Source: Gemmatimonadaceae bacterium
Lineage (GTDB): Bacteria; Gemmatimonadota; Gemmatimonadetes; Gemmatimonadales; Gemmatimonadaceae
NCBI GenBank assembly: GCA_051859245.1
Contig: JBHYGA010000001.1
Coordinates: 1,149,722 to 1,213,721, forward strand
Length of the DNA stretch: 64,000 nucleotides
Direction of reading: 5' to 3'
A model generated the notes under the pieces. The model did not search any database and was not told where the DNA came from. It was given only the letters and a program-made list of their open reading frames with translations. Made by a program: the position numbers and the translations under genes. This document shows, piece by piece, positions 1 to 64,000 of the stretch. The first letter of the stretch is position 1. Each line of letters opens with the position of its first letter.

Positions 1-1282
1 AGCCGAGCAGCGTCTGGCCGCGATTGAGGCGCGCTCGCACGTCGTCTGCCGATCGCGCAACCAGCGTCATGATGGCAGCTTCCGGTACCGGCGCACGATC
101 CGTGGTGAAGACGCGCAGCCGTCGCGCCGACTGATACAGCTCATCGCTGAGTCGCGGCAAGTTGATTGACCCTTCACCGCCTTGCTCGGTGAGTTGTTCC
201 ACCGTGCCATTGCGGCGGACCAGCGGGAGATCGAGTCCCAGCATCTGCGTTTTCACGGGATAGTCCAGCAGCAGCGAACCTGGTGCCATGTCGAGCTCAA
301 TCGCAAGCGCATCTTCCACGCGACGCGTGAGCGCGTAGTCCGACGCCAGCCACTCACCGGTGTTCTCTCCCAGCATCGCGGCCGGTTGCTCGAGGGCCCG
401 CTTGTGCAAGCGTCTCCGTCGGAGCGCATCAAGCAGCGCGCGCGCGACGGGTGGCAAGGGAAGGGCATCCAGATGATGCAACAGACCTTCGTCGGTAAAC
501 CGCGCGACCTGCGTCGGTTCTACCAGTCCGGCCGCCAGCGCTTCGGCCACCAGTCGCTTGTACATGGCCGTGGCGCTGCGCACCGCATGATGCCAATACA
601 CATTGCGAAACATCTGGTATTTGGCAAACAGCAAGGACTCCAGTGCTGACAAACCTTTTTCACGAACGCCAATACCACGGGCGCCCGTAATCGGCGAGTG
701 CAGCAGCACGAGCGAGTTCAGCAGCCGGTCAACATCGATCTCGCCGTACGGCACGCCGCACATGTGCGCATCGCGCTTGAGATACTCAATCTTGTCGAGA
801 TCGAGCGAACCGGAGATCAGTCCCTGCAACGGGCTGTCGCTCGTGCCGGTGATCAACGCGAACACGCGTTGCGGTGCGTTGTCGCCGAGGTGCGTACGCA
901 GGATGTCCGCGATCGGCCCGCTCAACAACAGCGGACGCGCCACTTCTTCGTGATGCATCGCGCCGATTTCTTCGAGCGCGTGTGAGAAGGGATAGTGACC
1001 AATGTCGTGCAGCAACGCGGCGGCGCGAACGATAGCCGGCTCATCTGGCGCAACATCGGCGAGCTGCCCTTGTTCGTCGAGCAGTCGCAGCGCTTCGCCC
1101 GCGAGATGATGCGCGCCAAGCGCATGCTCAAATCGCGAATGCGTGGCGCCGGGATACACGAGGTACGCCAGGCCGAGTTGACGCACATAGCGCAAGCGCT
1201 GCACGACGAGCGTGTCGAGCAGCGCAAGCGCGAGTGCATCCAACCGAATGTTATTCCACAGCGGGTCGCGCAGGATATCCAA
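1..1282 (-). CDS. HD-domain phosphohydrolase (dNTP triphosphohydrolase/YdhJ-like); stop codon lies beyond the window edge
   Basis: Manual translation from TTG at 1282: MDILRDPLWNNIRL...QRLRYVRQLGLAYLVYPGATHSRFEHALG...LLHDIGHYPFSH, the signature of this HD family. Absent from the ORF track because no stop falls in the window. Confidence 0.88.
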   Translation of the reverse strand, partial: MDILRDPLWNNIRLDALALALLDTLVVQRLRYVRQLGLAYLVYPGATHSRFEHALGAHHLAGEALRLLDEQGQLADVAPDEPAIVRAAALLHDIGHYPFSHALEEIGAMHHEEVARPLLLSGPIADILRTHLGDNAPQRVFALITGTSDSPLQGLISGSLDLDKIEYLKRDAHMCGVPYGEIDVDRLLNSLVLLHSPITGARGIGVREKGLSALESLLFAKYQMFRNVYWHHAVRSATAMYKRLVAEALAAGLVEPTQVARFTDEGLLHHLDALPLPPVARALLDALRRRRLHKRALEQPAAMLGENTGEWLASDYALTRRVEDALAIELDMAPGSLLLDYPVKTQMLGLDLPLVRRNGTVEQLTEQGGEGSINLPRLSDELYQSARRLRVFTTDRAPVPEAAIMTLVARSADDVRARLNRGQTLLG

Positions 1283-1296
1283 GGGCGCGTTGTGTA

Positions 1297-2916
1297 TCAG
1301 CGGTTTGGACCGGCGGCGAGGATCTCTGGCTTCACGGCCGCACCAAACTTCTTGATGTTCTCGTGAAACATGCCGGCGAGTTTTGTGGCTTGTGCGTCGT
1401 ACGCTGCCGCGTCACTCCACGTACGCCGCGGATCAAGCACTTCGTCTGGTACGCCCTCGATGTGCGTTGGCATGGCCAAACCGAAAATCGGGTGCGCGAC
1501 GGTTGCCGTTGCGTCGAGCTTGCCGGCAACGGCCGCACGCACCATGGCGCGTGTATGTGCCAGCTTCATGCGCTTGCCAACACCGTACGCACCGCCACTC
1601 CAACCGGTGTTCACCAACCAGACCTGCGCGTTATGCTCTTCCAGCAGTTTGCCGAGCATTTCGGCGTATTTGGTGGGATGCCACACCAGAAATACGGCGC
1701 CAAAACACGCCGAGAACGTGGCCTGCGGTTCGGTCACGCCGCGCTCGGTGCCCGCGACCTTCGCGGTGTAGCCCGAGAGGAAATAGAACATCGCCTGTTC
1801 GGGCGTGAGCTTTGAAATCGGGGGCAACACGCCGAAGGCGTCTGCGGTGAGAAACACCACGTGTTTGGGATGCCCACCGCGACCACTCGGCACATGATTG
1901 CGAATGTACGGCAGTGGATACGACACGCGCGTGTTCTCGGTGATCGACTGATCGTCGAACTGCACTTCGCGCGTCACGGGGTCGAGGACCACGTTTTCAA
2001 GCACGGTGCCAAACATGCGCGTGGTCGCGTAAATGTCAGGCTCCTGTTCCGGCGAGAGGTTGATCGCCTTGGCGTAACAACCGCCTTCGAAGTTGAACAC
2101 GCCTTCCGGGCTCCATCCGTGTTCATCGTCGCCGATCAGGCTGCGTTCCGGGTCGGCTGACAACGTGGTCTTGCCAGTTCCGGAGAGGCCGAAGAACAGC
2201 GCGGTATCGCCATTCGCGCCAATGTTCGCCGAGCAGTGCATGGACAGCTGGCCGCTCTTCGGGAGCAGGTAGTTCATTACGGTGAACATGGACTTCTTGA
2301 GTTCACCCGCGTAGCGCGTACCACCAATCAGGATGGTGCGTTCGGCCAGGTTCAGCACAATGAAAGTGCCCGTGCGCGTACCGTGGCGTGCGGGATCGGC
2401 CTGGAACTCAGGCGCGTGGTACACCGTGAAGTTTGGCGCAAAACCGGCGAGCTCTTCGAGCGCCGGCCGAATGAACATGTTGCGGACAAAACTTCCGTGC
2501 CACGCGTTCGGCAGGATGTAGCGAACGCTCAATCGCGACGCGGGATCAGCACCACAGTACAAATCCTGAACAAACAGCTCGGGCAGCTCATTCAGATAGC
2601 CTTTGACGTCGGCCAGCAGCACATTGTAGAAGTCAGGCGTAATCGGCTGATTGACTTTGCCCCAGTCCACATCGGCTTCGCTGCTGGCTTCACGCACCAC
2701 GAACTTGTCGTTTGGCGAGCGGCCGGTGTGCGGTGACGTGACGGCAACAAAAGGACCCATCGCTGCCAGACGTCCTTCGCCGCGACGGATGGCCGCCTCG
2801 ACGAGTTCGGCCGCAATGAGGTTCCAATGCACCTGCCCGGTGGGCGCGAGCCCCTGCTTGGACAGTCCGTCTGCACTACCGCGGTGCTGTGTACCAGCGC
2901 TGCTGCCTGTCGCCAT
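1297..2916 (-). CDS. pckA: Phosphoenolpyruvate carboxykinase (ATP)
   Basis: TGRSPNDKF, YAGELKKSMF, P-loop GLSGTGKTTLS, LIGDDEHGW, FNFEGGCYAK. Start taken at ATG 2916; the ORF track extends to 2955. Confidence 0.97.
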   Translation of the reverse strand: MATGSSAGTQHRGSADGLSKQGLAPTGQVHWNLIAAELVEAAIRRGEGRLAAMGPFVAVTSPHTGRSPNDKFVVREASSEADVDWGKVNQPITPDFYNVLLADVKGYLNELPELFVQDLYCGADPASRLSVRYILPNAWHGSFVRNMFIRPALEELAGFAPNFTVYHAPEFQADPARHGTRTGTFIVLNLAERTILIGGTRYAGELKKSMFTVMNYLLPKSGQLSMHCSANIGANGDTALFFGLSGTGKTTLSADPERSLIGDDEHGWSPEGVFNFEGGCYAKAINLSPEQEPDIYATTRMFGTVLENVVLDPVTREVQFDDQSITENTRVSYPLPYIRNHVPSGRGGHPKHVVFLTADAFGVLPPISKLTPEQAMFYFLSGYTAKVAGTERGVTEPQATFSACFGAVFLVWHPTKYAEMLGKLLEEHNAQVWLVNTGWSGGAYGVGKRMKLAHTRAMVRAAVAGKLDATATVAHPIFGLAMPTHIEGVPDEVLDPRRTWSDAAAYDAQATKLAGMFHENIKKFGAAVKPEILAAGPNR

Positions 2917-3028
2917 AAGTGGTGCGACCCTCTGAAAAGTGGCAACGTCTGGCACTCAGGCCGGCACGCCACCGTAGGACCAAGAAATAGAAGGGGACCA
3001 TCGCGCTCAGTGCGCGTTACCCCTGACG

Positions 3029-3067
3029 GTTTGTGTTCGGTTCGGCACATGTGCCGATCTAACAAAC
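3029..3067. promoter_or_regulatory. Perfect 16-bp palindrome TCGGCACATGTGCCGA (3042-3057) with outer GTTTG/CAAAC arms, in the divergent pckA / serine hydrolase intergenic region
   Basis: Inverted repeat read directly from the sequence; function inferred. Confidence 0.45.
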
Positions 3068-3144
3068 ATGACGACCAGACGACCTCCCCTCAAGAGCGAA
3101 ACGCGCTCCTGCTCAAGACGTTGGACATCTTTCCCACCATTCCG

Positions 3145-4566
3145 ATGCGCCTCTCCGTTCGGCTTGCTGCTGTCGCTGCGATCGCGACCTTTCCAACCGG
3201 GCTGCTGACGCACTCGCCCTCACGACTGCAGGCCCAGTCCGCGCCGATCTCGGCGCGCGCCGACAGCATCTTCGGTCGCTTTGCCGGGCCGCAGTCCCCA
3301 GGCTGCGCGGTGGATCTGCGACGCGGACGCGATTCGCTTCTCACGCGCGCGTGGGGCCTCGCCGAAATGGAGCACGGTATTCCGATCACGGCAGGCACCA
3401 TCTTCGAAGCCGGCTCTGTGTCCAAACAATTTACGGCCGCGGCCGTGCTGCTGCTCGAACAGCGTGGCATGCTGTCACTCGACGACACGTTGCAGCGGTG
3501 GTTTCCGGAGATCCCCACGTACGGCACACCGATCACGCTGCGCCATTTGATGCAGCACACGAGCGGTCTGCGCGACTGGGGCGCGGTGGCACAACTCGAG
3601 GGCTGGCCACGCGGAACGCGCGACCACCGACAGGAGCACGCGCTCACTATCGCGTCGCGTCAGCGGGCGCTGAACCACGCGCCGGGTGCGGAGTTCAGTT
3701 ACACGAATACGGGCTATAATCTGTTGGCCATGCTGGTGAGCCGGCTCAGCGGCATGTCGTTCGCGGAGTTCACACGCACGGAATTTTTTGAACCGCTCGA
3801 CATGCGCAGCACCAGCTGGCGCGACGATCCCGCGCGCCTCGTGCGCGGACGCGCGCAAGCCTACGCGCCGAACGCGAGCGGTTCGTTCACGCTTTCGATG
3901 CCGTTTGAACATGTGCACGGCAATGGGGGACTGCTCACCACCGTTGGCGATCTGCAACGCTGGACGGATGCGCTGGTTGCGGGAAAGATTGGCTCGCCCG
4001 ACGTCTCAAAGCGCATGCGTGAAGAAGGCAGGCTCACCACAGGTGCACCGGCGGGCTACGGCGGCGGCCTGTTCCTTGATGATGTGGCGGGCGTGCGGGC
4101 GGTATACCACGGCGGCGCGACGGCCGGCTATCGCGCGTTCCTCGCGTACTTTCCTGACACTGATCTCCGGCTCGCGCTGCTCTGCAATCGCGCCGACGCC
4201 AATCCGGAAGGGCTCTCGCGCCGATTGCTCAGCGACTTGTTGCCGTTTGCCACGCCAGCCGCTCCTGCGCCCTCAACGCCCGTCACGCCAGCACGCATCG
4301 CGTACGATGCGAAAAAGTTCGCCGAGTACAGTGGGGTGTTTGTGAGCGAAGAAGCCAACGCGGAATGGACGGTGACCGCCGGAGACGCGGGGCTCACCTT
4401 CAGTCGCTGGCCTGGCGATGTGGCGCCGCTGCGCGCCACGGACACCGACGTGTTCGCGGGTCCGGGTGGACTGCAAATGCGCTACACGCGCGATGCGAAC
4501 GGTCGTGTAAGCGGCTTTACGGTGAGCATCTCGCGCGCACTCGGCGTGGTGTTCACGCGGCGGTAA
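3145..4566 (+). CDS. Secreted serine hydrolase, beta-lactamase class C/AmpC-like peptidase family
   Basis: Signal-peptide-like N-terminus MRLSVRLAAVAAIA; FEAGSVSKQF (SxxK), LMQHTSGL, FSYTNTGY (YxN), YHGG. Confidence 0.88.
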   Translation: MRLSVRLAAVAAIATFPTGLLTHSPSRLQAQSAPISARADSIFGRFAGPQSPGCAVDLRRGRDSLLTRAWGLAEMEHGIPITAGTIFEAGSVSKQFTAAAVLLLEQRGMLSLDDTLQRWFPEIPTYGTPITLRHLMQHTSGLRDWGAVAQLEGWPRGTRDHRQEHALTIASRQRALNHAPGAEFSYTNTGYNLLAMLVSRLSGMSFAEFTRTEFFEPLDMRSTSWRDDPARLVRGRAQAYAPNASGSFTLSMPFEHVHGNGGLLTTVGDLQRWTDALVAGKIGSPDVSKRMREEGRLTTGAPAGYGGGLFLDDVAGVRAVYHGGATAGYRAFLAYFPDTDLRLALLCNRADANPEGLSRRLLSDLLPFATPAAPAPSTPVTPARIAYDAKKFAEYSGVFVSEEANAEWTVTAGDAGLTFSRWPGDVAPLRATDTDVFAGPGGLQMRYTRDANGRVSGFTVSISRALGVVFTRR

Positions 4567-5572
4567 AGGAACGCAACAACGAGAGCATGCGGGAGTCAGT
4601 GGCCGCCGGCAGGTCGCCCTTCGGCGTTTCAATAATGCGTGGGACTGCGGCGAGGCGTTCGTCTGTCATGATGCGACGGAACGCCTCGCTGCCAATCGTG
4701 CCTTCGCCGATCAGCTCGTGACGATCAAGATGCGAGCCAAGTGCGGCCTTTGAATCGTTGAGATGCAGGCAGCCGAGGCGTTCGAATCCGATCGTATCGC
4801 TGAACTCCGACCAGACATCGTCGTATCTGGTTGCAATGTCGTACCCAGCCGCCCAGATGTGCGCGGTGTCGAGACACACGCCAACGCGCGACGCGAGCGG
4901 TGCCGGGATCGCGGCAATGAGCGCGGCCATTTCGGGAAACGTGCCGCCCAGTACCGTACCTTGACCAGCCGTGAGCTCCATGAGCAGCGTGGTCGGGCCG
5001 GGCTCTGCTTCAAGTGCTTCGATGATCCCGTCTACGTTGCGCGCGAGTCCGCTCGCGCGGTCATCCATGAAGTTGCCGGGATGCGACACGAGCGCCTGCA
5101 GACCCAGGGCATGACATCGACGCAACTCTGTTCGAAAACTCACGATTGAGCGCGCGCGCAATTCGGGATCCGGTGACGCCAGATTGATCAGGTAGCTGTC
5201 GTGCGCGCAGATCCACCGCGAGGGCGTATTCGCAAATGCGGCGCGAAACTCTGCCGCTTCCGCTGCATCCACCTCGCGCTCGACCCAGCGATTGGCCTGT
5301 TTGGTAAAGATCTGCGCGGCGCTTGCGCCAATCTCTCGCACACGCAGTGCAGCCTGCGGCGTGCCACCGGCGATCGACACATGTGCGCCGAGCGGTGCGC
5401 GGTCGTGCTGCGGGGAACTCGAGAGCGGGTGTGGTTCGCCCACCTCGTGATCCGTCCACGCTGATGGTGTCGCCTTTTTTGCGGACTTCGGTGCGGTCTT
5501 CGTGGCGGTTTTCGTGGCGGTCTTCGTCACCGCCTGTTTGGCGGGAGCGGCCACTTTTCGTGCAGGTGTCAT
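4553..5572 (-). CDS. nfo: Endonuclease IV with a Lys/Ala/Thr-rich N-terminal extension
   Basis: LGAHVSIAGG, HDSYLINLAS, HPG, CLDTAHIWAAGYD, HLNDSK, DRHELIGEG, IETPK. ATG 5572 overlaps the envC stop (ATGA). Confidence 0.93.
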   Translation of the reverse strand: MTPARKVAAPAKQAVTKTATKTATKTAPKSAKKATPSAWTDHEVGEPHPLSSSPQHDRAPLGAHVSIAGGTPQAALRVREIGASAAQIFTKQANRWVEREVDAAEAAEFRAAFANTPSRWICAHDSYLINLASPDPELRARSIVSFRTELRRCHALGLQALVSHPGNFMDDRASGLARNVDGIIEALEAEPGPTTLLMELTAGQGTVLGGTFPEMAALIAAIPAPLASRVGVCLDTAHIWAAGYDIATRYDDVWSEFSDTIGFERLGCLHLNDSKAALGSHLDRHELIGEGTIGSEAFRRIMTDERLAAVPRIIETPKGDLPAATDSRMLSLLRSFTAA

Positions 5573-6780
5573 GGACGTTGAGCGCGAAGCCATTCCAGAG
5601 GGTCGACAGCGCGACCACGTGGTCGCATTTCAAAATGCAGATGTGGTGGCAACTCGGGATCTGCGGCGCCAACGGTACCAATTACTTGTCCCTTGGTGAC
5701 CGTGGCTCCTTTCCGCACGCTGAGGCCGGCGAGGGATCCGTACACTGAGTAGTCACCACCGCCGTGCTGCACGATCACGGTGAGTCCGTAGGTACCAATG
5801 GCTTCGGCAACCATCACTTCACCGGCCGCCACTGAACGCACGCTCGTACCCGCGCGTGCGGCAATGCCGAGTCCGTTCCATCGTGTCGTGGTGTTGTTCT
5901 GATTCACGACGCGTCCGAAGCGATACAGAATATCACCGTCCACCGGCCAATCGAGCTTGCCGAAATCGGACGTCTTGAGTGTGGAAGGCGCCGCAGGTTT
6001 GGCATTCGGTGCGAGCTCTGCGCGGCGGCGCGTTTCTTCCAGTGTGGCGATCATGTTGGACAAGCGTGCTTCGTCACGGGCGAGCTGTGTGAGCCGCGCG
6101 CGTGTCTGGGTCGCGTCGCGCTGTACCACCGTGAGTCGACGCGTGCGCTGCTGCTCCAGCGCGCGCAGGCGCTGCTCTTCGGCGGTCTTCTCGCTGCGAT
6201 TACGACTGATGCCGTCCTGCAGTCGCACGAGAAGTGTGCGCTGGCCGGCGATCTGGTCGCGCAACGTCTCCACGCGAGATACCAATCCGCGATCGTTGCG
6301 CGCCACTTCGTACAGATACTTGTAGCGGGCCACCAGCTCGCCAAATGATCGCGCCGACAACATCGCTTCGGCCGAGTAGAGTGGTCCTCGCTTGTAAATG
6401 TCCACAACACGCCGCTGCAGCACCGCGCGCTTGCTGAGCAGTTCATCTTCGGCGCGCACCAGGCGGCCGGTGGCCGAGTCGACTTCGGCCGTGATTTCCG
6501 CCAGCTGTTGCTCAAGGACCGTTACCAACTTCGCGGTGGCCTCGGCCTGTCGGTCCAGGTTCACGACTTCATCGGCCAGCGTGCGCGCACTGCGCTGCAG
6601 GTCGCCCATGCGACGTTCCAGCTGCTCACGTTCCTGTCGCAGCTTCTGCAACTCCTGCTGCTGCTGGCGAAGTCTCGCGTCGCTCGTAGACGTTTGCGCC
6701 TGCGCGTACAGCGCTCCGGCCGCACCGGTCACTCCGCCACCAATCGCGAGACACGCGATCAGGGTGAAACGAGAGATCAC
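5569..6780 (-). CDS. envC: Murein hydrolase activator EnvC (coiled coil + degenerate M23 domain)
   Basis: Signal peptide, long coiled coil, WPVDG...WNGLGI...PHLHFEMR; follows ftsEX. GTG 6780 overlaps the ftsX stop. Confidence 0.88.
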   Translation of the reverse strand: MISRFTLIACLAIGGGVTGAAGALYAQAQTSTSDARLRQQQQELQKLRQEREQLERRMGDLQRSARTLADEVVNLDRQAEATAKLVTVLEQQLAEITAEVDSATGRLVRAEDELLSKRAVLQRRVVDIYKRGPLYSAEAMLSARSFGELVARYKYLYEVARNDRGLVSRVETLRDQIAGQRTLLVRLQDGISRNRSEKTAEEQRLRALEQQRTRRLTVVQRDATQTRARLTQLARDEARLSNMIATLEETRRRAELAPNAKPAAPSTLKTSDFGKLDWPVDGDILYRFGRVVNQNNTTTRWNGLGIAARAGTSVRSVAAGEVMVAEAIGTYGLTVIVQHGGGDYSVYGSLAGLSVRKGATVTKGQVIGTVGAADPELPPHLHFEMRPRGRAVDPLEWLRAQRP

Positions 6781-7637
6781 GCGTCCCGCCACACGGCGCG
6801 CAAATGTCGCCCAACGGAGAGCAGGCTTCCGAAGAATCCGATCGCGGCGCCAGTGAGCACGCCAATCATGACCTGCGTGGGAGTGAAGAAGACGGTCTCG
6901 AACAGTGAGCGCGACACCACAGTATGCGTAGCCCACGTGAGCGCGGCCGCGAGCAATCCGCCAAGCGCACCCTTGAGCAATCCTTCAATCAGGAAGGGCA
7001 ATCGCACAAAGCCGTTGGTGGCTCCCACGAGTCGCATGATCTCGATCTCGCGAGCGCGTGCCAGCACGGCCATGCGAATCGTGCTACCAATGATCATGAC
7101 CGCGACCAACGCGAACACCACTCCAAGCCCGGTCCCGACGAACACTGCAATGGTCCGCACGCGATAGAGTTTCGCCACCCACTCCTGACCAAAGCGCACG
7201 TCTTCAATATCCGGATACGAGGCGATACGGTCTGCCAGCGACTGCACCGCCACGGGATCGCGATACTCGTCGTTCAGGCGGATCTCGAAGGATCCGGGCA
7301 ACACACTCGCGTCGAACACATCGCGGAATTCCGCGAGTTCCTCGCGCGATCGTGCGAGCGCCGAATCGGGACTCACGTACCCGACTTCGCGCACCTCCGG
7401 AAAGGCGGCCAAATCGCCCAGGAGCGCTGACATTGATTCTTCGGTCGCACCGTCTACCAGGAACGCGCGCAACTCCACGCGATCCTCAACGGCCCGCAAC
7501 GCCTCACGGATATTGATCGCGACGAGGCCAAAAAGCCCAAATGCAAAGAGCGAGAAGGCGATCGTGGTAACGCCGAGTGCACTGAGGAGCGGTGCGCGGC
7601 GAAACGCGAGGAGCGCTTCGCGAAAGGCGAGTCTCAC
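6777..7637 (-). CDS. ftsX: Cell division permease-like protein FtsX
   Basis: 4-TM topology, REIEIMRLVGATNGFVRLPFLIEG motif, adjacent to ftsE. Confidence 0.95.
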   Translation of the reverse strand: MRLAFREALLAFRRAPLLSALGVTTIAFSLFAFGLFGLVAINIREALRAVEDRVELRAFLVDGATEESMSALLGDLAAFPEVREVGYVSPDSALARSREELAEFRDVFDASVLPGSFEIRLNDEYRDPVAVQSLADRIASYPDIEDVRFGQEWVAKLYRVRTIAVFVGTGLGVVFALVAVMIIGSTIRMAVLARAREIEIMRLVGATNGFVRLPFLIEGLLKGALGGLLAAALTWATHTVVSRSLFETVFFTPTQVMIGVLTGAAIGFFGSLLSVGRHLRAVWRDA

Positions 7638-8332
7638 TGGTGCCTCGCCAGTCGGCGCGCATCAGTGCCGTCGTACAACACATCGCCGCGCTCGAGTTCG
7701 ATATAGCGATATCCGCTGCGCATGATCAACGACAGATCGTGCGTGGCCATAATCACAGCGGTGCCCAGCGCATTGATTTCGCGTAGCAGTTGTACAATGC
7801 CCCGCGTCGCTCGCTCGTCGAGATTCCCGGTGGGTTCGTCGGCGAGCAGCAGGAACGGGTCGTTGGCTAACGCACGTGCGATTGCCACACGCTGCTGTTC
7901 ACCGCCTGAGAGCTCGTGCGGCATGGACGTGGCTTTCGATGCGAGCCCAACTTGCGTAAGCAGTCGTCCGACTTTGGGACTGATCGCCGCGGCCGGTGTG
8001 CCCGTGACCTCAAGCGCAAACGCGATGTTCGCTTCGACGGTGCGATCGGTGAGCAGGCGAAAGTCCTGAAACACAATGCCAAGGCGACGACGCAACTGCG
8101 GGATATCCGAGTCACGCAGCGTCGCGCTTGAGAAGCCGCTCACCTTCACCTCACCACGCGTTGGGCGTTCCGCAAAGGACAGCAGCTTGAGCAACGTGCT
8201 TTTGCCCGAACCACTCGCACCCGTGAGAAAAACAAACTCGCCTTTCTGCACTTCGAACGATACGTCCTTCAGCGCCACACCCGTGCGCGGGTATTCCTTG
8301 GTGGCGGCGTCCAGCCGCAGTACTCCCGACAC
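7634..8332 (-). CDS. ftsE: Cell division ATP-binding protein FtsE
   Basis: GASGSGKST, LRRRLGIVFQDFRLL, LSGGEQQRVAIARA, ADEPTGNLD. Confidence 0.95.
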   Translation of the reverse strand: MSGVLRLDAATKEYPRTGVALKDVSFEVQKGEFVFLTGASGSGKSTLLKLLSFAERPTRGEVKVSGFSSATLRDSDIPQLRRRLGIVFQDFRLLTDRTVEANIAFALEVTGTPAAAISPKVGRLLTQVGLASKATSMPHELSGGEQQRVAIARALANDPFLLLADEPTGNLDERATRGIVQLLREINALGTAVIMATHDLSLIMRSGYRYIELERGDVLYDGTDARRLARHQ

Positions 8333-8336
8333 GCGG

Positions 8337-9509
8337 TTACTCCAACGCCTGCGAAAGGTCCGCGATCAGATCGTCGGCATCTTCGAGTCCAATGCTAATG
8401 CGCAGAAATCCGTCTGGGATTCCAATGGCCGCGCGAGCATCAGATGTCATGGCGGCGTGTGATGTATAGCGAGGTTCACTCACGAGCGAATCAACACCGC
8501 CAAGGCTGGGGGCGTGTGTAATCAGACGCAGGCGCTCAAGCACGCGCGGCGTGGCGTCACCACCACCGGCCAGTTCAATCGCGAGCATGCCGCCAAACCC
8601 GTCGAGCGTTGCTTTTGCGAGCGCATGATCGGGATGCGACTCAAGTCCCGGGTAATGCACGCGCGAAATCGCCGGATGGGTTTCCGCCCACTCGGCCACA
8701 CGCTGCGCCGATTCGTTCTGACGACGCACGCGCACATCGAGCGTTTTCATACCGCGCTCCAGCAGCCACAATGCAAACGGATCCGGCGCCTGTCCCCACA
8801 CCATCATCTTCTGTCGGACTTCTTCGACGACTGACTCGGTGCCGCTCACGACACCAGCCAGAATGTCGTGATGCCCGTTGAGATACTTGGTGGCCGAGTG
8901 AATGACGACGTCGGCACCGTGTTCGATGGGCCGGTAGTTGATCGGACTCGCGAAGGTCGCGTCGATCACCAACGCGAGGCCAAACTCTTTGGCCAGCGCC
9001 ACCAGCGGACGCAAATCAAGCACGCGCGTGGTGGGATTCACCGGCGACTCAAGAAAAATCACACGCGTATTCTTGTTCACCGCTCGGCGCCAGGCGCGCG
9101 ATTCCAGCGGGTCTACCGTGGTGACGGTCACGCCCATGGCCGGGAGCTCATTGTCGAACAACTTGCGCGTACCGCCGTAAATCCACGCGCTCGTAATGAG
9201 ATGATCGCCCGGGCGTAGCAGCGAGAGCATGGTGCAGGATGTCGCGCCCATGCCACTCGACAGCACCAGTGACGATTCCGCGCCTTCCAGCAGTGCGATA
9301 CGGCGCTGCACCGTTTGCGCGTTCGGTGTGTTCGCGTAGCGCGTGTACATCACCCCGTCGGGCGTGCCGGCCGGCTGCACATGATTGACGGACTGCACCA
9401 GCGGCTGCACCACGGCCTCTCCGGGCGCCGCGTGTGGGCGACCACCATGAATGGCGAGTGAGGCGAGCTTCAGTGCAGCGCGTGGTGCGGTGTCGGGAGA
9501 GTCTGACAT
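8337..9509 (-). CDS. PLP-dependent transsulfuration enzyme (cystathionine gamma-lyase/synthase or methionine gamma-lyase family)
   Basis: YTRYANTP, SSGMGA, ESPVNP, IDATFASP, HSATKYLNGH (PLP Lys), SLGGVDSL, LRISIGLED. Confidence 0.92.
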   Translation of the reverse strand: MSDSPDTAPRAALKLASLAIHGGRPHAAPGEAVVQPLVQSVNHVQPAGTPDGVMYTRYANTPNAQTVQRRIALLEGAESSLVLSSGMGATSCTMLSLLRPGDHLITSAWIYGGTRKLFDNELPAMGVTVTTVDPLESRAWRRAVNKNTRVIFLESPVNPTTRVLDLRPLVALAKEFGLALVIDATFASPINYRPIEHGADVVIHSATKYLNGHHDILAGVVSGTESVVEEVRQKMMVWGQAPDPFALWLLERGMKTLDVRVRRQNESAQRVAEWAETHPAISRVHYPGLESHPDHALAKATLDGFGGMLAIELAGGGDATPRVLERLRLITHAPSLGGVDSLVSEPRYTSHAAMTSDARAAIGIPDGFLRISIGLEDADDLIADLSQALE

Positions 9510-9532
9510 TCGGTGCAGGGGAGTGATAACAA

Positions 9533-9871
9533 TTACGTCGTGCGGGGCGAATCGAAGTCTGCTTTGATAACACGCACGATTTCTGTGACGGTCACGCCGG
9601 CCAGATCTCGTACCACCACGCCGCCGCGCGGCAGCGTATCGTCAAGCACCAGTTGTGCGAACTCACTGCGCCGCGGGCCCATGATGCGCACCAACTCACC
9701 ATCCGTCAGCAGACGAATAAGTGCATCATCTGGACGCATGCGAATGAGCGGTCCTCGCTCCGGATCACCACGACGGGTGCCGATGTAGCCCACGATTTGC
9801 AACGGCGGTGCCATGCCGGAGAAAATGCCGCGACCGATGCGCGGCGCTCCTGGATCCTTCTTGTCCGCCAT
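9533..9871 (-). CDS. Small protein resembling a stand-alone molybdopterin-dinucleotide-binding (double-psi beta-barrel) domain
   Basis: IRMRPDDALIRLLTDGELVRIMGPRRSEFAQLVLDDTLPRGGVVV matches the pattern by eye; translationally coupled to the upstream gene. Confidence 0.6.
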   Translation of the reverse strand: MADKKDPGAPRIGRGIFSGMAPPLQIVGYIGTRRGDPERGPLIRMRPDDALIRLLTDGELVRIMGPRRSEFAQLVLDDTLPRGGVVVRDLAGVTVTEIVRVIKADFDSPRTT

Positions 9872-10422
9872 CAGGCCGCGACTCCTGGCACAACGTAGCC
9901 GTCACTCTGACGCATCACGAGACGACGATGCCACAGTCGCGTGAGCTGCAACTCGGCATGATCCGTGGTGGCGCCAATGGAGCTTGCAACGTGCGGCGCC
10001 CATACGGGTCCCACGGTGCGCACCACATTCCAGGCGCGACGTTCGTCGTCATCCACCCGACCGAGCAGCTCGGGCCGACCGTCCCGATCCCACACCAATG
10101 CGAGTTCGCGGTGTTCAAGCACCGCTTCGACCGCATCCAGATGATCTTCGCGCATGCCGCGAAAGAATACGTACCGCGCTTCTTCGTGCGTAGTCGCCAC
10201 GTGCTGCAGCAGCAGCTTGGCCACGATCTCGTCGGCACACGAAAAATCAATCAGATTGACGTGTGAGAAGTCGATCGTGGTGATCGTGGGCGGCTGCCCC
10301 TCCGCGAGCAGGGCCTCAATGGCCGTGCGCACCGCCGCACCGGTGGGCCGCGTCACGAGATTCGAGTACAGCTCACAGACCGCGCCGCGCAATACGGTGC
10401 TCACATCGATGTGATGCATCAT
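9871..10422 (-). CDS. STAS-like (DUF4325-type) domain + probable C-terminal winged helix
   Basis: LVTRPTGAAVR...TIDFSHVNLIDFSCADEIV STAS-like segment. C-terminal APHVASSIG...LTRLWHRRLVMRQSDGY resembles HTH + wing. Confidence 0.62.
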   Translation of the reverse strand: MMHHIDVSTVLRGAVCELYSNLVTRPTGAAVRTAIEALLAEGQPPTITTIDFSHVNLIDFSCADEIVAKLLLQHVATTHEEARYVFFRGMREDHLDAVEAVLEHRELALVWDRDGRPELLGRVDDDERRAWNVVRTVGPVWAPHVASSIGATTDHAELQLTRLWHRRLVMRQSDGYVVPGVAA

Positions 10423-11354
10423 CGCGCGCGCTCCGCGGAGCGCGAACGGGCAGCCGACGGCGGATCTGAGGCCAGACGCTCCGGAATCATGATTTGCACC
10501 TGAGCACCGGGAAAGTATGGCAAGCGTTGTTGCAACGCTTCATCTTCGTCCCATTGCGGCACGAGCGCAATGCGTGCGGTACCACTTCGCACGGAAAGTT
10601 TGGTGTCCCAGCGCGCGCAGAAGCGTCGAATGCCGGCGAGGCCCTGGCCTCGACCCGCATCTCGCGTCTTGAAACGACTCATGGCGTGCAGCACCGCGGA
10701 TTCGAGTGCGCGCGCGTCACCCCAGCGATCATCACGTCGATGTGATGGGTCACTCTCGAGTGATTGCCGGAAGCCAACACCGGCATCACACACGGCGATC
10801 ACGACCACTCGACGGCCCAGTCGCTGGCGAAAATTGTAGGTCTGGACAGCGACCCATCCCCCGCGTCCCGCATGCTCCACAATGTTCTGACACGCTTCGC
10901 TCAGCATCATGCCAAAGCCCATCGTCGCGGCCGTCTCCAGCTTGAGCTGCCCATGCAGAATGTCGGCGGCCTTTTGCTGAATGCGTGTGACCACCGTGTG
11001 GACATCGTCGCTTTGGGTCACCGGTGTGATCTCCAGCAACACGTCCGAGTCGTGGCCGTCGCGCGGCCGCGGCACTTGGCCGTGCAGCGTGAACACATCG
11101 GCAGCGTGTCGAAAGAAACCGGTGCGTGCCCAGTACGACGCCGTGTCCGGATGCTCGGGTACCGCAAAATCGGCGCGTTCGGTCCGCGTCTGTGCAGCGC
11201 AGAGCAGGGCCGTGAGTCCGTACGGAGACGCCCAGCGTGCACGGCGTGCGTCAAACAGCACCTTCTGATCGGGGGGCAGCGGCGCAAGCTGCTCGACAAT
11301 CTGTTCGAACGATTGCTCATCGAGCGACGGTGGCACGTTGATCACAGTCGTCAC
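10419..11354 (-). CDS. STAS-like domain fused to a GHKL/HATPase_c domain (RsbW/SpoIIAB-like kinase)
   Basis: N-terminal VLFDARRARWASPYGLTALL; N box SEACQNIVEHAG, G1 CDAGVGF, G2 GRGQGLAGI. No HisKA domain. Confidence 0.75.
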   Translation of the reverse strand: MTTVINVPPSLDEQSFEQIVEQLAPLPPDQKVLFDARRARWASPYGLTALLCAAQTRTERADFAVPEHPDTASYWARTGFFRHAADVFTLHGQVPRPRDGHDSDVLLEITPVTQSDDVHTVVTRIQQKAADILHGQLKLETAATMGFGMMLSEACQNIVEHAGRGGWVAVQTYNFRQRLGRRVVVIAVCDAGVGFRQSLESDPSHRRDDRWGDARALESAVLHAMSRFKTRDAGRGQGLAGIRRFCARWDTKLSVRSGTARIALVPQWDEDEALQQRLPYFPGAQVQIMIPERLASDPPSAARSRSAERAR

Positions 11355-12373
11355 GAGATGTGCAGTTCTCCCCGAAGATAGGACGCGAGGCCGGTTGCCC
11401 CACGATGCTCCACGTTCCGCGCCGCCGCACGCGCGGCAGCGGCCATTGCTGTTTCCAAGTTATCACCGGAGAGCAGTCGCGAGAAATGGGTGGCGCCCCA
11501 CACATCACCACATCCCGTGGGATCACCGTCACCGTGCACGTTCGCCATCACGGCCGGAGCACGCGCCGTACGCAGCGCGCCAAGCGCGCTGCTGCCACCG
11601 CGCGGACCTGTCGCCAGCGCACTGCGCGGTGGAAGATCCGCAATCGAGTGAAAGCCCGGTGCGGCCACGTAAATCGATCCCTGACTGCCAAGCGTGACCG
11701 ACAGGCACGAGACGCCGGCGGCCATGGCCGTGGCCGCAAGCATCATCGGATCCGGTGCCATCATGGCCATCTCTTCTTCGTTCACCTGCAGCAAATCAAA
11801 GCAGGCGCACCACGCGGCAACATCGGGCAGTGGCCGTGGCACACGCAGCCCGTCGGGTTGCACCGCCATCACCAGCATGTGCAGATCGCAGTAGATCGGG
11901 CCGCTGAAATGCGCGCGCAGCAGCTGTGCGGTTTCGAGATCCAGCTCCCACCCGCTCAGGAAGTTCACGTAAAGCGCGTCAAGATTCGCAGACTCGAGCA
12001 ATGGCTTGAGGCCGAGCCATGTCCAGCCCGGTACACCGCCGCTGAGAAACTCGCTGCGCCGCTCCGCATCGTGATAGCGCAGTTCAACGCGATTGTTCGG
12101 GTACGGAACGGCCACGAGCGCGGCGTCAGGTGCGATGTGCCGGAGTCCGCGCACAAAATGTCGAGCGCGGTCGGCGAGGTCTTCGCCCACCTTGAGCAGC
12201 GGCACGATTTCCCACTCGTCGGAGAGCCCCGCGTCGAGCGCCGCCAGCGCGTATGTAATTCCGCCCCATTCCTCAATCGGCACGGCCCGTTTGTCTCGTC
12301 CGTGAATGACATCCCACACGAACGATCCAATAACGCCTACACGCTTCTTGCGAGTACGTTCGCCCGCGCTCAT
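11351..12373 (-). CDS. PfkB/ribokinase-family carbohydrate kinase
   Basis: N-terminal VGVIGSFVWD...WGGITY, QVNEEEM, VTLGSQG, C-terminal DPTGCGDVWGA anion-hole motif. Confidence 0.85.
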   Translation of the reverse strand: MSAGERTRKKRVGVIGSFVWDVIHGRDKRAVPIEEWGGITYALAALDAGLSDEWEIVPLLKVGEDLADRARHFVRGLRHIAPDAALVAVPYPNNRVELRYHDAERRSEFLSGGVPGWTWLGLKPLLESANLDALYVNFLSGWELDLETAQLLRAHFSGPIYCDLHMLVMAVQPDGLRVPRPLPDVAAWCACFDLLQVNEEEMAMMAPDPMMLAATAMAAGVSCLSVTLGSQGSIYVAAPGFHSIADLPPRSALATGPRGGSSALGALRTARAPAVMANVHGDGDPTGCGDVWGATHFSRLLSGDNLETAMAAAARAAARNVEHRGATGLASYLRGELHIS

Positions 12374-12401
12374 TCGACGACTCGCGCGTGACGCTGGCGC
12401 A

Positions 12402-13394
12402 TTACACGCCCGCCCACGCCTTGAAGATGGCCACTGCACCGGCCACACCGGCCGTACCGGGCAGCTCACCCGGCACGATGCGGCACACGGCCACGGCCGG
12501 CTTGAAGGCGCGACGTCGCACTTCGGCGCGCAACGGTTCAAAGAGTGCGTCACCAGCCTGCGTGACGCCGCCCGCAATCACCACCACTTCAGGATTGAAA
12601 ATGTTCAACAGGTTCGCAATGCCGGTGCCGAGGAAATGCGCGGTGTCACGCACGACATGACGCGCCAACTGATCACCGCGTTCAGCCGCTTCAAACACCG
12701 TCTGCGCGGTAATGCGATCGAGATCACCATGAACCATGGACGGCAGCAGCGACGTCTCGTCGCCGCCGAGCGCCTCGCGTGCGCGTACGGCTATCGCGGG
12801 ACCTGATGCGTACGCTTCGAGGCAGCCGTAGTTGCCGCATTTGCAACGCCGACCGTTGGCATCGATCGACGTATGCCCGAGTTCTCCGGCGATCCCCGAG
12901 GCACCGTGGTACAGCTGGCCATTGAGAATCAACCCGCCGCCAATGCCCGTGCCGATCGTCAATCCGATCGCGTGCTTCGAGCCGCGCGCGGCACCAATCC
13001 ACCACTCGCCAAGTGTTGCACAGTTCGCATCGTTGTCGAGCGCCGCCGGCAACTGCACCGCATCGGCCACCCGGTCACGCAGCGGGTAGTCGGTCCATCC
13101 GAGATTCGGCGTAATCAGCACAATGCCAGTTTCGCGATCCAGCGGGCCAGGCGCACCGATGCCAACACCCGCGAAGTCCGCCCGCGTGGCACCAGTGATG
13201 CTGATCGTGTCCGCGATGCAGTCTTCAATCAATCGGACAATGCGCGCGGTCACGCCGTCGGCGCCATCTTCTGCACGGGTGGGCTCGGATCGTACCGCGT
13301 GCATGGCGCTGCCATCGGCGCACATGGCGCCAACCACGATGTTTGTACCGCCGAGATCAACACCGAGAACGTACGTCGTGGTCGAAGCGGACAT
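12402..13394 (-). CDS. ROK-family sugar kinase (glucokinase-like)
   Basis: GVDLGGTN, LDNDANCATLGE, TIGTGIGGG, GELGH, CKCGNYGCLEAYAS zinc motif. No N-terminal HTH. Confidence 0.93.
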   Translation of the reverse strand: MSASTTTYVLGVDLGGTNIVVGAMCADGSAMHAVRSEPTRAEDGADGVTARIVRLIEDCIADTISITGATRADFAGVGIGAPGPLDRETGIVLITPNLGWTDYPLRDRVADAVQLPAALDNDANCATLGEWWIGAARGSKHAIGLTIGTGIGGGLILNGQLYHGASGIAGELGHTSIDANGRRCKCGNYGCLEAYASGPAIAVRAREALGGDETSLLPSMVHGDLDRITAQTVFEAAERGDQLARHVVRDTAHFLGTGIANLLNIFNPEVVVIAGGVTQAGDALFEPLRAEVRRRAFKPAVAVCRIVPGELPGTAGVAGAVAIFKAWAGV

Positions 13395-13428
13395 GAGGCA
13401 ATGGCAGAGGATGATTATCGAAAGATGG

Positions 13429-14505
13429 TCAGCGCGCCACGCGCATCACATCAGCGACCGCATCAACGACGCGTTCGACAGAGAGTTCACGCATGCACTT
13501 CCAGTGTTCCAGCGGACACGTTGCCGGTCCGTGCGCATGACATGGCCGACACGGCAACGCATCCAGACCGAGCGCCTCCGCGTGCGGTGCGAGCGGTCCG
13601 AATCCGAGCGCCAGCGTGGTCGGGCCGAACAAGGCAACGGTCGGAATGCCCATCGCACTGGCCAGATGCAACGGTAACGAATCGTTGGTGACAATCGCAC
13701 CGGCGCGCGCCAGCAGCGCCGCTGATGACAACAACGATAATCGTCCCGTGGCGTCGATCGGCAACGGGAGCCCAGCGGCCCGCGCCGCTTCTGACACATC
13801 GCGCGCAATCGCTCCGTCCGCGGCCGCGCCCACAATCACGACTCGCGCACTGGCCGTACGCGGGTCGCGCTGCAGTGCCACCGCCAGTGCCGGATAGTGC
13901 GGCCAGCGCTTGGTGGCCCACACGCTGCCCGGTGCGAGTACCAGCAGGGAGGAACCCGGCGCGATGCCGGCCGAACTCAGCAGCGATGCCGCCGCCGCGT
14001 GATCGCTCGAGGACGGATACAAGCGCGGATGCAGCGGCGCCGACGGGCGACTATCGTCGTCGTCCGTGGACGCCAGACTCCACAAACGCGTGGCGTGGTG
14101 TTGGTCGGCCTGATAGGGCACCGCCCTGGTATACAGCGCGCGTCCGGCCGATGTGGCGAACCCCACGCGCGACGGCACGCCAGCAACGGCCGCGAGCGTG
14201 GCGCTGCGCAGCGAGCCTTGTGCCATGTAGGCCACCTGCGCGCCGCGTGCCTCACCGTTGCTGCGAACGCGAATCGCGCGCGCGGTGCGCAACATGCCGC
14301 GCCAGCCGCGTGCGAGACCGCGCTTGTCGTACACAATGACATCGCGCACCGCCGGGTGTCCCGCCAGCAGCGGGGCCGACTGTGGTGTGGCCACCACGTC
14401 GACCGGGCCACGTTGTGCGAGACGATCAAGCAACGGCGTGGTGAGTACCATGTCGCCGAGGAAAGACGTCTGAATAACAAGCGCAGCCACGGGCGACGCG
14501 ATCAA
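13429..14505 (-). CDS. waaF: Glycosyltransferase family 9, LPS heptosyltransferase II-like
   Basis: [52 protein letters not shown]. Confidence 0.8.
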
Positions 14506-16298
14506 TCCACCTGCAGGACGGCGAGGAACGCCTCCTGGGGAATCTCCACGCTGCCCACCTGCTTCATGCGCTTCTTACCTTCTTTCTGCTTCTCGAGCAG
14601 CTTGCGCTTGCGTGAAATGTCGCCGCCGTAACACTTGGCCAACACGTCCTTTCGCAGCGGTTTCACGGTTTCACGCGCAATGACTTTCTGTCCGATCGTG
14701 GCTTGAATCGCCACTTCAAAGAGCTGACGAGGAATCAGTTCCTTCAGCTTCTCGGCAACCTTGCGCCCCCACTCGTATGACTTGTCCGCGTGGGTAATCA
14801 CGGAGAACGCATCGATGGGCTCACCGTTGATGAGCATGTCCAGACGCACGAGCTTGCTCACCCGGTTTTCGATCAACTCGTAATCGAGCGATGCGTAACC
14901 GCGGCTGACACTCTTGAGTTTGTCGAAAAAGTCGAGGATGATTTCGCCGAGCGGAAACTCCCAGTCAAACTCAACGCGTGCCGTGTCCACGTACGTCATG
15001 TTCTTGTAGATGCCGCGACGATCATTGCCGAGCGTCATGATCGCGCCGATGTACTCGGACGGACACATGATGCGCGCCTTCACATACGGCTCTTCAATGC
15101 TCGAGATCGTGACGGCGGGCGGCATGAGCGCGGGGTTCTCCACGCTGATCGTGCTGCCATCCGTGAGATGCACCACGTATTCCACGCTCGGAACAGTGGT
15201 CACCAGATCGAGATCGTATTCGCGCTCCAGTCGTTCCTGCACAATTTCCATGTGCAACAAGCCAAGGAACCCGCAGCGGAAGCCGAAGCCGAGCGCCGTT
15301 GACGTTTCGGGCTCGTACTGCAGCGACGCGTCGTTGAGTTTCATTTTCTCAAGCGCATCGCGCAGCGTTTCGTACGCCTGTGTATCCGTGGGGAAAATGC
15401 CCGCGAACACGAAGCTGCGCACTTCGCGATATCCCGGCAACGCTTCTTCGGCGCGATTGGCCGCGTCAAAAATTGTATCGCCCGCACGTGTTTCGCGGAC
15501 GGATCGAACCGAAGCGATAACGTAGCCCACTTCGCCGGCGCCGAGCGATGGCACGGGCGTTTGTTTGGGCTGCAACGAACCAACTTCGGACACCTCGTAC
15601 ACATTGTCCGATGTGCCGAAGGTGATTTTCATGCCCTTCTTGATCACACCATCCACCACGCGAATCGATGGAATGGCGCCGCGGTACTTGTCGTAGTACG
15701 AATCGAAAATGAGCGCGCGCAGCGGACCGTCGAGATCACCCTTCGGCGGTGGCACTTTCTCGACCACACGCGCGAGCAGCTCCGGTACACCAACACCCTC
15801 TTTGGCACTCACAGAGAGCACATCTTCCGGAGCGCAGCCAATCAACTCCACAATCTCGGCACGACGACGTTCGGGTTCGGCGCCCGGCAGGTCGATCTTG
15901 TTGAGCACCGGAATGATTTCGAGACCCGCATCGAGGGCCAGAAACAGATTCGACAGCGTCTGCGCCTGAATGCCCTGCGAGGCGTCGACCACAAGAATTG
16001 CGCCTTCGCACGCGGCCAGCGAACGCGAGACTTCGTACGTGAAGTCCACGTGGCCCGGCGTGTCAATGAGATTCAACTCATACGCAATGCCATCGGCCGC
16101 GGTGTAGGCCATTCGCACGGCGTTGAGCTTGATCGTGATTCCGCGCTCGCGCTCAAGATCCAGGGTGTCGAGGATCTGCGCTTTCATTTCGCGTTTTTGC
16201 AGCGTGCCTGTGTGTTCGATCAGGCGGTCGGCCAGGGTGGACTTCCCGTGGTCGATGTGAGCGACAATACAAAAGTTGCGGATGCGATCGAGCTGCAC
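14502..16298 (-). CDS. lepA: Elongation factor 4 (LepA)
   Basis: [69 protein letters not shown]. Start taken at GTG 16298. Confidence 0.98.
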
Positions 16299-16403
16299 GG
16301 ACTCTTGGAGCGATGGGACAAGGTCAGAAATAAGGGAGCATTTCAGACCATCGGCGCCGCTCGCGGGCAGACGCACCGCGCAGGAGCCTAGCCTTGGAAA
16401 ACT

Positions 16404-16441
16404 AGTGGCCCCACCCGCAGAACCAAGCTGGTGGGGCCACT
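16404..16441 (-). terminator. Inverted repeat AGTGGCCCCACC...GGTGGGGCCACT, probable terminator of the upstream minus-strand gene
   Basis: 12-bp perfect stem followed by AGTTTT on the minus strand, 30 bp after the stop at 16472. Confidence 0.6.
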
Positions 16442-16471
16442 CTTATGAAGAAAGCGCGCCGGTGCGGACGC

Positions 16472-17863
16472 TTACAGACCCGGTGGAACGCGACCACTGC
16501 CGCCGCGCCCGCCGCCCGCCGAGCCGCCTCGCGCTTCACCAGACGCGCCGGCGCCGCCTGATCCGCCAACCTCGCTCGAGCCTCCACCAACGCCACCGCT
16601 GCTGGAGCCCATCCCGCCCATCGACGTGCCGACCCCACTTCTGGAGTCTCCACGGCTGCTCGGCGCGCGGCGAGAAATGCTCCCATTGGAGGTTTGCGCC
16701 CGACGCATCTGCGCATCAAGCTGCTCTGCGCTCAAACCGGTCACGCGCTGCAACGCCAACATCTGCAGCGCCGACGCGACATCCCGCCGCTGCAACAGAT
16801 CGTTCGCCGCCTCACGCGAAAGTTTGGTGTTGGCTACCGCATTCGCCGCGACGAGCGTGGTCACCTTGGCTTCGCGACGCTGCATCGCCGCAGGTGTGGC
16901 CGGGATGATGCCCACGCCATCCACCTTGTCATTTGGCTTGTCCGCCGGGCGATCCTTTGGCTTGTCCTTGGGGCCATTCAGGCTGTCCGCGGGCGGCATG
17001 TCAACTGGCACTGGCGGTGTGTTGAGCGCCACGATGAAGGGCCGCTGGAAACCCCAACCGTTGCAGCCGGCGCCGTAGCGATTCCACAAGCTGCGCGACG
17101 TGAAGCGACCAAACGAGGTGGTGCCGAAAGGCATGTAGTAGCTGCTGCCCATGTAGCCCCAGTACACATTGCTGCCGTTCATTCGGCTTCCCCAGCCGCC
17201 AACGCCGTAGAACTGATACGGGCCGTACACATCCCAGAGGAAGTCCATGAAGTCGGCTGAGGTCAGCCCACCGAGGCTGTATCCGCAATCGATCAACGCG
17301 CGCTGCGCAAAGGCCGAAAGCACCGGCGCGACACGGGTCTGCGCGACACTGTACGGCATTTCGGGGTCGCCGTAGATCAAAGTGGCCAGATCGCGGATCA
17401 CGTCATCCGCACTCTGGTCGTACTCCATGGCGAACTGGTAATCCCAGCGATTGCCGTCGCGCGTGAACTCGCTCAGGTCTGGCGCCATGTCGGAAGCAAA
17501 GGCAACCACCGTGGGGCGACGCGCCTGACTCACATTCACGAACATCACATCGGCGCTCGGCAGCGGCACCAGAAAGTTGCGAGAGGCGCGCACGAACGCT
17601 TTCTCGCGCGGCGACTCCGGGAAGACCACGCGGGCCCGCCCGTCGACACCGAGTTCAATCACGACCAGAAAGGCATCGCGATCGAGCCGGACACGTGCGG
17701 CCGCGCCCCACGCCGGGGAGCCTGGACCCATACCCGGATCCTGACGGATCTCAACCTTGGGAAAGCTTTGCGGCTGCGCCTGCGAGACGCTCGGAGCAGC
17801 CGAAGCCACCAAAAGCGCAGCGATGGCGAGCAGTCGGACGTTCATCGAGGGAGACAGTGCCAT
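16472..17863 (-). CDS. Secreted protein with a DUF4384-like domain, a Gly/aromatic-rich middle and a Gly/Ser-rich tail
   Basis: Signal peptide (LLAIAALLVASAAPSVSQA); VRLDRDAFLVVIELGVDGRARVVFP resembles DUF4384; low-complexity C-terminus. Confidence 0.65.
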   Translation of the reverse strand: MALSPSMNVRLLAIAALLVASAAPSVSQAQPQSFPKVEIRQDPGMGPGSPAWGAAARVRLDRDAFLVVIELGVDGRARVVFPESPREKAFVRASRNFLVPLPSADVMFVNVSQARRPTVVAFASDMAPDLSEFTRDGNRWDYQFAMEYDQSADDVIRDLATLIYGDPEMPYSVAQTRVAPVLSAFAQRALIDCGYSLGGLTSADFMDFLWDVYGPYQFYGVGGWGSRMNGSNVYWGYMGSSYYMPFGTTSFGRFTSRSLWNRYGAGCNGWGFQRPFIVALNTPPVPVDMPPADSLNGPKDKPKDRPADKPNDKVDGVGIIPATPAAMQRREAKVTTLVAANAVANTKLSREAANDLLQRRDVASALQMLALQRVTGLSAEQLDAQMRRAQTSNGSISRRAPSSRGDSRSGVGTSMGGMGSSSGGVGGGSSEVGGSGGAGASGEARGGSAGGGRGGSGRVPPGL

Positions 17864-18049
17864 GACTCGGACCTCAGGCGGGAGATGCAGCCGCGCGGGA
17901 ACATTTGCTCGCGCGTGATAAGGGGAACTTAGGAGAATACACTGGGTGCCGGGAGTTGATCCCGATTTCGTGCGTTTCGACACAGAATTCAGCCAAGGTG
18001 GCACGGTCCCTTGGTGTACGCGGTACAGGTCGCCACTATTCCCGTCCTC

Positions 18050-18964
18050 ATGCCCGCCTCTCGCGCCGACTTACTCGATCCCTCCGCGCTCGCTGCCCTC
18101 GGTCACCTCGAGCTGGTCGCGCGTTGGGTCGTGGACGGATTCCTCACCGGTCTCCACCGCTCGCCGCGCAAGGGGTTCTCCGTGGAGTTTGCGGAACATC
18201 GTCCCTATCAGCCGGGCGATGATCTGCGCTACCTCGACTGGCGCATCGCCGCCCGTGCCGACCGGTGGGTGGTCAAGCAGTTCGAAGAAGAGACGAACAC
18301 GCGCGCCATGCTGGTGCTCGATGTCAGCGCCTCCATGCGCTGGACCGGTGACTCGGCACGACTCACCAAACTCGCCTACGCCGAGCATCTGCTCGGCGCC
18401 CTCGGCTTGCTGTTGCTCCGTCAGCGTGATGCCGTCGGGCTCGTGCGGGCCGACGACAGTTTGCGGTCGGTGGTCACGCCGTCCACGCGCACCGGCCAAT
18501 GGTTTCGCCTGGCCGCGGCGTTGGCGCAACCTGGCGGTGGCACCGGTACAGACCTCGTGCCCGCGCTTTCGCAGGCCGCGCATCTGGTGCGGCGACCCGG
18601 ATTTGTTGTGCTTGTCTCGGACTTGCTGGTGGACCCTGCGCCTGTCATCGATCAACTGCGCACGGTGCGCGCGCGGGGGCACGAAGTGCTGGTGCTGCAT
18701 GTGCTTGATCCCGTGGAGCGAGACTTTCCCGAGGGTGCAGAAGCGGTGTTCACCGATCCGGAATCAGGCGCTGCGGTGGCGGCAACACCGGGAGAGATTC
18801 GCGCCGAGTATCAGGACACGGTGCGACAGGCGCTCGATGAGTGGCGCACCGGTTTGCTGCAGGTCGGCGCGCGGTACGCGCTCGCCATGACGGACCAACC
18901 GTTTGGACAGGCGCTGCGCGCTCTGGTACGCGCCACGGGCCGCGGCGGGATGCCGATCGCGTGA
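18050..18964 (+). CDS. DUF58 (vWA-like) protein, MoxR-associated
   Basis: GLHRSPRKGFSVEFAEHRPYQPGDDLRYLDWR, KQFEEET, LDVSASM, LVSD. Confidence 0.93.
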   Translation: MPASRADLLDPSALAALGHLELVARWVVDGFLTGLHRSPRKGFSVEFAEHRPYQPGDDLRYLDWRIAARADRWVVKQFEEETNTRAMLVLDVSASMRWTGDSARLTKLAYAEHLLGALGLLLLRQRDAVGLVRADDSLRSVVTPSTRTGQWFRLAAALAQPGGGTGTDLVPALSQAAHLVRRPGFVVLVSDLLVDPAPVIDQLRTVRARGHEVLVLHVLDPVERDFPEGAEAVFTDPESGAAVAATPGEIRAEYQDTVRQALDEWRTGLLQVGARYALAMTDQPFGQALRALVRATGRGGMPIA

Positions 18965-20856
18965 CCTTTCTCGCGCCGTTGTTGTTGACACTGGCGGCCT
19001 TCGCTGGTGTGCCGCTGCTCGTACATCTGCTGCGACGTCGGGTCACGCGTCGTGTCGAGTTTCCGGCCGTGCGCTTCCTGCTGCAGACGCAGCGCGAGCA
19101 CAGCCGTGAACGCGCCGTGCGCAATCGATTGCTGTTGTTGCTGCGATTGCTGGCGGTACTCGCGCTCGTTGCCGCCGCCGCTCGTCCGATTGCCAGTCTC
19201 GGGGGCACAGGACATCCGCCGCTCGCCGTGGCGATTGTGCTCGACCAGTCCATGAGCACGCGCGCGGTTGTCGAGGGCAGTACCATGCTCTCGCGACTTC
19301 AGCAGGCAGCGCAGAGCATCACGACGCAGCTCGCACCAGATGATCGCGCGTGGCTGGTCACGAACGGTGGCAGCGTGGTGGCGGGAGACGCGACGACGCT
19401 CAACGCAGCCATCGACACCCTGCGGCCGCTGGCCGGTCAAGGTGATCTCGCCGGCGCGGTACGTCGCGCGGCCGCACTCGTGGCCGCTGGTGCTCCGCGC
19501 ACTCCTGTGATTGTGGTGTTAACCGACGGACAGCACGCGGCGCTCGATACGACTATCACTGTTGATGACATCGCCGTTGTCGTCCACGCGCCTGACGTGA
19601 CGATTGCGCAAAATCGCGTCGTGCACGATGTGCGCGTTGAACCGGCGCGATGGGTGCCAGGTGGACGATTGTCGATCTCGCTGAGCGCACCTGATTCCGC
19701 CGCGTGGCGCGTTGTGCTCGGCGACCGAACAGTGTCTCGCGGTGTCGCCGCCGCGGCCGATTTCTCAGCACCACAGCAGTTTACGGTCGTCGCACAAGCC
19801 GAAGATTCCGGTTGGGTGACTGGTCGCGTTGAAGTGGATGCCGACGACTATCCGGGAGACGACGCGCGCGCGTTCGCCGTGCTTGCTGGTGCACCACCCT
19901 CGGTGGTGGTGCAACCGTCGGCGGGTCCGTTTGTGGATGCGGCGGTTGATGTGCTCGTCGCCGATGGTCGACTTCGTCGCAGCGTGTCGGCAGCCGGTGC
20001 GTCCGTGGTTGTGGCCAGCGCCACGGACGACATCACGCAATCGGCGCTTCGCCTGGCGCCGCTCGATCCGTTGCAGCTCGTATCGGCGAATCGTGCGCTG
20101 GAACGTGCGGGTATTCCGTGGCGATTCGGCGCGGTGCGACGCGATACTGTCTTGGTCGAGGATGCCTTGCAGAACGCGGAGCTTGAGCCACGAGCGAGTC
20201 TTGCCGGCACGCGCGTCACCATGCGCTATCGTCTCGAGCGTGTTGCGACAACAGCGGCAACGGCAGATTCGGGAGTTGTGCTCGCAACCGCTGGCGGACA
20301 GCCGTGGATTGTGGCGGGCAGCAGTTACGTGCTCATGGGTTCTCCGCTCAATGTGACCGCGACCAACGCGCCCGTGCTCGCGGCCTTTGTGCCCTGGCTT
20401 CGTGATGTGGTCACGCAGCGCCTGAGTGATGGGGGCACGCTGGCGTCGGCGGCGCCCAATGACACCATGGCCATGCCGGTGCTGGCCGATTCTTTACGCT
20501 ATCCGGATGGCTCGCAGTTGCCGCTCGCTGGTGGACGCCTCGTCGTACCGGACGCGACAGGTGTTTACCTTTTCCGCAGAGGAGCGCGCACCGTAGGCGC
20601 GTTGGTGGTCAATGCGGAAGTCGAGGAGTCCGACGTGGTGTCGTGGGGTGGAGAAATTTGGCAGGACAAGATTGCGGGCGCCGACGTGCAGCTTGAGCCG
20701 CGTGCCGCGAGTGTTGCTGACACCGTGTTCGATCGATCGGGTGGACGTTCGCTCACATGGCCGCTCGTGGCCTTGGCGGCACTCGCACTCTTCGCCGAAG
20801 CGCTGATCGCGCGCGGTGTGTTCGCTCCGCGATCGACACACGCGGTGCACGCGTGA
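18961..20856 (+). CDS. BatA-domain / vWA membrane protein
   Basis: TFLAPLLL...PLLVHLLRRR...FPAVRFL BatA N-terminus; MIDAS DQSMS, LTDG; C-terminal TM. Confidence 0.88.
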   Translation: MTFLAPLLLTLAAFAGVPLLVHLLRRRVTRRVEFPAVRFLLQTQREHSRERAVRNRLLLLLRLLAVLALVAAAARPIASLGGTGHPPLAVAIVLDQSMSTRAVVEGSTMLSRLQQAAQSITTQLAPDDRAWLVTNGGSVVAGDATTLNAAIDTLRPLAGQGDLAGAVRRAAALVAAGAPRTPVIVVLTDGQHAALDTTITVDDIAVVVHAPDVTIAQNRVVHDVRVEPARWVPGGRLSISLSAPDSAAWRVVLGDRTVSRGVAAAADFSAPQQFTVVAQAEDSGWVTGRVEVDADDYPGDDARAFAVLAGAPPSVVVQPSAGPFVDAAVDVLVADGRLRRSVSAAGASVVVASATDDITQSALRLAPLDPLQLVSANRALERAGIPWRFGAVRRDTVLVEDALQNAELEPRASLAGTRVTMRYRLERVATTAATADSGVVLATAGGQPWIVAGSSYVLMGSPLNVTATNAPVLAAFVPWLRDVVTQRLSDGGTLASAAPNDTMAMPVLADSLRYPDGSQLPLAGGRLVVPDATGVYLFRRGARTVGALVVNAEVEESDVVSWGGEIWQDKIAGADVQLEPRAASVADTVFDRSGGRSLTWPLVALAALALFAEALIARGVFAPRSTHAVHA

Positions 20857-20890
20857 TTCGCTCAACAGTTCGATTGCTGGGCAACTGACG

Positions 20891-23800
20891 GTGGCGCTTC
20901 CTCGCTTGATCGATGGGCTGGCCGGATTACCGGCGTTTCACGAAACGCGTGACCAGCTGCCGGCCCCAGGCTACGAGCTTCGTGTTGGCGGCCTTGTGGG
21001 TTCTGCCGACGCAGTGCTCGTCGCCGCGCTCGCGCGCGCGTTACCACAACGTGCCTTTGTGGTGGTCGCGGATCAGTTGGCCGAGGCGGAACGCTGGTTG
21101 GCCGACCTGCAAACGCTCGTCGATGACGTGCCGGTCGCGCTCTATCCGCCGCGCGAAGGATTCGGCGAAGTCGAGCCGCATGCCGAGGTCGCGGGCGAGC
21201 GTGTGGAAACGCTGGAGCGACTTGGTCGCAGTGACGTGCGCGTATTGCTCACAACATCGCGCGCATTGCTTGAGCGCACCGCGTTGCCAGGGGCACTGCG
21301 TGGAGCACGTGTTGAGCTGCGCAAAGGTGATGTGCGCCGCCCTGAGGAGCTCGCGGCACATCTCGAGTCGATCGGCTTTGAGCGCGTGTCGATGGTCGAA
21401 GACGTCGCGCAGTTCTCCGTGCGCGGCGGCATTTTTGACGTGTACAGCTTTGGCATGGCCGAGCCGGTGCGTCTTGAGTTCTGGGGCAATGAAATCACTG
21501 AGCTTCGGCACTTTGATCTGAATACGCAGCGCACCACACGACCGGCGCAGTTTGCGCTTGTGTTGCCCGTTGACGGTCGTGTGAAGGAAATGGAAGGTGG
21601 CACCGAGCGTGTCTCACTGGTGGAGCTGTTCGGACCCGACACGATTGTCGTGTTGCCCGCAGGCACATCGGTACGACCGGAGCTGCAGCGCACCTGGGAC
21701 GAAAGCGCGCATCACATTGAACTCGCACGTCGCCGTGGTGAAGAAGCGCCGCCGCGCGATGTGCTCTTTCGCAGCCCGCACGAAATCAGTGGTGCGCTGT
21801 CGCGATTCAGCACGATTCGTGTGGTCGGCGCAGCAACGGCTTCGAGCACCAAGCCGGTGCGGCGTTCGCGTGATGATGAAGACGCACCGGTGGTGCAGGC
21901 GGCCGACGAGTCGCTCAAGCCAGACGTTCGTTTTGCACTGAGCGCGCCGGAATCGATTTCACGAGACCTGCGCGTGCTGCGCCGCCTGGTGCGCGACGGC
22001 TTGCCCACAGTGATTCTGTGCGACAACGCCGGTCAGTCCGAACGCCTCGACGAGTTGCTCGGCGAAGACGGTCCCACGCCGGCGGCACTGACGATTGGTG
22101 TCCTCGATGGCGGGTTCGTGGTGCCGGGCCGTCTGCGCGTGCTCACCGACCATGAGATTTTCCGTCGTGATCGCCGACTGCGTCGCGCGCGCCGTTACGG
22201 AACGGGTGCCGCGCTCGACACCATCGGCGCGCTCAAGATCGGTGATTACGTCGTGCATCTTGAGCACGGTATCGGCATCTATCGCGGTATCGAGCGCGTG
22301 TTCTTCCGCGAACAAACCATCGAAGCGGCGGTGATCGAATACGAGGGCGGTGATCGCCTGAACATTCCGTTGTACCGTATTGATCAGATCGAACGCTATC
22401 GATCGGCCAGCGATCTCGGCGGCGATATGCCACCGCCGCGTTTGCATCGCCTCGGCGGCAAGAAGTGGGCGCAGCAGCGAGACAAAACGCGCGCCGCCAT
22501 TTTTGAGATGACGCAGGAGCTGCTTGAGCTCTACGCGCGTCGCAAGGTGGCCGCGCGTCCGTCACACGCTCCCGATGGCGCGTGGCAGCGTCAACTCGAA
22601 AGTTCGTTCCTGTTTGAGGACACGCCTGATCAGCGCAAAGCGACAGACGATGTGAAGCGTGATATGGAAGGCGAGCGCCCCATGGATCGCTTGCTGGTGG
22701 GCGACGTCGGCTATGGCAAAACGGAAATCGCCATTCGCGCCGCGTTCAAGGCGGTGCAAAACGGGCGACAGGTGGCTGTGCTGGTGCCAACCACGATCCT
22801 CGCCGAACAGCACGGGCGCAGCTTCAGCGATCGTCTCGCAGATTTTCCAGTGCGCGTTGAGGTCATGTCACGTTTCCAGACCGCGAAGGAGCAAGCCGCT
22901 GTTGTGGACGCGCTCAAGTCTGGAAAAATCGACATTGTGATTGGTACGCATCGACTGCTGTCGCCCGACGTGTCGTTCTCACGTCTCGGTTTGATTGTCG
23001 TGGACGAAGAGCATCGCTTTGGCGTGAAGCACAAAGAACGTCTCAAACAGCTCAAGCTCGAGACCGACGTGCTCACGCTCACGGCCACTCCGATCCCGCG
23101 CACGCTGCATCAGTCACTCGCCGGTTTGCGCGATATGACGCTCATGCAAACCGCGCCACGCGATCGTTCGCCCGTGCTCACCTTCGTGGAGCCGTGGGAC
23201 GATGGGTTGCTCGAAGAAGGCATTTCGCGCGAGCTCGATCGTGGCGGTCAGGTGTTCTTCGTCCACAATCGCATCGAAACCATCATCGCGATTGCGGATC
23301 ATCTGCAGCGTCTCGTGCCACGCGCGCGCATTGCCGTTGGTCATGGGCAAATGAAGGAACGCGAGCTCGAAGCGGTGATGAAACAGTTCGTGTCGGGCGA
23401 GGTGGACATTCTGGTGTCCACGTTGATCGTGGAAAGCGGACTCGACGTGCCCAACGCCAACACCATGTTCGTAAACCGGGCTGATCACTTCGGCCTGGCG
23501 CAGCTGTATCAGCTCCGCGGACGTGTGGGACGCTCGCATCGGCGTGCCTACTGCTATCTGATTGCTCCCGACCAGATCGATGTCGACGCCGAGCGTCGAT
23601 TGCAGGTGTTGGAGCACCACACGGAACTGGGCTCCGGCTATCGCGTCGCACTCAAAGACATGGAGCTGCGTGGCGCGGGCAACCTGCTCGGCGCCGAGCA
23701 GTCGGGCTTTGTGCACTCGGTCGGCTTTGACCTCTATCTGCGGCTGCTCGACGAGACGGTGCGTCAGCTGTCGCAGGAAGATGGTGCCCGTCCTTTTGTA

Positions 23801-24235
23801 CCGGCCGACGTGTCGCTGGACCAGCCGGCCTATCTGCCAGACGACTTCATTCCAGCCCAGGACGCCAAACTCGACATCTATCGACGTCTCACGGCGTGTC
23901 GTATGGCGGGTGCAATCGACGAGCTCCGGGCGGAAACCCGGGACCGTTTTGGTCCACTGCCTCCGCCGGCGGAGGCGCTGTTCGCGAGCACCCTTTTGCG
24001 CGTACTTGGCGCCGCCATCGGCGTGGACGGGGTGCTTGTGCGAGGGTCCGATGCCCGTGTTAACTTTCGATCTGATGCGGTGCCTCGACTGAAGGGGCTC
24101 TCCGCCGCCTTCCACGACGTGCAGTTTCAGGTAGATGTGCGGCGGACGAATCCGCTTGCGCTCAAGCTTACCCGGCTCGGCGGCGCGGAAATGCTCGACG
24201 GTTTGGTGCGCGCATTGCGCGCGCTGAACGTGTGA
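20891..24235 (+). CDS. mfd: Transcription-repair coupling factor
   Basis: FSVRGGIFD, GDYVVHLEHGIG (RID), GDVGYGKTE, VDEEHRFGV, QLRGRVGRS, DMELRGAGNLLG. Confidence 0.98.
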   Translation: MALPRLIDGLAGLPAFHETRDQLPAPGYELRVGGLVGSADAVLVAALARALPQRAFVVVADQLAEAERWLADLQTLVDDVPVALYPPREGFGEVEPHAEVAGERVETLERLGRSDVRVLLTTSRALLERTALPGALRGARVELRKGDVRRPEELAAHLESIGFERVSMVEDVAQFSVRGGIFDVYSFGMAEPVRLEFWGNEITELRHFDLNTQRTTRPAQFALVLPVDGRVKEMEGGTERVSLVELFGPDTIVVLPAGTSVRPELQRTWDESAHHIELARRRGEEAPPRDVLFRSPHEISGALSRFSTIRVVGAATASSTKPVRRSRDDEDAPVVQAADESLKPDVRFALSAPESISRDLRVLRRLVRDGLPTVILCDNAGQSERLDELLGEDGPTPAALTIGVLDGGFVVPGRLRVLTDHEIFRRDRRLRRARRYGTGAALDTIGALKIGDYVVHLEHGIGIYRGIERVFFREQTIEAAVIEYEGGDRLNIPLYRIDQIERYRSASDLGGDMPPPRLHRLGGKKWAQQRDKTRAAIFEMTQELLELYARRKVAARPSHAPDGAWQRQLESSFLFEDTPDQRKATDDVKRDMEGERPMDRLLVGDVGYGKTEIAIRAAFKAVQNGRQVAVLVPTTILAEQHGRSFSDRLADFPVRVEVMSRFQTAKEQAAVVDALKSGKIDIVIGTHRLLSPDVSFSRLGLIVVDEEHRFGVKHKERLKQLKLETDVLTLTATPIPRTLHQSLAGLRDMTLMQTAPRDRSPVLTFVEPWDDGLLEEGISRELDRGGQVFFVHNRIETIIAIADHLQRLVPRARIAVGHGQMKERELEAVMKQFVSGEVDILVSTLIVESGLDVPNANTMFVNRADHFGLAQLYQLRGRVGRSHRRAYCYLIAPDQIDVDAERRLQVLEHHTELGSGYRVALKDMELRGAGNLLGAEQSGFVHSVGFDLYLRLLDETVRQLSQEDGARPFVPADVSLDQPAYLPDDFIPAQDAKLDIYRRLTACRMAGAIDELRAETRDRFGPLPPPAEALFASTLLRVLGAAIGVDGVLVRGSDARVNFRSDAVPRLKGLSAAFHDVQFQVDVRRTNPLALKLTRLGGAEMLDGLVRALRALNV

Positions 24236-24329
24236 TCTGTTCAATCATGTGTATGTCCTTCCTCACCACGGGCCTTTGTGGTCGGGCGCGGCTTGTCCCG
24301 CCCTATTCCCGGAATTCGGAGTTGTGTCG

Positions 24330-25769
24330 ATGAAACGGTATCGTGTTCCTGTTGTGGCGGTTTTCGCCGCTGCAACCATTGCAGCAGCGTGCGGTGCAGA
24401 TGGTGGCGCGGATACCGCAGCCAAAGTTGGAACGCAGGAGCTCACCACGACGCAGCTCGCGGAAATCATGAGCACGTCGCAGGCGCCACTGGAAACCGAA
24501 GTCGCGCGCAGCATTGCCGAGTTGTGGGTGAACTACCAGCTCGCCGGCATCGCAGCCGCGCGCGGCGATACGGTCACCAGCCCCGCCGAAATGGACGCGG
24601 GTTTGTGGTCGGCCATCGACAACATGCGTGTGAAGACGCTGTACGAGCAGGTCTCCAAGACCTGGACTCCCGATACCAGCGTCTCAGCGCAGGCGCGCTA
24701 TGACGCAGGCGAACTGATGTCGGCGCGTCATATCCTCGTGCAGGTGGCGCAGGACGCCGAAGGTCCGGCCGTTGAAGCCGCCCGCAAGAAAGCGGAAGGC
24801 ATTCGCGCTGAAGCCACCCCGGCCAACTTTGTGCGTCTCGCGGCTCGCACCGAAGAGCCCGGCGGCGGTGATCGCGGCGGAGACCTTGGTGTGTTCCCCA
24901 AGGGTGCCATGGTCGCTGACTTTGAGAACGCCGTGCTGGCCCTCAAGCCCGGCGAGATCTCGCCGGTCGTGCGCACGTCGTTCGGCTTTCACGTGATCTA
25001 CCGCAAGCCGTATTCGGAAGTGGCCGGTGAAGTGCAGGCGCAGGCGAACCAGCGTGGCATGGTGGTGGCCGAAAGCCTCTATCTGGCCAAGATGGAACAG
25101 GCCGCCGGTGTGAAGCTGAGCGACAATGCCGCGGGCACCGTCAAAGACATCGCGCGCAATCCGATCGGCTTCCGCACGAACAACACCACGCTGGCCGAGT
25201 TCAAGGGCGGCAAGCTGACGGCCGCGCGTCTCGCAGATTGGGTGGCTGCGTATCCGCCGCAGGCACAGCTGCGCCCGCAGCTGATTGCGGCGCCGGACAG
25301 CATTGCCACGAAGTTCGTGGACCAGATCGTACGCAACGAGTTGCTGCTCAAGATGGCCGATAGTGCAAAGATTGCGGTGGACACGGCCGAGCTCACCAAT
25401 CTGCGCATGGCGTTCCGCAACAACCTCACCATGGCGTGGACCACCATGGGTGTGGAGCCCGCGTCGCTGAGCGATTCGGCGAAGACGCCGGCCGAGCGCG
25501 AGACGCTCGTTGGCGGTCGCATCAACGCGTACTTCCAGAAGCTCGTCAAGAACGAAGTGCAGTTTGCTGACGTCGCCTACCCGGTGGCTCGCGCGCTGCA
25601 GTCCAAATACGAGTTCAACATCAATGATGTGGGTCTTGAGCGCGCGGTCGAAGCGGCCAAGGCGCTGCGTGCCAAAGCAGACTCGGCGGCACCGCCACCG
25701 GCCGTTCCGGGGATGACCACGCCGATGCCAGCAGACAGCGGCACCACACCGCCGCCGCCGTCGAACTAA
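24330..25769 (+). CDS. Lipoprotein peptidyl-prolyl isomerase (PpiC/parvulin domain)
   Basis: Lipobox IAAAC; SARHILV, GGDLGVF..GAMVADFE, SPVVRTSFGFHVI. Confidence 0.9.
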   Translation: MKRYRVPVVAVFAAATIAAACGADGGADTAAKVGTQELTTTQLAEIMSTSQAPLETEVARSIAELWVNYQLAGIAAARGDTVTSPAEMDAGLWSAIDNMRVKTLYEQVSKTWTPDTSVSAQARYDAGELMSARHILVQVAQDAEGPAVEAARKKAEGIRAEATPANFVRLAARTEEPGGGDRGGDLGVFPKGAMVADFENAVLALKPGEISPVVRTSFGFHVIYRKPYSEVAGEVQAQANQRGMVVAESLYLAKMEQAAGVKLSDNAAGTVKDIARNPIGFRTNNTTLAEFKGGKLTAARLADWVAAYPPQAQLRPQLIAAPDSIATKFVDQIVRNELLLKMADSAKIAVDTAELTNLRMAFRNNLTMAWTTMGVEPASLSDSAKTPAERETLVGGRINAYFQKLVKNEVQFADVAYPVARALQSKYEFNINDVGLERAVEAAKALRAKADSAAPPPAVPGMTTPMPADSGTTPPPPSN

Positions 25770-25794
25770 CGCAGATCGCACGGTGAATCATGCA

Positions 25795-25821
25795 CAGGGG
25801 CCGCTCACAAGGCGGTCCCTG
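25795..25821 (+). terminator. GC-rich hairpin between the two PPIase genes
   Basis: CAGGGGCCGC...GCGGTCCCTG stem with no U-tract, so it may be an mRNA-stabilising hairpin instead. Confidence 0.35.
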
Positions 25822-25878
25822 ATGCGTTCAGGGCACGTTTGGCCGCCTCGCGGTGTCGTATCTGGATAGATTCCACTC

Positions 25879-27261
25879 ATGACTCGTTTCCATACTCGCA
25901 TGCTTGTTCGCTCTGCCCGATTCTTCTCGATTGCCCTCGGCGCTGCCACGTTGCTGGGCGGTGTGTCAACGGCGGTTGCCGCGCAGGACCCGGCGCAGCG
26001 CGCGCCCGGTGCTCCGAGCATGGCGGCGCTCCCGCTTGATCGCATTGCGGCAGTTGTTGGCACCAAGGTGATTCTTGTGTCGGATATCGAGGCCGCGCTG
26101 GCCGCACAGCAAACGCCCATGCCGGCCGACTCCGCCGAACGTCGCGCATTGCAGCGGTCTGTGCTCGACCAGCTCATCGATGTGGAAGTGCTGATCCAGC
26201 GCGCCGAAAAGGACACGTCACTGTTGATCGACGAGCTCGAAGTGCAGCAACTCGCCGACGCGCAGATTGCGAAGGTGCGCGGCAACTTCCCGACCGACAA
26301 AGAGTATCGCGATGCGCTCGTTGAGGCTGGCTTTGGCACGCCCGATGATTACCGCGAAAAGCAGGTCACCGAAATTCGTCGTCGTCAGATGCAGGAAACG
26401 TACATCGCGCAGCTACGTCGTGATGGCAAGTTCGTCACGGTGAATGTGAGCGAAAAAGACGTGAACGCCGAGATCGAAAAGATGGGCGGAGAGCTGCCCG
26501 ATCGTCCGGCCACGATGGGATTTCAGCAGATCGTGGTGCCAACGATTCCCGGCGAAGAATCGCGCAAGCGTGCGCGCTCACTGATTGATTCGCTGTTCCT
26601 CGCGCTTCAGGACAAACCGACTGAGTTCGAAGAAGCAGCGCGCAAGTTTTCGCAGGATGGATCGGCCGAAAACGGCGGTGATTTGGGATGGAATCGTCGC
26701 GGGAACATGGTGCCCGAGTTTGACCGCGTCATGTTCATGCTCAATCCTGGTGTGGTGAGTCCGCCGGTGGAATCTCGCTACGGATGGCATCTCATTCGCG
26801 TGGATCGTGTGCAGCCAGCTGAAGTGAAGGCGCGTCACATCCTCATTCGTGCGGCCACCGATTCCACCGATGAACTGCGCGCCACACAGCTCGCCGACAG
26901 CGTGCGTGCGTTGTGGGACAGCGGCGTGTCGTTTGATTCGCTGCGTACGCGCTATCACGATGAGCGTAGCGGCGAGGATGCCATCATTCCCGAAGTGGCC
27001 GCCAAAGATCTGCCACCGGCCTATGCAACCGCGATCGGTTCATCGCCAGTTGGCACGCTGGTCGGACCATTTGCGATTGAAGACCAGGCGTCTGGGACGC
27101 GCAAGTTTGTGGTGCTGCGTCTGACGCGCATGCAGCCCGCGGGTAAAATGAGCATGGACGAAGCGCGCCGAAACCTGCGGCGCAGCATGCAGGAAGCGTA
27201 CAGCTTCCGCCGTATGCTCGACGCCATGCGCAAACAGACGTACGTATCCGTCAGGTTCTAG
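25879..27261 (+). CDS. surA: SurA-like periplasmic chaperone / PPIase
   Basis: DRIAAVVG..VILVSDI N-domain, parvulin domains (FSQDGSAENGGDLGW, YGWHLI, KARHILI); precedes pdxA as in other bacteria. Confidence 0.85.
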   Translation: MTRFHTRMLVRSARFFSIALGAATLLGGVSTAVAAQDPAQRAPGAPSMAALPLDRIAAVVGTKVILVSDIEAALAAQQTPMPADSAERRALQRSVLDQLIDVEVLIQRAEKDTSLLIDELEVQQLADAQIAKVRGNFPTDKEYRDALVEAGFGTPDDYREKQVTEIRRRQMQETYIAQLRRDGKFVTVNVSEKDVNAEIEKMGGELPDRPATMGFQQIVVPTIPGEESRKRARSLIDSLFLALQDKPTEFEEAARKFSQDGSAENGGDLGWNRRGNMVPEFDRVMFMLNPGVVSPPVESRYGWHLIRVDRVQPAEVKARHILIRAATDSTDELRATQLADSVRALWDSGVSFDSLRTRYHDERSGEDAIIPEVAAKDLPPAYATAIGSSPVGTLVGPFAIEDQASGTRKFVVLRLTRMQPAGKMSMDEARRNLRRSMQEAYSFRRMLDAMRKQTYVSVRF

Positions 27262-27301
27262 TGCGGCAGCACAACGCGCCACGCCGCTGGTAACGTCGCG
27301 C

Positions 27302-28216
27302 ATGCGTACGAAAGTGCTGGCGCTTACGCTGGGCGATCCGCGCGGCATTGGTCCTGAGCTGATCGCTGGCGTGTTGGTGCAAGACGTGTGGCGTGCGCTT
27401 GTTGGCGGTGCTGACATCACGCCGTTGGTGATTGGTCCGGAACAGGCCACCTGTGCGGTTCACGACTCGCTGGGCGTATGGAATCCAGCCGGTGATGCAG
27501 ACGCAGACCGCGCGCAGGCCGGCCGGTTTTCAGGACTCGCGATTGAACGCGCTGTTGCGCTCGCGCTGTCTGGCACGGTGAGCGGCATTGTCACCGCGCC
27601 CATCGATAAACGTGCGCTCGCCGACGGCGGTTACCACTACCCCGGTCACACCGAGATGCTGGCCGCGCTCACGGGGTGCGAGACCACCATGATGCTGGCC
27701 AGTGATCGTCTGCGTGTGGTGCTGGTCACCACGCACATTCCGCTGCGCGACGTGTCCGATGCCACAACCCACGAGCTGATCGTAGGCACCGCTGAGCGCA
27801 CGCGCACCGGATTGCAGCACGTGTTCAATATTGCCGAGCCGCGGTTGGCGCTCTGCGGACTGAATCCGCATCTCGGTGACGGCGGTCGATTCGGCAATGA
27901 AGACCACACCGTGCTGGAGCCCGCGGCGCGCGCTGCAGGCATCGCGGGTCCGTTCCCGGCGGACACCGTCTTCGTGCGCGCCATGCGCGGCGAGTTTGAT
28001 GCCGTGCTCGCGCCCGTGCACGATGTTGGCATGACGGCGATCAAAGTCGCGTCGTTCGGCAGCGGGGTGAACATCACGCTGGGGCTGCCGTTTCCCCGCA
28101 CCTCGCCGGATCACGGCACCGCGATCGACATTTCCGGGCAGGGCATCGCGGATGCGTCCAGCTTTCACGAGGCCGTACGCCTGGCGGCATCGATCGTGCG
28201 GCGGTCTCCCGGATAA
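27302..28216 (+). CDS. pdxA: 4-hydroxythreonine-4-phosphate dehydrogenase
   Basis: LGDPRGIGPE, TAPIDK, GHTE, TTHIPL, GLNPH, GPFPADT, GLPFPRTSPDHGTA. Confidence 0.95.
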   Translation: MRTKVLALTLGDPRGIGPELIAGVLVQDVWRALVGGADITPLVIGPEQATCAVHDSLGVWNPAGDADADRAQAGRFSGLAIERAVALALSGTVSGIVTAPIDKRALADGGYHYPGHTEMLAALTGCETTMMLASDRLRVVLVTTHIPLRDVSDATTHELIVGTAERTRTGLQHVFNIAEPRLALCGLNPHLGDGGRFGNEDHTVLEPAARAAGIAGPFPADTVFVRAMRGEFDAVLAPVHDVGMTAIKVASFGSGVNITLGLPFPRTSPDHGTAIDISGQGIADASSFHEAVRLAASIVRRSPG

Positions 28217-28223
28217 ACAGACA

Positions 28224-28263
28224 ACGCCCCGCAACGTATCCGGACGTTGCGGGGCGTGTTCTT
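28224..28263. terminator. Hairpin terminator between convergent pdxA and the small ORF
   Basis: 14-bp perfect stem ACGCCCCGCAACGT/ACGTTGCGGGGCGT, 6-nt loop, followed by GTTCTT. Confidence 0.75.
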
Positions 28264-28279
28264 GCGTCGGGGGTGGCGA

Positions 28280-28471
28280 TCAGCTGACGGGCGTGTCGGG
28301 CGGGGGAATCTCGTCGGCGGCGGCACTCTGCTCTCCGCGACGTCGTTCATACTCCGGGCGTTCGGCATAGCCGTACCCACCGAACACCTCCCCTCCGCGC
28401 ATCAGGTCGTGACCATATCCACGACCGGTGGGATAGCGGGGGGCACTGGCGATCTGGTCCTTCTCGTGCAT
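28280..28471 (-). CDS. Small hypothetical protein (63 aa, Gly/Tyr/charged)
   Basis: GGAGG Shine-Dalgarno 7 nt before the ATG; fills an otherwise empty gap; hairpin terminator downstream. Confidence 0.6.
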   Translation of the reverse strand: MHEKDQIASAPRYPTGRGYGHDLMRGGEVFGGYGYAERPEYERRRGEQSAAADEIPPPDTPVS

Positions 28472-28597
28472 CGGAATTCCTCCATGAAGACGAGTGGTCC
28501 TTCACGCTACGACGCACCGGCGGGCTTGGCAAGCACGAGTGTTACATGGCAGGCCCCCACTGCCACCTGACCACTGGGTAGGTTATCAATTAAGGCT

Positions 28598-30427
28598 ATG
28601 GAAATTCGCAATATCGCAATCGTCGCGCACGTCGACCACGGGAAGACCACTCTCGTCGACAAATTGCTGCGCCAGGCTGGTGCCTTTCGAGACAACCAGG
28701 TCGTTGAAGAACGTGTCATGGACTCGAACGCGCTCGAAAAAGAGCGTGGTATCACGATCCTTGCCAAGAACACCTCGGTCATATGGCGCGACACGAAAAT
28801 CAATATCGTGGACACGCCGGGACACGCCGATTTCGGCGGCGAGGTGGAGCGCATTCTGCGCATGGTCGACGCCGTGTTGCTCGTGGTCGATGCCTTCGAT
28901 GGCCCGATGCCGCAAACGCGCTTCGTTCTGCGTAAAGCGCTGGAGCTCGGTCGCACGCCGATCGTGATGATCAACAAGATCGATCGCCCGGGCGCCGATC
29001 CGCATCGTGTGCACGACGAGGTGCTGTCGCTCTTCATTGAGCTGGAAGCCAACGATCAGCAGCTCGATTTCGTGACCGTGTACGGCTCCGGCCGCGATGG
29101 CACAGCCACCATGGAGCTCGACCAGCCGCTGCAGGATCTCACGCCGCTGTTCGAAACGATTGTGAAAATGGTGCCGCCGCCGCCAAGTGATCGCACGGGG
29201 CCGTTCCAGATGCTCGTTTCAACGATCGACTACAACGCGTTCGTTGGTCGCATTGCAATTGGTCGTATCGAGCGTGGTACGGTGAAGGTGGGCGAGCAGG
29301 TGTTGCTCAACTCCATGGATACTACGAAAAAGCCGGAGCAGTCGCGCGTGACCAAGCTGTTCGGTTTCTCGGGTCTTGAGCGCGTCGAAACCGACTCGGC
29401 CGGCGCCGGAGAGATCGTGTGTCTGGCCGGACTTGAAGGCGTCGACATCGGTGACACCGTCACCGATCCGGCGTTCCCCGATCGTCTCGAAGGCATCACC
29501 GTCGAAGAGCCCACGATCTCTGTGGACTTCCTGGTGAACAACTCGCCGTTCGCTGGTAAAGAAGGCAAGTTCGTCACCTCGCGACAGCTGCGTGAGCGTC
29601 TCTTCAAGGAGCTCGAGCGAAACGTCGCATTGCGCGTGGAAGAGACGGACGCCACGGACACGTGGAGTGTCGCCGGTCGCGGCGAACTGCATCTTTCCAT
29701 TCTCATGGAAACGATGCGCCGCGAAGGCTTTGAGTTTCAGGTCTCACGCCCGAAAGTAATTTTGCGTGAGGGCGAGAACGGTCAGAAGCTCGAGCCGTAC
29801 GAAGAACTGTCCATCGACGTGCCCGAAGAGTACATGGGCGTGGTGTTTGAAAAGCTTGGACCGCGCAAAGCCGAAATGATCGAGATGCGTAATCCCGGTC
29901 AGGGCCTCGTGCGTCTCCAGTACAAGATTCCGGCGCGCGGTCTGTTTGGCTATCGCTCGGAGTTCCTCACCGATACGCGCGGCACCGGTCTCATGCATCA
30001 CCGGTTCCTCGAGTACGGAGAGTGGGCCGGTCCGTTGGCGGGTCGCATGCGCGGCACGCTGGTCTCTATGGAAAACGGCGTGACCGTGGCGTTTGCCTTG
30101 TGGAGTCTCGCGGAACGCTCGGTGTTGTTCGTGGATCCGGGCGCTGCCGTGTACGAGGGCATGATCATTGGTGAGAATGCACGTCCGGGCGACATGGACG
30201 TGAATCCCACCAAGGAAAAGAAGCTCACGAACATGCGTAGCAAGTCGTCAGACGAAGCCATGATTCTCGAGCCGCCCCGCATTCTCACGCTGGAGTCGGC
30301 GCTTGAGTACATCGAAGAAGATGAACTCATTGAGATCACACCGCAGAGCATTCGTTTGCGCAAGCGCACGCTGCTGGCCAGCGATCGCAAGCGTACGAAT
30401 CGCGAGGCCAAGCGCGATCGCGCCTGA
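28598..30427 (+). CDS. typA: Translational GTPase TypA/BipA
   Basis: [68 protein letters not shown]. Confidence 0.98.
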
Positions 30428-30440
30428 CCTTTGCAGATAC

Positions 30441-30483
30441 AAAAAGCGCGGCGCACTCAACGTGAGTGCGCCGCGCTTTTTTT
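30441..30483. terminator. Bidirectional intrinsic terminator
   Basis: AAAAAGCGCGGCGCACTCA-acg-TGAGTGCGCCGCGCTTTTTTT between convergent genes. Confidence 0.93.
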
Positions 30484-30507
30484 ATGTGCGCCGATCGAGG
30501 CGTTTGC

Positions 30508-31581
30508 TTAGCGCAGCCACACCGCCACAAACTGTACGCCCTGTCCCGTTTCGATTGCGCGCCGCGCGGCGATGTCGCCTCCGGGTGCCCCGCAGTTGCC
30601 ATTGGGAGGCCAACGCTGCGTGAGCGTGCGCGACAGATCGGTGCGCGCGGCGTACGCTTCAACAAACTCCACTTTGTCGGCCCGAATCGCGTCAATCGGA
30701 AAGCCAGGGCGCGGCTGACCATCAACGAACACGCACGCTGCCCGTGTGAGAATGAGGCCGCTGTTCTGCACGCTCTCCGCCTGTTCGAGCGCCACGAGCA
30801 GGTTGGCCGTTTGTGAAGCGACCAACTCTTCGCGTGGCACGCGTACGGTACGCGGCGTGCGCCACTTCGCACGCGAATCAAGATCGCGCCAGATCCACTT
30901 GCTGTTGTCTGACACCTTTCCGCTGTCGAGCAGCACACTGAGTTCCACGCGCTCGCCGGCGTTCACCGAATACGAAATGAGCCGAGGCTCAAATCCAGTG
31001 CGCTCCACGCGAATTGCGCCCGGGCCGGGGAATTTTGTGGGCAGTACAAAACGGCCATCGGCGTCCGTGCGAACGGGGTCATCTCCGCCCACAAGAAAAA
31101 TTCTCACGCTATCGAGCGGCTCCATGCGTGCGAAGTCGCCCACCACGCCGCCCACCCCGGTCACCACCGCCTCGCTCGACGCCGAGGACAACTGTCTCGG
31201 CAACTCGGCGAGTTCGCTCGCCACGCGCGTGACGCCACGCCCGACCGTGAGCTCCTGTCGATCGCTCGTGAACCCCAGACGCTTCACCACCAGCGTGTAA
31301 CTGCCCGGCAGAAGTCGGGGAAGCGCGAAGGTGCCCGCATCTAATGTGCGGGCTCGGGAGACGGTGGCGCCGTCTTGTTCGATCAGCACCAGGGCGTCGG
31401 CAATGGGTGCGCCAGCGGCCGTCTTCACGGTGCCTCGCACGGTCGCCGTGGAGTCTGTTTGCGCGGCGAGTGACGAGGCTGAGAAGACCATCCACGCAAG
31501 CGCGCCGAAGGCCACGACGGCGGCTTTGTGCCATGGCGAGGCGCCTGGCGATGTCGCGTGTACAACGTGTGTATGTTGCAT
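30508..31581 (-). CDS. Secreted protein with two carboxypeptidase-regulatory-like (beta-sandwich) domains
   Basis: Signal peptide; VRGTVKTAAGAPIADALV...GSYTLVVKRLGF and VRTDADGRF...ERTGF repeats; plug-like C-terminus (VFVDG...IRADKVEFVEAY). Confidence 0.72.
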   Translation of the reverse strand: MQHTHVVHATSPGASPWHKAAVVAFGALAWMVFSASSLAAQTDSTATVRGTVKTAAGAPIADALVLIEQDGATVSRARTLDAGTFALPRLLPGSYTLVVKRLGFTSDRQELTVGRGVTRVASELAELPRQLSSASSEAVVTGVGGVVGDFARMEPLDSVRIFLVGGDDPVRTDADGRFVLPTKFPGPGAIRVERTGFEPRLISYSVNAGERVELSVLLDSGKVSDNSKWIWRDLDSRAKWRTPRTVRVPREELVASQTANLLVALEQAESVQNSGLILTRAACVFVDGQPRPGFPIDAIRADKVEFVEAYAARTDLSRTLTQRWPPNGNCGAPGGDIAARRAIETGQGVQFVAVWLR

Positions 31582-31637
31582 GGGACGCTTACCTGAAAAG
31601 GGGTCGAACAGTGGTTCTGAGGCTGGTACCCGCGCGT

Positions 31638-32582
31638 GTGACGGTGTTCCCAAGGTTCCAGGCGCTCACGCTGCTGCTGTTGGCCGCGTGTGGGGATCAG
31701 GCTGTGCGCGATACCGCTGCAACGGCTGCCTCCACGACGCCCACGGTGGTCGTGGCTGGCGTTGGCGCGCGAAACGAGCCGGCGCCCTGGCCAACGGCTG
31801 TCCCGCTCGCGGACACACTGCCTGATGACGCGTCAGGGATTCAGATTCGGCGCGGGCTGGCGCTGCTCTCCAACACGCGCGACAGCTTGCCCGCGAACGT
31901 TGGCAATGCCCTGCGCTGCGTCAGTTGTCATCTGGAAGCTGGCCGTCGCGCGAATGCGCTCCCATGGGTAGGCGTGCTCGCGCGCTTTCCCCAGTACCGC
32001 ACGCGCAACGCGTTGGTGAATCAGATCGAAGATCGCGTGAACGATTGTCTTGAGCGCAGTCTCGCCGGTCGCCCGTTGCCGCGTGATAGCGAGCAGATGC
32101 GTGCCATAGTCGCGTACTTCGAGTTTCTCTCGCGCGGCGTGCCCTACGGACGAAAGATTGTGGGGCAGGGCGCGCCAGCGATTCGGGCGGAGGTTGCGAA
32201 CGCGGCCAATGGCGAGACCGTGTACGCGGCGTCGTGCGTACGTTGTCATGGCGCGTCTGGCGAAGGCACGGAGCTGGCGCCGCCGTTGTGGGGCGCACAG
32301 TCGTACAACAACGGTGCCGGTATGGGTCGTGCCAGCACGGCGGCCGCGTTCATCCATGCGAACATGCCACTCGACGGACCCAATCTTTCCGCGCAACAGG
32401 CGCTGGATGTGGCCACCTACATCAACGCGCAGCCGCGGCCGGTGTTTGCCCGCGCCAGTGCCGACTGGCCGTTCGGTGGTGCACCGGTCGACGTACCGTA
32501 TGCCACAGCCGGGCGTAGCGTGGGCGCGAGTGTGTTGCCGCGCACGGAAACAACGGCGGTGGATTCCTCGCACCGCCGATAG
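31638..32582 (+). CDS. tsdA: Diheme c-type cytochrome, thiosulfate dehydrogenase TsdA-like lipoprotein
   Basis: Lipobox LAAC; CVSCH and CVRCH; EDRVNDCLERS with the active-site Cys; PPLWG..SYNNGAGM; ANMP. Start uncertain (31638 or 31644). Confidence 0.8.
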   Translation: MTVFPRFQALTLLLLAACGDQAVRDTAATAASTTPTVVVAGVGARNEPAPWPTAVPLADTLPDDASGIQIRRGLALLSNTRDSLPANVGNALRCVSCHLEAGRRANALPWVGVLARFPQYRTRNALVNQIEDRVNDCLERSLAGRPLPRDSEQMRAIVAYFEFLSRGVPYGRKIVGQGAPAIRAEVANAANGETVYAASCVRCHGASGEGTELAPPLWGAQSYNNGAGMGRASTAAAFIHANMPLDGPNLSAQQALDVATYINAQPRPVFARASADWPFGGAPVDVPYATAGRSVGASVLPRTETTAVDSSHRR

Positions 32583-32785
32583 CGTGCGCCGGTCCGAAAT
32601 CGCGCGAGTTGCACCATTTCTCTCGCGGGTAGTTGCGGCCCGCACTGCATCTGTCGATACTCCCCCTCGGCGCCTCGCGCGGGGCATTGCGCCGTTGCCC
32701 CCGCAGGTGCAGGATGGACAGTCAGCGTCCGCTTCTGGTGCGCTGCGCCTGTCCGTGCAATGTCACTCTTCTGGAGAATCCGCTC

Positions 32786-33163
32786 ATGCAGGAGCTGTTC
32801 GGGTCGTGGTCGTGGGATGCATCGAATGACGAAGATGGTGCGTTCCGCTTGACACACCCGCTCGTGGCCGGCAGTGCTGTCGCGTTTGCTGCGCTCGACG
32901 ATGATGAAGAAGATCAGATTGACGAAGATGATGACGTCGATTTCGATGATGAGGATGATCTCGATGACGACGATGATCTTGACGACGATCTGGACGAAGA
33001 TGATCTCGACGACGATGACGACGACGATGATCTGGACGACGATGATGATGACGATGACGACGATGAAGACGAAGAGGACGATCTCTTCGTGGATCTCGAT
33101 GATGACTACGACGTAGACGACGACGAGGATGATCGTCCGGGCCGTCCAGTCGACGAAGATTGA
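32786..33163 (+). CDS. Extremely acidic (poly-Asp) protein, 125 aa
   Basis: GGAGA SD before the ATG; about 70 of 125 residues are D/E, with mixed GAT/GAC codons. Confidence 0.75.
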   Translation: MQELFGSWSWDASNDEDGAFRLTHPLVAGSAVAFAALDDDEEDQIDEDDDVDFDDEDDLDDDDDLDDDLDEDDLDDDDDDDDLDDDDDDDDDDEDEEDDLFVDLDDDYDVDDDEDDRPGRPVDED

Positions 33164-33193
33164 TCCGTCTGACGTCCCGTTCGCTGTGCTTTG

Positions 33194-33222
33194 TTGACGG
33201 CGGGGCGTCAGGCCGTTACCGT
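33194..33222 (+). promoter_or_regulatory. Putative sigma70 promoter of the tRNA gene
   Basis: TTGACG-17 bp-TACCGT, about 50 bp upstream of the tRNA. Confidence 0.5.
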
Positions 33223-33271
33223 TATCGGTCTGTCCAGCAACGCGCGGTTTGGCGCTGCTGGACACGGTGCC

Positions 33272-33345
<74 letters not shown>

Positions 33346-33405
33346 TACCCGACATCTGCTGTGGCTTCGAATCTGTTTAAAACGTGATGTCGTGATGTTT
33401 TGCCT

Positions 33406-33440
33406 CAGGGCCCGGTGCACACCGGGCCCTGTTGCGTTTT
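33406..33440 (+). terminator. Hairpin terminator downstream of tRNA-Ile
   Basis: CAGGGCCCGGT-gcac-ACCGGGCCCTG followed by TTGCGTTTT. Confidence 0.72.
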
Positions 33441-33455
33441 CGCCTCGGCCCGAAC

Positions 33456-33575
33456 TGTCACATCCTGCGACCCGTGCCACAGACCTGACGGCCACGTGCC
33501 GATTCTGTGACGGCGGTGCCGGACGGCAGGCCAAGAGTGTGACGCCAGCCCCTCGCCTTGCGTCCCCCGTGTGAC
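33456..33575 (+). repeat. Three TGTGAC direct repeats at exact 32-bp spacing (33506, 33538, 33570) plus one inverted copy (TGTCACA 33456)
   Basis: Counted directly in the intergenic region upstream of the pilT-like gene. Confidence 0.5.
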
Positions 33576-33593
33576 TTCTACTCTCGGGACGCA

Positions 33594-35177
33594 ATGACAC
33601 GTTTGACGGCTTCGCTCGAAACCATTCTCCAGGTTCTGCATGATCGCGGTATGGACGATGTCCTGCTGCGAGAGGGCAATCCGGTGCAACTGCGAAAGGG
33701 CGACAAGTCATTTCCGGTGAGTCGCGACGTGCTCGGTCGCGAGCAGATCCTGCGTATGCTCGATCACACGCATGAAGGGGACGTGCCGTGGCCCACCGAG
33801 TTTTCTCTCGCGGACGGTCGCGGGGTCACGGTCGAAGTGGCCGGGCCATCTGATGCATCGCAGCCGCTTGAGGTCGTGCTGGCACGCCGACGTGGCGATA
33901 CCCCGCGCGGCGCACAGGCGGTGCCCACACCGCTCTCCACCGATGCCCTGATGCAAGAGCCTGTGCTTCGAGCGTCCGATGCGACGGTTGCGCCATCGTC
34001 GGTGCAGCACCCCGCGCGCCGCGTGACCGATCATTCGTGGGGCCCGTTCGCGTCGCGCGCGCTCGCTCTGGCCGAACTCGAGCGCTTGCTGCGCAAACAG
34101 GTGGAGGCCGGCGCCGCTGACTTGCATTTGCGCGTGGGCGAACCGCCCGTGCTGCGTCGCCGCGGCGATCTCGAGCGCATGGAAGGCGAACCGGCGCTCG
34201 ACGACGCGCGACTCACGGCCATGGTGACGGCGGCCATGCCGCCGAAGAACGAAGCCGAGTTTGCGGAGTTGTCGGATACCGACTTTGCGCACGAAATCGA
34301 AGGTCTCTCGCGCTTTCGTGCCAACGCGCTGAAAGACCGGAAAGGCACGGCCGCGGTGCTGCGTACGATCGCGTCGGAAACGGTCACCGTTGACGAAATG
34401 GGCATCAGCCCCGAAGTCCGTCAGCTGTGCTATCTGAGCAAAGGACTCGTGCTGGTGACCGGTCCCACGGGATCAGGCAAATCCACCACGATGTGCGCGT
34501 TGATTGATCTGATCAATCGCACACGCAACGATCATATCATCACGATCGAAGACCCGATTGAGTTCGTTCACAAGAACAAGCAGTGCCTGATCACGCAGCG
34601 ACAGGTTGGTGTGCATACCACCAGCTTCAAGAGCGCGCTGCGGGCCGCGCTGCGCGAAGATCCGGACGTTGTGCTGGTTGGTGAGTTGCGCGATCTTGAA
34701 ACGGTGGCCATTGCCATTGAGACGGCGGAAACGGGCCATCTTGTGTTTGGCACATTGCACACGGCGACCGCAGCCGGTACCGTGGACCGTATCATTGACC
34801 AGTTTCCAGCCGACCGTCAGGAGCAGATTCGCGTGATGCTGGCCGAATCGCTGAAGGGTGTGGTGTCGCAGACGCTGCTCAAGCGCACGAGCGGTGGGCG
34901 CATTGCGGCGCGCGAAATCATGATTGTGAACAGCGCCATCTCCAATCTCATCCGCGAAGGCAAGACGGTGCAGATTCCGTCCATCATTCAGACCAACAAG
35001 CGTTTGGGCATGGTGATGCTGAACGACGCGCTGATGGACCTGGTGAACGCCGGCGAAGTGGATCCGCTCGAGGCGTATACAAAAGCGGTGGACAAGGGCA
35101 ATCTCGCGGAACGTCTCAAGTCCAAGGGGTTCGACGTGGCCGTGATGCAGCGCCAACGTGACGCGATGGGTGCCTGA
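33594..35177 (+). CDS. pilT: Type IV pilus retraction ATPase PilT/PilU family, with an extra N-terminal domain
   Basis: ADLHLRVGEPP, VTGPTGSGKSTT, TIEDPIEF, ALREDPDVVLVGELRD, AETGHLVFGTLH, NLIREGK. Confidence 0.9.
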   Translation: MTRLTASLETILQVLHDRGMDDVLLREGNPVQLRKGDKSFPVSRDVLGREQILRMLDHTHEGDVPWPTEFSLADGRGVTVEVAGPSDASQPLEVVLARRRGDTPRGAQAVPTPLSTDALMQEPVLRASDATVAPSSVQHPARRVTDHSWGPFASRALALAELERLLRKQVEAGAADLHLRVGEPPVLRRRGDLERMEGEPALDDARLTAMVTAAMPPKNEAEFAELSDTDFAHEIEGLSRFRANALKDRKGTAAVLRTIASETVTVDEMGISPEVRQLCYLSKGLVLVTGPTGSGKSTTMCALIDLINRTRNDHIITIEDPIEFVHKNKQCLITQRQVGVHTTSFKSALRAALREDPDVVLVGELRDLETVAIAIETAETGHLVFGTLHTATAAGTVDRIIDQFPADRQEQIRVMLAESLKGVVSQTLLKRTSGGRIAAREIMIVNSAISNLIREGKTVQIPSIIQTNKRLGMVMLNDALMDLVNAGEVDPLEAYTKAVDKGNLAERLKSKGFDVAVMQRQRDAMGA

Positions 35178-35202
35178 CGTTCGTGCGTAACGGCTGGGTG
35201 GT

Positions 35203-35691
35203 GTGCGCGTGACTGGCCGCCGCGAACCGCGCGTGACGGCTGGCGTGTTAGCGCCGCCTCCTGTTTTTCCTGCACTGGTGATTGTGCTGTCGGAGGTCGC
35301 CCGTGCGGTGCGACCGATCGTGGCGCCGTGGGACACGCGTACGTGGAGTTGGTTGGTCGCGCTGGGGCTGCTGTTCGCCGCGCTCACGTTGTTAATCGGA
35401 GCGTTCGTGGTGTTTCGGCGCGCGCGCACTCCCGTGGAACCGTGGAAACAAACGCGTGCGATTGTGGCCGATGGGCCGTACGCGTTCTCGCGCAACCCGA
35501 TTTATCTGGCGTTTCTGCTCATTCAGCTTGCGTACGCCGTGGCCCGCCCGAACGTGTGGGGCGCGTTGCTGCTACCGCTGAGCGTTGCCGCGCTGCATTG
35601 GGCCGTCATCGTGCGGGAGGAGCGCTATCTCGAGCAGCTGTTCGGCGATGAATACCGCACGTACCGCGCTCGCGTGCGGCGATGGTTGTAG
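35203..35691 (+). CDS. Isoprenylcysteine carboxylmethyltransferase / PEMT family membrane protein
   Basis: GPYAFSRNPIYLA, REERYLEQLFGDEYRTYRARVRRWL. Start uncertain. Confidence 0.85.
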   Translation: MRVTGRREPRVTAGVLAPPPVFPALVIVLSEVARAVRPIVAPWDTRTWSWLVALGLLFAALTLLIGAFVVFRRARTPVEPWKQTRAIVADGPYAFSRNPIYLAFLLIQLAYAVARPNVWGALLLPLSVAALHWAVIVREERYLEQLFGDEYRTYRARVRRWL

Positions 35692-35731
35692 CGCCACGGC
35701 CCAACGGATCAGGCTGAACCACGCCGCCTGG

Positions 35732-36667
35732 TTACGGCGCGGACGCTCCGGCGCTGGTTACCCACGCTGTCCACCAGAGGTCTCGCAACATGTTCGCACC
35801 GGCCGCGAGCCGCGCGGCGGTGAACTGTTTGTTCTCCGCCGCACGCGTATCAATGCCCCACGCGTCTTTTTTGTCGAGCGCGTAGAGGCGTTCAACGTGC
35901 GTGTTGCTTTCGTTGATGTACGCAATGATCGCGCCGCGCACATCGCGATGCACCTGGACATCTGCCCGTACGAGCGACTTCACATCGGACTGTTCAATGT
36001 GCGCCTGCACATACGCCGTTTCAAACCGGCCATGAAATGCACGATCCGTTGCGTACGCATTGGGGTTTGCACCGGCCCAGCCATTGTAGTGAATCGTGGT
36101 GTGGGCTGGATTCGCCGCGTCGGCAACGTAGTGGCCGAGTATGCCCGCGTCGTTGAGAATGCGCGCTTCAATCCACGAACGTGTGGCCGAGTCGGGCGCC
36201 GTGCGCCACATGCGAAACTCCTGCCGCAAACGCTGCGTGAGTTCGAGCATCGAGAATGGCAGGAAGCCCATTGTCACGGCGTCCACACCCGCGGCGCGCA
36301 GCGTGTCCGCGTAGGCGTAGCGGTGCGGCGCCTTCAGCGCAGCCGCCAGTACGGCGGGCGTCGCCATTTCGAGATCAACAAAATGATCTGCATTGAACGC
36401 ACCATCGAGGGCCGGATCGAGATCGCGCTCCGCACGCGCCTTCCATCGATCCGGCTCAGGATTCAAGTACGCAAGCTGATCAGCCGCGGCGCGAAAGAAT
36501 GCCGGCATGGAATCGGGAAGCGATTCCGCGGCCACCGCGCCTACGATGCGGTGACCTTTGGCTCCCCATGCAAAAATGGATGAGGGGAGCAGCAGCGCCG
36601 CGAACACCAGAGCAAAGGCGGCGGTAGTGCGCACGCGAGGAGACGGGGTCGATCGATTCAGTGACAT
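35732..36667 (-). CDS. Secreted S1/P1-family nuclease (zinc phospholipase C/nuclease fold)
   Basis: Signal peptide then WGAKGH, PDRWK, HFVD, GHYVADAANPAHTT, FHGRFE. Confidence 0.85.
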   Translation of the reverse strand: MSLNRSTPSPRVRTTAAFALVFAALLLPSSIFAWGAKGHRIVGAVAAESLPDSMPAFFRAAADQLAYLNPEPDRWKARAERDLDPALDGAFNADHFVDLEMATPAVLAAALKAPHRYAYADTLRAAGVDAVTMGFLPFSMLELTQRLRQEFRMWRTAPDSATRSWIEARILNDAGILGHYVADAANPAHTTIHYNGWAGANPNAYATDRAFHGRFETAYVQAHIEQSDVKSLVRADVQVHRDVRGAIIAYINESNTHVERLYALDKKDAWGIDTRAAENKQFTAARLAAGANMLRDLWWTAWVTSAGASAP

Positions 36668-36744
36668 GTCCGAAGGTTAGCCAGCGCGGACAGCCTTGTC
36701 ACTCGTGTGGATGCACCGACTACATGAGACCAGGGCGCCGCGCA

Positions 36745-37947
36745 TCAGCCATGCACCGGCAGTCGAATCTCCACGGTGCAACCGCCGCCGGTGGAGTTGG
36801 TCATGCGAAAGGCATAACGATCCCCGTACAACATGGCGAGGCGCGTGCGCGTGTTGGTGAGTCCAATGCCGAGTCCATCAACGCTGGGCGTCGCCGCCAG
36901 GAATCGTCCGCTGTCGGTGATGCGCCCGTCCAATCCACGTCCGTTGTCTTCCACGCGCAGCTCGAGCATCGGACCGAGGCGTCGCGCACTGACTTGCACC
37001 GACTGTCCGGTGCGCCCTGGCCAGATGCCATGCTTGAGCGCGTTTTCCACGAGCGGTTGCAGGACAAAACTCGGCACATCGAGATCCACCGCCGCCGGAT
37101 CCACATCAATGTCAATCGAGAGGCCGTCGCCGTAACGCACACGCGCGACTTGCAGATAGAGTTCGACCAGCTCGATCTCGCGCCACAGCGGAATCGTGGG
37201 TGATGCGGCGGTGCGCAGTGAAAGTCGTAGCAAATCACTCACTGAGCTCAACGCACGTTGCGCCTGGCGTACGTCCATTTCCATCAGTTCTGTAACCGAG
37301 TTGAGCGCATTGAACAGAAAATGCGGATTGAGCTGCATGCGCAGCGCTTCCAACTGTTGCAACGACAAGCGCTCTTCGAGTTCCGTGGCTACACGATCGC
37401 GCTCTCGATAACGTCGCACGAACTCCACCATGTACGCCGCGCCCAGAATGGCCCAGTACATCATGAACTGAAAATCGAGATGCGACACGGCTGTTCGTAC
37501 GAACACATCCGCGTACTGCGGCATCACACCGCGCCACGGCGTGAAGCGCCAGTCCAACCATCCGATCACGATCGCACTTGCGACCATCACGATTGCAGAC
37601 GCGAAAAGGTGGGTACCCAGCCATATGCGCACACGTCCGGCGCGCAGCGGAACGCGATCGACCAGCGTCAGAATGCCCTGTGACCAGATGGCCCACACCA
37701 TCCAGCAGGACACCTGCCAGGCGAGCGCGGCGCCGAGCGAAATTGGTCGCGGCGCACCGCGCGAGGAGAACCACACGGCCAATCCGGCGATCGCGCCGGG
37801 CACCAGCCAGATGCACGCGAAGAGCACGCGGGTCCATAAACGCAGCCGTCGGCCTTCATCCGCAATGGTGATGGTCGCCGGCGACGCGGTGCCACGTGGC
37901 CCCGCGCTACGGTCGGCGGATGGGGACGAAACGGACGAGGAGGTCAC
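36745..37947 (-). CDS. LytS/YehU-family membrane sensor histidine kinase
   Basis: TM helices; LRMQLNPHFLFNALNS, LQPLVENALKHG, VEDNGRG, GIGLTNTRTRL. Confidence 0.93.
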   Translation of the reverse strand: MTSSSVSSPSADRSAGPRGTASPATITIADEGRRLRLWTRVLFACIWLVPGAIAGLAVWFSSRGAPRPISLGAALAWQVSCWMVWAIWSQGILTLVDRVPLRAGRVRIWLGTHLFASAIVMVASAIVIGWLDWRFTPWRGVMPQYADVFVRTAVSHLDFQFMMYWAILGAAYMVEFVRRYRERDRVATELEERLSLQQLEALRMQLNPHFLFNALNSVTELMEMDVRQAQRALSSVSDLLRLSLRTAASPTIPLWREIELVELYLQVARVRYGDGLSIDIDVDPAAVDLDVPSFVLQPLVENALKHGIWPGRTGQSVQVSARRLGPMLELRVEDNGRGLDGRITDSGRFLAATPSVDGLGIGLTNTRTRLAMLYGDRYAFRMTNSTGGGCTVEIRLPVHG

Positions 37948-38026
37948 GACACGATGGCTGAATGAGACAAGCGGAGTGAATGCGAATTGTCGGCAAACCC
38001 GATGGCCGCGCGTGCACCGGATGAGA

Positions 38027-38122
38027 CCGGTTCAAAGCAACGACTGTGCGGTTCGCGGTGTCCAAGTCGGCACGTTAGTCGCTGATCGTCGTGGCAGCGA
38101 GGGTCACGTGACAGGCCGTTCG
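38027..38122. promoter_or_regulatory. Putative LytTR-binding direct repeats: CCGGTTCA / GCGGTTCG at 21-bp period, plus weaker CACGTTAG and GCCGTTCG
   Basis: CGGTTC at 38028 and 38049 in the divergent kinase/regulator intergenic region. Confidence 0.5.
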
Positions 38123-38227
38123 ACGAAAGAAACCGATCGCGTTGGCGTACGTAAGGGAGCAGATCGCGGCCGGGCGAGACTTCGCTGGCGCACGTTGGCG
38201 GTACGGGACCACCTGACCGGGGGAGCA

Positions 38228-39076
38228 ATGCAGAAGGTACGAGTGCTCATCGTAGACGATGAAGGGCTATCGCGACAGCGGATCCGGCGCCTGGTGCAGG
38301 CCGAGCCGGACGCCGAAGTGATCGGCGAATGCGCCAATGGCGTGGAAGCGGTGCAGGCCATCCGTGAGCATACGCCGGACGTCGTCTGTCTCGATGTGCA
38401 GATGCCGGAGCTCGATGGCTTTGGCGTGTTGCAGCAGCTGGGCGGCGTACCGGCGCCCAAGGTGCTGTTCGTCACCGCGTACGACGAGCATGCACTGCGC
38501 GCCTTCGATGTGCATGCGGTCGACTACGTACTCAAGCCTGTGGACGCCGATCGATTCCGCACGGCGTTTGACCGCGCGCGCCGCGCGCACATGCAGTCCT
38601 CCGCAGCGGATCGTCTCGGCCAGCTGCTCGATACCGTTCGCCGCGTCTCCGACGGCACGGCCCCCGCGCCTACGGATCTCTCGCCTGGCGGCGCCGCCCC
38701 CAGTGAGGGGGCAAGTGCGACAATGACCAACGGCGCCACGCGCTACGCGAGTCGCGTTCTGGTCAAACACGATGGTCGCATGTTCTTTGTGAAAGTGGGT
38801 GATATCGACTGGATTGAGGCGGATCGCAACTACGTGCGATTGCACGTGGGCAAAACGGCGCATACCATTCGAGAGCGCATCAGTCACATCGAGGAGACCC
38901 TCGACCCGCGCATGTTTGCGCGCATCCATCGGTCTACCATCGTCAATCTCAATCGTGTGCGGGAGATGCAGCAGTGGTTCAGTGGCGACTACGTGGTCAT
39001 TCTTGAGAGCGGAGCGCGCCTCCGTCTCAGTCGTCACTACCGCGATCGCGTGGAGCGACAAGTCGGCGCGGCGTAG
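38228..39076 (+). CDS. LytTR-family response regulator
   Basis: IVDDE, LDVQMP, VTAYDEHA, DYVLKP receiver; IDWIEADRNYV, FARIHRSTIVN LytTR domain. Confidence 0.95.
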   Translation: MQKVRVLIVDDEGLSRQRIRRLVQAEPDAEVIGECANGVEAVQAIREHTPDVVCLDVQMPELDGFGVLQQLGGVPAPKVLFVTAYDEHALRAFDVHAVDYVLKPVDADRFRTAFDRARRAHMQSSAADRLGQLLDTVRRVSDGTAPAPTDLSPGGAAPSEGASATMTNGATRYASRVLVKHDGRMFFVKVGDIDWIEADRNYVRLHVGKTAHTIRERISHIEETLDPRMFARIHRSTIVNLNRVREMQQWFSGDYVVILESGARLRLSRHYRDRVERQVGAA

Positions 39077-39096
39077 TGCGCGCTGCGGGTGCGTCA

Positions 39097-40131
39097 ATGA
39101 AACGACCTGACGCACCCATGCACTTGCGCCTGCGACTGGCTGATCTGGCTATTCGCTGGCGTTTCAAACGACACGCGACTCGCCCGCTCAACGTTACGTG
39201 GGCAAGGTCGCGCATCGGTCGACCAATGTGGATGCGTCGGTTGATTACGCTCCCGGTGCATCGCACCGACGTGGATCTCGGCACGCATCGCGTGGAGCTG
39301 CTCTCACCGCCGGACTCGCCCAATAACACATCGGCGGCCGAGCTGCATCGTGTGGTGTTGTACGTGCACGGTGGTGGATACATCGCTTGTTCGCCCAGCA
39401 CGCATCGCCCAATGGCGGCGCGCATCGCACGTGAATGGAACGCGCTCACCGTTGTACCCGATTACCGACTCGCGCCTGAACACGCCTTCCCTGCGGGGCG
39501 CGACGATGTGCTCGCGACCTGGCGCTGGTTGATTCACGACCTCAAGATCGATCCGTCGCACGTGGTCTTCGCTGGCGATTCGGCCGGCGGAGGGCTGGCA
39601 CTCGCGTCCGCGCTGGCGTGTGCCGACGCGGGACTGCCACAACCGGCGGCACTTGTGCTGTTCAGCCCGTGGGCGGATCTGACGTGCAGCGGTGACTCGC
39701 TCACGCACAATCAGGAGCGCTGCGCGATGTTTGTGCCCGCGCAGTTGCAAGCAGCGGCCGCGCTGTACGCGGGCAGCGTGCCGCTCGACGATCCGCGCGT
39801 CTCACCACTGCTCGCGGATTTGTCGCATTTGCCACCGTTATGTGTGCACGTCAGTCACGACGAACTGTTGCGCGATGACTCGTTGCGTCTCGCCGAGCGC
39901 GCGCGTGCCGCTGGTGTGACGGTGTCGTTGCGCACGTGGACGGGCGTTCCGCACGTGTGGCAGTTTCTTGTGGGCTTGTTGCCAGAAGCGCGTGAATCAA
40001 TGAATGCGGCGTTTGATTTTGTGCGTGAGCACGTGCCGTCGCAACAACTCAATGCGTTGCGCGCGCAACACGTTGCGTACGTGAACCAACGGCCAGACGA
40101 GCACAACGAAACATCCGTGCCTCACGTGTAA
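39097..40131 (+). CDS. Alpha/beta hydrolase, HSL-family esterase/lipase
   Basis: HGGGY, DYRLAPEH, GDSAGG, DELLRDD, HVWQ. Confidence 0.92.
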   Translation: MKRPDAPMHLRLRLADLAIRWRFKRHATRPLNVTWARSRIGRPMWMRRLITLPVHRTDVDLGTHRVELLSPPDSPNNTSAAELHRVVLYVHGGGYIACSPSTHRPMAARIAREWNALTVVPDYRLAPEHAFPAGRDDVLATWRWLIHDLKIDPSHVVFAGDSAGGGLALASALACADAGLPQPAALVLFSPWADLTCSGDSLTHNQERCAMFVPAQLQAAAALYAGSVPLDDPRVSPLLADLSHLPPLCVHVSHDELLRDDSLRLAERARAAGVTVSLRTWTGVPHVWQFLVGLLPEARESMNAAFDFVREHVPSQQLNALRAQHVAYVNQRPDEHNETSVPHV

Positions 40132-40195
40132 CGCGCACGTGACCGAGTGCGCGAGCGAGCGTCTCTGGAGCAAACACTTCTCTGACTCGCTCATC

Positions 40196-40465
40196 ATGGT
40201 TTTTCGTCCGCCCGATTGGATCCCGCTCGAACGTGCACTCATTCGCGAATACGGTGAGGCCGCGCGCGACGCGGCAAGTGCGTTCTGGTTTGTGGGGTTC
40301 GTGGACGGCCCGGCCGATGTTGGACAGCTCCGCTTGTATGAACACACAGGTACGCGTCGTCGACTGGTGCTGGATGACAACGGGCGAGCGTACCGACAGC
40401 ATGCAGATCTCGAGCACTACAGCCCGGTGGCGCTCACCGATGCGTTGGTGGATGCACTGGCCTGA
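40196..40465 (+). CDS. Hypothetical protein (about 89 aa)
   Basis: Globular-looking ORF (PDWIPLE...LYEHTGTRRRLVLD) filling the gap; start may be as early as 40139. Confidence 0.6.
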   Translation: MVFRPPDWIPLERALIREYGEAARDAASAFWFVGFVDGPADVGQLRLYEHTGTRRRLVLDDNGRAYRQHADLEHYSPVALTDALVDALA

Positions 40466-40619
40466 GCATCGGATCGTGGCAGCGTAAGACTCGGCGAGGG
40501 ACACGCCCATGCGCCGCGTGCCCTGACGCGAAAAGCCCCGGCGCGATATGCGCCGGCGCGGCTGAGAAACGGTTCGGACCCGCTCAAGTACGGTACGTGA
40601 GCGGCCGAGACTCCTACCA

Positions 40620-42377
40620 ATGCTCCCTCGCATCCCCGAGACTCGGACCGCGCACATCGGACCCGGCATTCCGCCATTGTCAGCGGTACGGCCGGCCGGT
40701 CCTGTTGATCCGGCGCTCGCTGGTGCTCTGGGCGAACTCGCGCGTGCCGGGATCGACCTCACGACGCTGTTCGAGGGCGGTGCAGACACATTGGTCGCAC
40801 GAGCGCTGCCAACGGCCACCGCACTCGGTGACGTGCTTGAGCGCGCCCGCGCCGCAGTGGTGCGTGGACTTCCCAGTGAGGCACTGGCGGTTCTTGATGA
40901 CGGCTGGGAAGGCGCGTCGCGCACCGAAGGTGGCTGGTACTATCGCGCGGCGGCGTTGATGCTGCTGGGGCTGCCGGGAGAAGCGGACCGTGTGCTGACC
41001 CAGGCACTGGTGCCACGTGGTGGATCCGTCGCGCTGCATTTTCTGCACTCCGTAGTGCGCGACTTTCAGGGCGACTCGGCGGGCGCGCGTGAGTCACTCG
41101 CCAACGCGCTGGCTCGTCGACCCGGGCACGCGCTGCTGGTGTCCTGGCAGGCCGTTTTGCTCGCGCGCACCGGTGACCGGGTTGGTGCACAGGCGCTGCT
41201 GGCGCCGTTGCTCGATGCGGAACCGGAGTCCTCTGTACTCGCGTGGGCACGCAAGGCCGTCACTGCAGCCGGCGCGCAACATGTGAGAACGTCCAGCATG
41301 TCGCTCGATATTGAGACGGACGCGCCGGACGACGTGCTGTTTCGCCCGCTTCGTGCCGCGCCGTTGTTGTCCGACGCCCCGATTGATGTGGCGCTGCGCA
41401 AAGTTGGCGCACAGCTGGTTGCCGGATCAGCGTACGACGTACGCCTCGAGGTGCGAGCCATGTTGCAGGGGCTCGCACCAGGCGGGCAACTCGACGGCAC
41501 GGTTCGCCCGGAGCACGCGCTCTCGGTCCGCAGCGCACTCGTCGCGGTGCTCGGCGCGCTCGCGAGGGAAGAACCCGGCGCCGCGCCTCGACCCGCATCG
41601 CCGCTTGAAGCGACCGCCGATGCCCGAGGGCGCTGGGCGTTCACACCGTCAAGCGCGCGGCCCAGTGTGCGCGCCGATGCGCTGCCGCCGAGCAGCGGGC
41701 CACGTGCGCTGCTGTTGCAGGCCATGCGCGCGGGAGACCTCGCTACGGCAACATCGTTGTTGGCCGACGTAGGCGCGAAAGAGGGAGAAGCTGTGGTTTC
41801 CGTGCTTCGCACATTGCTCGAGGGCGCGGACGCACCGGTGGAGCAGAAGGCCGTGACTCGACTCGTGCAGGAGCGCCACGATGATCAACTGCTCGTGCCG
41901 ATTCGAGTGGGTCTTTCGCTGCTGCAGGAAGCGTCTGCGCGCGACGAGGCCCGCGCCACGATTGCCGCCACGATGCCGGGTGTGCGTGATGCATCGTCGA
42001 GCGCGGCGCGGGTGGATTCGTTCGCTACCGCACCGGGCGACATTCGCGACGCGCATGATCTACCGCTTGCGGTGGCGCTAGGAACCGTTGTGCCGCCCGT
42101 GATACAGACAGGATTGACAGACAGTGCCGAGGCGGACGGTGCTCTGGCGCGCGACAATATCGATGAGAATGCGCATCGGCGCGTGGCCACGCAGATACCG
42201 TCGCTGGCGATTCTCTGCATGGCGCTCGCATTCGCTGCGCTGCTGGCTGGCTACGGCATTGCATCGATCGCGCTCGCCGGTGGTGCGAGCTGGCTCATGC
42301 TGCGGAGCTCCATTGCCGCTTCTCGAAAGCGTCGTCAGCCGATCGAGCAGGTCACATCGGAGCCGGAGCGGCACTAG
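40620..42377 (+). CDS. Hypothetical TPR-like helical protein with a C-terminal transmembrane hairpin
   Basis: TPR-like segments (WYYRAAALMLLGLPGEADRVL; ARESLANALARRP); hydrophobic C-terminus. Confidence 0.65.
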   Translation: MLPRIPETRTAHIGPGIPPLSAVRPAGPVDPALAGALGELARAGIDLTTLFEGGADTLVARALPTATALGDVLERARAAVVRGLPSEALAVLDDGWEGASRTEGGWYYRAAALMLLGLPGEADRVLTQALVPRGGSVALHFLHSVVRDFQGDSAGARESLANALARRPGHALLVSWQAVLLARTGDRVGAQALLAPLLDAEPESSVLAWARKAVTAAGAQHVRTSSMSLDIETDAPDDVLFRPLRAAPLLSDAPIDVALRKVGAQLVAGSAYDVRLEVRAMLQGLAPGGQLDGTVRPEHALSVRSALVAVLGALAREEPGAAPRPASPLEATADARGRWAFTPSSARPSVRADALPPSSGPRALLLQAMRAGDLATATSLLADVGAKEGEAVVSVLRTLLEGADAPVEQKAVTRLVQERHDDQLLVPIRVGLSLLQEASARDEARATIAATMPGVRDASSSAARVDSFATAPGDIRDAHDLPLAVALGTVVPPVIQTGLTDSAEADGALARDNIDENAHRRVATQIPSLAILCMALAFAALLAGYGIASIALAGGASWLMLRSSIAASRKRRQPIEQVTSEPERH

Positions 42378-42473
42378 ATTGAGCGCTGGTTCGGCAACCC
42401 CGCCGGACCACTGCTTGTCTTGTTCGCATCCGCGCCCTCGCGCGGAGTGACGCTTCCGTTTTCCGCTCTGATC

Positions 42474-43460
42474 ATGGCTCAGTCATCGTCCGCGCCTGTT
42501 TCGGCGTTTCTCCGTCATCACTTCCGTCACTTCAACGCGGCGGCGCTCATTGACGCCGCTGACGGCTACACGCGCCACATCGATGCGGGTGGCAAGATGA
42601 TGGTGACGCTGGCCGGCGCCATGAGCAGTGCCGAACTTGGCCTCTCGCTCGCCGACATGATTCGTGCCGGCAAAGTGCATGCGATCACGTGCACCGGTGC
42701 GAACCTCGAAGAAGACGTGTTCAATCTCGTGGCGCATGATCACTACGTGCGCGTGCCTAACTATCGCGATCTCACGCCACAGGATGAAGAAGCGTTGCTG
42801 GCGCGCCATCTCAATCGCGTGACCGACACCTGCATTCCGGAAGAGGAAGCGATTCGTCGCATTGAGAAAGCCATTCTTGCCGAATGGCAGGCGGCCGATC
42901 AGTCGGGCGCGCGGTATTTTCCGCACGAGTTCATGTATCGGATTCTGCTGAGCGGCGCGCTCGAAGAGTATTATCAGATTGATCCGAAGAACTCGTGGCT
43001 GCTCGCGGCGGCGCAAGCGAATCTTCCGATCTATGTACCGGGCTGGGAAGACGCGACACTCGGCAACATCTTCGCGTCGCATGTGATCGACGGCAGTGTG
43101 AAGAATGTGCACACGGTACGCACCGGCATCGAGTACATGATGCATCTGGCCGAGTGGTACACGGAGACCACCCGCAACACGACGGTTGGGTTTTTCCAGA
43201 TTGGTGGCGGCATTGCGGGCGACTTTCCGATCTGCGTTGTGCCCATGCTGCATCAGGACTTGCAGCGCACGGAAGTGCCGCTGTGGGGCTACTTCTGTCA
43301 GATCAGCGACAGCACCACGAGCTACGGTTCGTACTCCGGTGCGGTGCCCAACGAGAAGATCACGTGGGGCAAGCTTGGTGTGGATACGCCCAAGTTCATC
43401 ATCGAGTCCGACGCGTCGATCGTTGCGCCGCTGATTTTTGCGCTGGTGCTCGGCCAGTAA
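42474..43460 (+). CDS. Deoxyhypusine synthase-like protein (probable homospermidine synthase, SpeY type)
   Basis: TLAGAMS, CTGANLEED, QIGGGIAGDF, SYSGAVPNEKITWGK with the catalytic Lys. Confidence 0.9.
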   Translation: MAQSSSAPVSAFLRHHFRHFNAAALIDAADGYTRHIDAGGKMMVTLAGAMSSAELGLSLADMIRAGKVHAITCTGANLEEDVFNLVAHDHYVRVPNYRDLTPQDEEALLARHLNRVTDTCIPEEEAIRRIEKAILAEWQAADQSGARYFPHEFMYRILLSGALEEYYQIDPKNSWLLAAAQANLPIYVPGWEDATLGNIFASHVIDGSVKNVHTVRTGIEYMMHLAEWYTETTRNTTVGFFQIGGGIAGDFPICVVPMLHQDLQRTEVPLWGYFCQISDSTTSYGSYSGAVPNEKITWGKLGVDTPKFIIESDASIVAPLIFALVLGQ

Positions 43461-43479
43461 AACGAGCGGACTCGGCGCG

Positions 43480-44274
43480 TTATGGCGTCGAGTCCACCAC
43501 GTTTGCGCGTGCCTGGGGCAGCGCCGGAACACGCAAGCGCTGTCCGGCACGCACATCGTCGTCGCGCAACCCGTTGAGTTGCCGCAAGACGTCAATCGAG
43601 CTGTTGTACTGCCGCGCAATCGACGTGAGTGTTTGTCCTCTTTCGATCACGTGTGTGGTGTAGCGCTCCGGTTGCACGGGCGCGATACCTGAACGTTGCA
43701 CACGAGCCGCGTCGTCGCTCACACGACGACGTTCGCGTGTTGCCACCTGCGCGATGGCGCTGGTCGCGGCGATGGCGCCGTCGTCTACGCGCAGCGTGAC
43801 CGCGCGATCCGGTGTGCGCAGCAGTACGCGCTTCGTGTCGCTCGTTGAGTCCACAGACATGACGAATGCCGATTCGTAGGGCCAGGACTCCAGATACAGG
43901 GCGAGCGGTCCACCATCGACGGGTCGCAGGAGCGTGACCGGTGGCGCGCCCACGTAGAGCAGTCGGCGATCGGTTGCCACCAGCAGGCCATGCGAGAGGC
44001 GCCAGAGGTCGGACGGTCGACGCTGCGAGGCAAAGGTTCGGGCCAGCACGCGCTCACCGGACAGGAGCAGTGCGCTCAGCTCGCGCTCGGCTGTTTCCCG
44101 GGCAATGCGTCGCGTGCCGATGGGCGAAACCACGCTGGCCGCGGCGGTTAGGCCGATGACGAGCGCCACCATCGAGGCGCGAGAGAGCGCCAGGACGAGC
44201 CGGCGCATGGGCCGGTTGGGCCGGGTTCGACTGAACGGATCGACGGGCAGGGGTTCCCGCGCGGGAGCGGTCAT
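43480..44274 (-). CDS. Membrane-anchored protein with a PH-like domain and C-terminal LysM
   Basis: N-terminal TM; GLLVATDRRLLY; HVIERGQTLTSIARQY...LRQLNGL...GQRLRVP. Confidence 0.8.
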   Translation of the reverse strand: MTAPAREPLPVDPFSRTRPNRPMRRLVLALSRASMVALVIGLTAAASVVSPIGTRRIARETAERELSALLLSGERVLARTFASQRRPSDLWRLSHGLLVATDRRLLYVGAPPVTLLRPVDGGPLALYLESWPYESAFVMSVDSTSDTKRVLLRTPDRAVTLRVDDGAIAATSAIAQVATRERRRVSDDAARVQRSGIAPVQPERYTTHVIERGQTLTSIARQYNSSIDVLRQLNGLRDDDVRAGQRLRVPALPQARANVVDSTP

Positions 44275-44318
44275 AGCGGCAAGCTAGGCGGTCTGGCCGG
44301 TCTGAAGAAAGGAAAAGC

Positions 44319-44350
44319 TTGACATTTCCGCGTTGCCAATACGTATTAGC
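44319..44350 (+). promoter_or_regulatory. sigma70 -35 (TTGACA, 44319-44324) with a LacI-type operator GCCAATACGTATTAGC (44335-44350) over the expected -10 region
   Basis: Consensus -35; near-perfect palindrome with central CG and AATA/TATT arms, directly upstream of a LacI-family gene. Confidence 0.75.
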
Positions 44351-44383
44351 ACCACGCAGCGGCGCATTTTCTTCATCCCTCCC

Positions 44384-45448
44384 ATGCCTCCCGCACACAA
44401 ACCGCCTTCAGCCCGAGTGACCATTCGCGACGTTGCCGTGCGCGCTGGGGTGTCCCAGCCGACGGCGTCGCTGGTGCTGGGCAAGCATCCGCGGGCTCGA
44501 GTAGCGCCGGCCACCCGCGAGCGCGTCATCGCCGCCGCCCATGCCCTCGGCTACCGACCGAACGTGGTCGCACGGTCGCTGGTGCACGGGCGCTCGTTTG
44601 CGCTGGGCGTGGTGGTGCCCGATCTGCGAAATCCCTTCGTGATGGATGTGGTGGCGGGTGCAGAGCGTGTCGCGTCGTCGGCGGGTTACGCGGTCCTTTT
44701 GTGCGACCAGTCAGCGCGACCGGCGGCGGCGCACCTTGAAACGCTCCTGGCACGCCAGATCGACGGCGTGCTGCTGGACGCTGCAGGTGCCGCCGCTCTC
44801 CCTGATGATGCGCTGCGCGGTGTGAACGTGGTGCTGATCGATGAGCCGGCGGATCGTTGGCCTGGTGTGGCGACCGACGCGCGCGCGGCAGGCCGACTCG
44901 CGGCGGAGCACCTGCTCGATCTTGGCCATCGAACGTTTGCGTTCATCGGGCCCGCCGCCGATGTGCACGCCTATCGCATGCGCGAGCGGGGCTTTGCGGA
45001 AACGGTGCGCGCCGCGGGTGTGGCCATGCCAAGCGAGCGGTGGCGGCGTGAACCCGCCACCGTGGCGGGAGGGCAGCACGCCATGCGCGCGCTGCTGGCG
45101 TTGCGGCCACGTCCGACCGCGGTGTTCTGCGCCAATGACCTGATCGCCATTGGGGCTGTCAAGCAGTGCCTTACGCAGGGTGTGTCGCTGCCTGACCAGC
45201 TGTCAGTGGTTGGCTGCGACGACATTGAAATGGCGCGGCTGATTACGCCCGAGCTCACCACGATTGCGATCCCGGCGCGAGAACTCGGCGCACGCGCTGC
45301 ACGACTCTTGTTGTCGTACATCGAACATCGTGACGATCCACCCGATCCCGCGACCGTCGCCGCGCGTCGCGCTCTGTCGCGCGCATTGCCGGTGCGCCTG
45401 GTGTCGCGTGCCTCAAGCGCTGTGGCGCCTGCAGGAGCCGTGTCGTGA
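44384..45448 (+). CDS. LacI-family transcriptional regulator
   Basis: TIRDVAVRAGVSQPTASLVL HTH, LGYRPN, PTAVFCAND, LSVVGCDD, PELTTI. Confidence 0.95.
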   Translation: MPPAHKPPSARVTIRDVAVRAGVSQPTASLVLGKHPRARVAPATRERVIAAAHALGYRPNVVARSLVHGRSFALGVVVPDLRNPFVMDVVAGAERVASSAGYAVLLCDQSARPAAAHLETLLARQIDGVLLDAAGAAALPDDALRGVNVVLIDEPADRWPGVATDARAAGRLAAEHLLDLGHRTFAFIGPAADVHAYRMRERGFAETVRAAGVAMPSERWRREPATVAGGQHAMRALLALRPRPTAVFCANDLIAIGAVKQCLTQGVSLPDQLSVVGCDDIEMARLITPELTTIAIPARELGARAARLLLSYIEHRDDPPDPATVAARRALSRALPVRLVSRASSAVAPAGAVS

Positions 45449-46473
45449 GCGATCGGCCGTCTGCCATCATCACGGGAACCGGCCACGCGCTGCCGTCACG
45501 ACGCGTGACCAATGCAGAGCTGAGCGCGCAACTCGGCGAAGACATTGCACCGTTCGTGTCGGGAACGCTCGGCATTGATGAGCGCTGGTGGTGTGCCGAT
45601 GGGGAAAGCACCGCTGATCTCGCGGAACAGGCCGGACGTGCCGCGATGCGCGCGGCTGGCGTGGAGCCGAACTCGATCGATCTGCTCATCGTTGCGACGG
45701 ACACGCCAGAGTATGTGTCGCCGGCCACGAGCTCTGAAGTGCAGGGACGGCTCGGATGTACACGCGCTGGCACGTTTGATCTCAACGCCGGATGCGCGGG
45801 CTTTGTGACGGCGCTCGATGTGGCGTGGAAGTATCTGCGTGCTGATGACCGATACCAGCGCGTGCTCGTGATCGGCGCGTACACCATGTCGAAGTGGCTT
45901 GACCCGCGCGACAAAAAAACGATCACGATTTTTGCTGATGGAGCGGGCGCCGTGGTGCTGGAGCGCGGCTCGCGTGATGGAATATTGACGAGCGAGTTGT
46001 ACGCCGACGGCTCGTTGTCGCGCGATATGGGCGTGTTCGCCGGCGGTTCGCACGAGCCGATTACTGCGCGCGTGCTGGAAGACGGCACGCGCAATCGTTT
46101 GCGTTTTGTGCGCAAGTATCCGGCCTCCGTGAATGAAGAAGGGTGGCCTCGCATTGTGCGGTCGGTGCTCGCGCGCGCTGGTGCGGAGCCGCGCGATGTG
46201 CAGCTGTGGTTCTGGACGCAGGTCAATCGCTCCACGATTGTGGAGGTGATGCGGCGGCTCGAGGTGCCGATGGAACGCGCGCACACCATCATGCACAAGT
46301 GGGGTTACACCGGATCCGCGTGTTTGCCAATGGCGCTTGATGACGCCGTGCAGGCCGGGCGGTTGCACGACGGCGACCTCATTGTCTTTACCGGGTCGGG
46401 CGCCGGGCTGGCGATGGGTTCGCTGGCCATGCGCTGGCGTACGTCGCGCGAGAAGGCGGGATCCGCACCATGA
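45445..46473 (+). CDS. FabH/KAS III-fold enzyme with non-canonical catalytic residues
   Basis: GTGHALP, DLNAGCAGF (Cys), IFADGAGA; but WTQVN and WGYTGSA replace HQAN and GNTS. Confidence 0.88.
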   Translation: MSDRPSAIITGTGHALPSRRVTNAELSAQLGEDIAPFVSGTLGIDERWWCADGESTADLAEQAGRAAMRAAGVEPNSIDLLIVATDTPEYVSPATSSEVQGRLGCTRAGTFDLNAGCAGFVTALDVAWKYLRADDRYQRVLVIGAYTMSKWLDPRDKKTITIFADGAGAVVLERGSRDGILTSELYADGSLSRDMGVFAGGSHEPITARVLEDGTRNRLRFVRKYPASVNEEGWPRIVRSVLARAGAEPRDVQLWFWTQVNRSTIVEVMRRLEVPMERAHTIMHKWGYTGSACLPMALDDAVQAGRLHDGDLIVFTGSGAGLAMGSLAMRWRTSREKAGSAP

Positions 46474-48125
46474 CGCAGTCGCTCGTGCATGTGCTGCTGG
46501 AGCGGGCGGCCGCCACACCAGACGGTGTGGCGTACCGCGTGCTGTCTCGTGGCGCCACCGCGCTGGGTGAAACGATGACGTGGCGCGAGTGGGCGCGCAG
46601 TGCAGAACGTGTGGCGCGCGCATTGATCGCACGCGGTGTGGCGGTGGGTGATCGCATTCTCATCTTCTCCGACAATCGCGCGCTGTGGCCCATTGTGGAT
46701 CTTGGTGCGCTGATGGCCGGTGCGGTGAGCGTTGGTGCGTATCCCACCAGTGCCGCGGCGCAGGTGGCATCGCAACTGCGCGATTCTGGCGCACAGGTTG
46801 TATTTGTTGACTCCGCCGCTCGGCGAAACATCGTGCGCAGCGTGCGCGATCAGCGCGCGTTCAATCCCGCCGTAGTGGTGGATGCACCGCACGCTGCAGA
46901 CGCGCGTGAGCCGTACGAATCGGACTGGACGAGTTTTCTGCGTGAGGGCGACGTTCACCGGGACGCCCTGGATGAGCATCGCCGCGCGCGATTGCAGGCG
47001 CTCACGCTCGATCAGGATGCCATGCTCATCTACACCTCGGGTTCTACGGGCGAACCCAGAGGCGCGCGCATTTCGCATCGGTACCTGCTGGCGTCGGCGC
47101 AGAGCATTGCGCACACGTTGGGACTACAGCCGAGTGACTCTGGCGTGTCATTTTTGCCGTTCTGTCACGCCGCTGAGCGCGTCTTCGGCATGTGCGTGCG
47201 CTTGCACGTGGGCATGAGTGCGGTGCTGGTCGAGGCACCGGAGGATGTGTTTACGGCGACGCGTCTCTTTGAGCCGACCGTGTTTGGCGGATTGCCAAGA
47301 CTCTTTGAAAAGTTGGCGCGTGCGGCCCAGCAAGCGCACACCGGGGCTGACGCTGCGCGCGCGATCCACGCGTTGCTGGGCACGCGTTGCCGGATTGCTA
47401 CTTCAGGTGGCGCTGCGCTCGACGCATCCGTCGCGGAAGCATTACACGCGGCGGGCCTCACGGTGCTCGGCGCGTACGGGCAAACGGAGCACCTGTGTAT
47501 TGCGATGAACAGACCTGACGCGGCGCGCTTTGATACCGTTGGTCCGGTGATGCCGGGAACAACGGTGCGCATCGCCGACGACGGCGAGCTATTGGTGCAG
47601 CGTAGTGCGCTCACCTTCTCCGGATACTTTGAAAAGCCGGCGGAAAGCGAGGCGGCATTTACGGCCGACGGTGAGTGGTTACACACTGGCGATCTCGCGG
47701 AACAGGACGCCGATGGCTCGTTGCGCATTGTGGGGCGTCGCAAGGAGTTGATCGCGCTCTCCACGGGAAAAAAGGTGGCGCCGCTACCGATTGAAGCGGC
47801 GTTGAGTGCGTCACCATTGATTGCCTCGGCCATGTGTTATGGCGAAGGACGTCGTTTTCTCTCGGCCGTGCTGCAGTTGCAGCCGGAGGCCGTGCGGGCG
47901 CTGCCGTCGATACGCTCGGCGGTGCAAGCCCACGTCGACACGGTCAACCATGCACTCTCGCGAACCGAACAAGTGCGCGCTTTCGTGATTGCCACCGCGC
48001 CATGGACGGTGGAAACGGGCGAACTCACACCAACACTCAAGCTCAAGCGACCTGTGATCACTGCGCAGTTTCAAGACGCACTGGATGCCCTGTATGCCGA
48101 ATCGTCAGGCGCGGTGATGACATGA
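46470..48125 (+). CDS. AMP-dependent acyl-CoA synthetase (long-chain FadD-like)
   Basis: IYTSGSTGEPRG, AYGQTE, WLHTGD, GRRKELI, ELTPTLKLKR. Confidence 0.92.
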   Translation: MTQSLVHVLLERAAATPDGVAYRVLSRGATALGETMTWREWARSAERVARALIARGVAVGDRILIFSDNRALWPIVDLGALMAGAVSVGAYPTSAAAQVASQLRDSGAQVVFVDSAARRNIVRSVRDQRAFNPAVVVDAPHAADAREPYESDWTSFLREGDVHRDALDEHRRARLQALTLDQDAMLIYTSGSTGEPRGARISHRYLLASAQSIAHTLGLQPSDSGVSFLPFCHAAERVFGMCVRLHVGMSAVLVEAPEDVFTATRLFEPTVFGGLPRLFEKLARAAQQAHTGADAARAIHALLGTRCRIATSGGAALDASVAEALHAAGLTVLGAYGQTEHLCIAMNRPDAARFDTVGPVMPGTTVRIADDGELLVQRSALTFSGYFEKPAESEAAFTADGEWLHTGDLAEQDADGSLRIVGRRKELIALSTGKKVAPLPIEAALSASPLIASAMCYGEGRRFLSAVLQLQPEAVRALPSIRSAVQAHVDTVNHALSRTEQVRAFVIATAPWTVETGELTPTLKLKRPVITAQFQDALDALYAESSGAVMT

Positions 48126-48607
48126 GTTCGTCCAACTCGGTGCGCGCGTGGGCGCTGCGAGCGCTCGTGATTGGTGTGGTGTGTATTGCACTTGCCTACG
48201 CCAGCGCATTTCTGCCGCAGCCCTATTCGCTGGCGGGACCGTGGCTGATGGCCGTGATGATGCCGGTCGCGATGTTCGCCATGATGACGCTCGGCGCGGT
48301 GCGCGACGTACGCGGGCTTGGCCCGCTTGCAGTGCCGTTCGTGCTTGTGCTTGGTTTGGTAGCCGGCGGATTTGTTGTAGCGCTCGCACTGCCACCGGAA
48401 ACGGTTGATACGCCGCTGCTGCTGGGGCTGCCGAGACGCGCCGCGGTGATTCTGTTTGGTGTGGGACTGTTGCCGTTGTTTGTGTTGCCGATTGTGTACG
48501 CACTCACGTTCGATCGGCTCACGCTTGATGATGACGACATTGCGCGGGTCCGTGCCGCGCGCCTGCCCGAAACAACATCGATTGGCGCACGCGAGGGCAC
48601 GCACTGA
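48122..48607 (+). CDS. Small 4-TM membrane protein, probable symporter accessory subunit
   Basis: Four hydrophobic helices; translationally coupled to both neighbours. Confidence 0.7.
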   Translation: MSSSNSVRAWALRALVIGVVCIALAYASAFLPQPYSLAGPWLMAVMMPVAMFAMMTLGAVRDVRGLGPLAVPFVLVLGLVAGGFVVALALPPETVDTPLLLGLPRRAAVILFGVGLLPLFVLPIVYALTFDRLTLDDDDIARVRAARLPETTSIGAREGTH

Positions 48608-50127
48608 TGCGGGTTCCTGACATGCTTGCACTGCTGCAAACGAGTGCATTGCCAACGCTCAAGCAACCGGTGATCGCAGCGGTTGCGGTGGCGTATTTCG
48701 TAGTGGTAGCCGTGATCGGTACCTGGGCGTCGCGCCGCACGCGATCGGCGGCTGATTTTTTTGTCGCCGGCAAGGGCATTGGCCTGTTCACGCTGGCGAT
48801 CGCATCGATGGCGGCCACGCTCTCTGGATTTGCGTTCATTGGCGGACCCGGACTTGTGTACACCGTTGGTCTTGGCGCGGTGTTCATTGTGCTGCCCGCC
48901 GCGCTCACCAACTCCATGGGCGCGTGGGTCATGGCCAAGCGGTTGCGTCTGCTCGCCGAGGTGCGCGAGATGATGACGATACCCGACGCTATTGGCGCGC
49001 GGTATCAATCGCGCGCGGCGCAGGGGCTGTCCGCGGTTGCGATCATCATTGCGGTGATCGGTTACATGGCCACCAACATTCTGGCGCTTGGGTTGGTGAT
49101 TGACGCGATCTTTGCGCCTGGTCTCGCCGCATCCATCTGGATTGGCACGATCATTGTCCTCGCGTATTCGGTGTCGGGAGGAATTCTTGCCGGCATCTAC
49201 AACGATGTGTTTCAGGGCACGCTGATGGCGGTGGCCTCGGGCGTGGTGTTCTGGTACGCACTTGAAGCGGGCGGCGGGTTTGCCGGCATGTCGCGTACGA
49301 TTCTCGCCACCGACGCCGGGTTACTGTCGCCGTGGGGCAAGCTTACGCCGCTCGCGGCGTTGTCTTTTTACTTCGTGTTTGGCCTCGGCTCGCTGGGGCA
49401 GCCGCACGTAGTTCACAAGTTCTTCATGCTGCGTGATGCGCGCCGTCTCAAGTGGTTTCCACTCTTGATGACCGGCGCGTTGTTCGTGTCGCTGCTGCTC
49501 TTTATTGGCGTTGGGCTGGCGATGAAGGCGCTCGTACTGAGCGGCGCCACACCGGCGCTGCGCATTGCGGATGACGCTACGCCTGTCTTTCTGCTCAACT
49601 TCACTCCGGTGCCGGTGGCGGCGATCGTGTTCGCGAGTGTCGCGGCGGCCATCATGAGCACGGTGAACTCGTTCATGAGTATCGGTGCCGCGGCGTTCAC
49701 GCATGATCTGCCGGTTGCGTTTGGTACGCGACTGAGCAACGAACTCAAGTGGGGCCGCATCTGGACGGTGGTAATCGCGCTGGTCGCGGCCGTCGTGGCA
49801 CAGGCGTCGGGCACGCTCGTGGCCTTTCTCGGGATTTTCGGATGGGGGCTGTTTGCCTCCACGCTTGTACCCGCGCTGGCGGTGGGACTGAACTGGGCAG
49901 GCGCCACGCGTGCTGGTGCCGTGAGCTCAATCGCGACGGGACTTGTCGTTACGCTGGCCCTCGAGACGCTCGCGTTTCAGAAGGTGTTCACGTTCCCGTC
50001 GGGTGTGACGGCGTCGGCGATCGCGCTGGTGTCATCGTTGCTCGTGTTCTTTGTGGTGTCGTGGCTTACGCGCAGTACGGCTGCGGCCACCCTTTCGTCA
50101 GACGTGCGCGCCGTCATGGAGGCATGA
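48607..50127 (+). CDS. Sodium:solute symporter family transporter
   Basis: DFFVAGK, SGFAFIGGPG, TIPDAIGARY, NDVFQG, LGQPHVVHKF, AAIMSTVNS. Confidence 0.93.
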   Translation: MRVPDMLALLQTSALPTLKQPVIAAVAVAYFVVVAVIGTWASRRTRSAADFFVAGKGIGLFTLAIASMAATLSGFAFIGGPGLVYTVGLGAVFIVLPAALTNSMGAWVMAKRLRLLAEVREMMTIPDAIGARYQSRAAQGLSAVAIIIAVIGYMATNILALGLVIDAIFAPGLAASIWIGTIIVLAYSVSGGILAGIYNDVFQGTLMAVASGVVFWYALEAGGGFAGMSRTILATDAGLLSPWGKLTPLAALSFYFVFGLGSLGQPHVVHKFFMLRDARRLKWFPLLMTGALFVSLLLFIGVGLAMKALVLSGATPALRIADDATPVFLLNFTPVPVAAIVFASVAAAIMSTVNSFMSIGAAAFTHDLPVAFGTRLSNELKWGRIWTVVIALVAAVVAQASGTLVAFLGIFGWGLFASTLVPALAVGLNWAGATRAGAVSSIATGLVVTLALETLAFQKVFTFPSGVTASAIALVSSLLVFFVVSWLTRSTAAATLSSDVRAVMEA

Positions 50128-50128
50128 C

Positions 50129-50566
50129 ATGGAGTTTGAAGCAATCACCGTCGGAGTCACATCCGAATGGAGCAAGACGGTCTCAGACGCGGATGTGATG
50201 CAGTACGCGAGCATCACGGGAGACTTCAATCCGGTGCATGTAGACGAAGCAGCGGCGGCTGCAAGTCGTTTTGGTGGACGCATCGCGCACGGCATGCTCA
50301 CCGCGGGGTTCATTTCGGCGGCCATTGCCAATGGCGTTCCCGGTCCCGGTGCGATCTACCTGTCGCAAACGCTCGCGTTTCGTCAACCGGTGCGCATCGG
50401 TGACACGATCACCGTGCGCATCGAGGTCGTAGAGATCATGGCACGTACGCGACGCGTGCGATTGACCACGGTGTGTCGCAACCAGAATGGCACCGTTGTG
50501 CTCGACGGTGAAGCAGTGGTGTTGGTCCCTCCTCCATTTTCTCCTCCCACCTCCGGAGACGTCTGA
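50129..50566 (+). CDS. MaoC-family (R)-specific enoyl-CoA hydratase (PhaJ-like)
   Basis: YASITGDFNPVHVD (Asp/His dyad), IAHGML, PGPGAIYLSQTLAFRQPVRIGD. Confidence 0.9.
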   Translation: MEFEAITVGVTSEWSKTVSDADVMQYASITGDFNPVHVDEAAAAASRFGGRIAHGMLTAGFISAAIANGVPGPGAIYLSQTLAFRQPVRIGDTITVRIEVVEIMARTRRVRLTTVCRNQNGTVVLDGEAVVLVPPPFSPPTSGDV

Positions 50567-53121
50567 TGTCGCCCGCAATGTCGTTGATCACTCGCGCGAA
50601 CACTCGCGTCTGGCGCGCTGTGTGCACTCGTGCGCTCGTGTTGTGTACTGCGGTGATGCTCACCCCCGCGCTCGCCCAGGCACAAAGCGGAACGCTGGCT
50701 GGCGTGGTTGCCGACAGCGCCGGCAGGCCGCTGGCCGGCACGCAGGTGGGTCTGATGGGCACGCGATTCGCCGTCACGGCTGGAACCGATGGTCGATATC
50801 GCATCACCGGCATTCCGGCGGGCACGTACGAGGTGCGAGCGCAGCGTATTGGCTCCGCGGTGCGCACGTTTCCGGGCACGGTAATTCGCGCCGGCGAGGA
50901 AACACGCCTTGACGTGCAGCTTTCGTCGAGTGCGTTGCAGATCGGCAGCTACGTGGTGTCTGCATCGCGTCGCGTGGAGAAGATTACCGACGCGCCGGCC
51001 ACCGTGTCGCGCATTACGGCGGACATGATTCGCAATACGGTTGGCAACTCGTTCACGGCCGCCCTGAAAGATGTGAAGGGCGTAGACTTTTTTCAGACCG
51101 GTATCGCGTCGGCGGGCATCAACGCGCGTGGCTTCAACAGCGCGTTCAACAATCGCATGTTACAGATGGAGGACAATCGCATCGCCGTGCTTCCGGAGAA
51201 CGGGTTGCCGGTTGGCGTGTTCACCACCATCCCGAAAGTAGACATCGCGGGAGTGGAAGTATTGATCGGCCCAGGTGCGGCGCTGTATGGCCCTGATGCC
51301 TCGAACGGTGTGGTCACACTGTTGAGCAAAGACCCGAAGGAATATCAAGGCACCATTCTTGAGTTCAGCGTGGGCGGAAACTCAATCAGCCGTTTTGGTG
51401 AACAGACCCCGGGCACCGTCTCCTTCAAAAACGTGCAGGGTCGGCACGCGGGCGTCCTGCTGAACGGGCGACTGGGATACAAAGTCACCGGCGAGTTGAT
51501 TGACGCCTACGATTGGCAGAATGTGAATCGGTATGCCGCGGTGGCGCCGAGCACCACGCCGTCGCCGGAGATTGGTATTGACTGGAATACGGACTACCTG
51601 CGGGGCGGTGGCGCGCTGGTGTGGTACTTCAACAATGGAGCGCGGCTCGAGTATCAGGGTGGTGCGAGCAAGTCGAACGGCGTTGGCATTACGAGCGCGG
51701 GCCGTAATCAGCTCAAGGATTGGGGCTACTGGAATCAGCAGGTGCGTTTTACCAGTGACCGCTTTTTTGCGCAGGCATACGCCACGCGTTCGTTGTCGGG
51801 ACAGACGTATGCGATCAACGGCTTCTCCACCAACCGTTTGGCGGCGCGCTTTAACGGCATCAGCGACGATTCCGTGAAACAGGCGTCCGCGTTTCCTGCA
51901 GACGGTCGTTTGATGGCCGCCGAGGCACAGCACAACTTTACCGTGCCGTCGTTGCTCAACACGCGTGTGGTGTGGGGTGTGCAGGCGCGTCGTGATCAGG
52001 TGTCATCCAAGCGCGTCTGGCTTGAAGACGCGATTACGGGCGAAGATCTCGAGCTGCAGCAGATCGGTGCATACGCCCAGACAGAAACGCCGATCAATGA
52101 GCACACGAAGCTTGTGCTTGGTGCGCGCTATGACAAACCCGAGTTCTACGACAATCAGTTTTCACCCAAAGCGGCGCTGTTGATTTCGCCGAGTGAGAAC
52201 AACACGTTCCGCATCACGTACAATCGCGCGTTCAAGTCGCCCTCGATTCTGCAGACCAGCTTCTACTTCCGCGACTTCGCACCGCTGGTTGGAGTGTTTG
52301 GCAATCGTGATGGTATTCAGGTCAAGAACGCGGCGGGCACGGTGCTTCGCACGCTTGATCCCGTGGAACCGGAGTCGAACAATACGATTGAGCTTGGCTA
52401 CAAGGGTGTGATCGGCGACAAACTGTTTCTTGAGGTGGCCGGCTGGGTGGCGCGCTACGAGAGTTTCCTGAGTCCGCTGGTGGTGGTGGCCAACCCGTTC
52501 GCTGGTGCTTCCGCGTCGTTCGCGTTTAACGCACGCACAAACACCAAGTACACAAACGCCGCTGGCGTTGATCAGATCGCGCTCACGTATTTCAATCTCG
52601 GCAAGGCCACGCTGTCTGGTATCGATGCCGGCTGGCGTTACCTGATCACGCCGTCGCTGACGACCAGCGGTACGATGTCCTTCATGCAGCTGGACTCGAT
52701 TATCCGCGCGCCGGGTGATCCGGCGGAAGCCACGTCGCTGAACAGCCCGAGTGCCAAGTTTACGGTGGGTATGGAGAGCACCGCGCTTCCGTTTGGCTCC
52801 TTCGGTGGCTTTACAATGCGATTCGTGAAGGACTATCAGTTCCTGTCTGGTGCGCACAACGGTCGCATTCCCGGGTTGCTTGGCCTGGATTTCAACGTGG
52901 GTTATCGTCTGCCGTCGCAGCGCGCGCAGATCAACCTGTCGGTGCAGAACGCGTTCGTATGCACGAGCGGTACGAGCACCGCGCCGGCCTTCCTGAACGC
53001 GGCGGTGCCATCAGGGTACCGTCGTGGCTGGGGCTGCGGTATCGGTCGTGAGCACATCGAACTGTTGAACATGCCCGCCATTGGTTCCATGGCATTCCTT
53101 GGTGTTCGCTTCGATCTTTGA
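50566..53121 (+). CDS. TonB-dependent outer-membrane receptor
   Basis: Signal peptide, carboxypeptidase-like N-domain, VVSASR...DAPATVS, EVLIGPGAALYG plug, beta-barrel, C-terminal FLGVRFDL. Confidence 0.93.
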   Translation: MSPAMSLITRANTRVWRAVCTRALVLCTAVMLTPALAQAQSGTLAGVVADSAGRPLAGTQVGLMGTRFAVTAGTDGRYRITGIPAGTYEVRAQRIGSAVRTFPGTVIRAGEETRLDVQLSSSALQIGSYVVSASRRVEKITDAPATVSRITADMIRNTVGNSFTAALKDVKGVDFFQTGIASAGINARGFNSAFNNRMLQMEDNRIAVLPENGLPVGVFTTIPKVDIAGVEVLIGPGAALYGPDASNGVVTLLSKDPKEYQGTILEFSVGGNSISRFGEQTPGTVSFKNVQGRHAGVLLNGRLGYKVTGELIDAYDWQNVNRYAAVAPSTTPSPEIGIDWNTDYLRGGGALVWYFNNGARLEYQGGASKSNGVGITSAGRNQLKDWGYWNQQVRFTSDRFFAQAYATRSLSGQTYAINGFSTNRLAARFNGISDDSVKQASAFPADGRLMAAEAQHNFTVPSLLNTRVVWGVQARRDQVSSKRVWLEDAITGEDLELQQIGAYAQTETPINEHTKLVLGARYDKPEFYDNQFSPKAALLISPSENNTFRITYNRAFKSPSILQTSFYFRDFAPLVGVFGNRDGIQVKNAAGTVLRTLDPVEPESNNTIELGYKGVIGDKLFLEVAGWVARYESFLSPLVVVANPFAGASASFAFNARTNTKYTNAAGVDQIALTYFNLGKATLSGIDAGWRYLITPSLTTSGTMSFMQLDSIIRAPGDPAEATSLNSPSAKFTVGMESTALPFGSFGGFTMRFVKDYQFLSGAHNGRIPGLLGLDFNVGYRLPSQRAQINLSVQNAFVCTSGTSTAPAFLNAAVPSGYRRGWGCGIGREHIELLNMPAIGSMAFLGVRFDL

Positions 53122-53125
53122 TGGC

Positions 53126-54157
53126 ATGCAAACCGTGCTGCACATGGTGTGGGCTCTTGCCGTTGCTGGAATACCACCGGCAACGGCAGCCGCGCAGTCC
53201 CTGGGCGAACCAATGATGCGGGCGGTCGCCGTGATGGATACACTGCCGGGCAAAACCGAAACGGGTCGGCACACCTTCGGTGACGTGAGTCGGAACTGGC
53301 GGTTGTACGAACCGTCAAACAAAAGCGCCGATGCGGCTCCAGGCATGTTGGTACTGCTGCACGGATGTACGCAGGATGCAGCCGATCTCATGCGTGGAAC
53401 ACGCGCGGAGGCGTTCGCGGAGCGTGCGGGGATGATCGTGCTGGCGCCTGAACAGGAGGCGTCAGCGCACCCCCAGAAGTGTTGGAACTGGTATGATCCG
53501 CGTCACCAGAACCGTGACGCGGGTGAGCTCGCGTGGATGTCGTCGGTGATTTCGATGATCGTGAAGCGCTACGGCGTAGACGCATCGCGCGTGCACGTGG
53601 CTGGTATCTCGGCGGGAGGTGCCATGGCTCAGCTCTTTGCCACCGCGTATCCGGAGCAGGTGGCATCGCTCACGGTGGCCAGCGGTGTGGCTGTTGGCGC
53701 TGCGGCCACGGTGCCCGATGCGTTGCAGGCCATGCGAAATGGTCCACGCGAGGGCACGACCACGTCGTCTGTGGTGTTGACGCGTATGGGGCAACGAAAA
53801 CGCGCGATTCCGCTGTTGGTCATGCACGGTGCGAGCGACGCAGTGGTCAGTCCACGAAACGCCGATGCACTTATGAAGCAGTGGAGCGATGTTCTCGATG
53901 CGTTGGCAATCGCGCGTCCCCGCGAGCGATTGCAAGGTGATAGTGGTACCGGGAAAACCGCGCAGATGCGCGCTGAAGTTGACGCGGCTGGTCGTGCCTG
54001 GCTTGTGGACTGGCGCGTGCGCGGTGTGGGACATGCGTGGTCGGGCGGTGCCAAAGAAGGGACCTACACTGATCCGGAAGGAGCGGATGCAACGGCCATG
54101 TTGTTTGCGTTCATTGCTGAGCAGGATTCGTTCGTTGCCAAGAGTCGAGCGCCGTGA
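53126..54157 (+). CDS. PHB depolymerase-family esterase (LpqC-like), probably exported
   Basis: LLHGCTQ oxyanion motif, CWNW, GISAGG nucleophile, HGASD, GHAWSGG. No C-terminal substrate-binding domain. Confidence 0.88.
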   Translation: MQTVLHMVWALAVAGIPPATAAAQSLGEPMMRAVAVMDTLPGKTETGRHTFGDVSRNWRLYEPSNKSADAAPGMLVLLHGCTQDAADLMRGTRAEAFAERAGMIVLAPEQEASAHPQKCWNWYDPRHQNRDAGELAWMSSVISMIVKRYGVDASRVHVAGISAGGAMAQLFATAYPEQVASLTVASGVAVGAAATVPDALQAMRNGPREGTTTSSVVLTRMGQRKRAIPLLVMHGASDAVVSPRNADALMKQWSDVLDALAIARPRERLQGDSGTGKTAQMRAEVDAAGRAWLVDWRVRGVGHAWSGGAKEGTYTDPEGADATAMLFAFIAEQDSFVAKSRAP

Positions 54158-55689
54158 GCCTTGTCTTTGATCCGCTCGCCTGGTGGGCGTCGCACGACCC
54201 GGCTCGGATCGCGATCACCGATCCATCTCGCGGCGCGAGCTACAGTTATGGTGCGCTCGATCAGCAGGCCACGCAGTGGAGCGCCGCGTTGGCGCAGCTC
54301 GGCGTTGTGGCGGGCGATCGCGTCGCAATCCTCGCCCAGAATCGCCTGGATTTTGTGCCCGCGCTCACGGGTGCGAATCGACTCGGCGCGTCTCTCGTGC
54401 CGCTCAACTGGCGACTCAGCGCCGGCGAGCTTGCGCGTGTGTTGTGCGACGCGTCGCCCAGGGTGCTACTTGGCGAAGATCGATTTCGCGCGCTTGCAGA
54501 AGAGGCGGTGCGTCTCGCCGATGGCGTGAATCCCGCGTGGTGCGATCTTGATTTCGACGCACCCGCGTTGCTGCAGCGAGCGTCGCCCATCGGGCAACGC
54601 TCGCGTGTTGATGGAAATAGCGCAGCATTGATGCTCTACACGTCGGGAAGCACCGGGACGCCCAAGGGCGTGGTGATGGCGCACAGGCAACTGCACTGGA
54701 ACGCGGTGGCCACGAATGTGGCGTGGGAGCTTGGGCCGAATGATGTGGGGCCGCTCGCGTCGCCGCTCTTTCACACGGGTGGCTGGGGTGTGTTCACATT
54801 GCCGCTGCTGTTCTGTGGAGGACGCATGGTGATGTTTGATAGCTTCGAACCCGATCAGCTGTTGCACACCATGCGCGAGCAATCGATAACCGTGGCGTTT
54901 GGTGTGCCAACGCAGCTGGACATGTTGCGCGAACGACCGGCGTGGGGCGAACCGCTGCCTTCCTTGCGGTGGTTTATTGCCGGTGGCGCGCCGTGTCCGC
55001 AGCGCGTTCGAGATGCCGTGTGGGATGCCGGATACAACTTCCGGGAAGGCTATGGCCTCACGGAGTGTGGGCCCAACTGCTTCACCACCACCAACGCAAT
55101 TGCGCGAGCGAATCCAGGGACGGTCGGTCATCCGCTGCCGTTCCTTGAGATGCGACTCACGAACGATGATGGTGCCATCGTTTCGGCCAACGAAGTCGGA
55201 GAGCTGCAGCTGCGAGGGCCGCAGCTGTTCGATGGCTACTTCAACGCACCGGCGCTCACGGCTGAAGTCATGACTGCCGATGGCTGGTTGCGCACAGGTG
55301 ATCTGGCCCTGCGTCGCGACGATGGCGTGTGGGCCATTCGCGGACGTCGCAAAGAGATGTACATCTCCGGTGGCGAAAATGTATTTCCGGGCGAGGTAGA
55401 AGCGGCATTGCTTGGCTGCACTGGTGTGGCCGAGGCTGCAGTGATTGGCGTCGCGGATGAACGCTGGGGTGAAGTGGGCTGCGCGCTGGTGGTGCGTGCC
55501 ATTGGGCACGACCATCTCGATGATGCGGCGATCATCGCTGCGGCGCGCGAACGACTCGCGGGATACAAGGTTCCGAAACGTGTGGTCTTCGCCGATCATG
55601 TGCCCAAGCTTGGATCCGGCAAGATTGATCGTTCGGCGGTGCGCGCGTTGATCGCGGCGCGGAACAGCGCCACCGCGGCACACGCATGA
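54154..55689 (+). CDS. AMP-dependent acyl-CoA ligase (MenE/FadD-like)
   Basis: LYTSGSTGTPKG, PLFHTGG, EGYGLTE, RTGD, ISGGENVFP, GSGKIDR. Confidence 0.92.
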   Translation: MSLVFDPLAWWASHDPARIAITDPSRGASYSYGALDQQATQWSAALAQLGVVAGDRVAILAQNRLDFVPALTGANRLGASLVPLNWRLSAGELARVLCDASPRVLLGEDRFRALAEEAVRLADGVNPAWCDLDFDAPALLQRASPIGQRSRVDGNSAALMLYTSGSTGTPKGVVMAHRQLHWNAVATNVAWELGPNDVGPLASPLFHTGGWGVFTLPLLFCGGRMVMFDSFEPDQLLHTMREQSITVAFGVPTQLDMLRERPAWGEPLPSLRWFIAGGAPCPQRVRDAVWDAGYNFREGYGLTECGPNCFTTTNAIARANPGTVGHPLPFLEMRLTNDDGAIVSANEVGELQLRGPQLFDGYFNAPALTAEVMTADGWLRTGDLALRRDDGVWAIRGRRKEMYISGGENVFPGEVEAALLGCTGVAEAAVIGVADERWGEVGCALVVRAIGHDHLDDAAIIAAARERLAGYKVPKRVVFADHVPKLGSGKIDRSAVRALIAARNSATAAHA

Positions 55690-56291
55690 AATCGGAAACG
55701 GTGGACGCCGCCGTTGCGAGCACCAAAGGCGCGACCGTTCGTGGCACGCTCGCGTTCTTGCACAAACTTGTGGGTGCGGGCGGTGTGCAGGCGGTGCTTG
55801 ATGCCTTGCCGGCCGCGCTCGCCACAGAGTTGGCCACGGTGCAACCGACCGACGATGTGCCATACGCGCGATTGGTGGCGTTGTGGCAGGCCGCCGACGC
55901 TCAACTGCGCGAACGACACCCGCATTGGGCCGAACTGGGCGGGCGTTTTAACATCGAGTCGCTCGGTTTGCAGTTGTATGGCGGCATTCTTCGCAAACCC
56001 ACGCCAAAGGATTTCCTCACCCAGAGCGTCTCGTTGTTCCGGCTGTTCTACGCGCCGGGAGACATGCAGGTGGTGCAGGAAGACCCGGGAAGCGCCGTGC
56101 TGCGACTGGTTGGGTTTGATCCGGTGCACGCCGTGTTCTGCCGTCGGCAGGTTGGCGGATTGGCGTGCGCACTGGAGCTCGCAGGCGGCGTGTCGCCGGT
56201 GGTGCGTCATGTGCGGTGCACCTTGCAGGGCGATGTGTTCTGCGAATGGGAGATGCGCTGGTCGGAGCGCGAGCCACGCGGCTCCACGTAG
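55686..56291 (+). CDS. V4R/H-NOX-like ligand-binding protein (DUF2378-like)
   Basis: TKGATV...GGVQAVL, VPYARLV, and C-terminal FCRRQ...RCTLQGDVFCEWEMRW V4R pattern. Confidence 0.65.
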   Translation: MKSETVDAAVASTKGATVRGTLAFLHKLVGAGGVQAVLDALPAALATELATVQPTDDVPYARLVALWQAADAQLRERHPHWAELGGRFNIESLGLQLYGGILRKPTPKDFLTQSVSLFRLFYAPGDMQVVQEDPGSAVLRLVGFDPVHAVFCRRQVGGLACALELAGGVSPVVRHVRCTLQGDVFCEWEMRWSEREPRGST

Positions 56292-56340
56292 TCGGTTCGC
56301 CTCTGGTGCTCAGCTGGTGATTTGACGAGCGTTAGGAGAC

Positions 56341-56628
56341 ATGCCAACCACGCCCCGTCACTCACCCAAATCGCGAGCCGATCGTTCGCCTGCGCCGCGC
56401 CCTGCGGCCACGCAGATGGATCTGTTTCCCGAACGACCGGTGGTCGAAGTGCTCGATCCCAGAACGGTCGTTGGACCGCGCACGGCGACGTCGGCGGTGA
56501 TCCGTGTACGATTGCGTTCCGTCGAAGCGCCGCATCTCGTGTTTCACGATCGACACGGATGGTATTGCGACACGCATGGTGCGACGTGCGAAGCCGTAGC
56601 GGTGGCGCGCGCCGAGCCGGCGCTGTGA
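56341..56628 (+). CDS. Small hypothetical protein with a QMDLF motif and a His/Cys cluster
   Basis: AGGAG SD; its stop overlaps the next start (GTGA); FHDRHGWYCDTHGATC. Confidence 0.75.
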   Translation: MPTTPRHSPKSRADRSPAPRPAATQMDLFPERPVVEVLDPRTVVGPRTATSAVIRVRLRSVEAPHLVFHDRHGWYCDTHGATCEAVAVARAEPAL

Positions 56629-58631
56629 ACGCGCCGTTGTGGCAGCCGGATGCGAAACAACGCGACGCCACGCAGTGGGCTGACTTCACCCGCTGGCTCG
56701 CGCATCGTGGTCTGATCGCGGACGCCAGTATGGGCAGTCATGCACTGTGGACGTGGAGTGTTTCGCAGCCCGAGCAGTTTTGGGAATCGCTCTGGCAGTA
56801 CTGCGATATTCTCGCGGATCACAATGCGTCGGGGCGACAGCACGACGCGGTGCTGGTTGGCGGACATCGAATGGCTCCGCCAGACGCCGCGCTTGGACCG
56901 CACTGGTTTCCGGGAGCGCGACTGAACTTCGCGGAACATATGTTGCGCCGGCGTGATGAGCACACGGCCATCGTCAGTTGGACGGAGCAAGGCCAACGGT
57001 GCACACTGTCGTACCGTCAGCTCGCGGAGCAGGTGGCGCGCTGCGCGTCGGCACTTCGCGCCGTGGGGGTGGTAGCCGGTGATCGTGTGGCTGGCTGGCT
57101 GCCCAATGTACCCGAGGCGGTGATTGCGATGCTCGCGGCCGCATCAATCGGTGCGATCTGGTCGTCGTGTTCGCCCGACTTTGGTGTGGACGGTGTGCTT
57201 GACCGTTTTGGCCAGATTGAGCCGACGGTGCTTGTCGTATCCGATTGCTATCAGTACGCGGGAAAAACCATTGATGTGCTCGCGCGCGTGGCGCAGGTCA
57301 ACAGGCAACTGCCGTCGTTACGCGCCACATGGGTGGTGAAAGGCGCCGACGTTCCGGCAGATATTGCGGCGGTTGACAACGCGGCGCATTGGCATGACGT
57401 GCTCGCGGTGCACACGAACGCCGACCTCACGTTCACGCGTCTGCCGTTCGATCACCCGCTGTACATACTCTATTCTTCGGGCACAACCGGCCTGCCCAAG
57501 TGCATTGTGCACGGGGCCGGTGGCACCTTGCTGCAACATCTGAAAGAGCATGTGTTGCATACGGACCTGCGCGCGACCGACACCATGTTCTACTTCACCA
57601 CCTGTGGATGGATGATGTGGAATTGGTTGGTCTCGTCGCTTGCCGTGGGCGCCACCATTGTGCTGTATGACGGTGCGCCATTGCCGGCGAATGATCCGTC
57701 CGTTCTGTGGCGCATGGCCGCGCAGGAGGGCGTGTCTGTGTTCGGCACGAGCGCCAAGTATCTCTCCGCGCTCGAGAAGGCAGGCGTTCGTCCGCGCGAG
57801 CGCGAGGATCTGTCACGTTTGCGTTGTGTGCTGTCCACCGGCAGTCCACTGGCGGAACCGTCGTACGATTTTGTCTACCGCGACATTTCGCCGCACGTTC
57901 AGTTGGCCAGCATTAGTGGCGGAACGGACATTGTCTCCTGTTTTGCGCTCGGCGATCCAACGGGCCCCGTGCATCGCGGCGAACTCCAGATCCGCGGACT
58001 TGGCATGGCGGTTGATATCTGGTCGGAGCGCGGCGAACCCGTTCGCGGAGAGGCCGGCGAACTCGTTTGCACGGCGCCGTTTCCGAGCATGCCCGTGGCG
58101 TTCTGGAATGACGCGAACGGCGCGAAGTATCGGGCCGCGTATTTCGAGCACTTCCCAGGTGTCTGGCGTCACGGCGACTGGGCCGAAATCACACGCAACG
58201 ATGGTTTGATCATTCACGGTCGCAGCGATGCGACGTTGAATCCTGGTGGTGTCCGCATTGGCACGGCCGAGATCTATCGTCAGGTGGAGAGCCTGCCGGA
58301 GATACTGGAGAGTGTTGTCACCGAGCACACCGTGACGGACCGCTCCGGTACAGAGGCGAGGGTGGCACTTTTTGTTCGACTCTCGCCTGGCGTGGCGCTC
58401 GACGCCGAGCTGGCCGCAAGGATTCGTGGGTGCATTCGGGCGGGCGCCAGTCCGCACCATGTGCCGCGCGTGATTGGAGCCGTACCGGATATTCCGCGTA
58501 CCCGAAGCGGAAAAATCAGTGAACTGGCCGTGCGTGAGGTCATTCACGGTCGTCCGGTCAAGAACGCCGACGCACTCGCGAATCCCGAATCGCTGGCGGC
58601 GTTTGCGGGCCATCCGGCGCTCGCTGAGTAA
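56625..58631 (+). CDS. Acetoacetate--CoA ligase
   Basis: PLWQP, WFPGARLNFAE, WSSCSPDFG, YSSGTTGLPKCIVHG, TTCGWMMWNW, SISGGTD, GRSDATLNPGGVRIGTAEIY. True start GTG 56625. Confidence 0.95.
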   Translation: MNAPLWQPDAKQRDATQWADFTRWLAHRGLIADASMGSHALWTWSVSQPEQFWESLWQYCDILADHNASGRQHDAVLVGGHRMAPPDAALGPHWFPGARLNFAEHMLRRRDEHTAIVSWTEQGQRCTLSYRQLAEQVARCASALRAVGVVAGDRVAGWLPNVPEAVIAMLAAASIGAIWSSCSPDFGVDGVLDRFGQIEPTVLVVSDCYQYAGKTIDVLARVAQVNRQLPSLRATWVVKGADVPADIAAVDNAAHWHDVLAVHTNADLTFTRLPFDHPLYILYSSGTTGLPKCIVHGAGGTLLQHLKEHVLHTDLRATDTMFYFTTCGWMMWNWLVSSLAVGATIVLYDGAPLPANDPSVLWRMAAQEGVSVFGTSAKYLSALEKAGVRPREREDLSRLRCVLSTGSPLAEPSYDFVYRDISPHVQLASISGGTDIVSCFALGDPTGPVHRGELQIRGLGMAVDIWSERGEPVRGEAGELVCTAPFPSMPVAFWNDANGAKYRAAYFEHFPGVWRHGDWAEITRNDGLIIHGRSDATLNPGGVRIGTAEIYRQVESLPEILESVVTEHTVTDRSGTEARVALFVRLSPGVALDAELAARIRGCIRAGASPHHVPRVIGAVPDIPRTRSGKISELAVREVIHGRPVKNADALANPESLAAFAGHPALAE

Positions 58632-59860
<1,229 letters not shown>

Positions 59861-59861
<1 letters not shown>

Positions 59862-61054
59862 TGCCGATTTATCACACTGCAGGGCAAATTCCGCGAAAGC
59901 GTCACATCGTGTTTCGCAAACCCGACGGCGGATTGTACGCTGAAGAGTTGATGGGGCACGAAGGGTTCGTCGGTACGTCGTCATTGCTGTATCACGTGCA
60001 TCCACCCACCACGGTGCTGCGCGCTCGCAAAGTGAGCGATGTGGTGTACGAAGCCGACGAAGACACATCGCTCCGGCATCGGCATTTTCTCACGGCGCGT
60101 GCACACAAGGGTGGCTCTCCTACGCTGAGTCGCATTCCGCTGCTGTTCAATGCGGACATTGCCATGCTGTACGTGGAGCCCGATCAGCTCGACACGCACT
60201 TCTATCGCAACTCGCAGGCCGACGAAGTGGTGTACGTGGCTGAAGGCGAGGGCGTGCTGGAGTCGGTGTTTGGCGAGCTGCCCTACAAGAGCGGCGACTA
60301 CGTGGTCATTCACCGGAATATCACGCATCGCTGGCGGATTGATCCGGCCAAGGGCGCTACGAAGCTTCTGGTCATGGAAAGTGCAGGGCACGTGCGATTC
60401 CCTTCGCGATACATGAACAAGGTGGGGCAGCTGCTCGAGGGCGCGCCCTATTGTGAACGGGATATTCAACGCCCGCGGTACGTGGAGCCCAAAGACGAGA
60501 AGGGCGAGTTCTCGATCATGGTGAAGCAGTACAACGCGATCAACGAACTCGTCCTTGATCACCATCCGTTCGACGTGATCGGGTGGGACGGGTACTTCTA
60601 TCCGTGGATTTTCAGCATTCACGATTTTGAGCCGATTGTTGGTCGCATTCATCAGCCGCCACCAGTGCATCAGACGTTTCAGGGCGACGGATTCGTGATC
60701 TGTTCGTTCTGCCCGCGTCCGTACGACTTTGATCCGCAGGCGATTCCGGCCCCGTATAACCACAGCAACGTCGATTCTGACGAGGTGTTGTTCTACGCGT
60801 CGAGCGAGTTCATGAGCCGGAAAGGCATCGAGTACGGATCGATCACGCATCACCCCGATGGACTGCCGCACGGCCCCCATCCCGGACGTACCGAAGCGTC
60901 AATTGGCGCGAAGTACACCAACGAACTGGCGGTCATGATGGACTCGTTCCGTCCGCTGAAAGTCGCAAAGGCCGCGCAGTCCATTGAAGACACGCGCTAT
61001 CATCAGAGTTGGGTGAATGCGCAGCACGAGCAGTTCAATCCGCCCACGTCCTGA
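59861..61054 (+). CDS. hmgA: Homogentisate 1,2-dioxygenase
   Basis: GQIPRKRH, HPFDVIGWDG, HQPPPVH, PYNHSNVDSDE, HGPHPG; coupled to hppD. Confidence 0.93.
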
Positions 61055-61071
61055 AACGCTGTCGCCACGCC

Positions 61072-62298
61072 ATGCCACGATTTGCCGATCGTTACAACAC
61101 ACTGCCCGCGTATCCGCTGGCGCACATCCCGGCCCGCAAGCGGGCGCTCATTGCGGCAGGCGTTGATGTGATCGACCTGGGCGCGGGCGATGCCGATCTT
61201 CCTGCGCCCGCTGAAGCGATTGCCGCGTTGCAACAGGCGGCAACTGTGCCGGCCATGCAGCGGTACGGCTTTGGCATGGGCTATGTGCCGTACCGCGAGG
61301 CAATTTCGCGCTACATGCAGGAGCGATTTGGCGTTTCGTGTGATCCGCTCACCGAAGTGGTGCCGCTGATCGGCAGCAAAGAAGGCCTCGCCCATGTGGC
61401 GATGGCCTTTCTGCAGCGCGGCGATGTGGCAGTGGTGCCTGATCCGGCGTACGGCGCGTACGTAGGCGGTACGCTGCTTTCCGATGCGGAGCCGTACGTG
61501 GTGCGTCTCGAAGCCGAGAAGGATTTTCTCGTGGACCTCGACGCGATTCCAGACGCCGTGCTGGCGCGCACACGCGTGGTCTATCTTAACTATCCGAACA
61601 ATCCGACCGGTGCAATCGCGCCGCGTGAATACCTCGAGCGTGTTGTGCGCACGTGCATTGAACGCGACATCTTGCTGGTGTACGACAATGCGTACGCGGA
61701 ACTCGCGTTCGACGGATACGTGCCTCCGAGCATTTTTGAGATCGACGGTGCGCGCGACATCGCGATCGAGTTCCACTCGATCTCCAAGACGTTCAACATG
61801 ACCGGTTGGCGTTGCGGCTGGGCGGTGGCTCGCCCCGAACTCGCTGGTGCGCTGGCGCGCGTGAAGAACTTTATCGATACCGGCGCGTTTCTCGCCGTGC
61901 AGTCGGCGGCGACGGCGGCGTTGAATGTGCGCGAATCGTTTGTGCCAAACAATGTTGCCGTCTTTCGTGAACGTCGCGACGCGGCCGTGAACGCGTTTCG
62001 CAGCGCCGGATTCAGCTGCACGTCGCCGAAGGCCGCCATGTATCTCTGGGTCCCGTTGCCGGCTGGTATCAGCAGCGCACGGTTTGCCGACCGCCTGCGT
62101 GAAGAGCAGGGAGTCATTGTGATGCCAGGCTCCGGATTTGGTGCTGGCGGTGAAGGCTACTTTCGTGTGTCATTCATTGAATCGCCCGAACGCACGGCGG
62201 AGGCGGCCGTACGCGCCGGCCGTGTGCTTGCGGCGTTGCAGGCGGAAGACGAACTCATGCTCGCCTCGGCGGTGAGCGTGATCACCGCCACTTCGTGA
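61072..62298 (+). CDS. dapL: Class I/II PLP aminotransferase, LL-diaminopimelate aminotransferase-like
   Basis: LIGSKEGLAH, NYPNNPTG, YDNAY, EFHSISKTFNMTGWRCG. Confidence 0.75.
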   Translation: MPRFADRYNTLPAYPLAHIPARKRALIAAGVDVIDLGAGDADLPAPAEAIAALQQAATVPAMQRYGFGMGYVPYREAISRYMQERFGVSCDPLTEVVPLIGSKEGLAHVAMAFLQRGDVAVVPDPAYGAYVGGTLLSDAEPYVVRLEAEKDFLVDLDAIPDAVLARTRVVYLNYPNNPTGAIAPREYLERVVRTCIERDILLVYDNAYAELAFDGYVPPSIFEIDGARDIAIEFHSISKTFNMTGWRCGWAVARPELAGALARVKNFIDTGAFLAVQSAATAALNVRESFVPNNVAVFRERRDAAVNAFRSAGFSCTSPKAAMYLWVPLPAGISSARFADRLREEQGVIVMPGSGFGAGGEGYFRVSFIESPERTAEAAVRAGRVLAALQAEDELMLASAVSVITATS

Positions 62299-63866
62299 GC
62301 GCGCGCTTCGCTGGGTTCGCGTCACGTACGAAGCTCCTGATGGGATCATTGGCCGCCGTTGCGCTGATGATCACCGGTGCTGCGGTAATGGAGCGTTCGG
62401 AGTTGGCGGCGCGCGCGGTGACGGGGCCGGAATCGACAATCGGAAGCGCACAAGACACCACACCGCCCGCAATTCCGCGAGAGTTTCGTGGTGTGTGGGT
62501 TGCGACCGTGGCGAATATCGACTGGCCGAGCAAGCCGGGTTTGCCGGTGGCGCAGCAGCAAGCGGAGCTGCTCACAATTCTCGACCGCGCGGCCGAGCTG
62601 AATCTCAACGCCGTGTTGTTTCAGGTGCGCCCGCATGCGGACGCGTTGTACAAGTCTGATATTGAGCCGTGGTCCGAGTATCTGACGGGTACGCAGGGGC
62701 AGGCGCCGAGTCCGATGTGGGATCCGCTTGAGTTCGCGGTGCGCGAATCACACGCGCGTGGACTTGAACTGCACGCCTGGTTCAATCCGTATCGCGCACG
62801 CAATGATGCATCCAAGAGTCCCGTCGCGCGCAACCACATTTCGCGTACGAACCCCACCTTGGTCAAACCGTACGGCCGCTTTCTGTGGATGGATCCTGGC
62901 GAGCCGCTCGTGCGTCGACGCACGCTGCGTGTCGTGCTCGACGTGGTGAAGCGATACGACATCGACGGCGTGCACATTGATGACTACTTCTATCCGTATC
63001 CGATTGCGCGCGCGCGTGGGCGCGGCGATCTGCCATTTCCGGATGACGCGAGCTGGAACAAGTATCGCGCCGCTAAGGGAAAACTCAGTCGTGACGATTG
63101 GCGCCGCGAAAATGTGAACACGCTCGTGCGCGAGTTGGCCGAAGGTATTCGCGCGGAAAAACCATGGGTGAAGTTTGGTATCAGTCCGTTTGGCATCTGG
63201 CGTCCTGGTTCACCGCCAAGTGTGCGAGGCTTTGACGCGTACGAGAAATTGTACGCCGACGCGAGAAAGTGGCTCAATGAAGGGTGGGGCGACTATTTCT
63301 CGCCGCAGCTCTATTGGCCGACGTACAAAGACGGGCAGAAATATCCGGTGCTGCTGGAGTGGTGGACCGCCGAAAACACCAAGCGGCGACACATGTGGCC
63401 CGGCAACTTCACGTCGCGTGCCGGCGCCACGGGAACGGGCTCGTTCTCCGTATCAGAGTTGCTGGAGCAAATCGCCGAAACGCGGCGCAATCCGGGATCA
63501 TCAGGCAACGTGCATTTTTCCATGCGCTCATTCGTAAAGAATCAATCGGGCATGAATGACACGCTGCTGCTGGCCCCCTACCGACACGCGGCACTTGTGC
63601 CGGCATCGCCATGGATGAAGGCGCCGCCGCCACCGTCCCCGCGCGTGTGGCTGGGCCGCGATACGAGAGGTCGTCGGATTGTTGAACTGACCACGGTGAC
63701 CGGTGAGCGGCCGTGGCTCTGGGTGGTGCGCACGCGTACGTCGCGCGGATGGCAAACCGATGTGATGCCGGGCGTACAGACCACATGGACCGCTGCGGGA
63801 ACAACAGATCCGCTCGACGTGGTGGTCTCAACGGTGAATCGGATTGGCGAGGAACGCACACAATGA
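62295..63866 (+). CDS. Glycoside hydrolase-like DUF187 (GHL10, YddW/DigH-like)
   Basis: REFRGVWVATVANIDWPS, FQVRP, ELHAWFNPYR, DGVHIDDYFYPY, FGISPFGIW, PQLYW. Confidence 0.9.
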   Translation: MSARFAGFASRTKLLMGSLAAVALMITGAAVMERSELAARAVTGPESTIGSAQDTTPPAIPREFRGVWVATVANIDWPSKPGLPVAQQQAELLTILDRAAELNLNAVLFQVRPHADALYKSDIEPWSEYLTGTQGQAPSPMWDPLEFAVRESHARGLELHAWFNPYRARNDASKSPVARNHISRTNPTLVKPYGRFLWMDPGEPLVRRRTLRVVLDVVKRYDIDGVHIDDYFYPYPIARARGRGDLPFPDDASWNKYRAAKGKLSRDDWRRENVNTLVRELAEGIRAEKPWVKFGISPFGIWRPGSPPSVRGFDAYEKLYADARKWLNEGWGDYFSPQLYWPTYKDGQKYPVLLEWWTAENTKRRHMWPGNFTSRAGATGTGSFSVSELLEQIAETRRNPGSSGNVHFSMRSFVKNQSGMNDTLLLAPYRHAALVPASPWMKAPPPPSPRVWLGRDTRGRRIVELTTVTGERPWLWVVRTRTSRGWQTDVMPGVQTTWTAAGTTDPLDVVVSTVNRIGEERTQ

Positions 63867-64000
63867 CGGCACGTCGACAGTTCTTTTACGCAGAGACAAG
63901 CGGCATACGCATCACGGTGCGTCCGTCTTTTCTGTCTGAACAATCCAGTCCGGTGCTCGGGCAGTATGTCTTTGCGTACCACATTCGCATTGAGAATGTG
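63863..64000 (+). CDS. apaG: ApaG protein (partial, runs off the window)
   Basis: Manual translation MTARRQFFYAETSGIRITVRPSFLSEQSSPVLGQYVFAYHIRIENV; ATGA overlap with the previous gene. Confidence 0.88.
   Translation, partial: MTARRQFFYAETSGIRITVRPSFLSEQSSPVLGQYVFAYHIRIENV

Follow-up and report, generated by a model that had tools for sequence, protein, structure and literature searches.

A conserved LacI-type operon of Gemmatimonadota with a putative role in scavenging (R)-3-hydroxyalkanoate esters

Within the 64,000-nt stretch of Gemmatimonadaceae DNA analyzed here (the window), we identified a ten-gene operon, conserved across Gemmatimonadota, for which the role we favor, at somewhat better than even chances, is to take up exogenous (R)-3-hydroxyalkanoate esters and degrade them by a CoA-dependent route. 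Judged from the sequence, the most likely substrates would be poly(3-hydroxybutyrate) (PHB) and PHB oligomers that other bacteria release. All ten genes lie on the plus strand (44384–56291) in the order LacI, KAS III-like, AMP-ligase 1, 161-aa membrane protein, sodium:solute symporter (SSS), MaoC, TonB-dependent receptor (TBDR), Esterase_PHB, AMP-ligase 2 and 'V4R' (Table 1), with Pfam and NCBIfam profiles assigning the families given in the initial annotation. Each of the nine junctions, as read from the sequence, is an overlap or a gap of at most 4 nt (in order, GTGA, ATGA, ATGA, TGATG, 1-nt gap, TGATG, 4-nt gap, GTGA and ATGA), which, together with the profile calls, bears out the earlier description of ten co-oriented genes so spaced. 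We found no such system described in the literature searched.

Table 1. Features of the operon and its upstream region (window coordinates)
Feature	Position	Strand	Evidence
TTGACA, candidate -35 box of the operon promoter	44319..44324	+	Perfect TTGACA, read from sequence
18-bp palindrome, candidate LacI-family operator overlapping the promoter	44334..44351	.	Palindrome search and conservation
LacI-family repressor, HTH and periplasmic-binding-protein-like effector domain	44384..45448	+	Pfam LacI 49.7 bits, Peripla_BP_3 127 bits
KAS III (FabH)-fold protein, Cys117-Thr258-Tyr288 replacing Cys-His-Asn	45445..46473	+	ACP_syn_III and ACP_syn_III_C domains (Pfam)
AMP-forming acyl-CoA ligase 1 (FadD11/long-chain-type, AMP-binding_C_3)	46470..48125	+	Pfam 222 bits
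161-aa multi-pass membrane protein, candidate symporter accessory subunit	48122..48607	+	ORF, hydrophobic sequence
Sodium:solute symporter family transporter (PutP/PanF-like)	48607..50127	+	Pfam SSF 160 bits
PhaJ-type (R)-specific enoyl-CoA hydratase (MaoC)	50129..50566	+	MaoC_dehydratas 99 bits; start codon read from sequence
TonB-dependent outer-membrane receptor: N-terminal CarboxypepD_reg, plug, barrel	50566..53121	+	Pfam
Single-domain PHB-depolymerase-type esterase (catalytic domain type 1), predicted exported	53126..54157	+	NCBIfam, PDB match, motifs
AMP-forming acyl-CoA ligase 2 (medium/long-chain or aryl-acid type)	54154..55689	+	Pfam 267 bits
H-NOX/V4R-fold small protein, 201 aa	55686..56291	+	Structure model and ortholog profile matches

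The region delimited in the initial annotation begins at 44319, the first base of the TTGACA, which stands at the same place in six of the 11 upstream regions that we aligned. By eye, a weak candidate -10 element, CGTATT, follows at 17-nt spacing; a consensus sigma-70 scan of 44000–59000 returned 0 promoter-like sites, none being called at the operon start because of this weak element. The palindrome TGCCAATACGTATTAGCA occurs just once in the window (chance expectation, 0.01) and forms the one block shared without change by all 11 aligned upstream regions. The pattern TGNNAATACGTATTNNCA directly precedes the LacI gene in 10 distinct loci besides this one (12 locus ids, among which two pairs designate the same place) and in 25 of the 53 metagenome loci with enough upstream DNA. 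The operator previously proposed ahead of the gene block is thus upheld as a conserved LacI-type site, both by the alignment and by the distinct loci. We prefer the ATG at 44384 as the LacI start, since the longest ORF, opening with TTG at 44333, would begin inside this operator. The operon would be autoregulated, with the repressor sitting on the palindrome over the promoter until a pathway metabolite releases it.

The same gene set recurs in other genomes, as the initial annotation had required of a genuine locus, and holds as a unit in the genus, the phylum and metagenomes. All seven same-genus loci carry every operon gene that their contig allows. Among 20 phylum-wide loci collected through the V4R-like gene, the esterase lies beside that gene in 16 and the KAS III-like gene is found in 14; two further phylum-wide loci end at a contig boundary. 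Both esterase and TBDR are present in 22/22 long metagenome loci (those with 9 kb or more of sequence downstream from the KAS III-like gene), and AMP-ligase 1 is absent from four of these. Orthologs are further attributed to Gemmatimonas phototrophica and Roseisolibacter agri. The genes for the small membrane protein, SSS and MaoC are jointly absent from 4/20 phylum-wide loci and MaoC alone from two more, so that some lineages dispense with the PhaJ step; in loci L122, L124 and L129, the TBDR gene is relocated upstream. Within the genus, the SSS is the most conserved operon protein (88–95% identity), and the esterase evolves fastest (46–79%, against 79–95% for the TBDR). Close genera also share their flanks (deoxyhypusine-synthase-like and LysM genes upstream, AACS/HPPD downstream), so that within-family synteny alone proves little and the genes could in principle be neighbors kept together through ancestry alone, forming no single functional unit. 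We find this hardly credible, however, as the block from LacI to V4R persists in distant genera where the flanking DNA is unrelated, its nine junctions are translationally coupled, the block carries one conserved operator, and modules are lost (small membrane protein–SSS–MaoC) or moved (TBDR) as units.

The esterase exceeds the cut-offs of two NCBI models: NF050058, which describes the catalytic domain of type-1 short-chain PHA depolymerases (250 vs 150 bits), and TIGR01840 (144 vs 108 bits). Across 401 genomes, the 18 best NF050058 matches are copies from this cluster (222–303 bits), with the next at 205 bits; the source genome holds a single strong Esterase_PHB gene. The closest solved relative is 8DAJ, a single-domain PHB depolymerase (1.1e-57, 199 bits). 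The motifs HGCTQ, GISAGG, SDAVV and GVGHAWSGG of the operon esterase correspond to the four PHBase motifs given in PMC9601781, and its residues H79/G80/C81/Q83, S162, D238 and H303 show no variation across 22 orthologs. The N-terminus is hydrophobic, ending AAAQS; the orthologs bear signal peptides or lipoboxes and extend just ~30–40 residues past the His motif. From the lack of a polymer-binding domain, the initial annotation had concluded that the enzyme probably acts on oligomers. That step does not hold, as LtPHBase, the enzyme of 8DAJ, is single-domain yet depolymerizes PHB and other polyesters (PMC9601781).

Family membership nevertheless does not fix the natural substrate, because this closest characterized esterase is promiscuous, acting on PHB, PHA copolymers, PLA and PCL (PMC9601781). 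The same architecture might instead serve another ester, of plant or microbial origin, such as hydroxycinnamoyl (feruloyl/coumaroyl) esters, cutin/suberin-type hydroxy-fatty-acid esters or (R)-3-hydroxy-fatty-acid dimers; here, the esterase would free the acid, ligase 2 would activate it, and MaoC would hydrate or dehydrate the CoA ester for beta-oxidative breakdown. We regard this alternative, route included, as unlikely but deserving of serious weight. The ligases lend it color: the nearest PDB relatives of ligase 2 are 8WEU/8WEV (1e-90), deposited as 'fatty-acyl-CoA synthase' and 'feruloyl-CoA synthetase', and FadD13, and its best NCBIfam match is PRK06187 (387 bits vs a 476-bit cut-off). 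Ligase 1 is long-chain/FadD11-like (FadD11 being its best NCBIfam match, at 275 bits vs a 950-bit cut-off), with carboxylic acid reductase A-domains and FadD5 as its nearest PDB relatives; neither ligase reaches an NCBIfam equivalog cut-off. Acetylxylan and feruloyl esterases are among the PDB relatives in Pfam Esterase_PHB, plant-glycan loci typically feature LacI regulators and TBDRs, and in this genus HPPD and a homogentisate-dioxygenase-like gene lie 2–5 kb downstream of the block.

Several observations nonetheless argue against such a substrate. By score, the esterase is of the PHB-depolymerase type rather than the acetyl-xylan/feruloyl type that the initial annotation had weighed against it, since its 199 bits to the proven PHBase compare with 62 (4e-16) and 59 bits (5e-15) to acetylxylan and feruloyl esterases in the PDB, and 22/22 of its orthologs pass the type-1 PHA-depolymerase model (NF050058, E<=1e-10). 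The conserved block contains no glycoside hydrolase, ring-cleavage or aromatic-pathway gene, and the HPPD set adjoins it solely in close genera, where the neighborhood as a whole is shared. The best PDB matches of MaoC are short-chain PhaJ enzymes, the (R)-specific enoyl-CoA hydratases 5CPG (3.5e-35) and 1IQ6 (3e-25), and its GDFNPVH motif keeps the Asp-x4-His dyad spacing of PhaJAc, as reported in PMC4823750; the PhaJ-like assignment made earlier is thereby supported. An SSS symporter would, moreover, fit small hydrophilic acids better than long-chain or aromatic ones. The SSS here matches TIGR00813 (135 bits) and scores 174 bits with PutP and 156 bits with PanF, both under their equivalog cut-offs.

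The polyester reading has its own difficulties. Two ligases and a conserved KAS III-fold protein exceed the needs of a plain 3-hydroxybutyrate (3HB) route, LacI-family effectors are mostly sugars, and 3HB monomers and dimers fit through porins, so that a TBDR is not obviously needed. Also counted against it were the fast evolution of the esterase and the promiscuity of its closest characterized relative, the PhaJ/SSS loss in some loci, the relatives of ligase 2, the sub-cut-off scores of both ligases, the wider spread of the KAS III branch described below and the negative sigma-70 scan.

The ACP_syn_III domains of the KAS III-fold protein substantiate the 'FabH-fold enzyme' of the initial annotation as to fold, whereas KAS III function falls away: the protein stays below both FabH cut-offs (207 vs 292 and 242.5 vs 249 bits), and alignment with 2EBD shows PHQAN replaced by WTQVN and GNT by GYT. 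The resulting Cys-Thr-Tyr set, invariant in the ortholog alignment, is present in the copy from the window and in each of the 20 orthologs, whereas the two true FabH genes of the source genome encode Cys-His-Asn. A condensing enzyme is ruled out, since every ortholog has lost two FabH triad residues, His and Asn; the protein is probably an acyl-S-enzyme transacylase. Because members of the Cys-Thr-Tyr branch are found in Anaerolineales, Caldisericia, Saprospiraceae and Thermofilum as well, its chemistry is not PHB-specific. KAS III-fold enzymes, AMP-ligases and MaoC dehydratases co-occur in natural-product and lipid pathways, and a biosynthetic or lipid-remodeling cluster is therefore conceivable, in which these four proteins build an acyl product, with the TBDR, symporter and esterase as bystanders or recycling functions. 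The KS III-like acyltransferases CerJ and ChlB3, which form esters by acyl transfer via acyl-S-Cys and not by Claisen condensation, offer a precedent (PMC9573744); theirs is, however, a Cys-His-Asp triad in antibiotic biosynthesis, as opposed to Cys-Thr-Tyr in a catabolic operon. We consider such a cluster very improbable, given the loss of the two residues (His and Asn) on which decarboxylative condensation depends, a block without ACP, reductase, thioesterase or exporter, two transporters of uptake families, a predicted exported esterase, and LacI-type repressor control as in catabolic operons.

Among the remaining components, the TBDR has a signal-like N-terminus ending ALAQAQ, and its best NCBIfam match is the TOL_0244 family (118 bits vs a cut-off of 645). 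The 161-aa membrane protein has no Pfam match, its atlas look-alikes are Gemmatimonadota hypotheticals only, and its gene always adjoins that of the SSS. The last gene product, previously named a V4R protein, yields no Pfam match at E<=0.001 (best HNOB, E=0.096), and its 24 orthologs match HNOB in 18 cases (best 3.4e-5) and V4R in 16 (best 0.001), with DUF2378 or V4R found in a minority of its atlas look-alikes. The V4R label thus has weak sequence support, below Pfam thresholds, and the fold is H-NOX-like: Foldseek of the AF2 model (pLDDT 88.9) returns H-NOX domains as top matches (TM 0.57–0.71). Cys152, His175, Cys178 and Cys186 are invariant among the orthologs and constitute a probable metal site; a role in sensing or carrying a ligand is probable.

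Under the polyester reading, the esterase, whose family is assigned and whose substrate is presumed, would use its signal peptide to act outside the cytoplasm, cutting 3HB ester bonds. Soluble oligomers would cross the outer membrane via the TBDR, and monomers or dimers the inner membrane via the SSS and its small membrane partner. One or both AMP-ligases would form the CoA thioester, and the hydratase, PhaJ-type by assignment, would convert (R)-3-hydroxyacyl-CoA to enoyl-CoA for housekeeping beta-oxidation, a direction with experimental precedent in the catabolic PhaJ of Haloferax mediterranei (PMC4823750). Two conserved members, the KAS III-fold and the H-NOX/V4R-fold proteins, stand outside these steps. 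The earlier statement that the window lacks a 3HB dehydrogenase and a PHA synthase holds and extends to the whole source genome at curated cut-offs: there is no PhaC_N match and no class III PhaC, and the best 3HB dehydrogenase candidate scores 200 vs 307 bits. As the organism makes no PHA itself and lacks a recognizable 3HB dehydrogenase, the classical Bdh route would give way to the CoA/PhaJ route. The genome has four strong 3-hydroxyacyl-CoA dehydrogenase matches; the search for 3HB-oligomer hydrolase found no match in it, nor in any control genome.

Classical extracellular PHB use, as Jendrossek and Handrick reportedly set out in 2002, involves a secreted multi-domain PhaZ, a 3HB-oligomer hydrolase, 3HB dehydrogenase and acetoacetate activation. 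Shared with it are the type-1 PHB-depolymerase domain, Ser-Asp-His triad, HGCxQ oxyanion motif and an acetoacetate-CoA ligase gene, which neighbors the operon in this genus. Unlike the classical system, the esterase lacks a substrate-binding domain or linker, no 3HB dehydrogenase exceeds its cut-off, and the TBDR, SSS, two CoA ligases, PhaJ, KAS III-fold and H-NOX/V4R-fold proteins are gathered in one LacI-controlled operon. Bacteroidota PULs and proteobacterial TBDR CUT loci, the latter typically with a LacI-type regulator, combine a regulator, TBDR, exported hydrolase and inner-membrane transporter, the same logic as here. The earlier likening to a PUL is therefore a fair functional analogy, whereas membership is not supported: SusD and glycoside hydrolases are missing, the SusC/RagA model gives the TBDR 43 bits against a 368-bit cut-off, and the cytoplasmic enzymes are those of CoA-thioester metabolism. 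The sphingomonad peg operon encodes, among others, an acyl-CoA ligase and an AraC regulator. As described in PMC11644497, it too handles a non-carbohydrate polymer via a TBDR (pegB), processing outside the cytoplasm (periplasmic oxidation by pegA/pegC) and an inner-membrane permease (pegD) within one regulated operon; it differs in relying on oxidative ether cleavage instead of ester hydrolysis, in regulator family and phylum, and in having no PhaJ or KAS III-fold member. LtPHBase (Lihuaxuella thermophila) resembles our esterase in its single domain and signal peptide, but comes from a Gram-positive thermophile, shows ~40% identity (counted by hand across the first 102 columns of the alignment), and is given no comparable operon context in the accessible part of PMC9601781. 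Haloferax PhaJ1 likewise feeds (R)-3-hydroxyacyl-CoA into beta-oxidation as an (R)-specific enoyl-CoA hydratase, whereas its host mobilizes its own granules without an uptake system (PMC4823750). If the favored reading is true, the operon would let its carriers feed on storage polyester from other microbes.

The locus comprises ten co-oriented genes, delimited from the ORF listing and profile scans, in a 4.70-Mb genome that is 99.9% complete and whose nearest named relatives are Gemmatimonadaceae/Gemmatimonadales MAGs. In order, the genes encode a LacI-family regulator, a KAS III-fold protein, the first of two AMP-forming acyl-CoA ligases (ligase 1), a 161-aa membrane protein without an assigned family, a sodium:solute symporter (SSS), a MaoC hydratase, a TonB-dependent receptor (TBDR) with CarboxypepD_reg, plug, and barrel domains, an Esterase_PHB protein, ligase 2, and a 201-aa protein that has no significant match in Pfam. 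The nine junctions, all read directly from the sequence, are GTGA, ATGA, ATGA, TGATG, a 1-nt gap, TGATG, a 4-nt gap, GTGA, and ATGA, so the limit of 4 bp that the initial annotation had set on overlaps and gaps is exact. The analysis establishes which families the genes belong to, how the operon is built and conserved, that an operator footprint precedes it, and that PhaC and 3-hydroxybutyrate (3HB) dehydrogenase (Bdh) are absent at cut-off. That the operon serves the uptake and catabolism of some ester we consider highly probable, and we favor, with more modest confidence, LacI-controlled scavenging of exogenous (R)-3-hydroxyalkanoate esters as its purpose.

A perfect TTGACA lies upstream of the block, followed on its 3' side by an 18-bp palindrome that is single-copy within the window against 0.01 copies expected by chance. 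A generic sigma-70 scan of positions 44000–59000 called no promoters, and the -10 element is weak. Both the LacI helix-turn-helix and the PBP-like domain of the regulator were matched in Pfam, and the palindrome at its promoter is conserved: the pattern recurs just 5' of the LacI gene at 10 further, distinct loci in genomes and in 25 of the 53 metagenome loci with sufficient upstream DNA (drawn from the best 80 of 370 relatives). Across 11 aligned upstream regions with a mean column identity of 56%, invariance is confined to the columns of the palindrome, which on this alignment is a phylogenetic footprint of a putative repressor site and the candidate LacI operator.

Coordinates of the operon, its regulatory elements, its flanks, and additional features in homologous loci (L-numbers denote fetched loci)
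Feature	Sequence	Coordinates	Strand	Remarks
LytTR-type response regulator ORF and the GESAG-type esterase that follows it	window	37541–40131	+	regulator ORF 511 aa as called; receiver domain from residue 235
Deoxyhypusine-synthase-like gene	window	42420–43460	+	homospermidine-synthase-type match of 111 bits, under cut-off
Perfect TTGACA	window	44319 (first base)		read from sequence
18-bp palindrome TGCCAATACGTATTAGCA	window	44334–44351		candidate operator
Ten-gene operon, LacI to V4R-like	window	44384–56291	+	
Acetoacetate-CoA ligase (AACS), HPPD, cupin, aminotransferase	window	56625–62298	+	downstream neighbors
Operator with a second partial copy (…TGCCAATACGTATTACCAAATACGTAT…)	L060	1239–1265		immediately after the first copy; possibly a tandem site
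Second KAS III-fold gene	L071	15099–16103		very divergent, 28% identity; matching region in L069

Within the same genus, a strong esterase match (E ≤ 1e-90) was recovered in 9 of 15 genomes, the window's genome included, and the six without one are 64–95% complete. All seven same-genus loci fetched with flanks hold each gene that their contig could hold, in identical order. At the level of the phylum, the V4R-like protein (the product of the tenth gene) had matches at E ≤ 1e-5 in 58 of 401 genomes, and in 22 of them the match reached E ≤ 1e-45; twenty of the 22 were fetched, the remaining two being the window itself and one locus already fetched. The esterase adjoins the V4R-like gene in 16 of these 20 loci, so the genes that the initial annotation had grouped together do co-occur in other genomes. 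The KAS III-like gene is also present in 14 of the 20, with L062 and L072 beginning inside the block at a contig end. The module of small membrane protein, symporter, and MaoC is absent as a whole from four (L057, L063, L064, L066), MaoC alone is missing from two (L060, L074), and four (L068, L073, L075, L076) carry a reduced form that lacks the esterase and consists of LacI, the V4R-like gene, a TBDR, and a distant ligase. Beyond LacI and the V4R-like gene, the neighboring genes of distant genera are unrelated to the window's flanks, which places the boundaries of the block exactly where the initial annotation had drawn them. Scanning metagenomes with the alignment of the KAS III-like protein gave 370 relatives, and the analysis retained the best 80; among the 22 loci in this set with at least 9 kb 3' of the KAS III-like gene, the esterase and the TBDR each occur in all 22, MaoC in 20, the symporter in 19, ligase 1 in 18, ligase 2 in 17, and the V4R-like gene in 14, the last two counts being low because the flank extends only 10 kb. 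The idea that the ten genes form no functional unit is scarcely credible. In two of the phylum loci (L068 and L070), the TBDR and a distant AMP-forming ligase are paired with an Abhydrolase_1 hydrolase that replaces the PHB-depolymerase (PHBase)-type esterase, and in L068 an SDR domain lies within the same ORF as this hydrolase; these loci suggest a family of TBDR, hydrolase, and ligase combinations serving different esters.

The genes on either side were assessed separately. Downstream, the acetoacetate-CoA ligase (932 bits against a cut-off of 639) and HPPD (456 against 277) are accompanied by a class I/II aminotransferase and a 397-aa cupin, which reaches only 38 of the 510 bits set for homogentisate 1,2-dioxygenase yet is 84–96% conserved in relatives; together the set looks like a tyrosine-to-acetoacetate pathway with a non-canonical ring-cleavage enzyme. 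AACS and HPPD were rejected as core members of the operon and treated as neighbors, since a spacer of ~270–330 bp follows the V4R-like gene, the window holds no second operator, and outside close genera, which have the upstream flank in common as well, they do not follow the block. In these genera, the conserved upstream flank consists of the deoxyhypusine-synthase-like gene and an opposite-strand LysM protein. Farther upstream, a GESAG-type esterase of the hormone-sensitive-lipase family (215 bits against a cut-off of 430) lies directly 3' of the LytTR ORF.

The esterase is the single strong Esterase_PHB gene of the genome. It scores 250.2 bits against the 150-bit cut-off of NF050058 (catalytic domain of extracellular type-1 short-chain PHA depolymerases), 143.6 against 107.85 for TIGR01840, and 117 against 23 for PF10503 (Esterase_PHB), and all 22 orthologs match NF050058 at E ≤ 1e-10. 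Its closest solved relative is 8DAJ (1.1e-57, 199 bits), followed in the PDB by an acetylxylan esterase (62 bits) and a feruloyl esterase (59 bits). PMC9601781 describes 8DAJ as a single-domain PHB depolymerase of Lihuaxuella thermophila (LtPHBase) acting on PHB, PHA copolymers, PLA, and PCL, and lists four PHBase motifs, to which HGCTQ, GISAGG, SDAVV, and GVGHAWSGG correspond in the window copy. The oxyanion motif HGCxQ is followed in turn by the catalytic Ser (GxSxG), Asp, and His, and H79, G80, C81, Q83, S162, D238, and H303 are invariant in 22 orthologs. The NF050058 cut-off is exceeded in 89 of 401 phylum genomes; the 18 best matches score 222–303 bits, the next 205, and these 18 comprise the window copy, copies beside V4R-like matches, and one exception in genome G209, whose esterase copy lies on a contig separate from its V4R-like match. 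Outside the phylum, three esterase relatives from Methylobacterium share 42–43% identity, and a genome contig scan found the block around none of them.

As the N-terminus is hydrophobic and signal-like, ending AAA-QS, and only ~30–40 residues follow the His motif, we regard the esterase as single-domain and predict that it is exported; Sec-type signals or lipoboxes are likewise visible in its orthologs. The linker and C-terminal substrate-binding domain of classical PhaZ are absent, as they are from LtPHBase. The initial annotation had taken this absence to mean a probable action on oligomers, which does not follow, because LtPHBase (PMC9601781) has the same architecture and attacks the polymer. 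Two tandem PHBase-type esterases occur in 7 of the 22 long metagenome loci (L111, L133, L138, L139, L144, L153, L169), and in L133 and L138 a lipoprotein-like signal on one copy (…LAAC / …LGAC) contrasts with a plain signal peptide on the other. A siderophore-esterase reading of the TBDR and esterase pair was dropped, with Pfam 'Esterase' reaching only 1.7e-6 and the matches of the TBDR to siderophore receptors being confined to the plug region and far under the cut-offs. A SusC/SusD polysaccharide utilization locus of the Bacteroidota kind was rejected as well: none of the ten genes encodes a SusD or glycoside hydrolase family, and the TBDR scores 43.2 bits against the 368-bit cut-off of the SusC/RagA model TIGR04056.

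The remaining catalytic and transport genes bear on the fate and nature of the substrate. The MaoC protein matches MaoC_dehydratas (PF01575) at 99.1 bits against a cut-off of 27, its nearest solved relatives are the (R)-specific enoyl-CoA hydratases 5CPG (3.5e-35) and 1IQ6 (3e-25), and its motif G-D-F-N-P-V-H retains the Asp-x4-His spacing of the PhaJAc dyad, given as Asp31 and His36 in PMC4823750. The same paper describes a catabolic PhaJ in Haloferax mediterranei, by which (R)-3-hydroxyacyl-CoA from PHA is dehydrated into beta-oxidation. The symporter is clearly SSS (PF00474, 160.5 against 22.8 bits) and reaches no equivalog cut-off, and both ligases likewise fall under every equivalog cut-off. 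Ligase 1 resembles FadD11 and other long-chain ligases, as well as the adenylation domains of carboxylic-acid reductases. Ligase 2 resembles 8WEU/8WEV ('fatty-acyl-CoA synthase' / 'feruloyl-CoA synthetase') and FadD13, and of all the observations here this likeness speaks most strongly for a substrate other than PHB; that the same architecture serves another ester, aromatic or long-chain, is a less probable reading that deserves to be kept in mind.

The initial annotation had observed that the window holds no PHA synthase or 3HB dehydrogenase, and at the cut-offs used this extends to the whole genome: PhaC_N has zero matches, no class III PHA synthase is present, and the best match to 3HB dehydrogenase reaches 200 bits against a cut-off of 307. 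Given the lack of both synthase types, the organism does not appear to store PHA. Four genes match 3-hydroxyacyl-CoA dehydrogenase strongly, and 3HB, if used, would most simply be used as the CoA ester through PhaJ. The 3HB-oligomer hydrolase profile PF10605 has no match in the genome either, a blank that is uninformative because the profile is equally silent in all 14 control genomes.

The second gene, publicly annotated simply as 'ketoacyl-ACP synthase III', had been called a FabH-fold enzyme in the initial annotation; the fold holds, the identity with FabH does not. The protein lies under both FabH cut-offs (207.1 against 292.1 bits for TIGR00747 and 242.5 against 249 for NF006829), while two other genes of the genome pass the FabH cut-off with 360.8 and 327 bits. 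Alignment to 2EBD shows Cys117 retained, with the catalytic His replaced by Thr258 and the Asn by Tyr288; this Cys-Thr-Tyr set is present in the window copy and in 20 of 20 orthologs, whereas the two true FabH genes of the genome have Cys-His-Asn. In a profile search of 1.84 billion representatives, Cys-Thr-Tyr proteins occupy the top of the ranking, from 583 to ~255 bits, and among 132 aligned full-length sequences, 19 (window included) have Cys-Thr-Tyr and 101 Cys-His-Asn. Members P0123–P0149 of the protein library derive, by source name, from Anaerolineales, Caldisericia, Saprospiraceae, and archaea, the archaeal carriers being Thermofilum adornatum, T. pendens, and Infirmifilum uzonense. 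Judged from these alignments, the protein is not FabH, and this top-ranked set, spread across several phyla and archaea, is a broad, unstudied sister branch of FabH. The loss of the residues for decarboxylative condensation and the retention of the acyl-accepting Cys point to a putative transacylase-type chemistry, for which CerJ and ChlB3 provide a precedent (PMC9573744). For an operon carrying a KAS III-fold gene, a biosynthetic cluster might also be proposed, and this we consider very improbable. In the L071/L069 family, the second, divergent KAS III-fold gene has Ser at the Cys position, and an extra ligase is inserted after the KAS III-like gene, ahead of ligase 1.

The tenth gene product had been named a V4R protein. 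Its best Pfam match in the window copy is HNOB (PF07700) at E = 0.096, 13 bits against a gathering score of 25.5; 24 orthologs show weak HNOB matches in 18 cases (best 3.4e-5) and weak V4R matches in 16 (best 0.001). An AlphaFold (AF2) model from the 24-sequence alignment (pLDDT 88.9, pTM 0.85) returned 41 PDB matches at E ≤ 0.001 in Foldseek, with H-NOX domains first (TM 0.57–0.71) and Bet3/TRAPP next. The model thus upholds an H-NOX/V4R-type fold, while the window copy stays below the Pfam cut-offs of both families. C152, H175, C178, and C186 are invariant in the orthologs and look like a putative metal site. Look-alikes in the atlas belong to Myxococcota clusters, a minority of whose members carry DUF2378 or V4R. 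Distant paralogs (21–30% identity) in another Gemmatimonadota family were examined at seven loci (L170–L176, from genomes G373, G330, G280, G403, G209 contig 2, G409, and G062); in at least five genomes (G373, G330, G280, G403, and G209 contig 2), the paralog lies within ~2 kb of a lower-scoring PHBase-type esterase, two of the paralogs match Pfam DUF2378 (2e-6 to 3e-8), and the remaining operon genes are absent from these loci. In the reduced phylum loci, LacI and the V4R-like gene are still adjacent. It is plausible that the protein serves as a sensor or carrier linked to the product of the esterase.

What the operon acts on, where its products reside, what each transporter carries, which molecule induces it, and what the KAS III-fold and H-NOX/V4R-fold proteins do are inferred here. 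In the scavenging route that we favor, the PHBase-type esterase, predicted to be exported, would act first on exogenous (R)-3-hydroxyalkanoate esters, the TBDR would take up oligomers and the symporter small products, and CoA activation would be followed by PhaJ dehydration and beta-oxidation. A hitherto undescribed, energy-saving polyester route, which we consider unlikely, would have the dedicated TBDR and symporter pull 3HB oligomers in whole, to be CoA-activated only once, at the free carboxyl end. Internal esters would then be cleaved by transfer to CoA and not by hydrolysis, with the Cys-Thr-Tyr KAS III-fold enzyme acting via an acyl-S-Cys intermediate; the released 3HB-CoA units would be fed by PhaJ to beta-oxidation, and the H-NOX/V4R-fold protein would serve as an oligomer or acyl-CoA sensor alongside LacI.

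Among bacterial storage compounds, PHB and related polyesters belong to the most abundant, and they are also leading biodegradable plastics; known degraders are described as secreting depolymerases and taking up monomers. The operon is a TBDR-centered utilization locus combined with a known esterase family. In the openly accessible full texts searched, we found neither a TBDR-linked PHB-depolymerase operon described nor an outer-membrane importer or an operon dedicated to polyester fragments; searches on 8WEV and on PHB in the Gemmatimonadetes, Gemmatimonadaceae, and Gemmatimonas likewise yielded nothing on the locus. In a review (PMC11644497), the PEG operon of sphingomonads, with PegB as TBDR and PegD as permease, is the nearest analog. 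Carriers of the operon are named in public records, with orthologs from Gemmatimonas phototrophica and Roseisolibacter agri among them, which makes the hypothesis directly testable. Were the acyl-transfer route true, its TBDR would be the first one specific to polyester, and the widespread orphan branch of the FabH family would gain a function. If the reading as a scavenging operon for (R)-3-hydroxyalkanoate esters holds, it would supply a TBDR and a symporter as candidate importers of hydroxy-acid oligomers, a Bdh-independent entry route through CoA and PhaJ, and a testable context both for the Cys-Thr-Tyr FabH-like branch, also found in Chloroflexota, Caldisericia, Bacteroidota, and archaea, and for the H-NOX/V4R/DUF2378-like orphan family; and the Gemmatimonadota, a large and poorly cultured phylum of soil and freshwater, would gain a defined role in polyester turnover.
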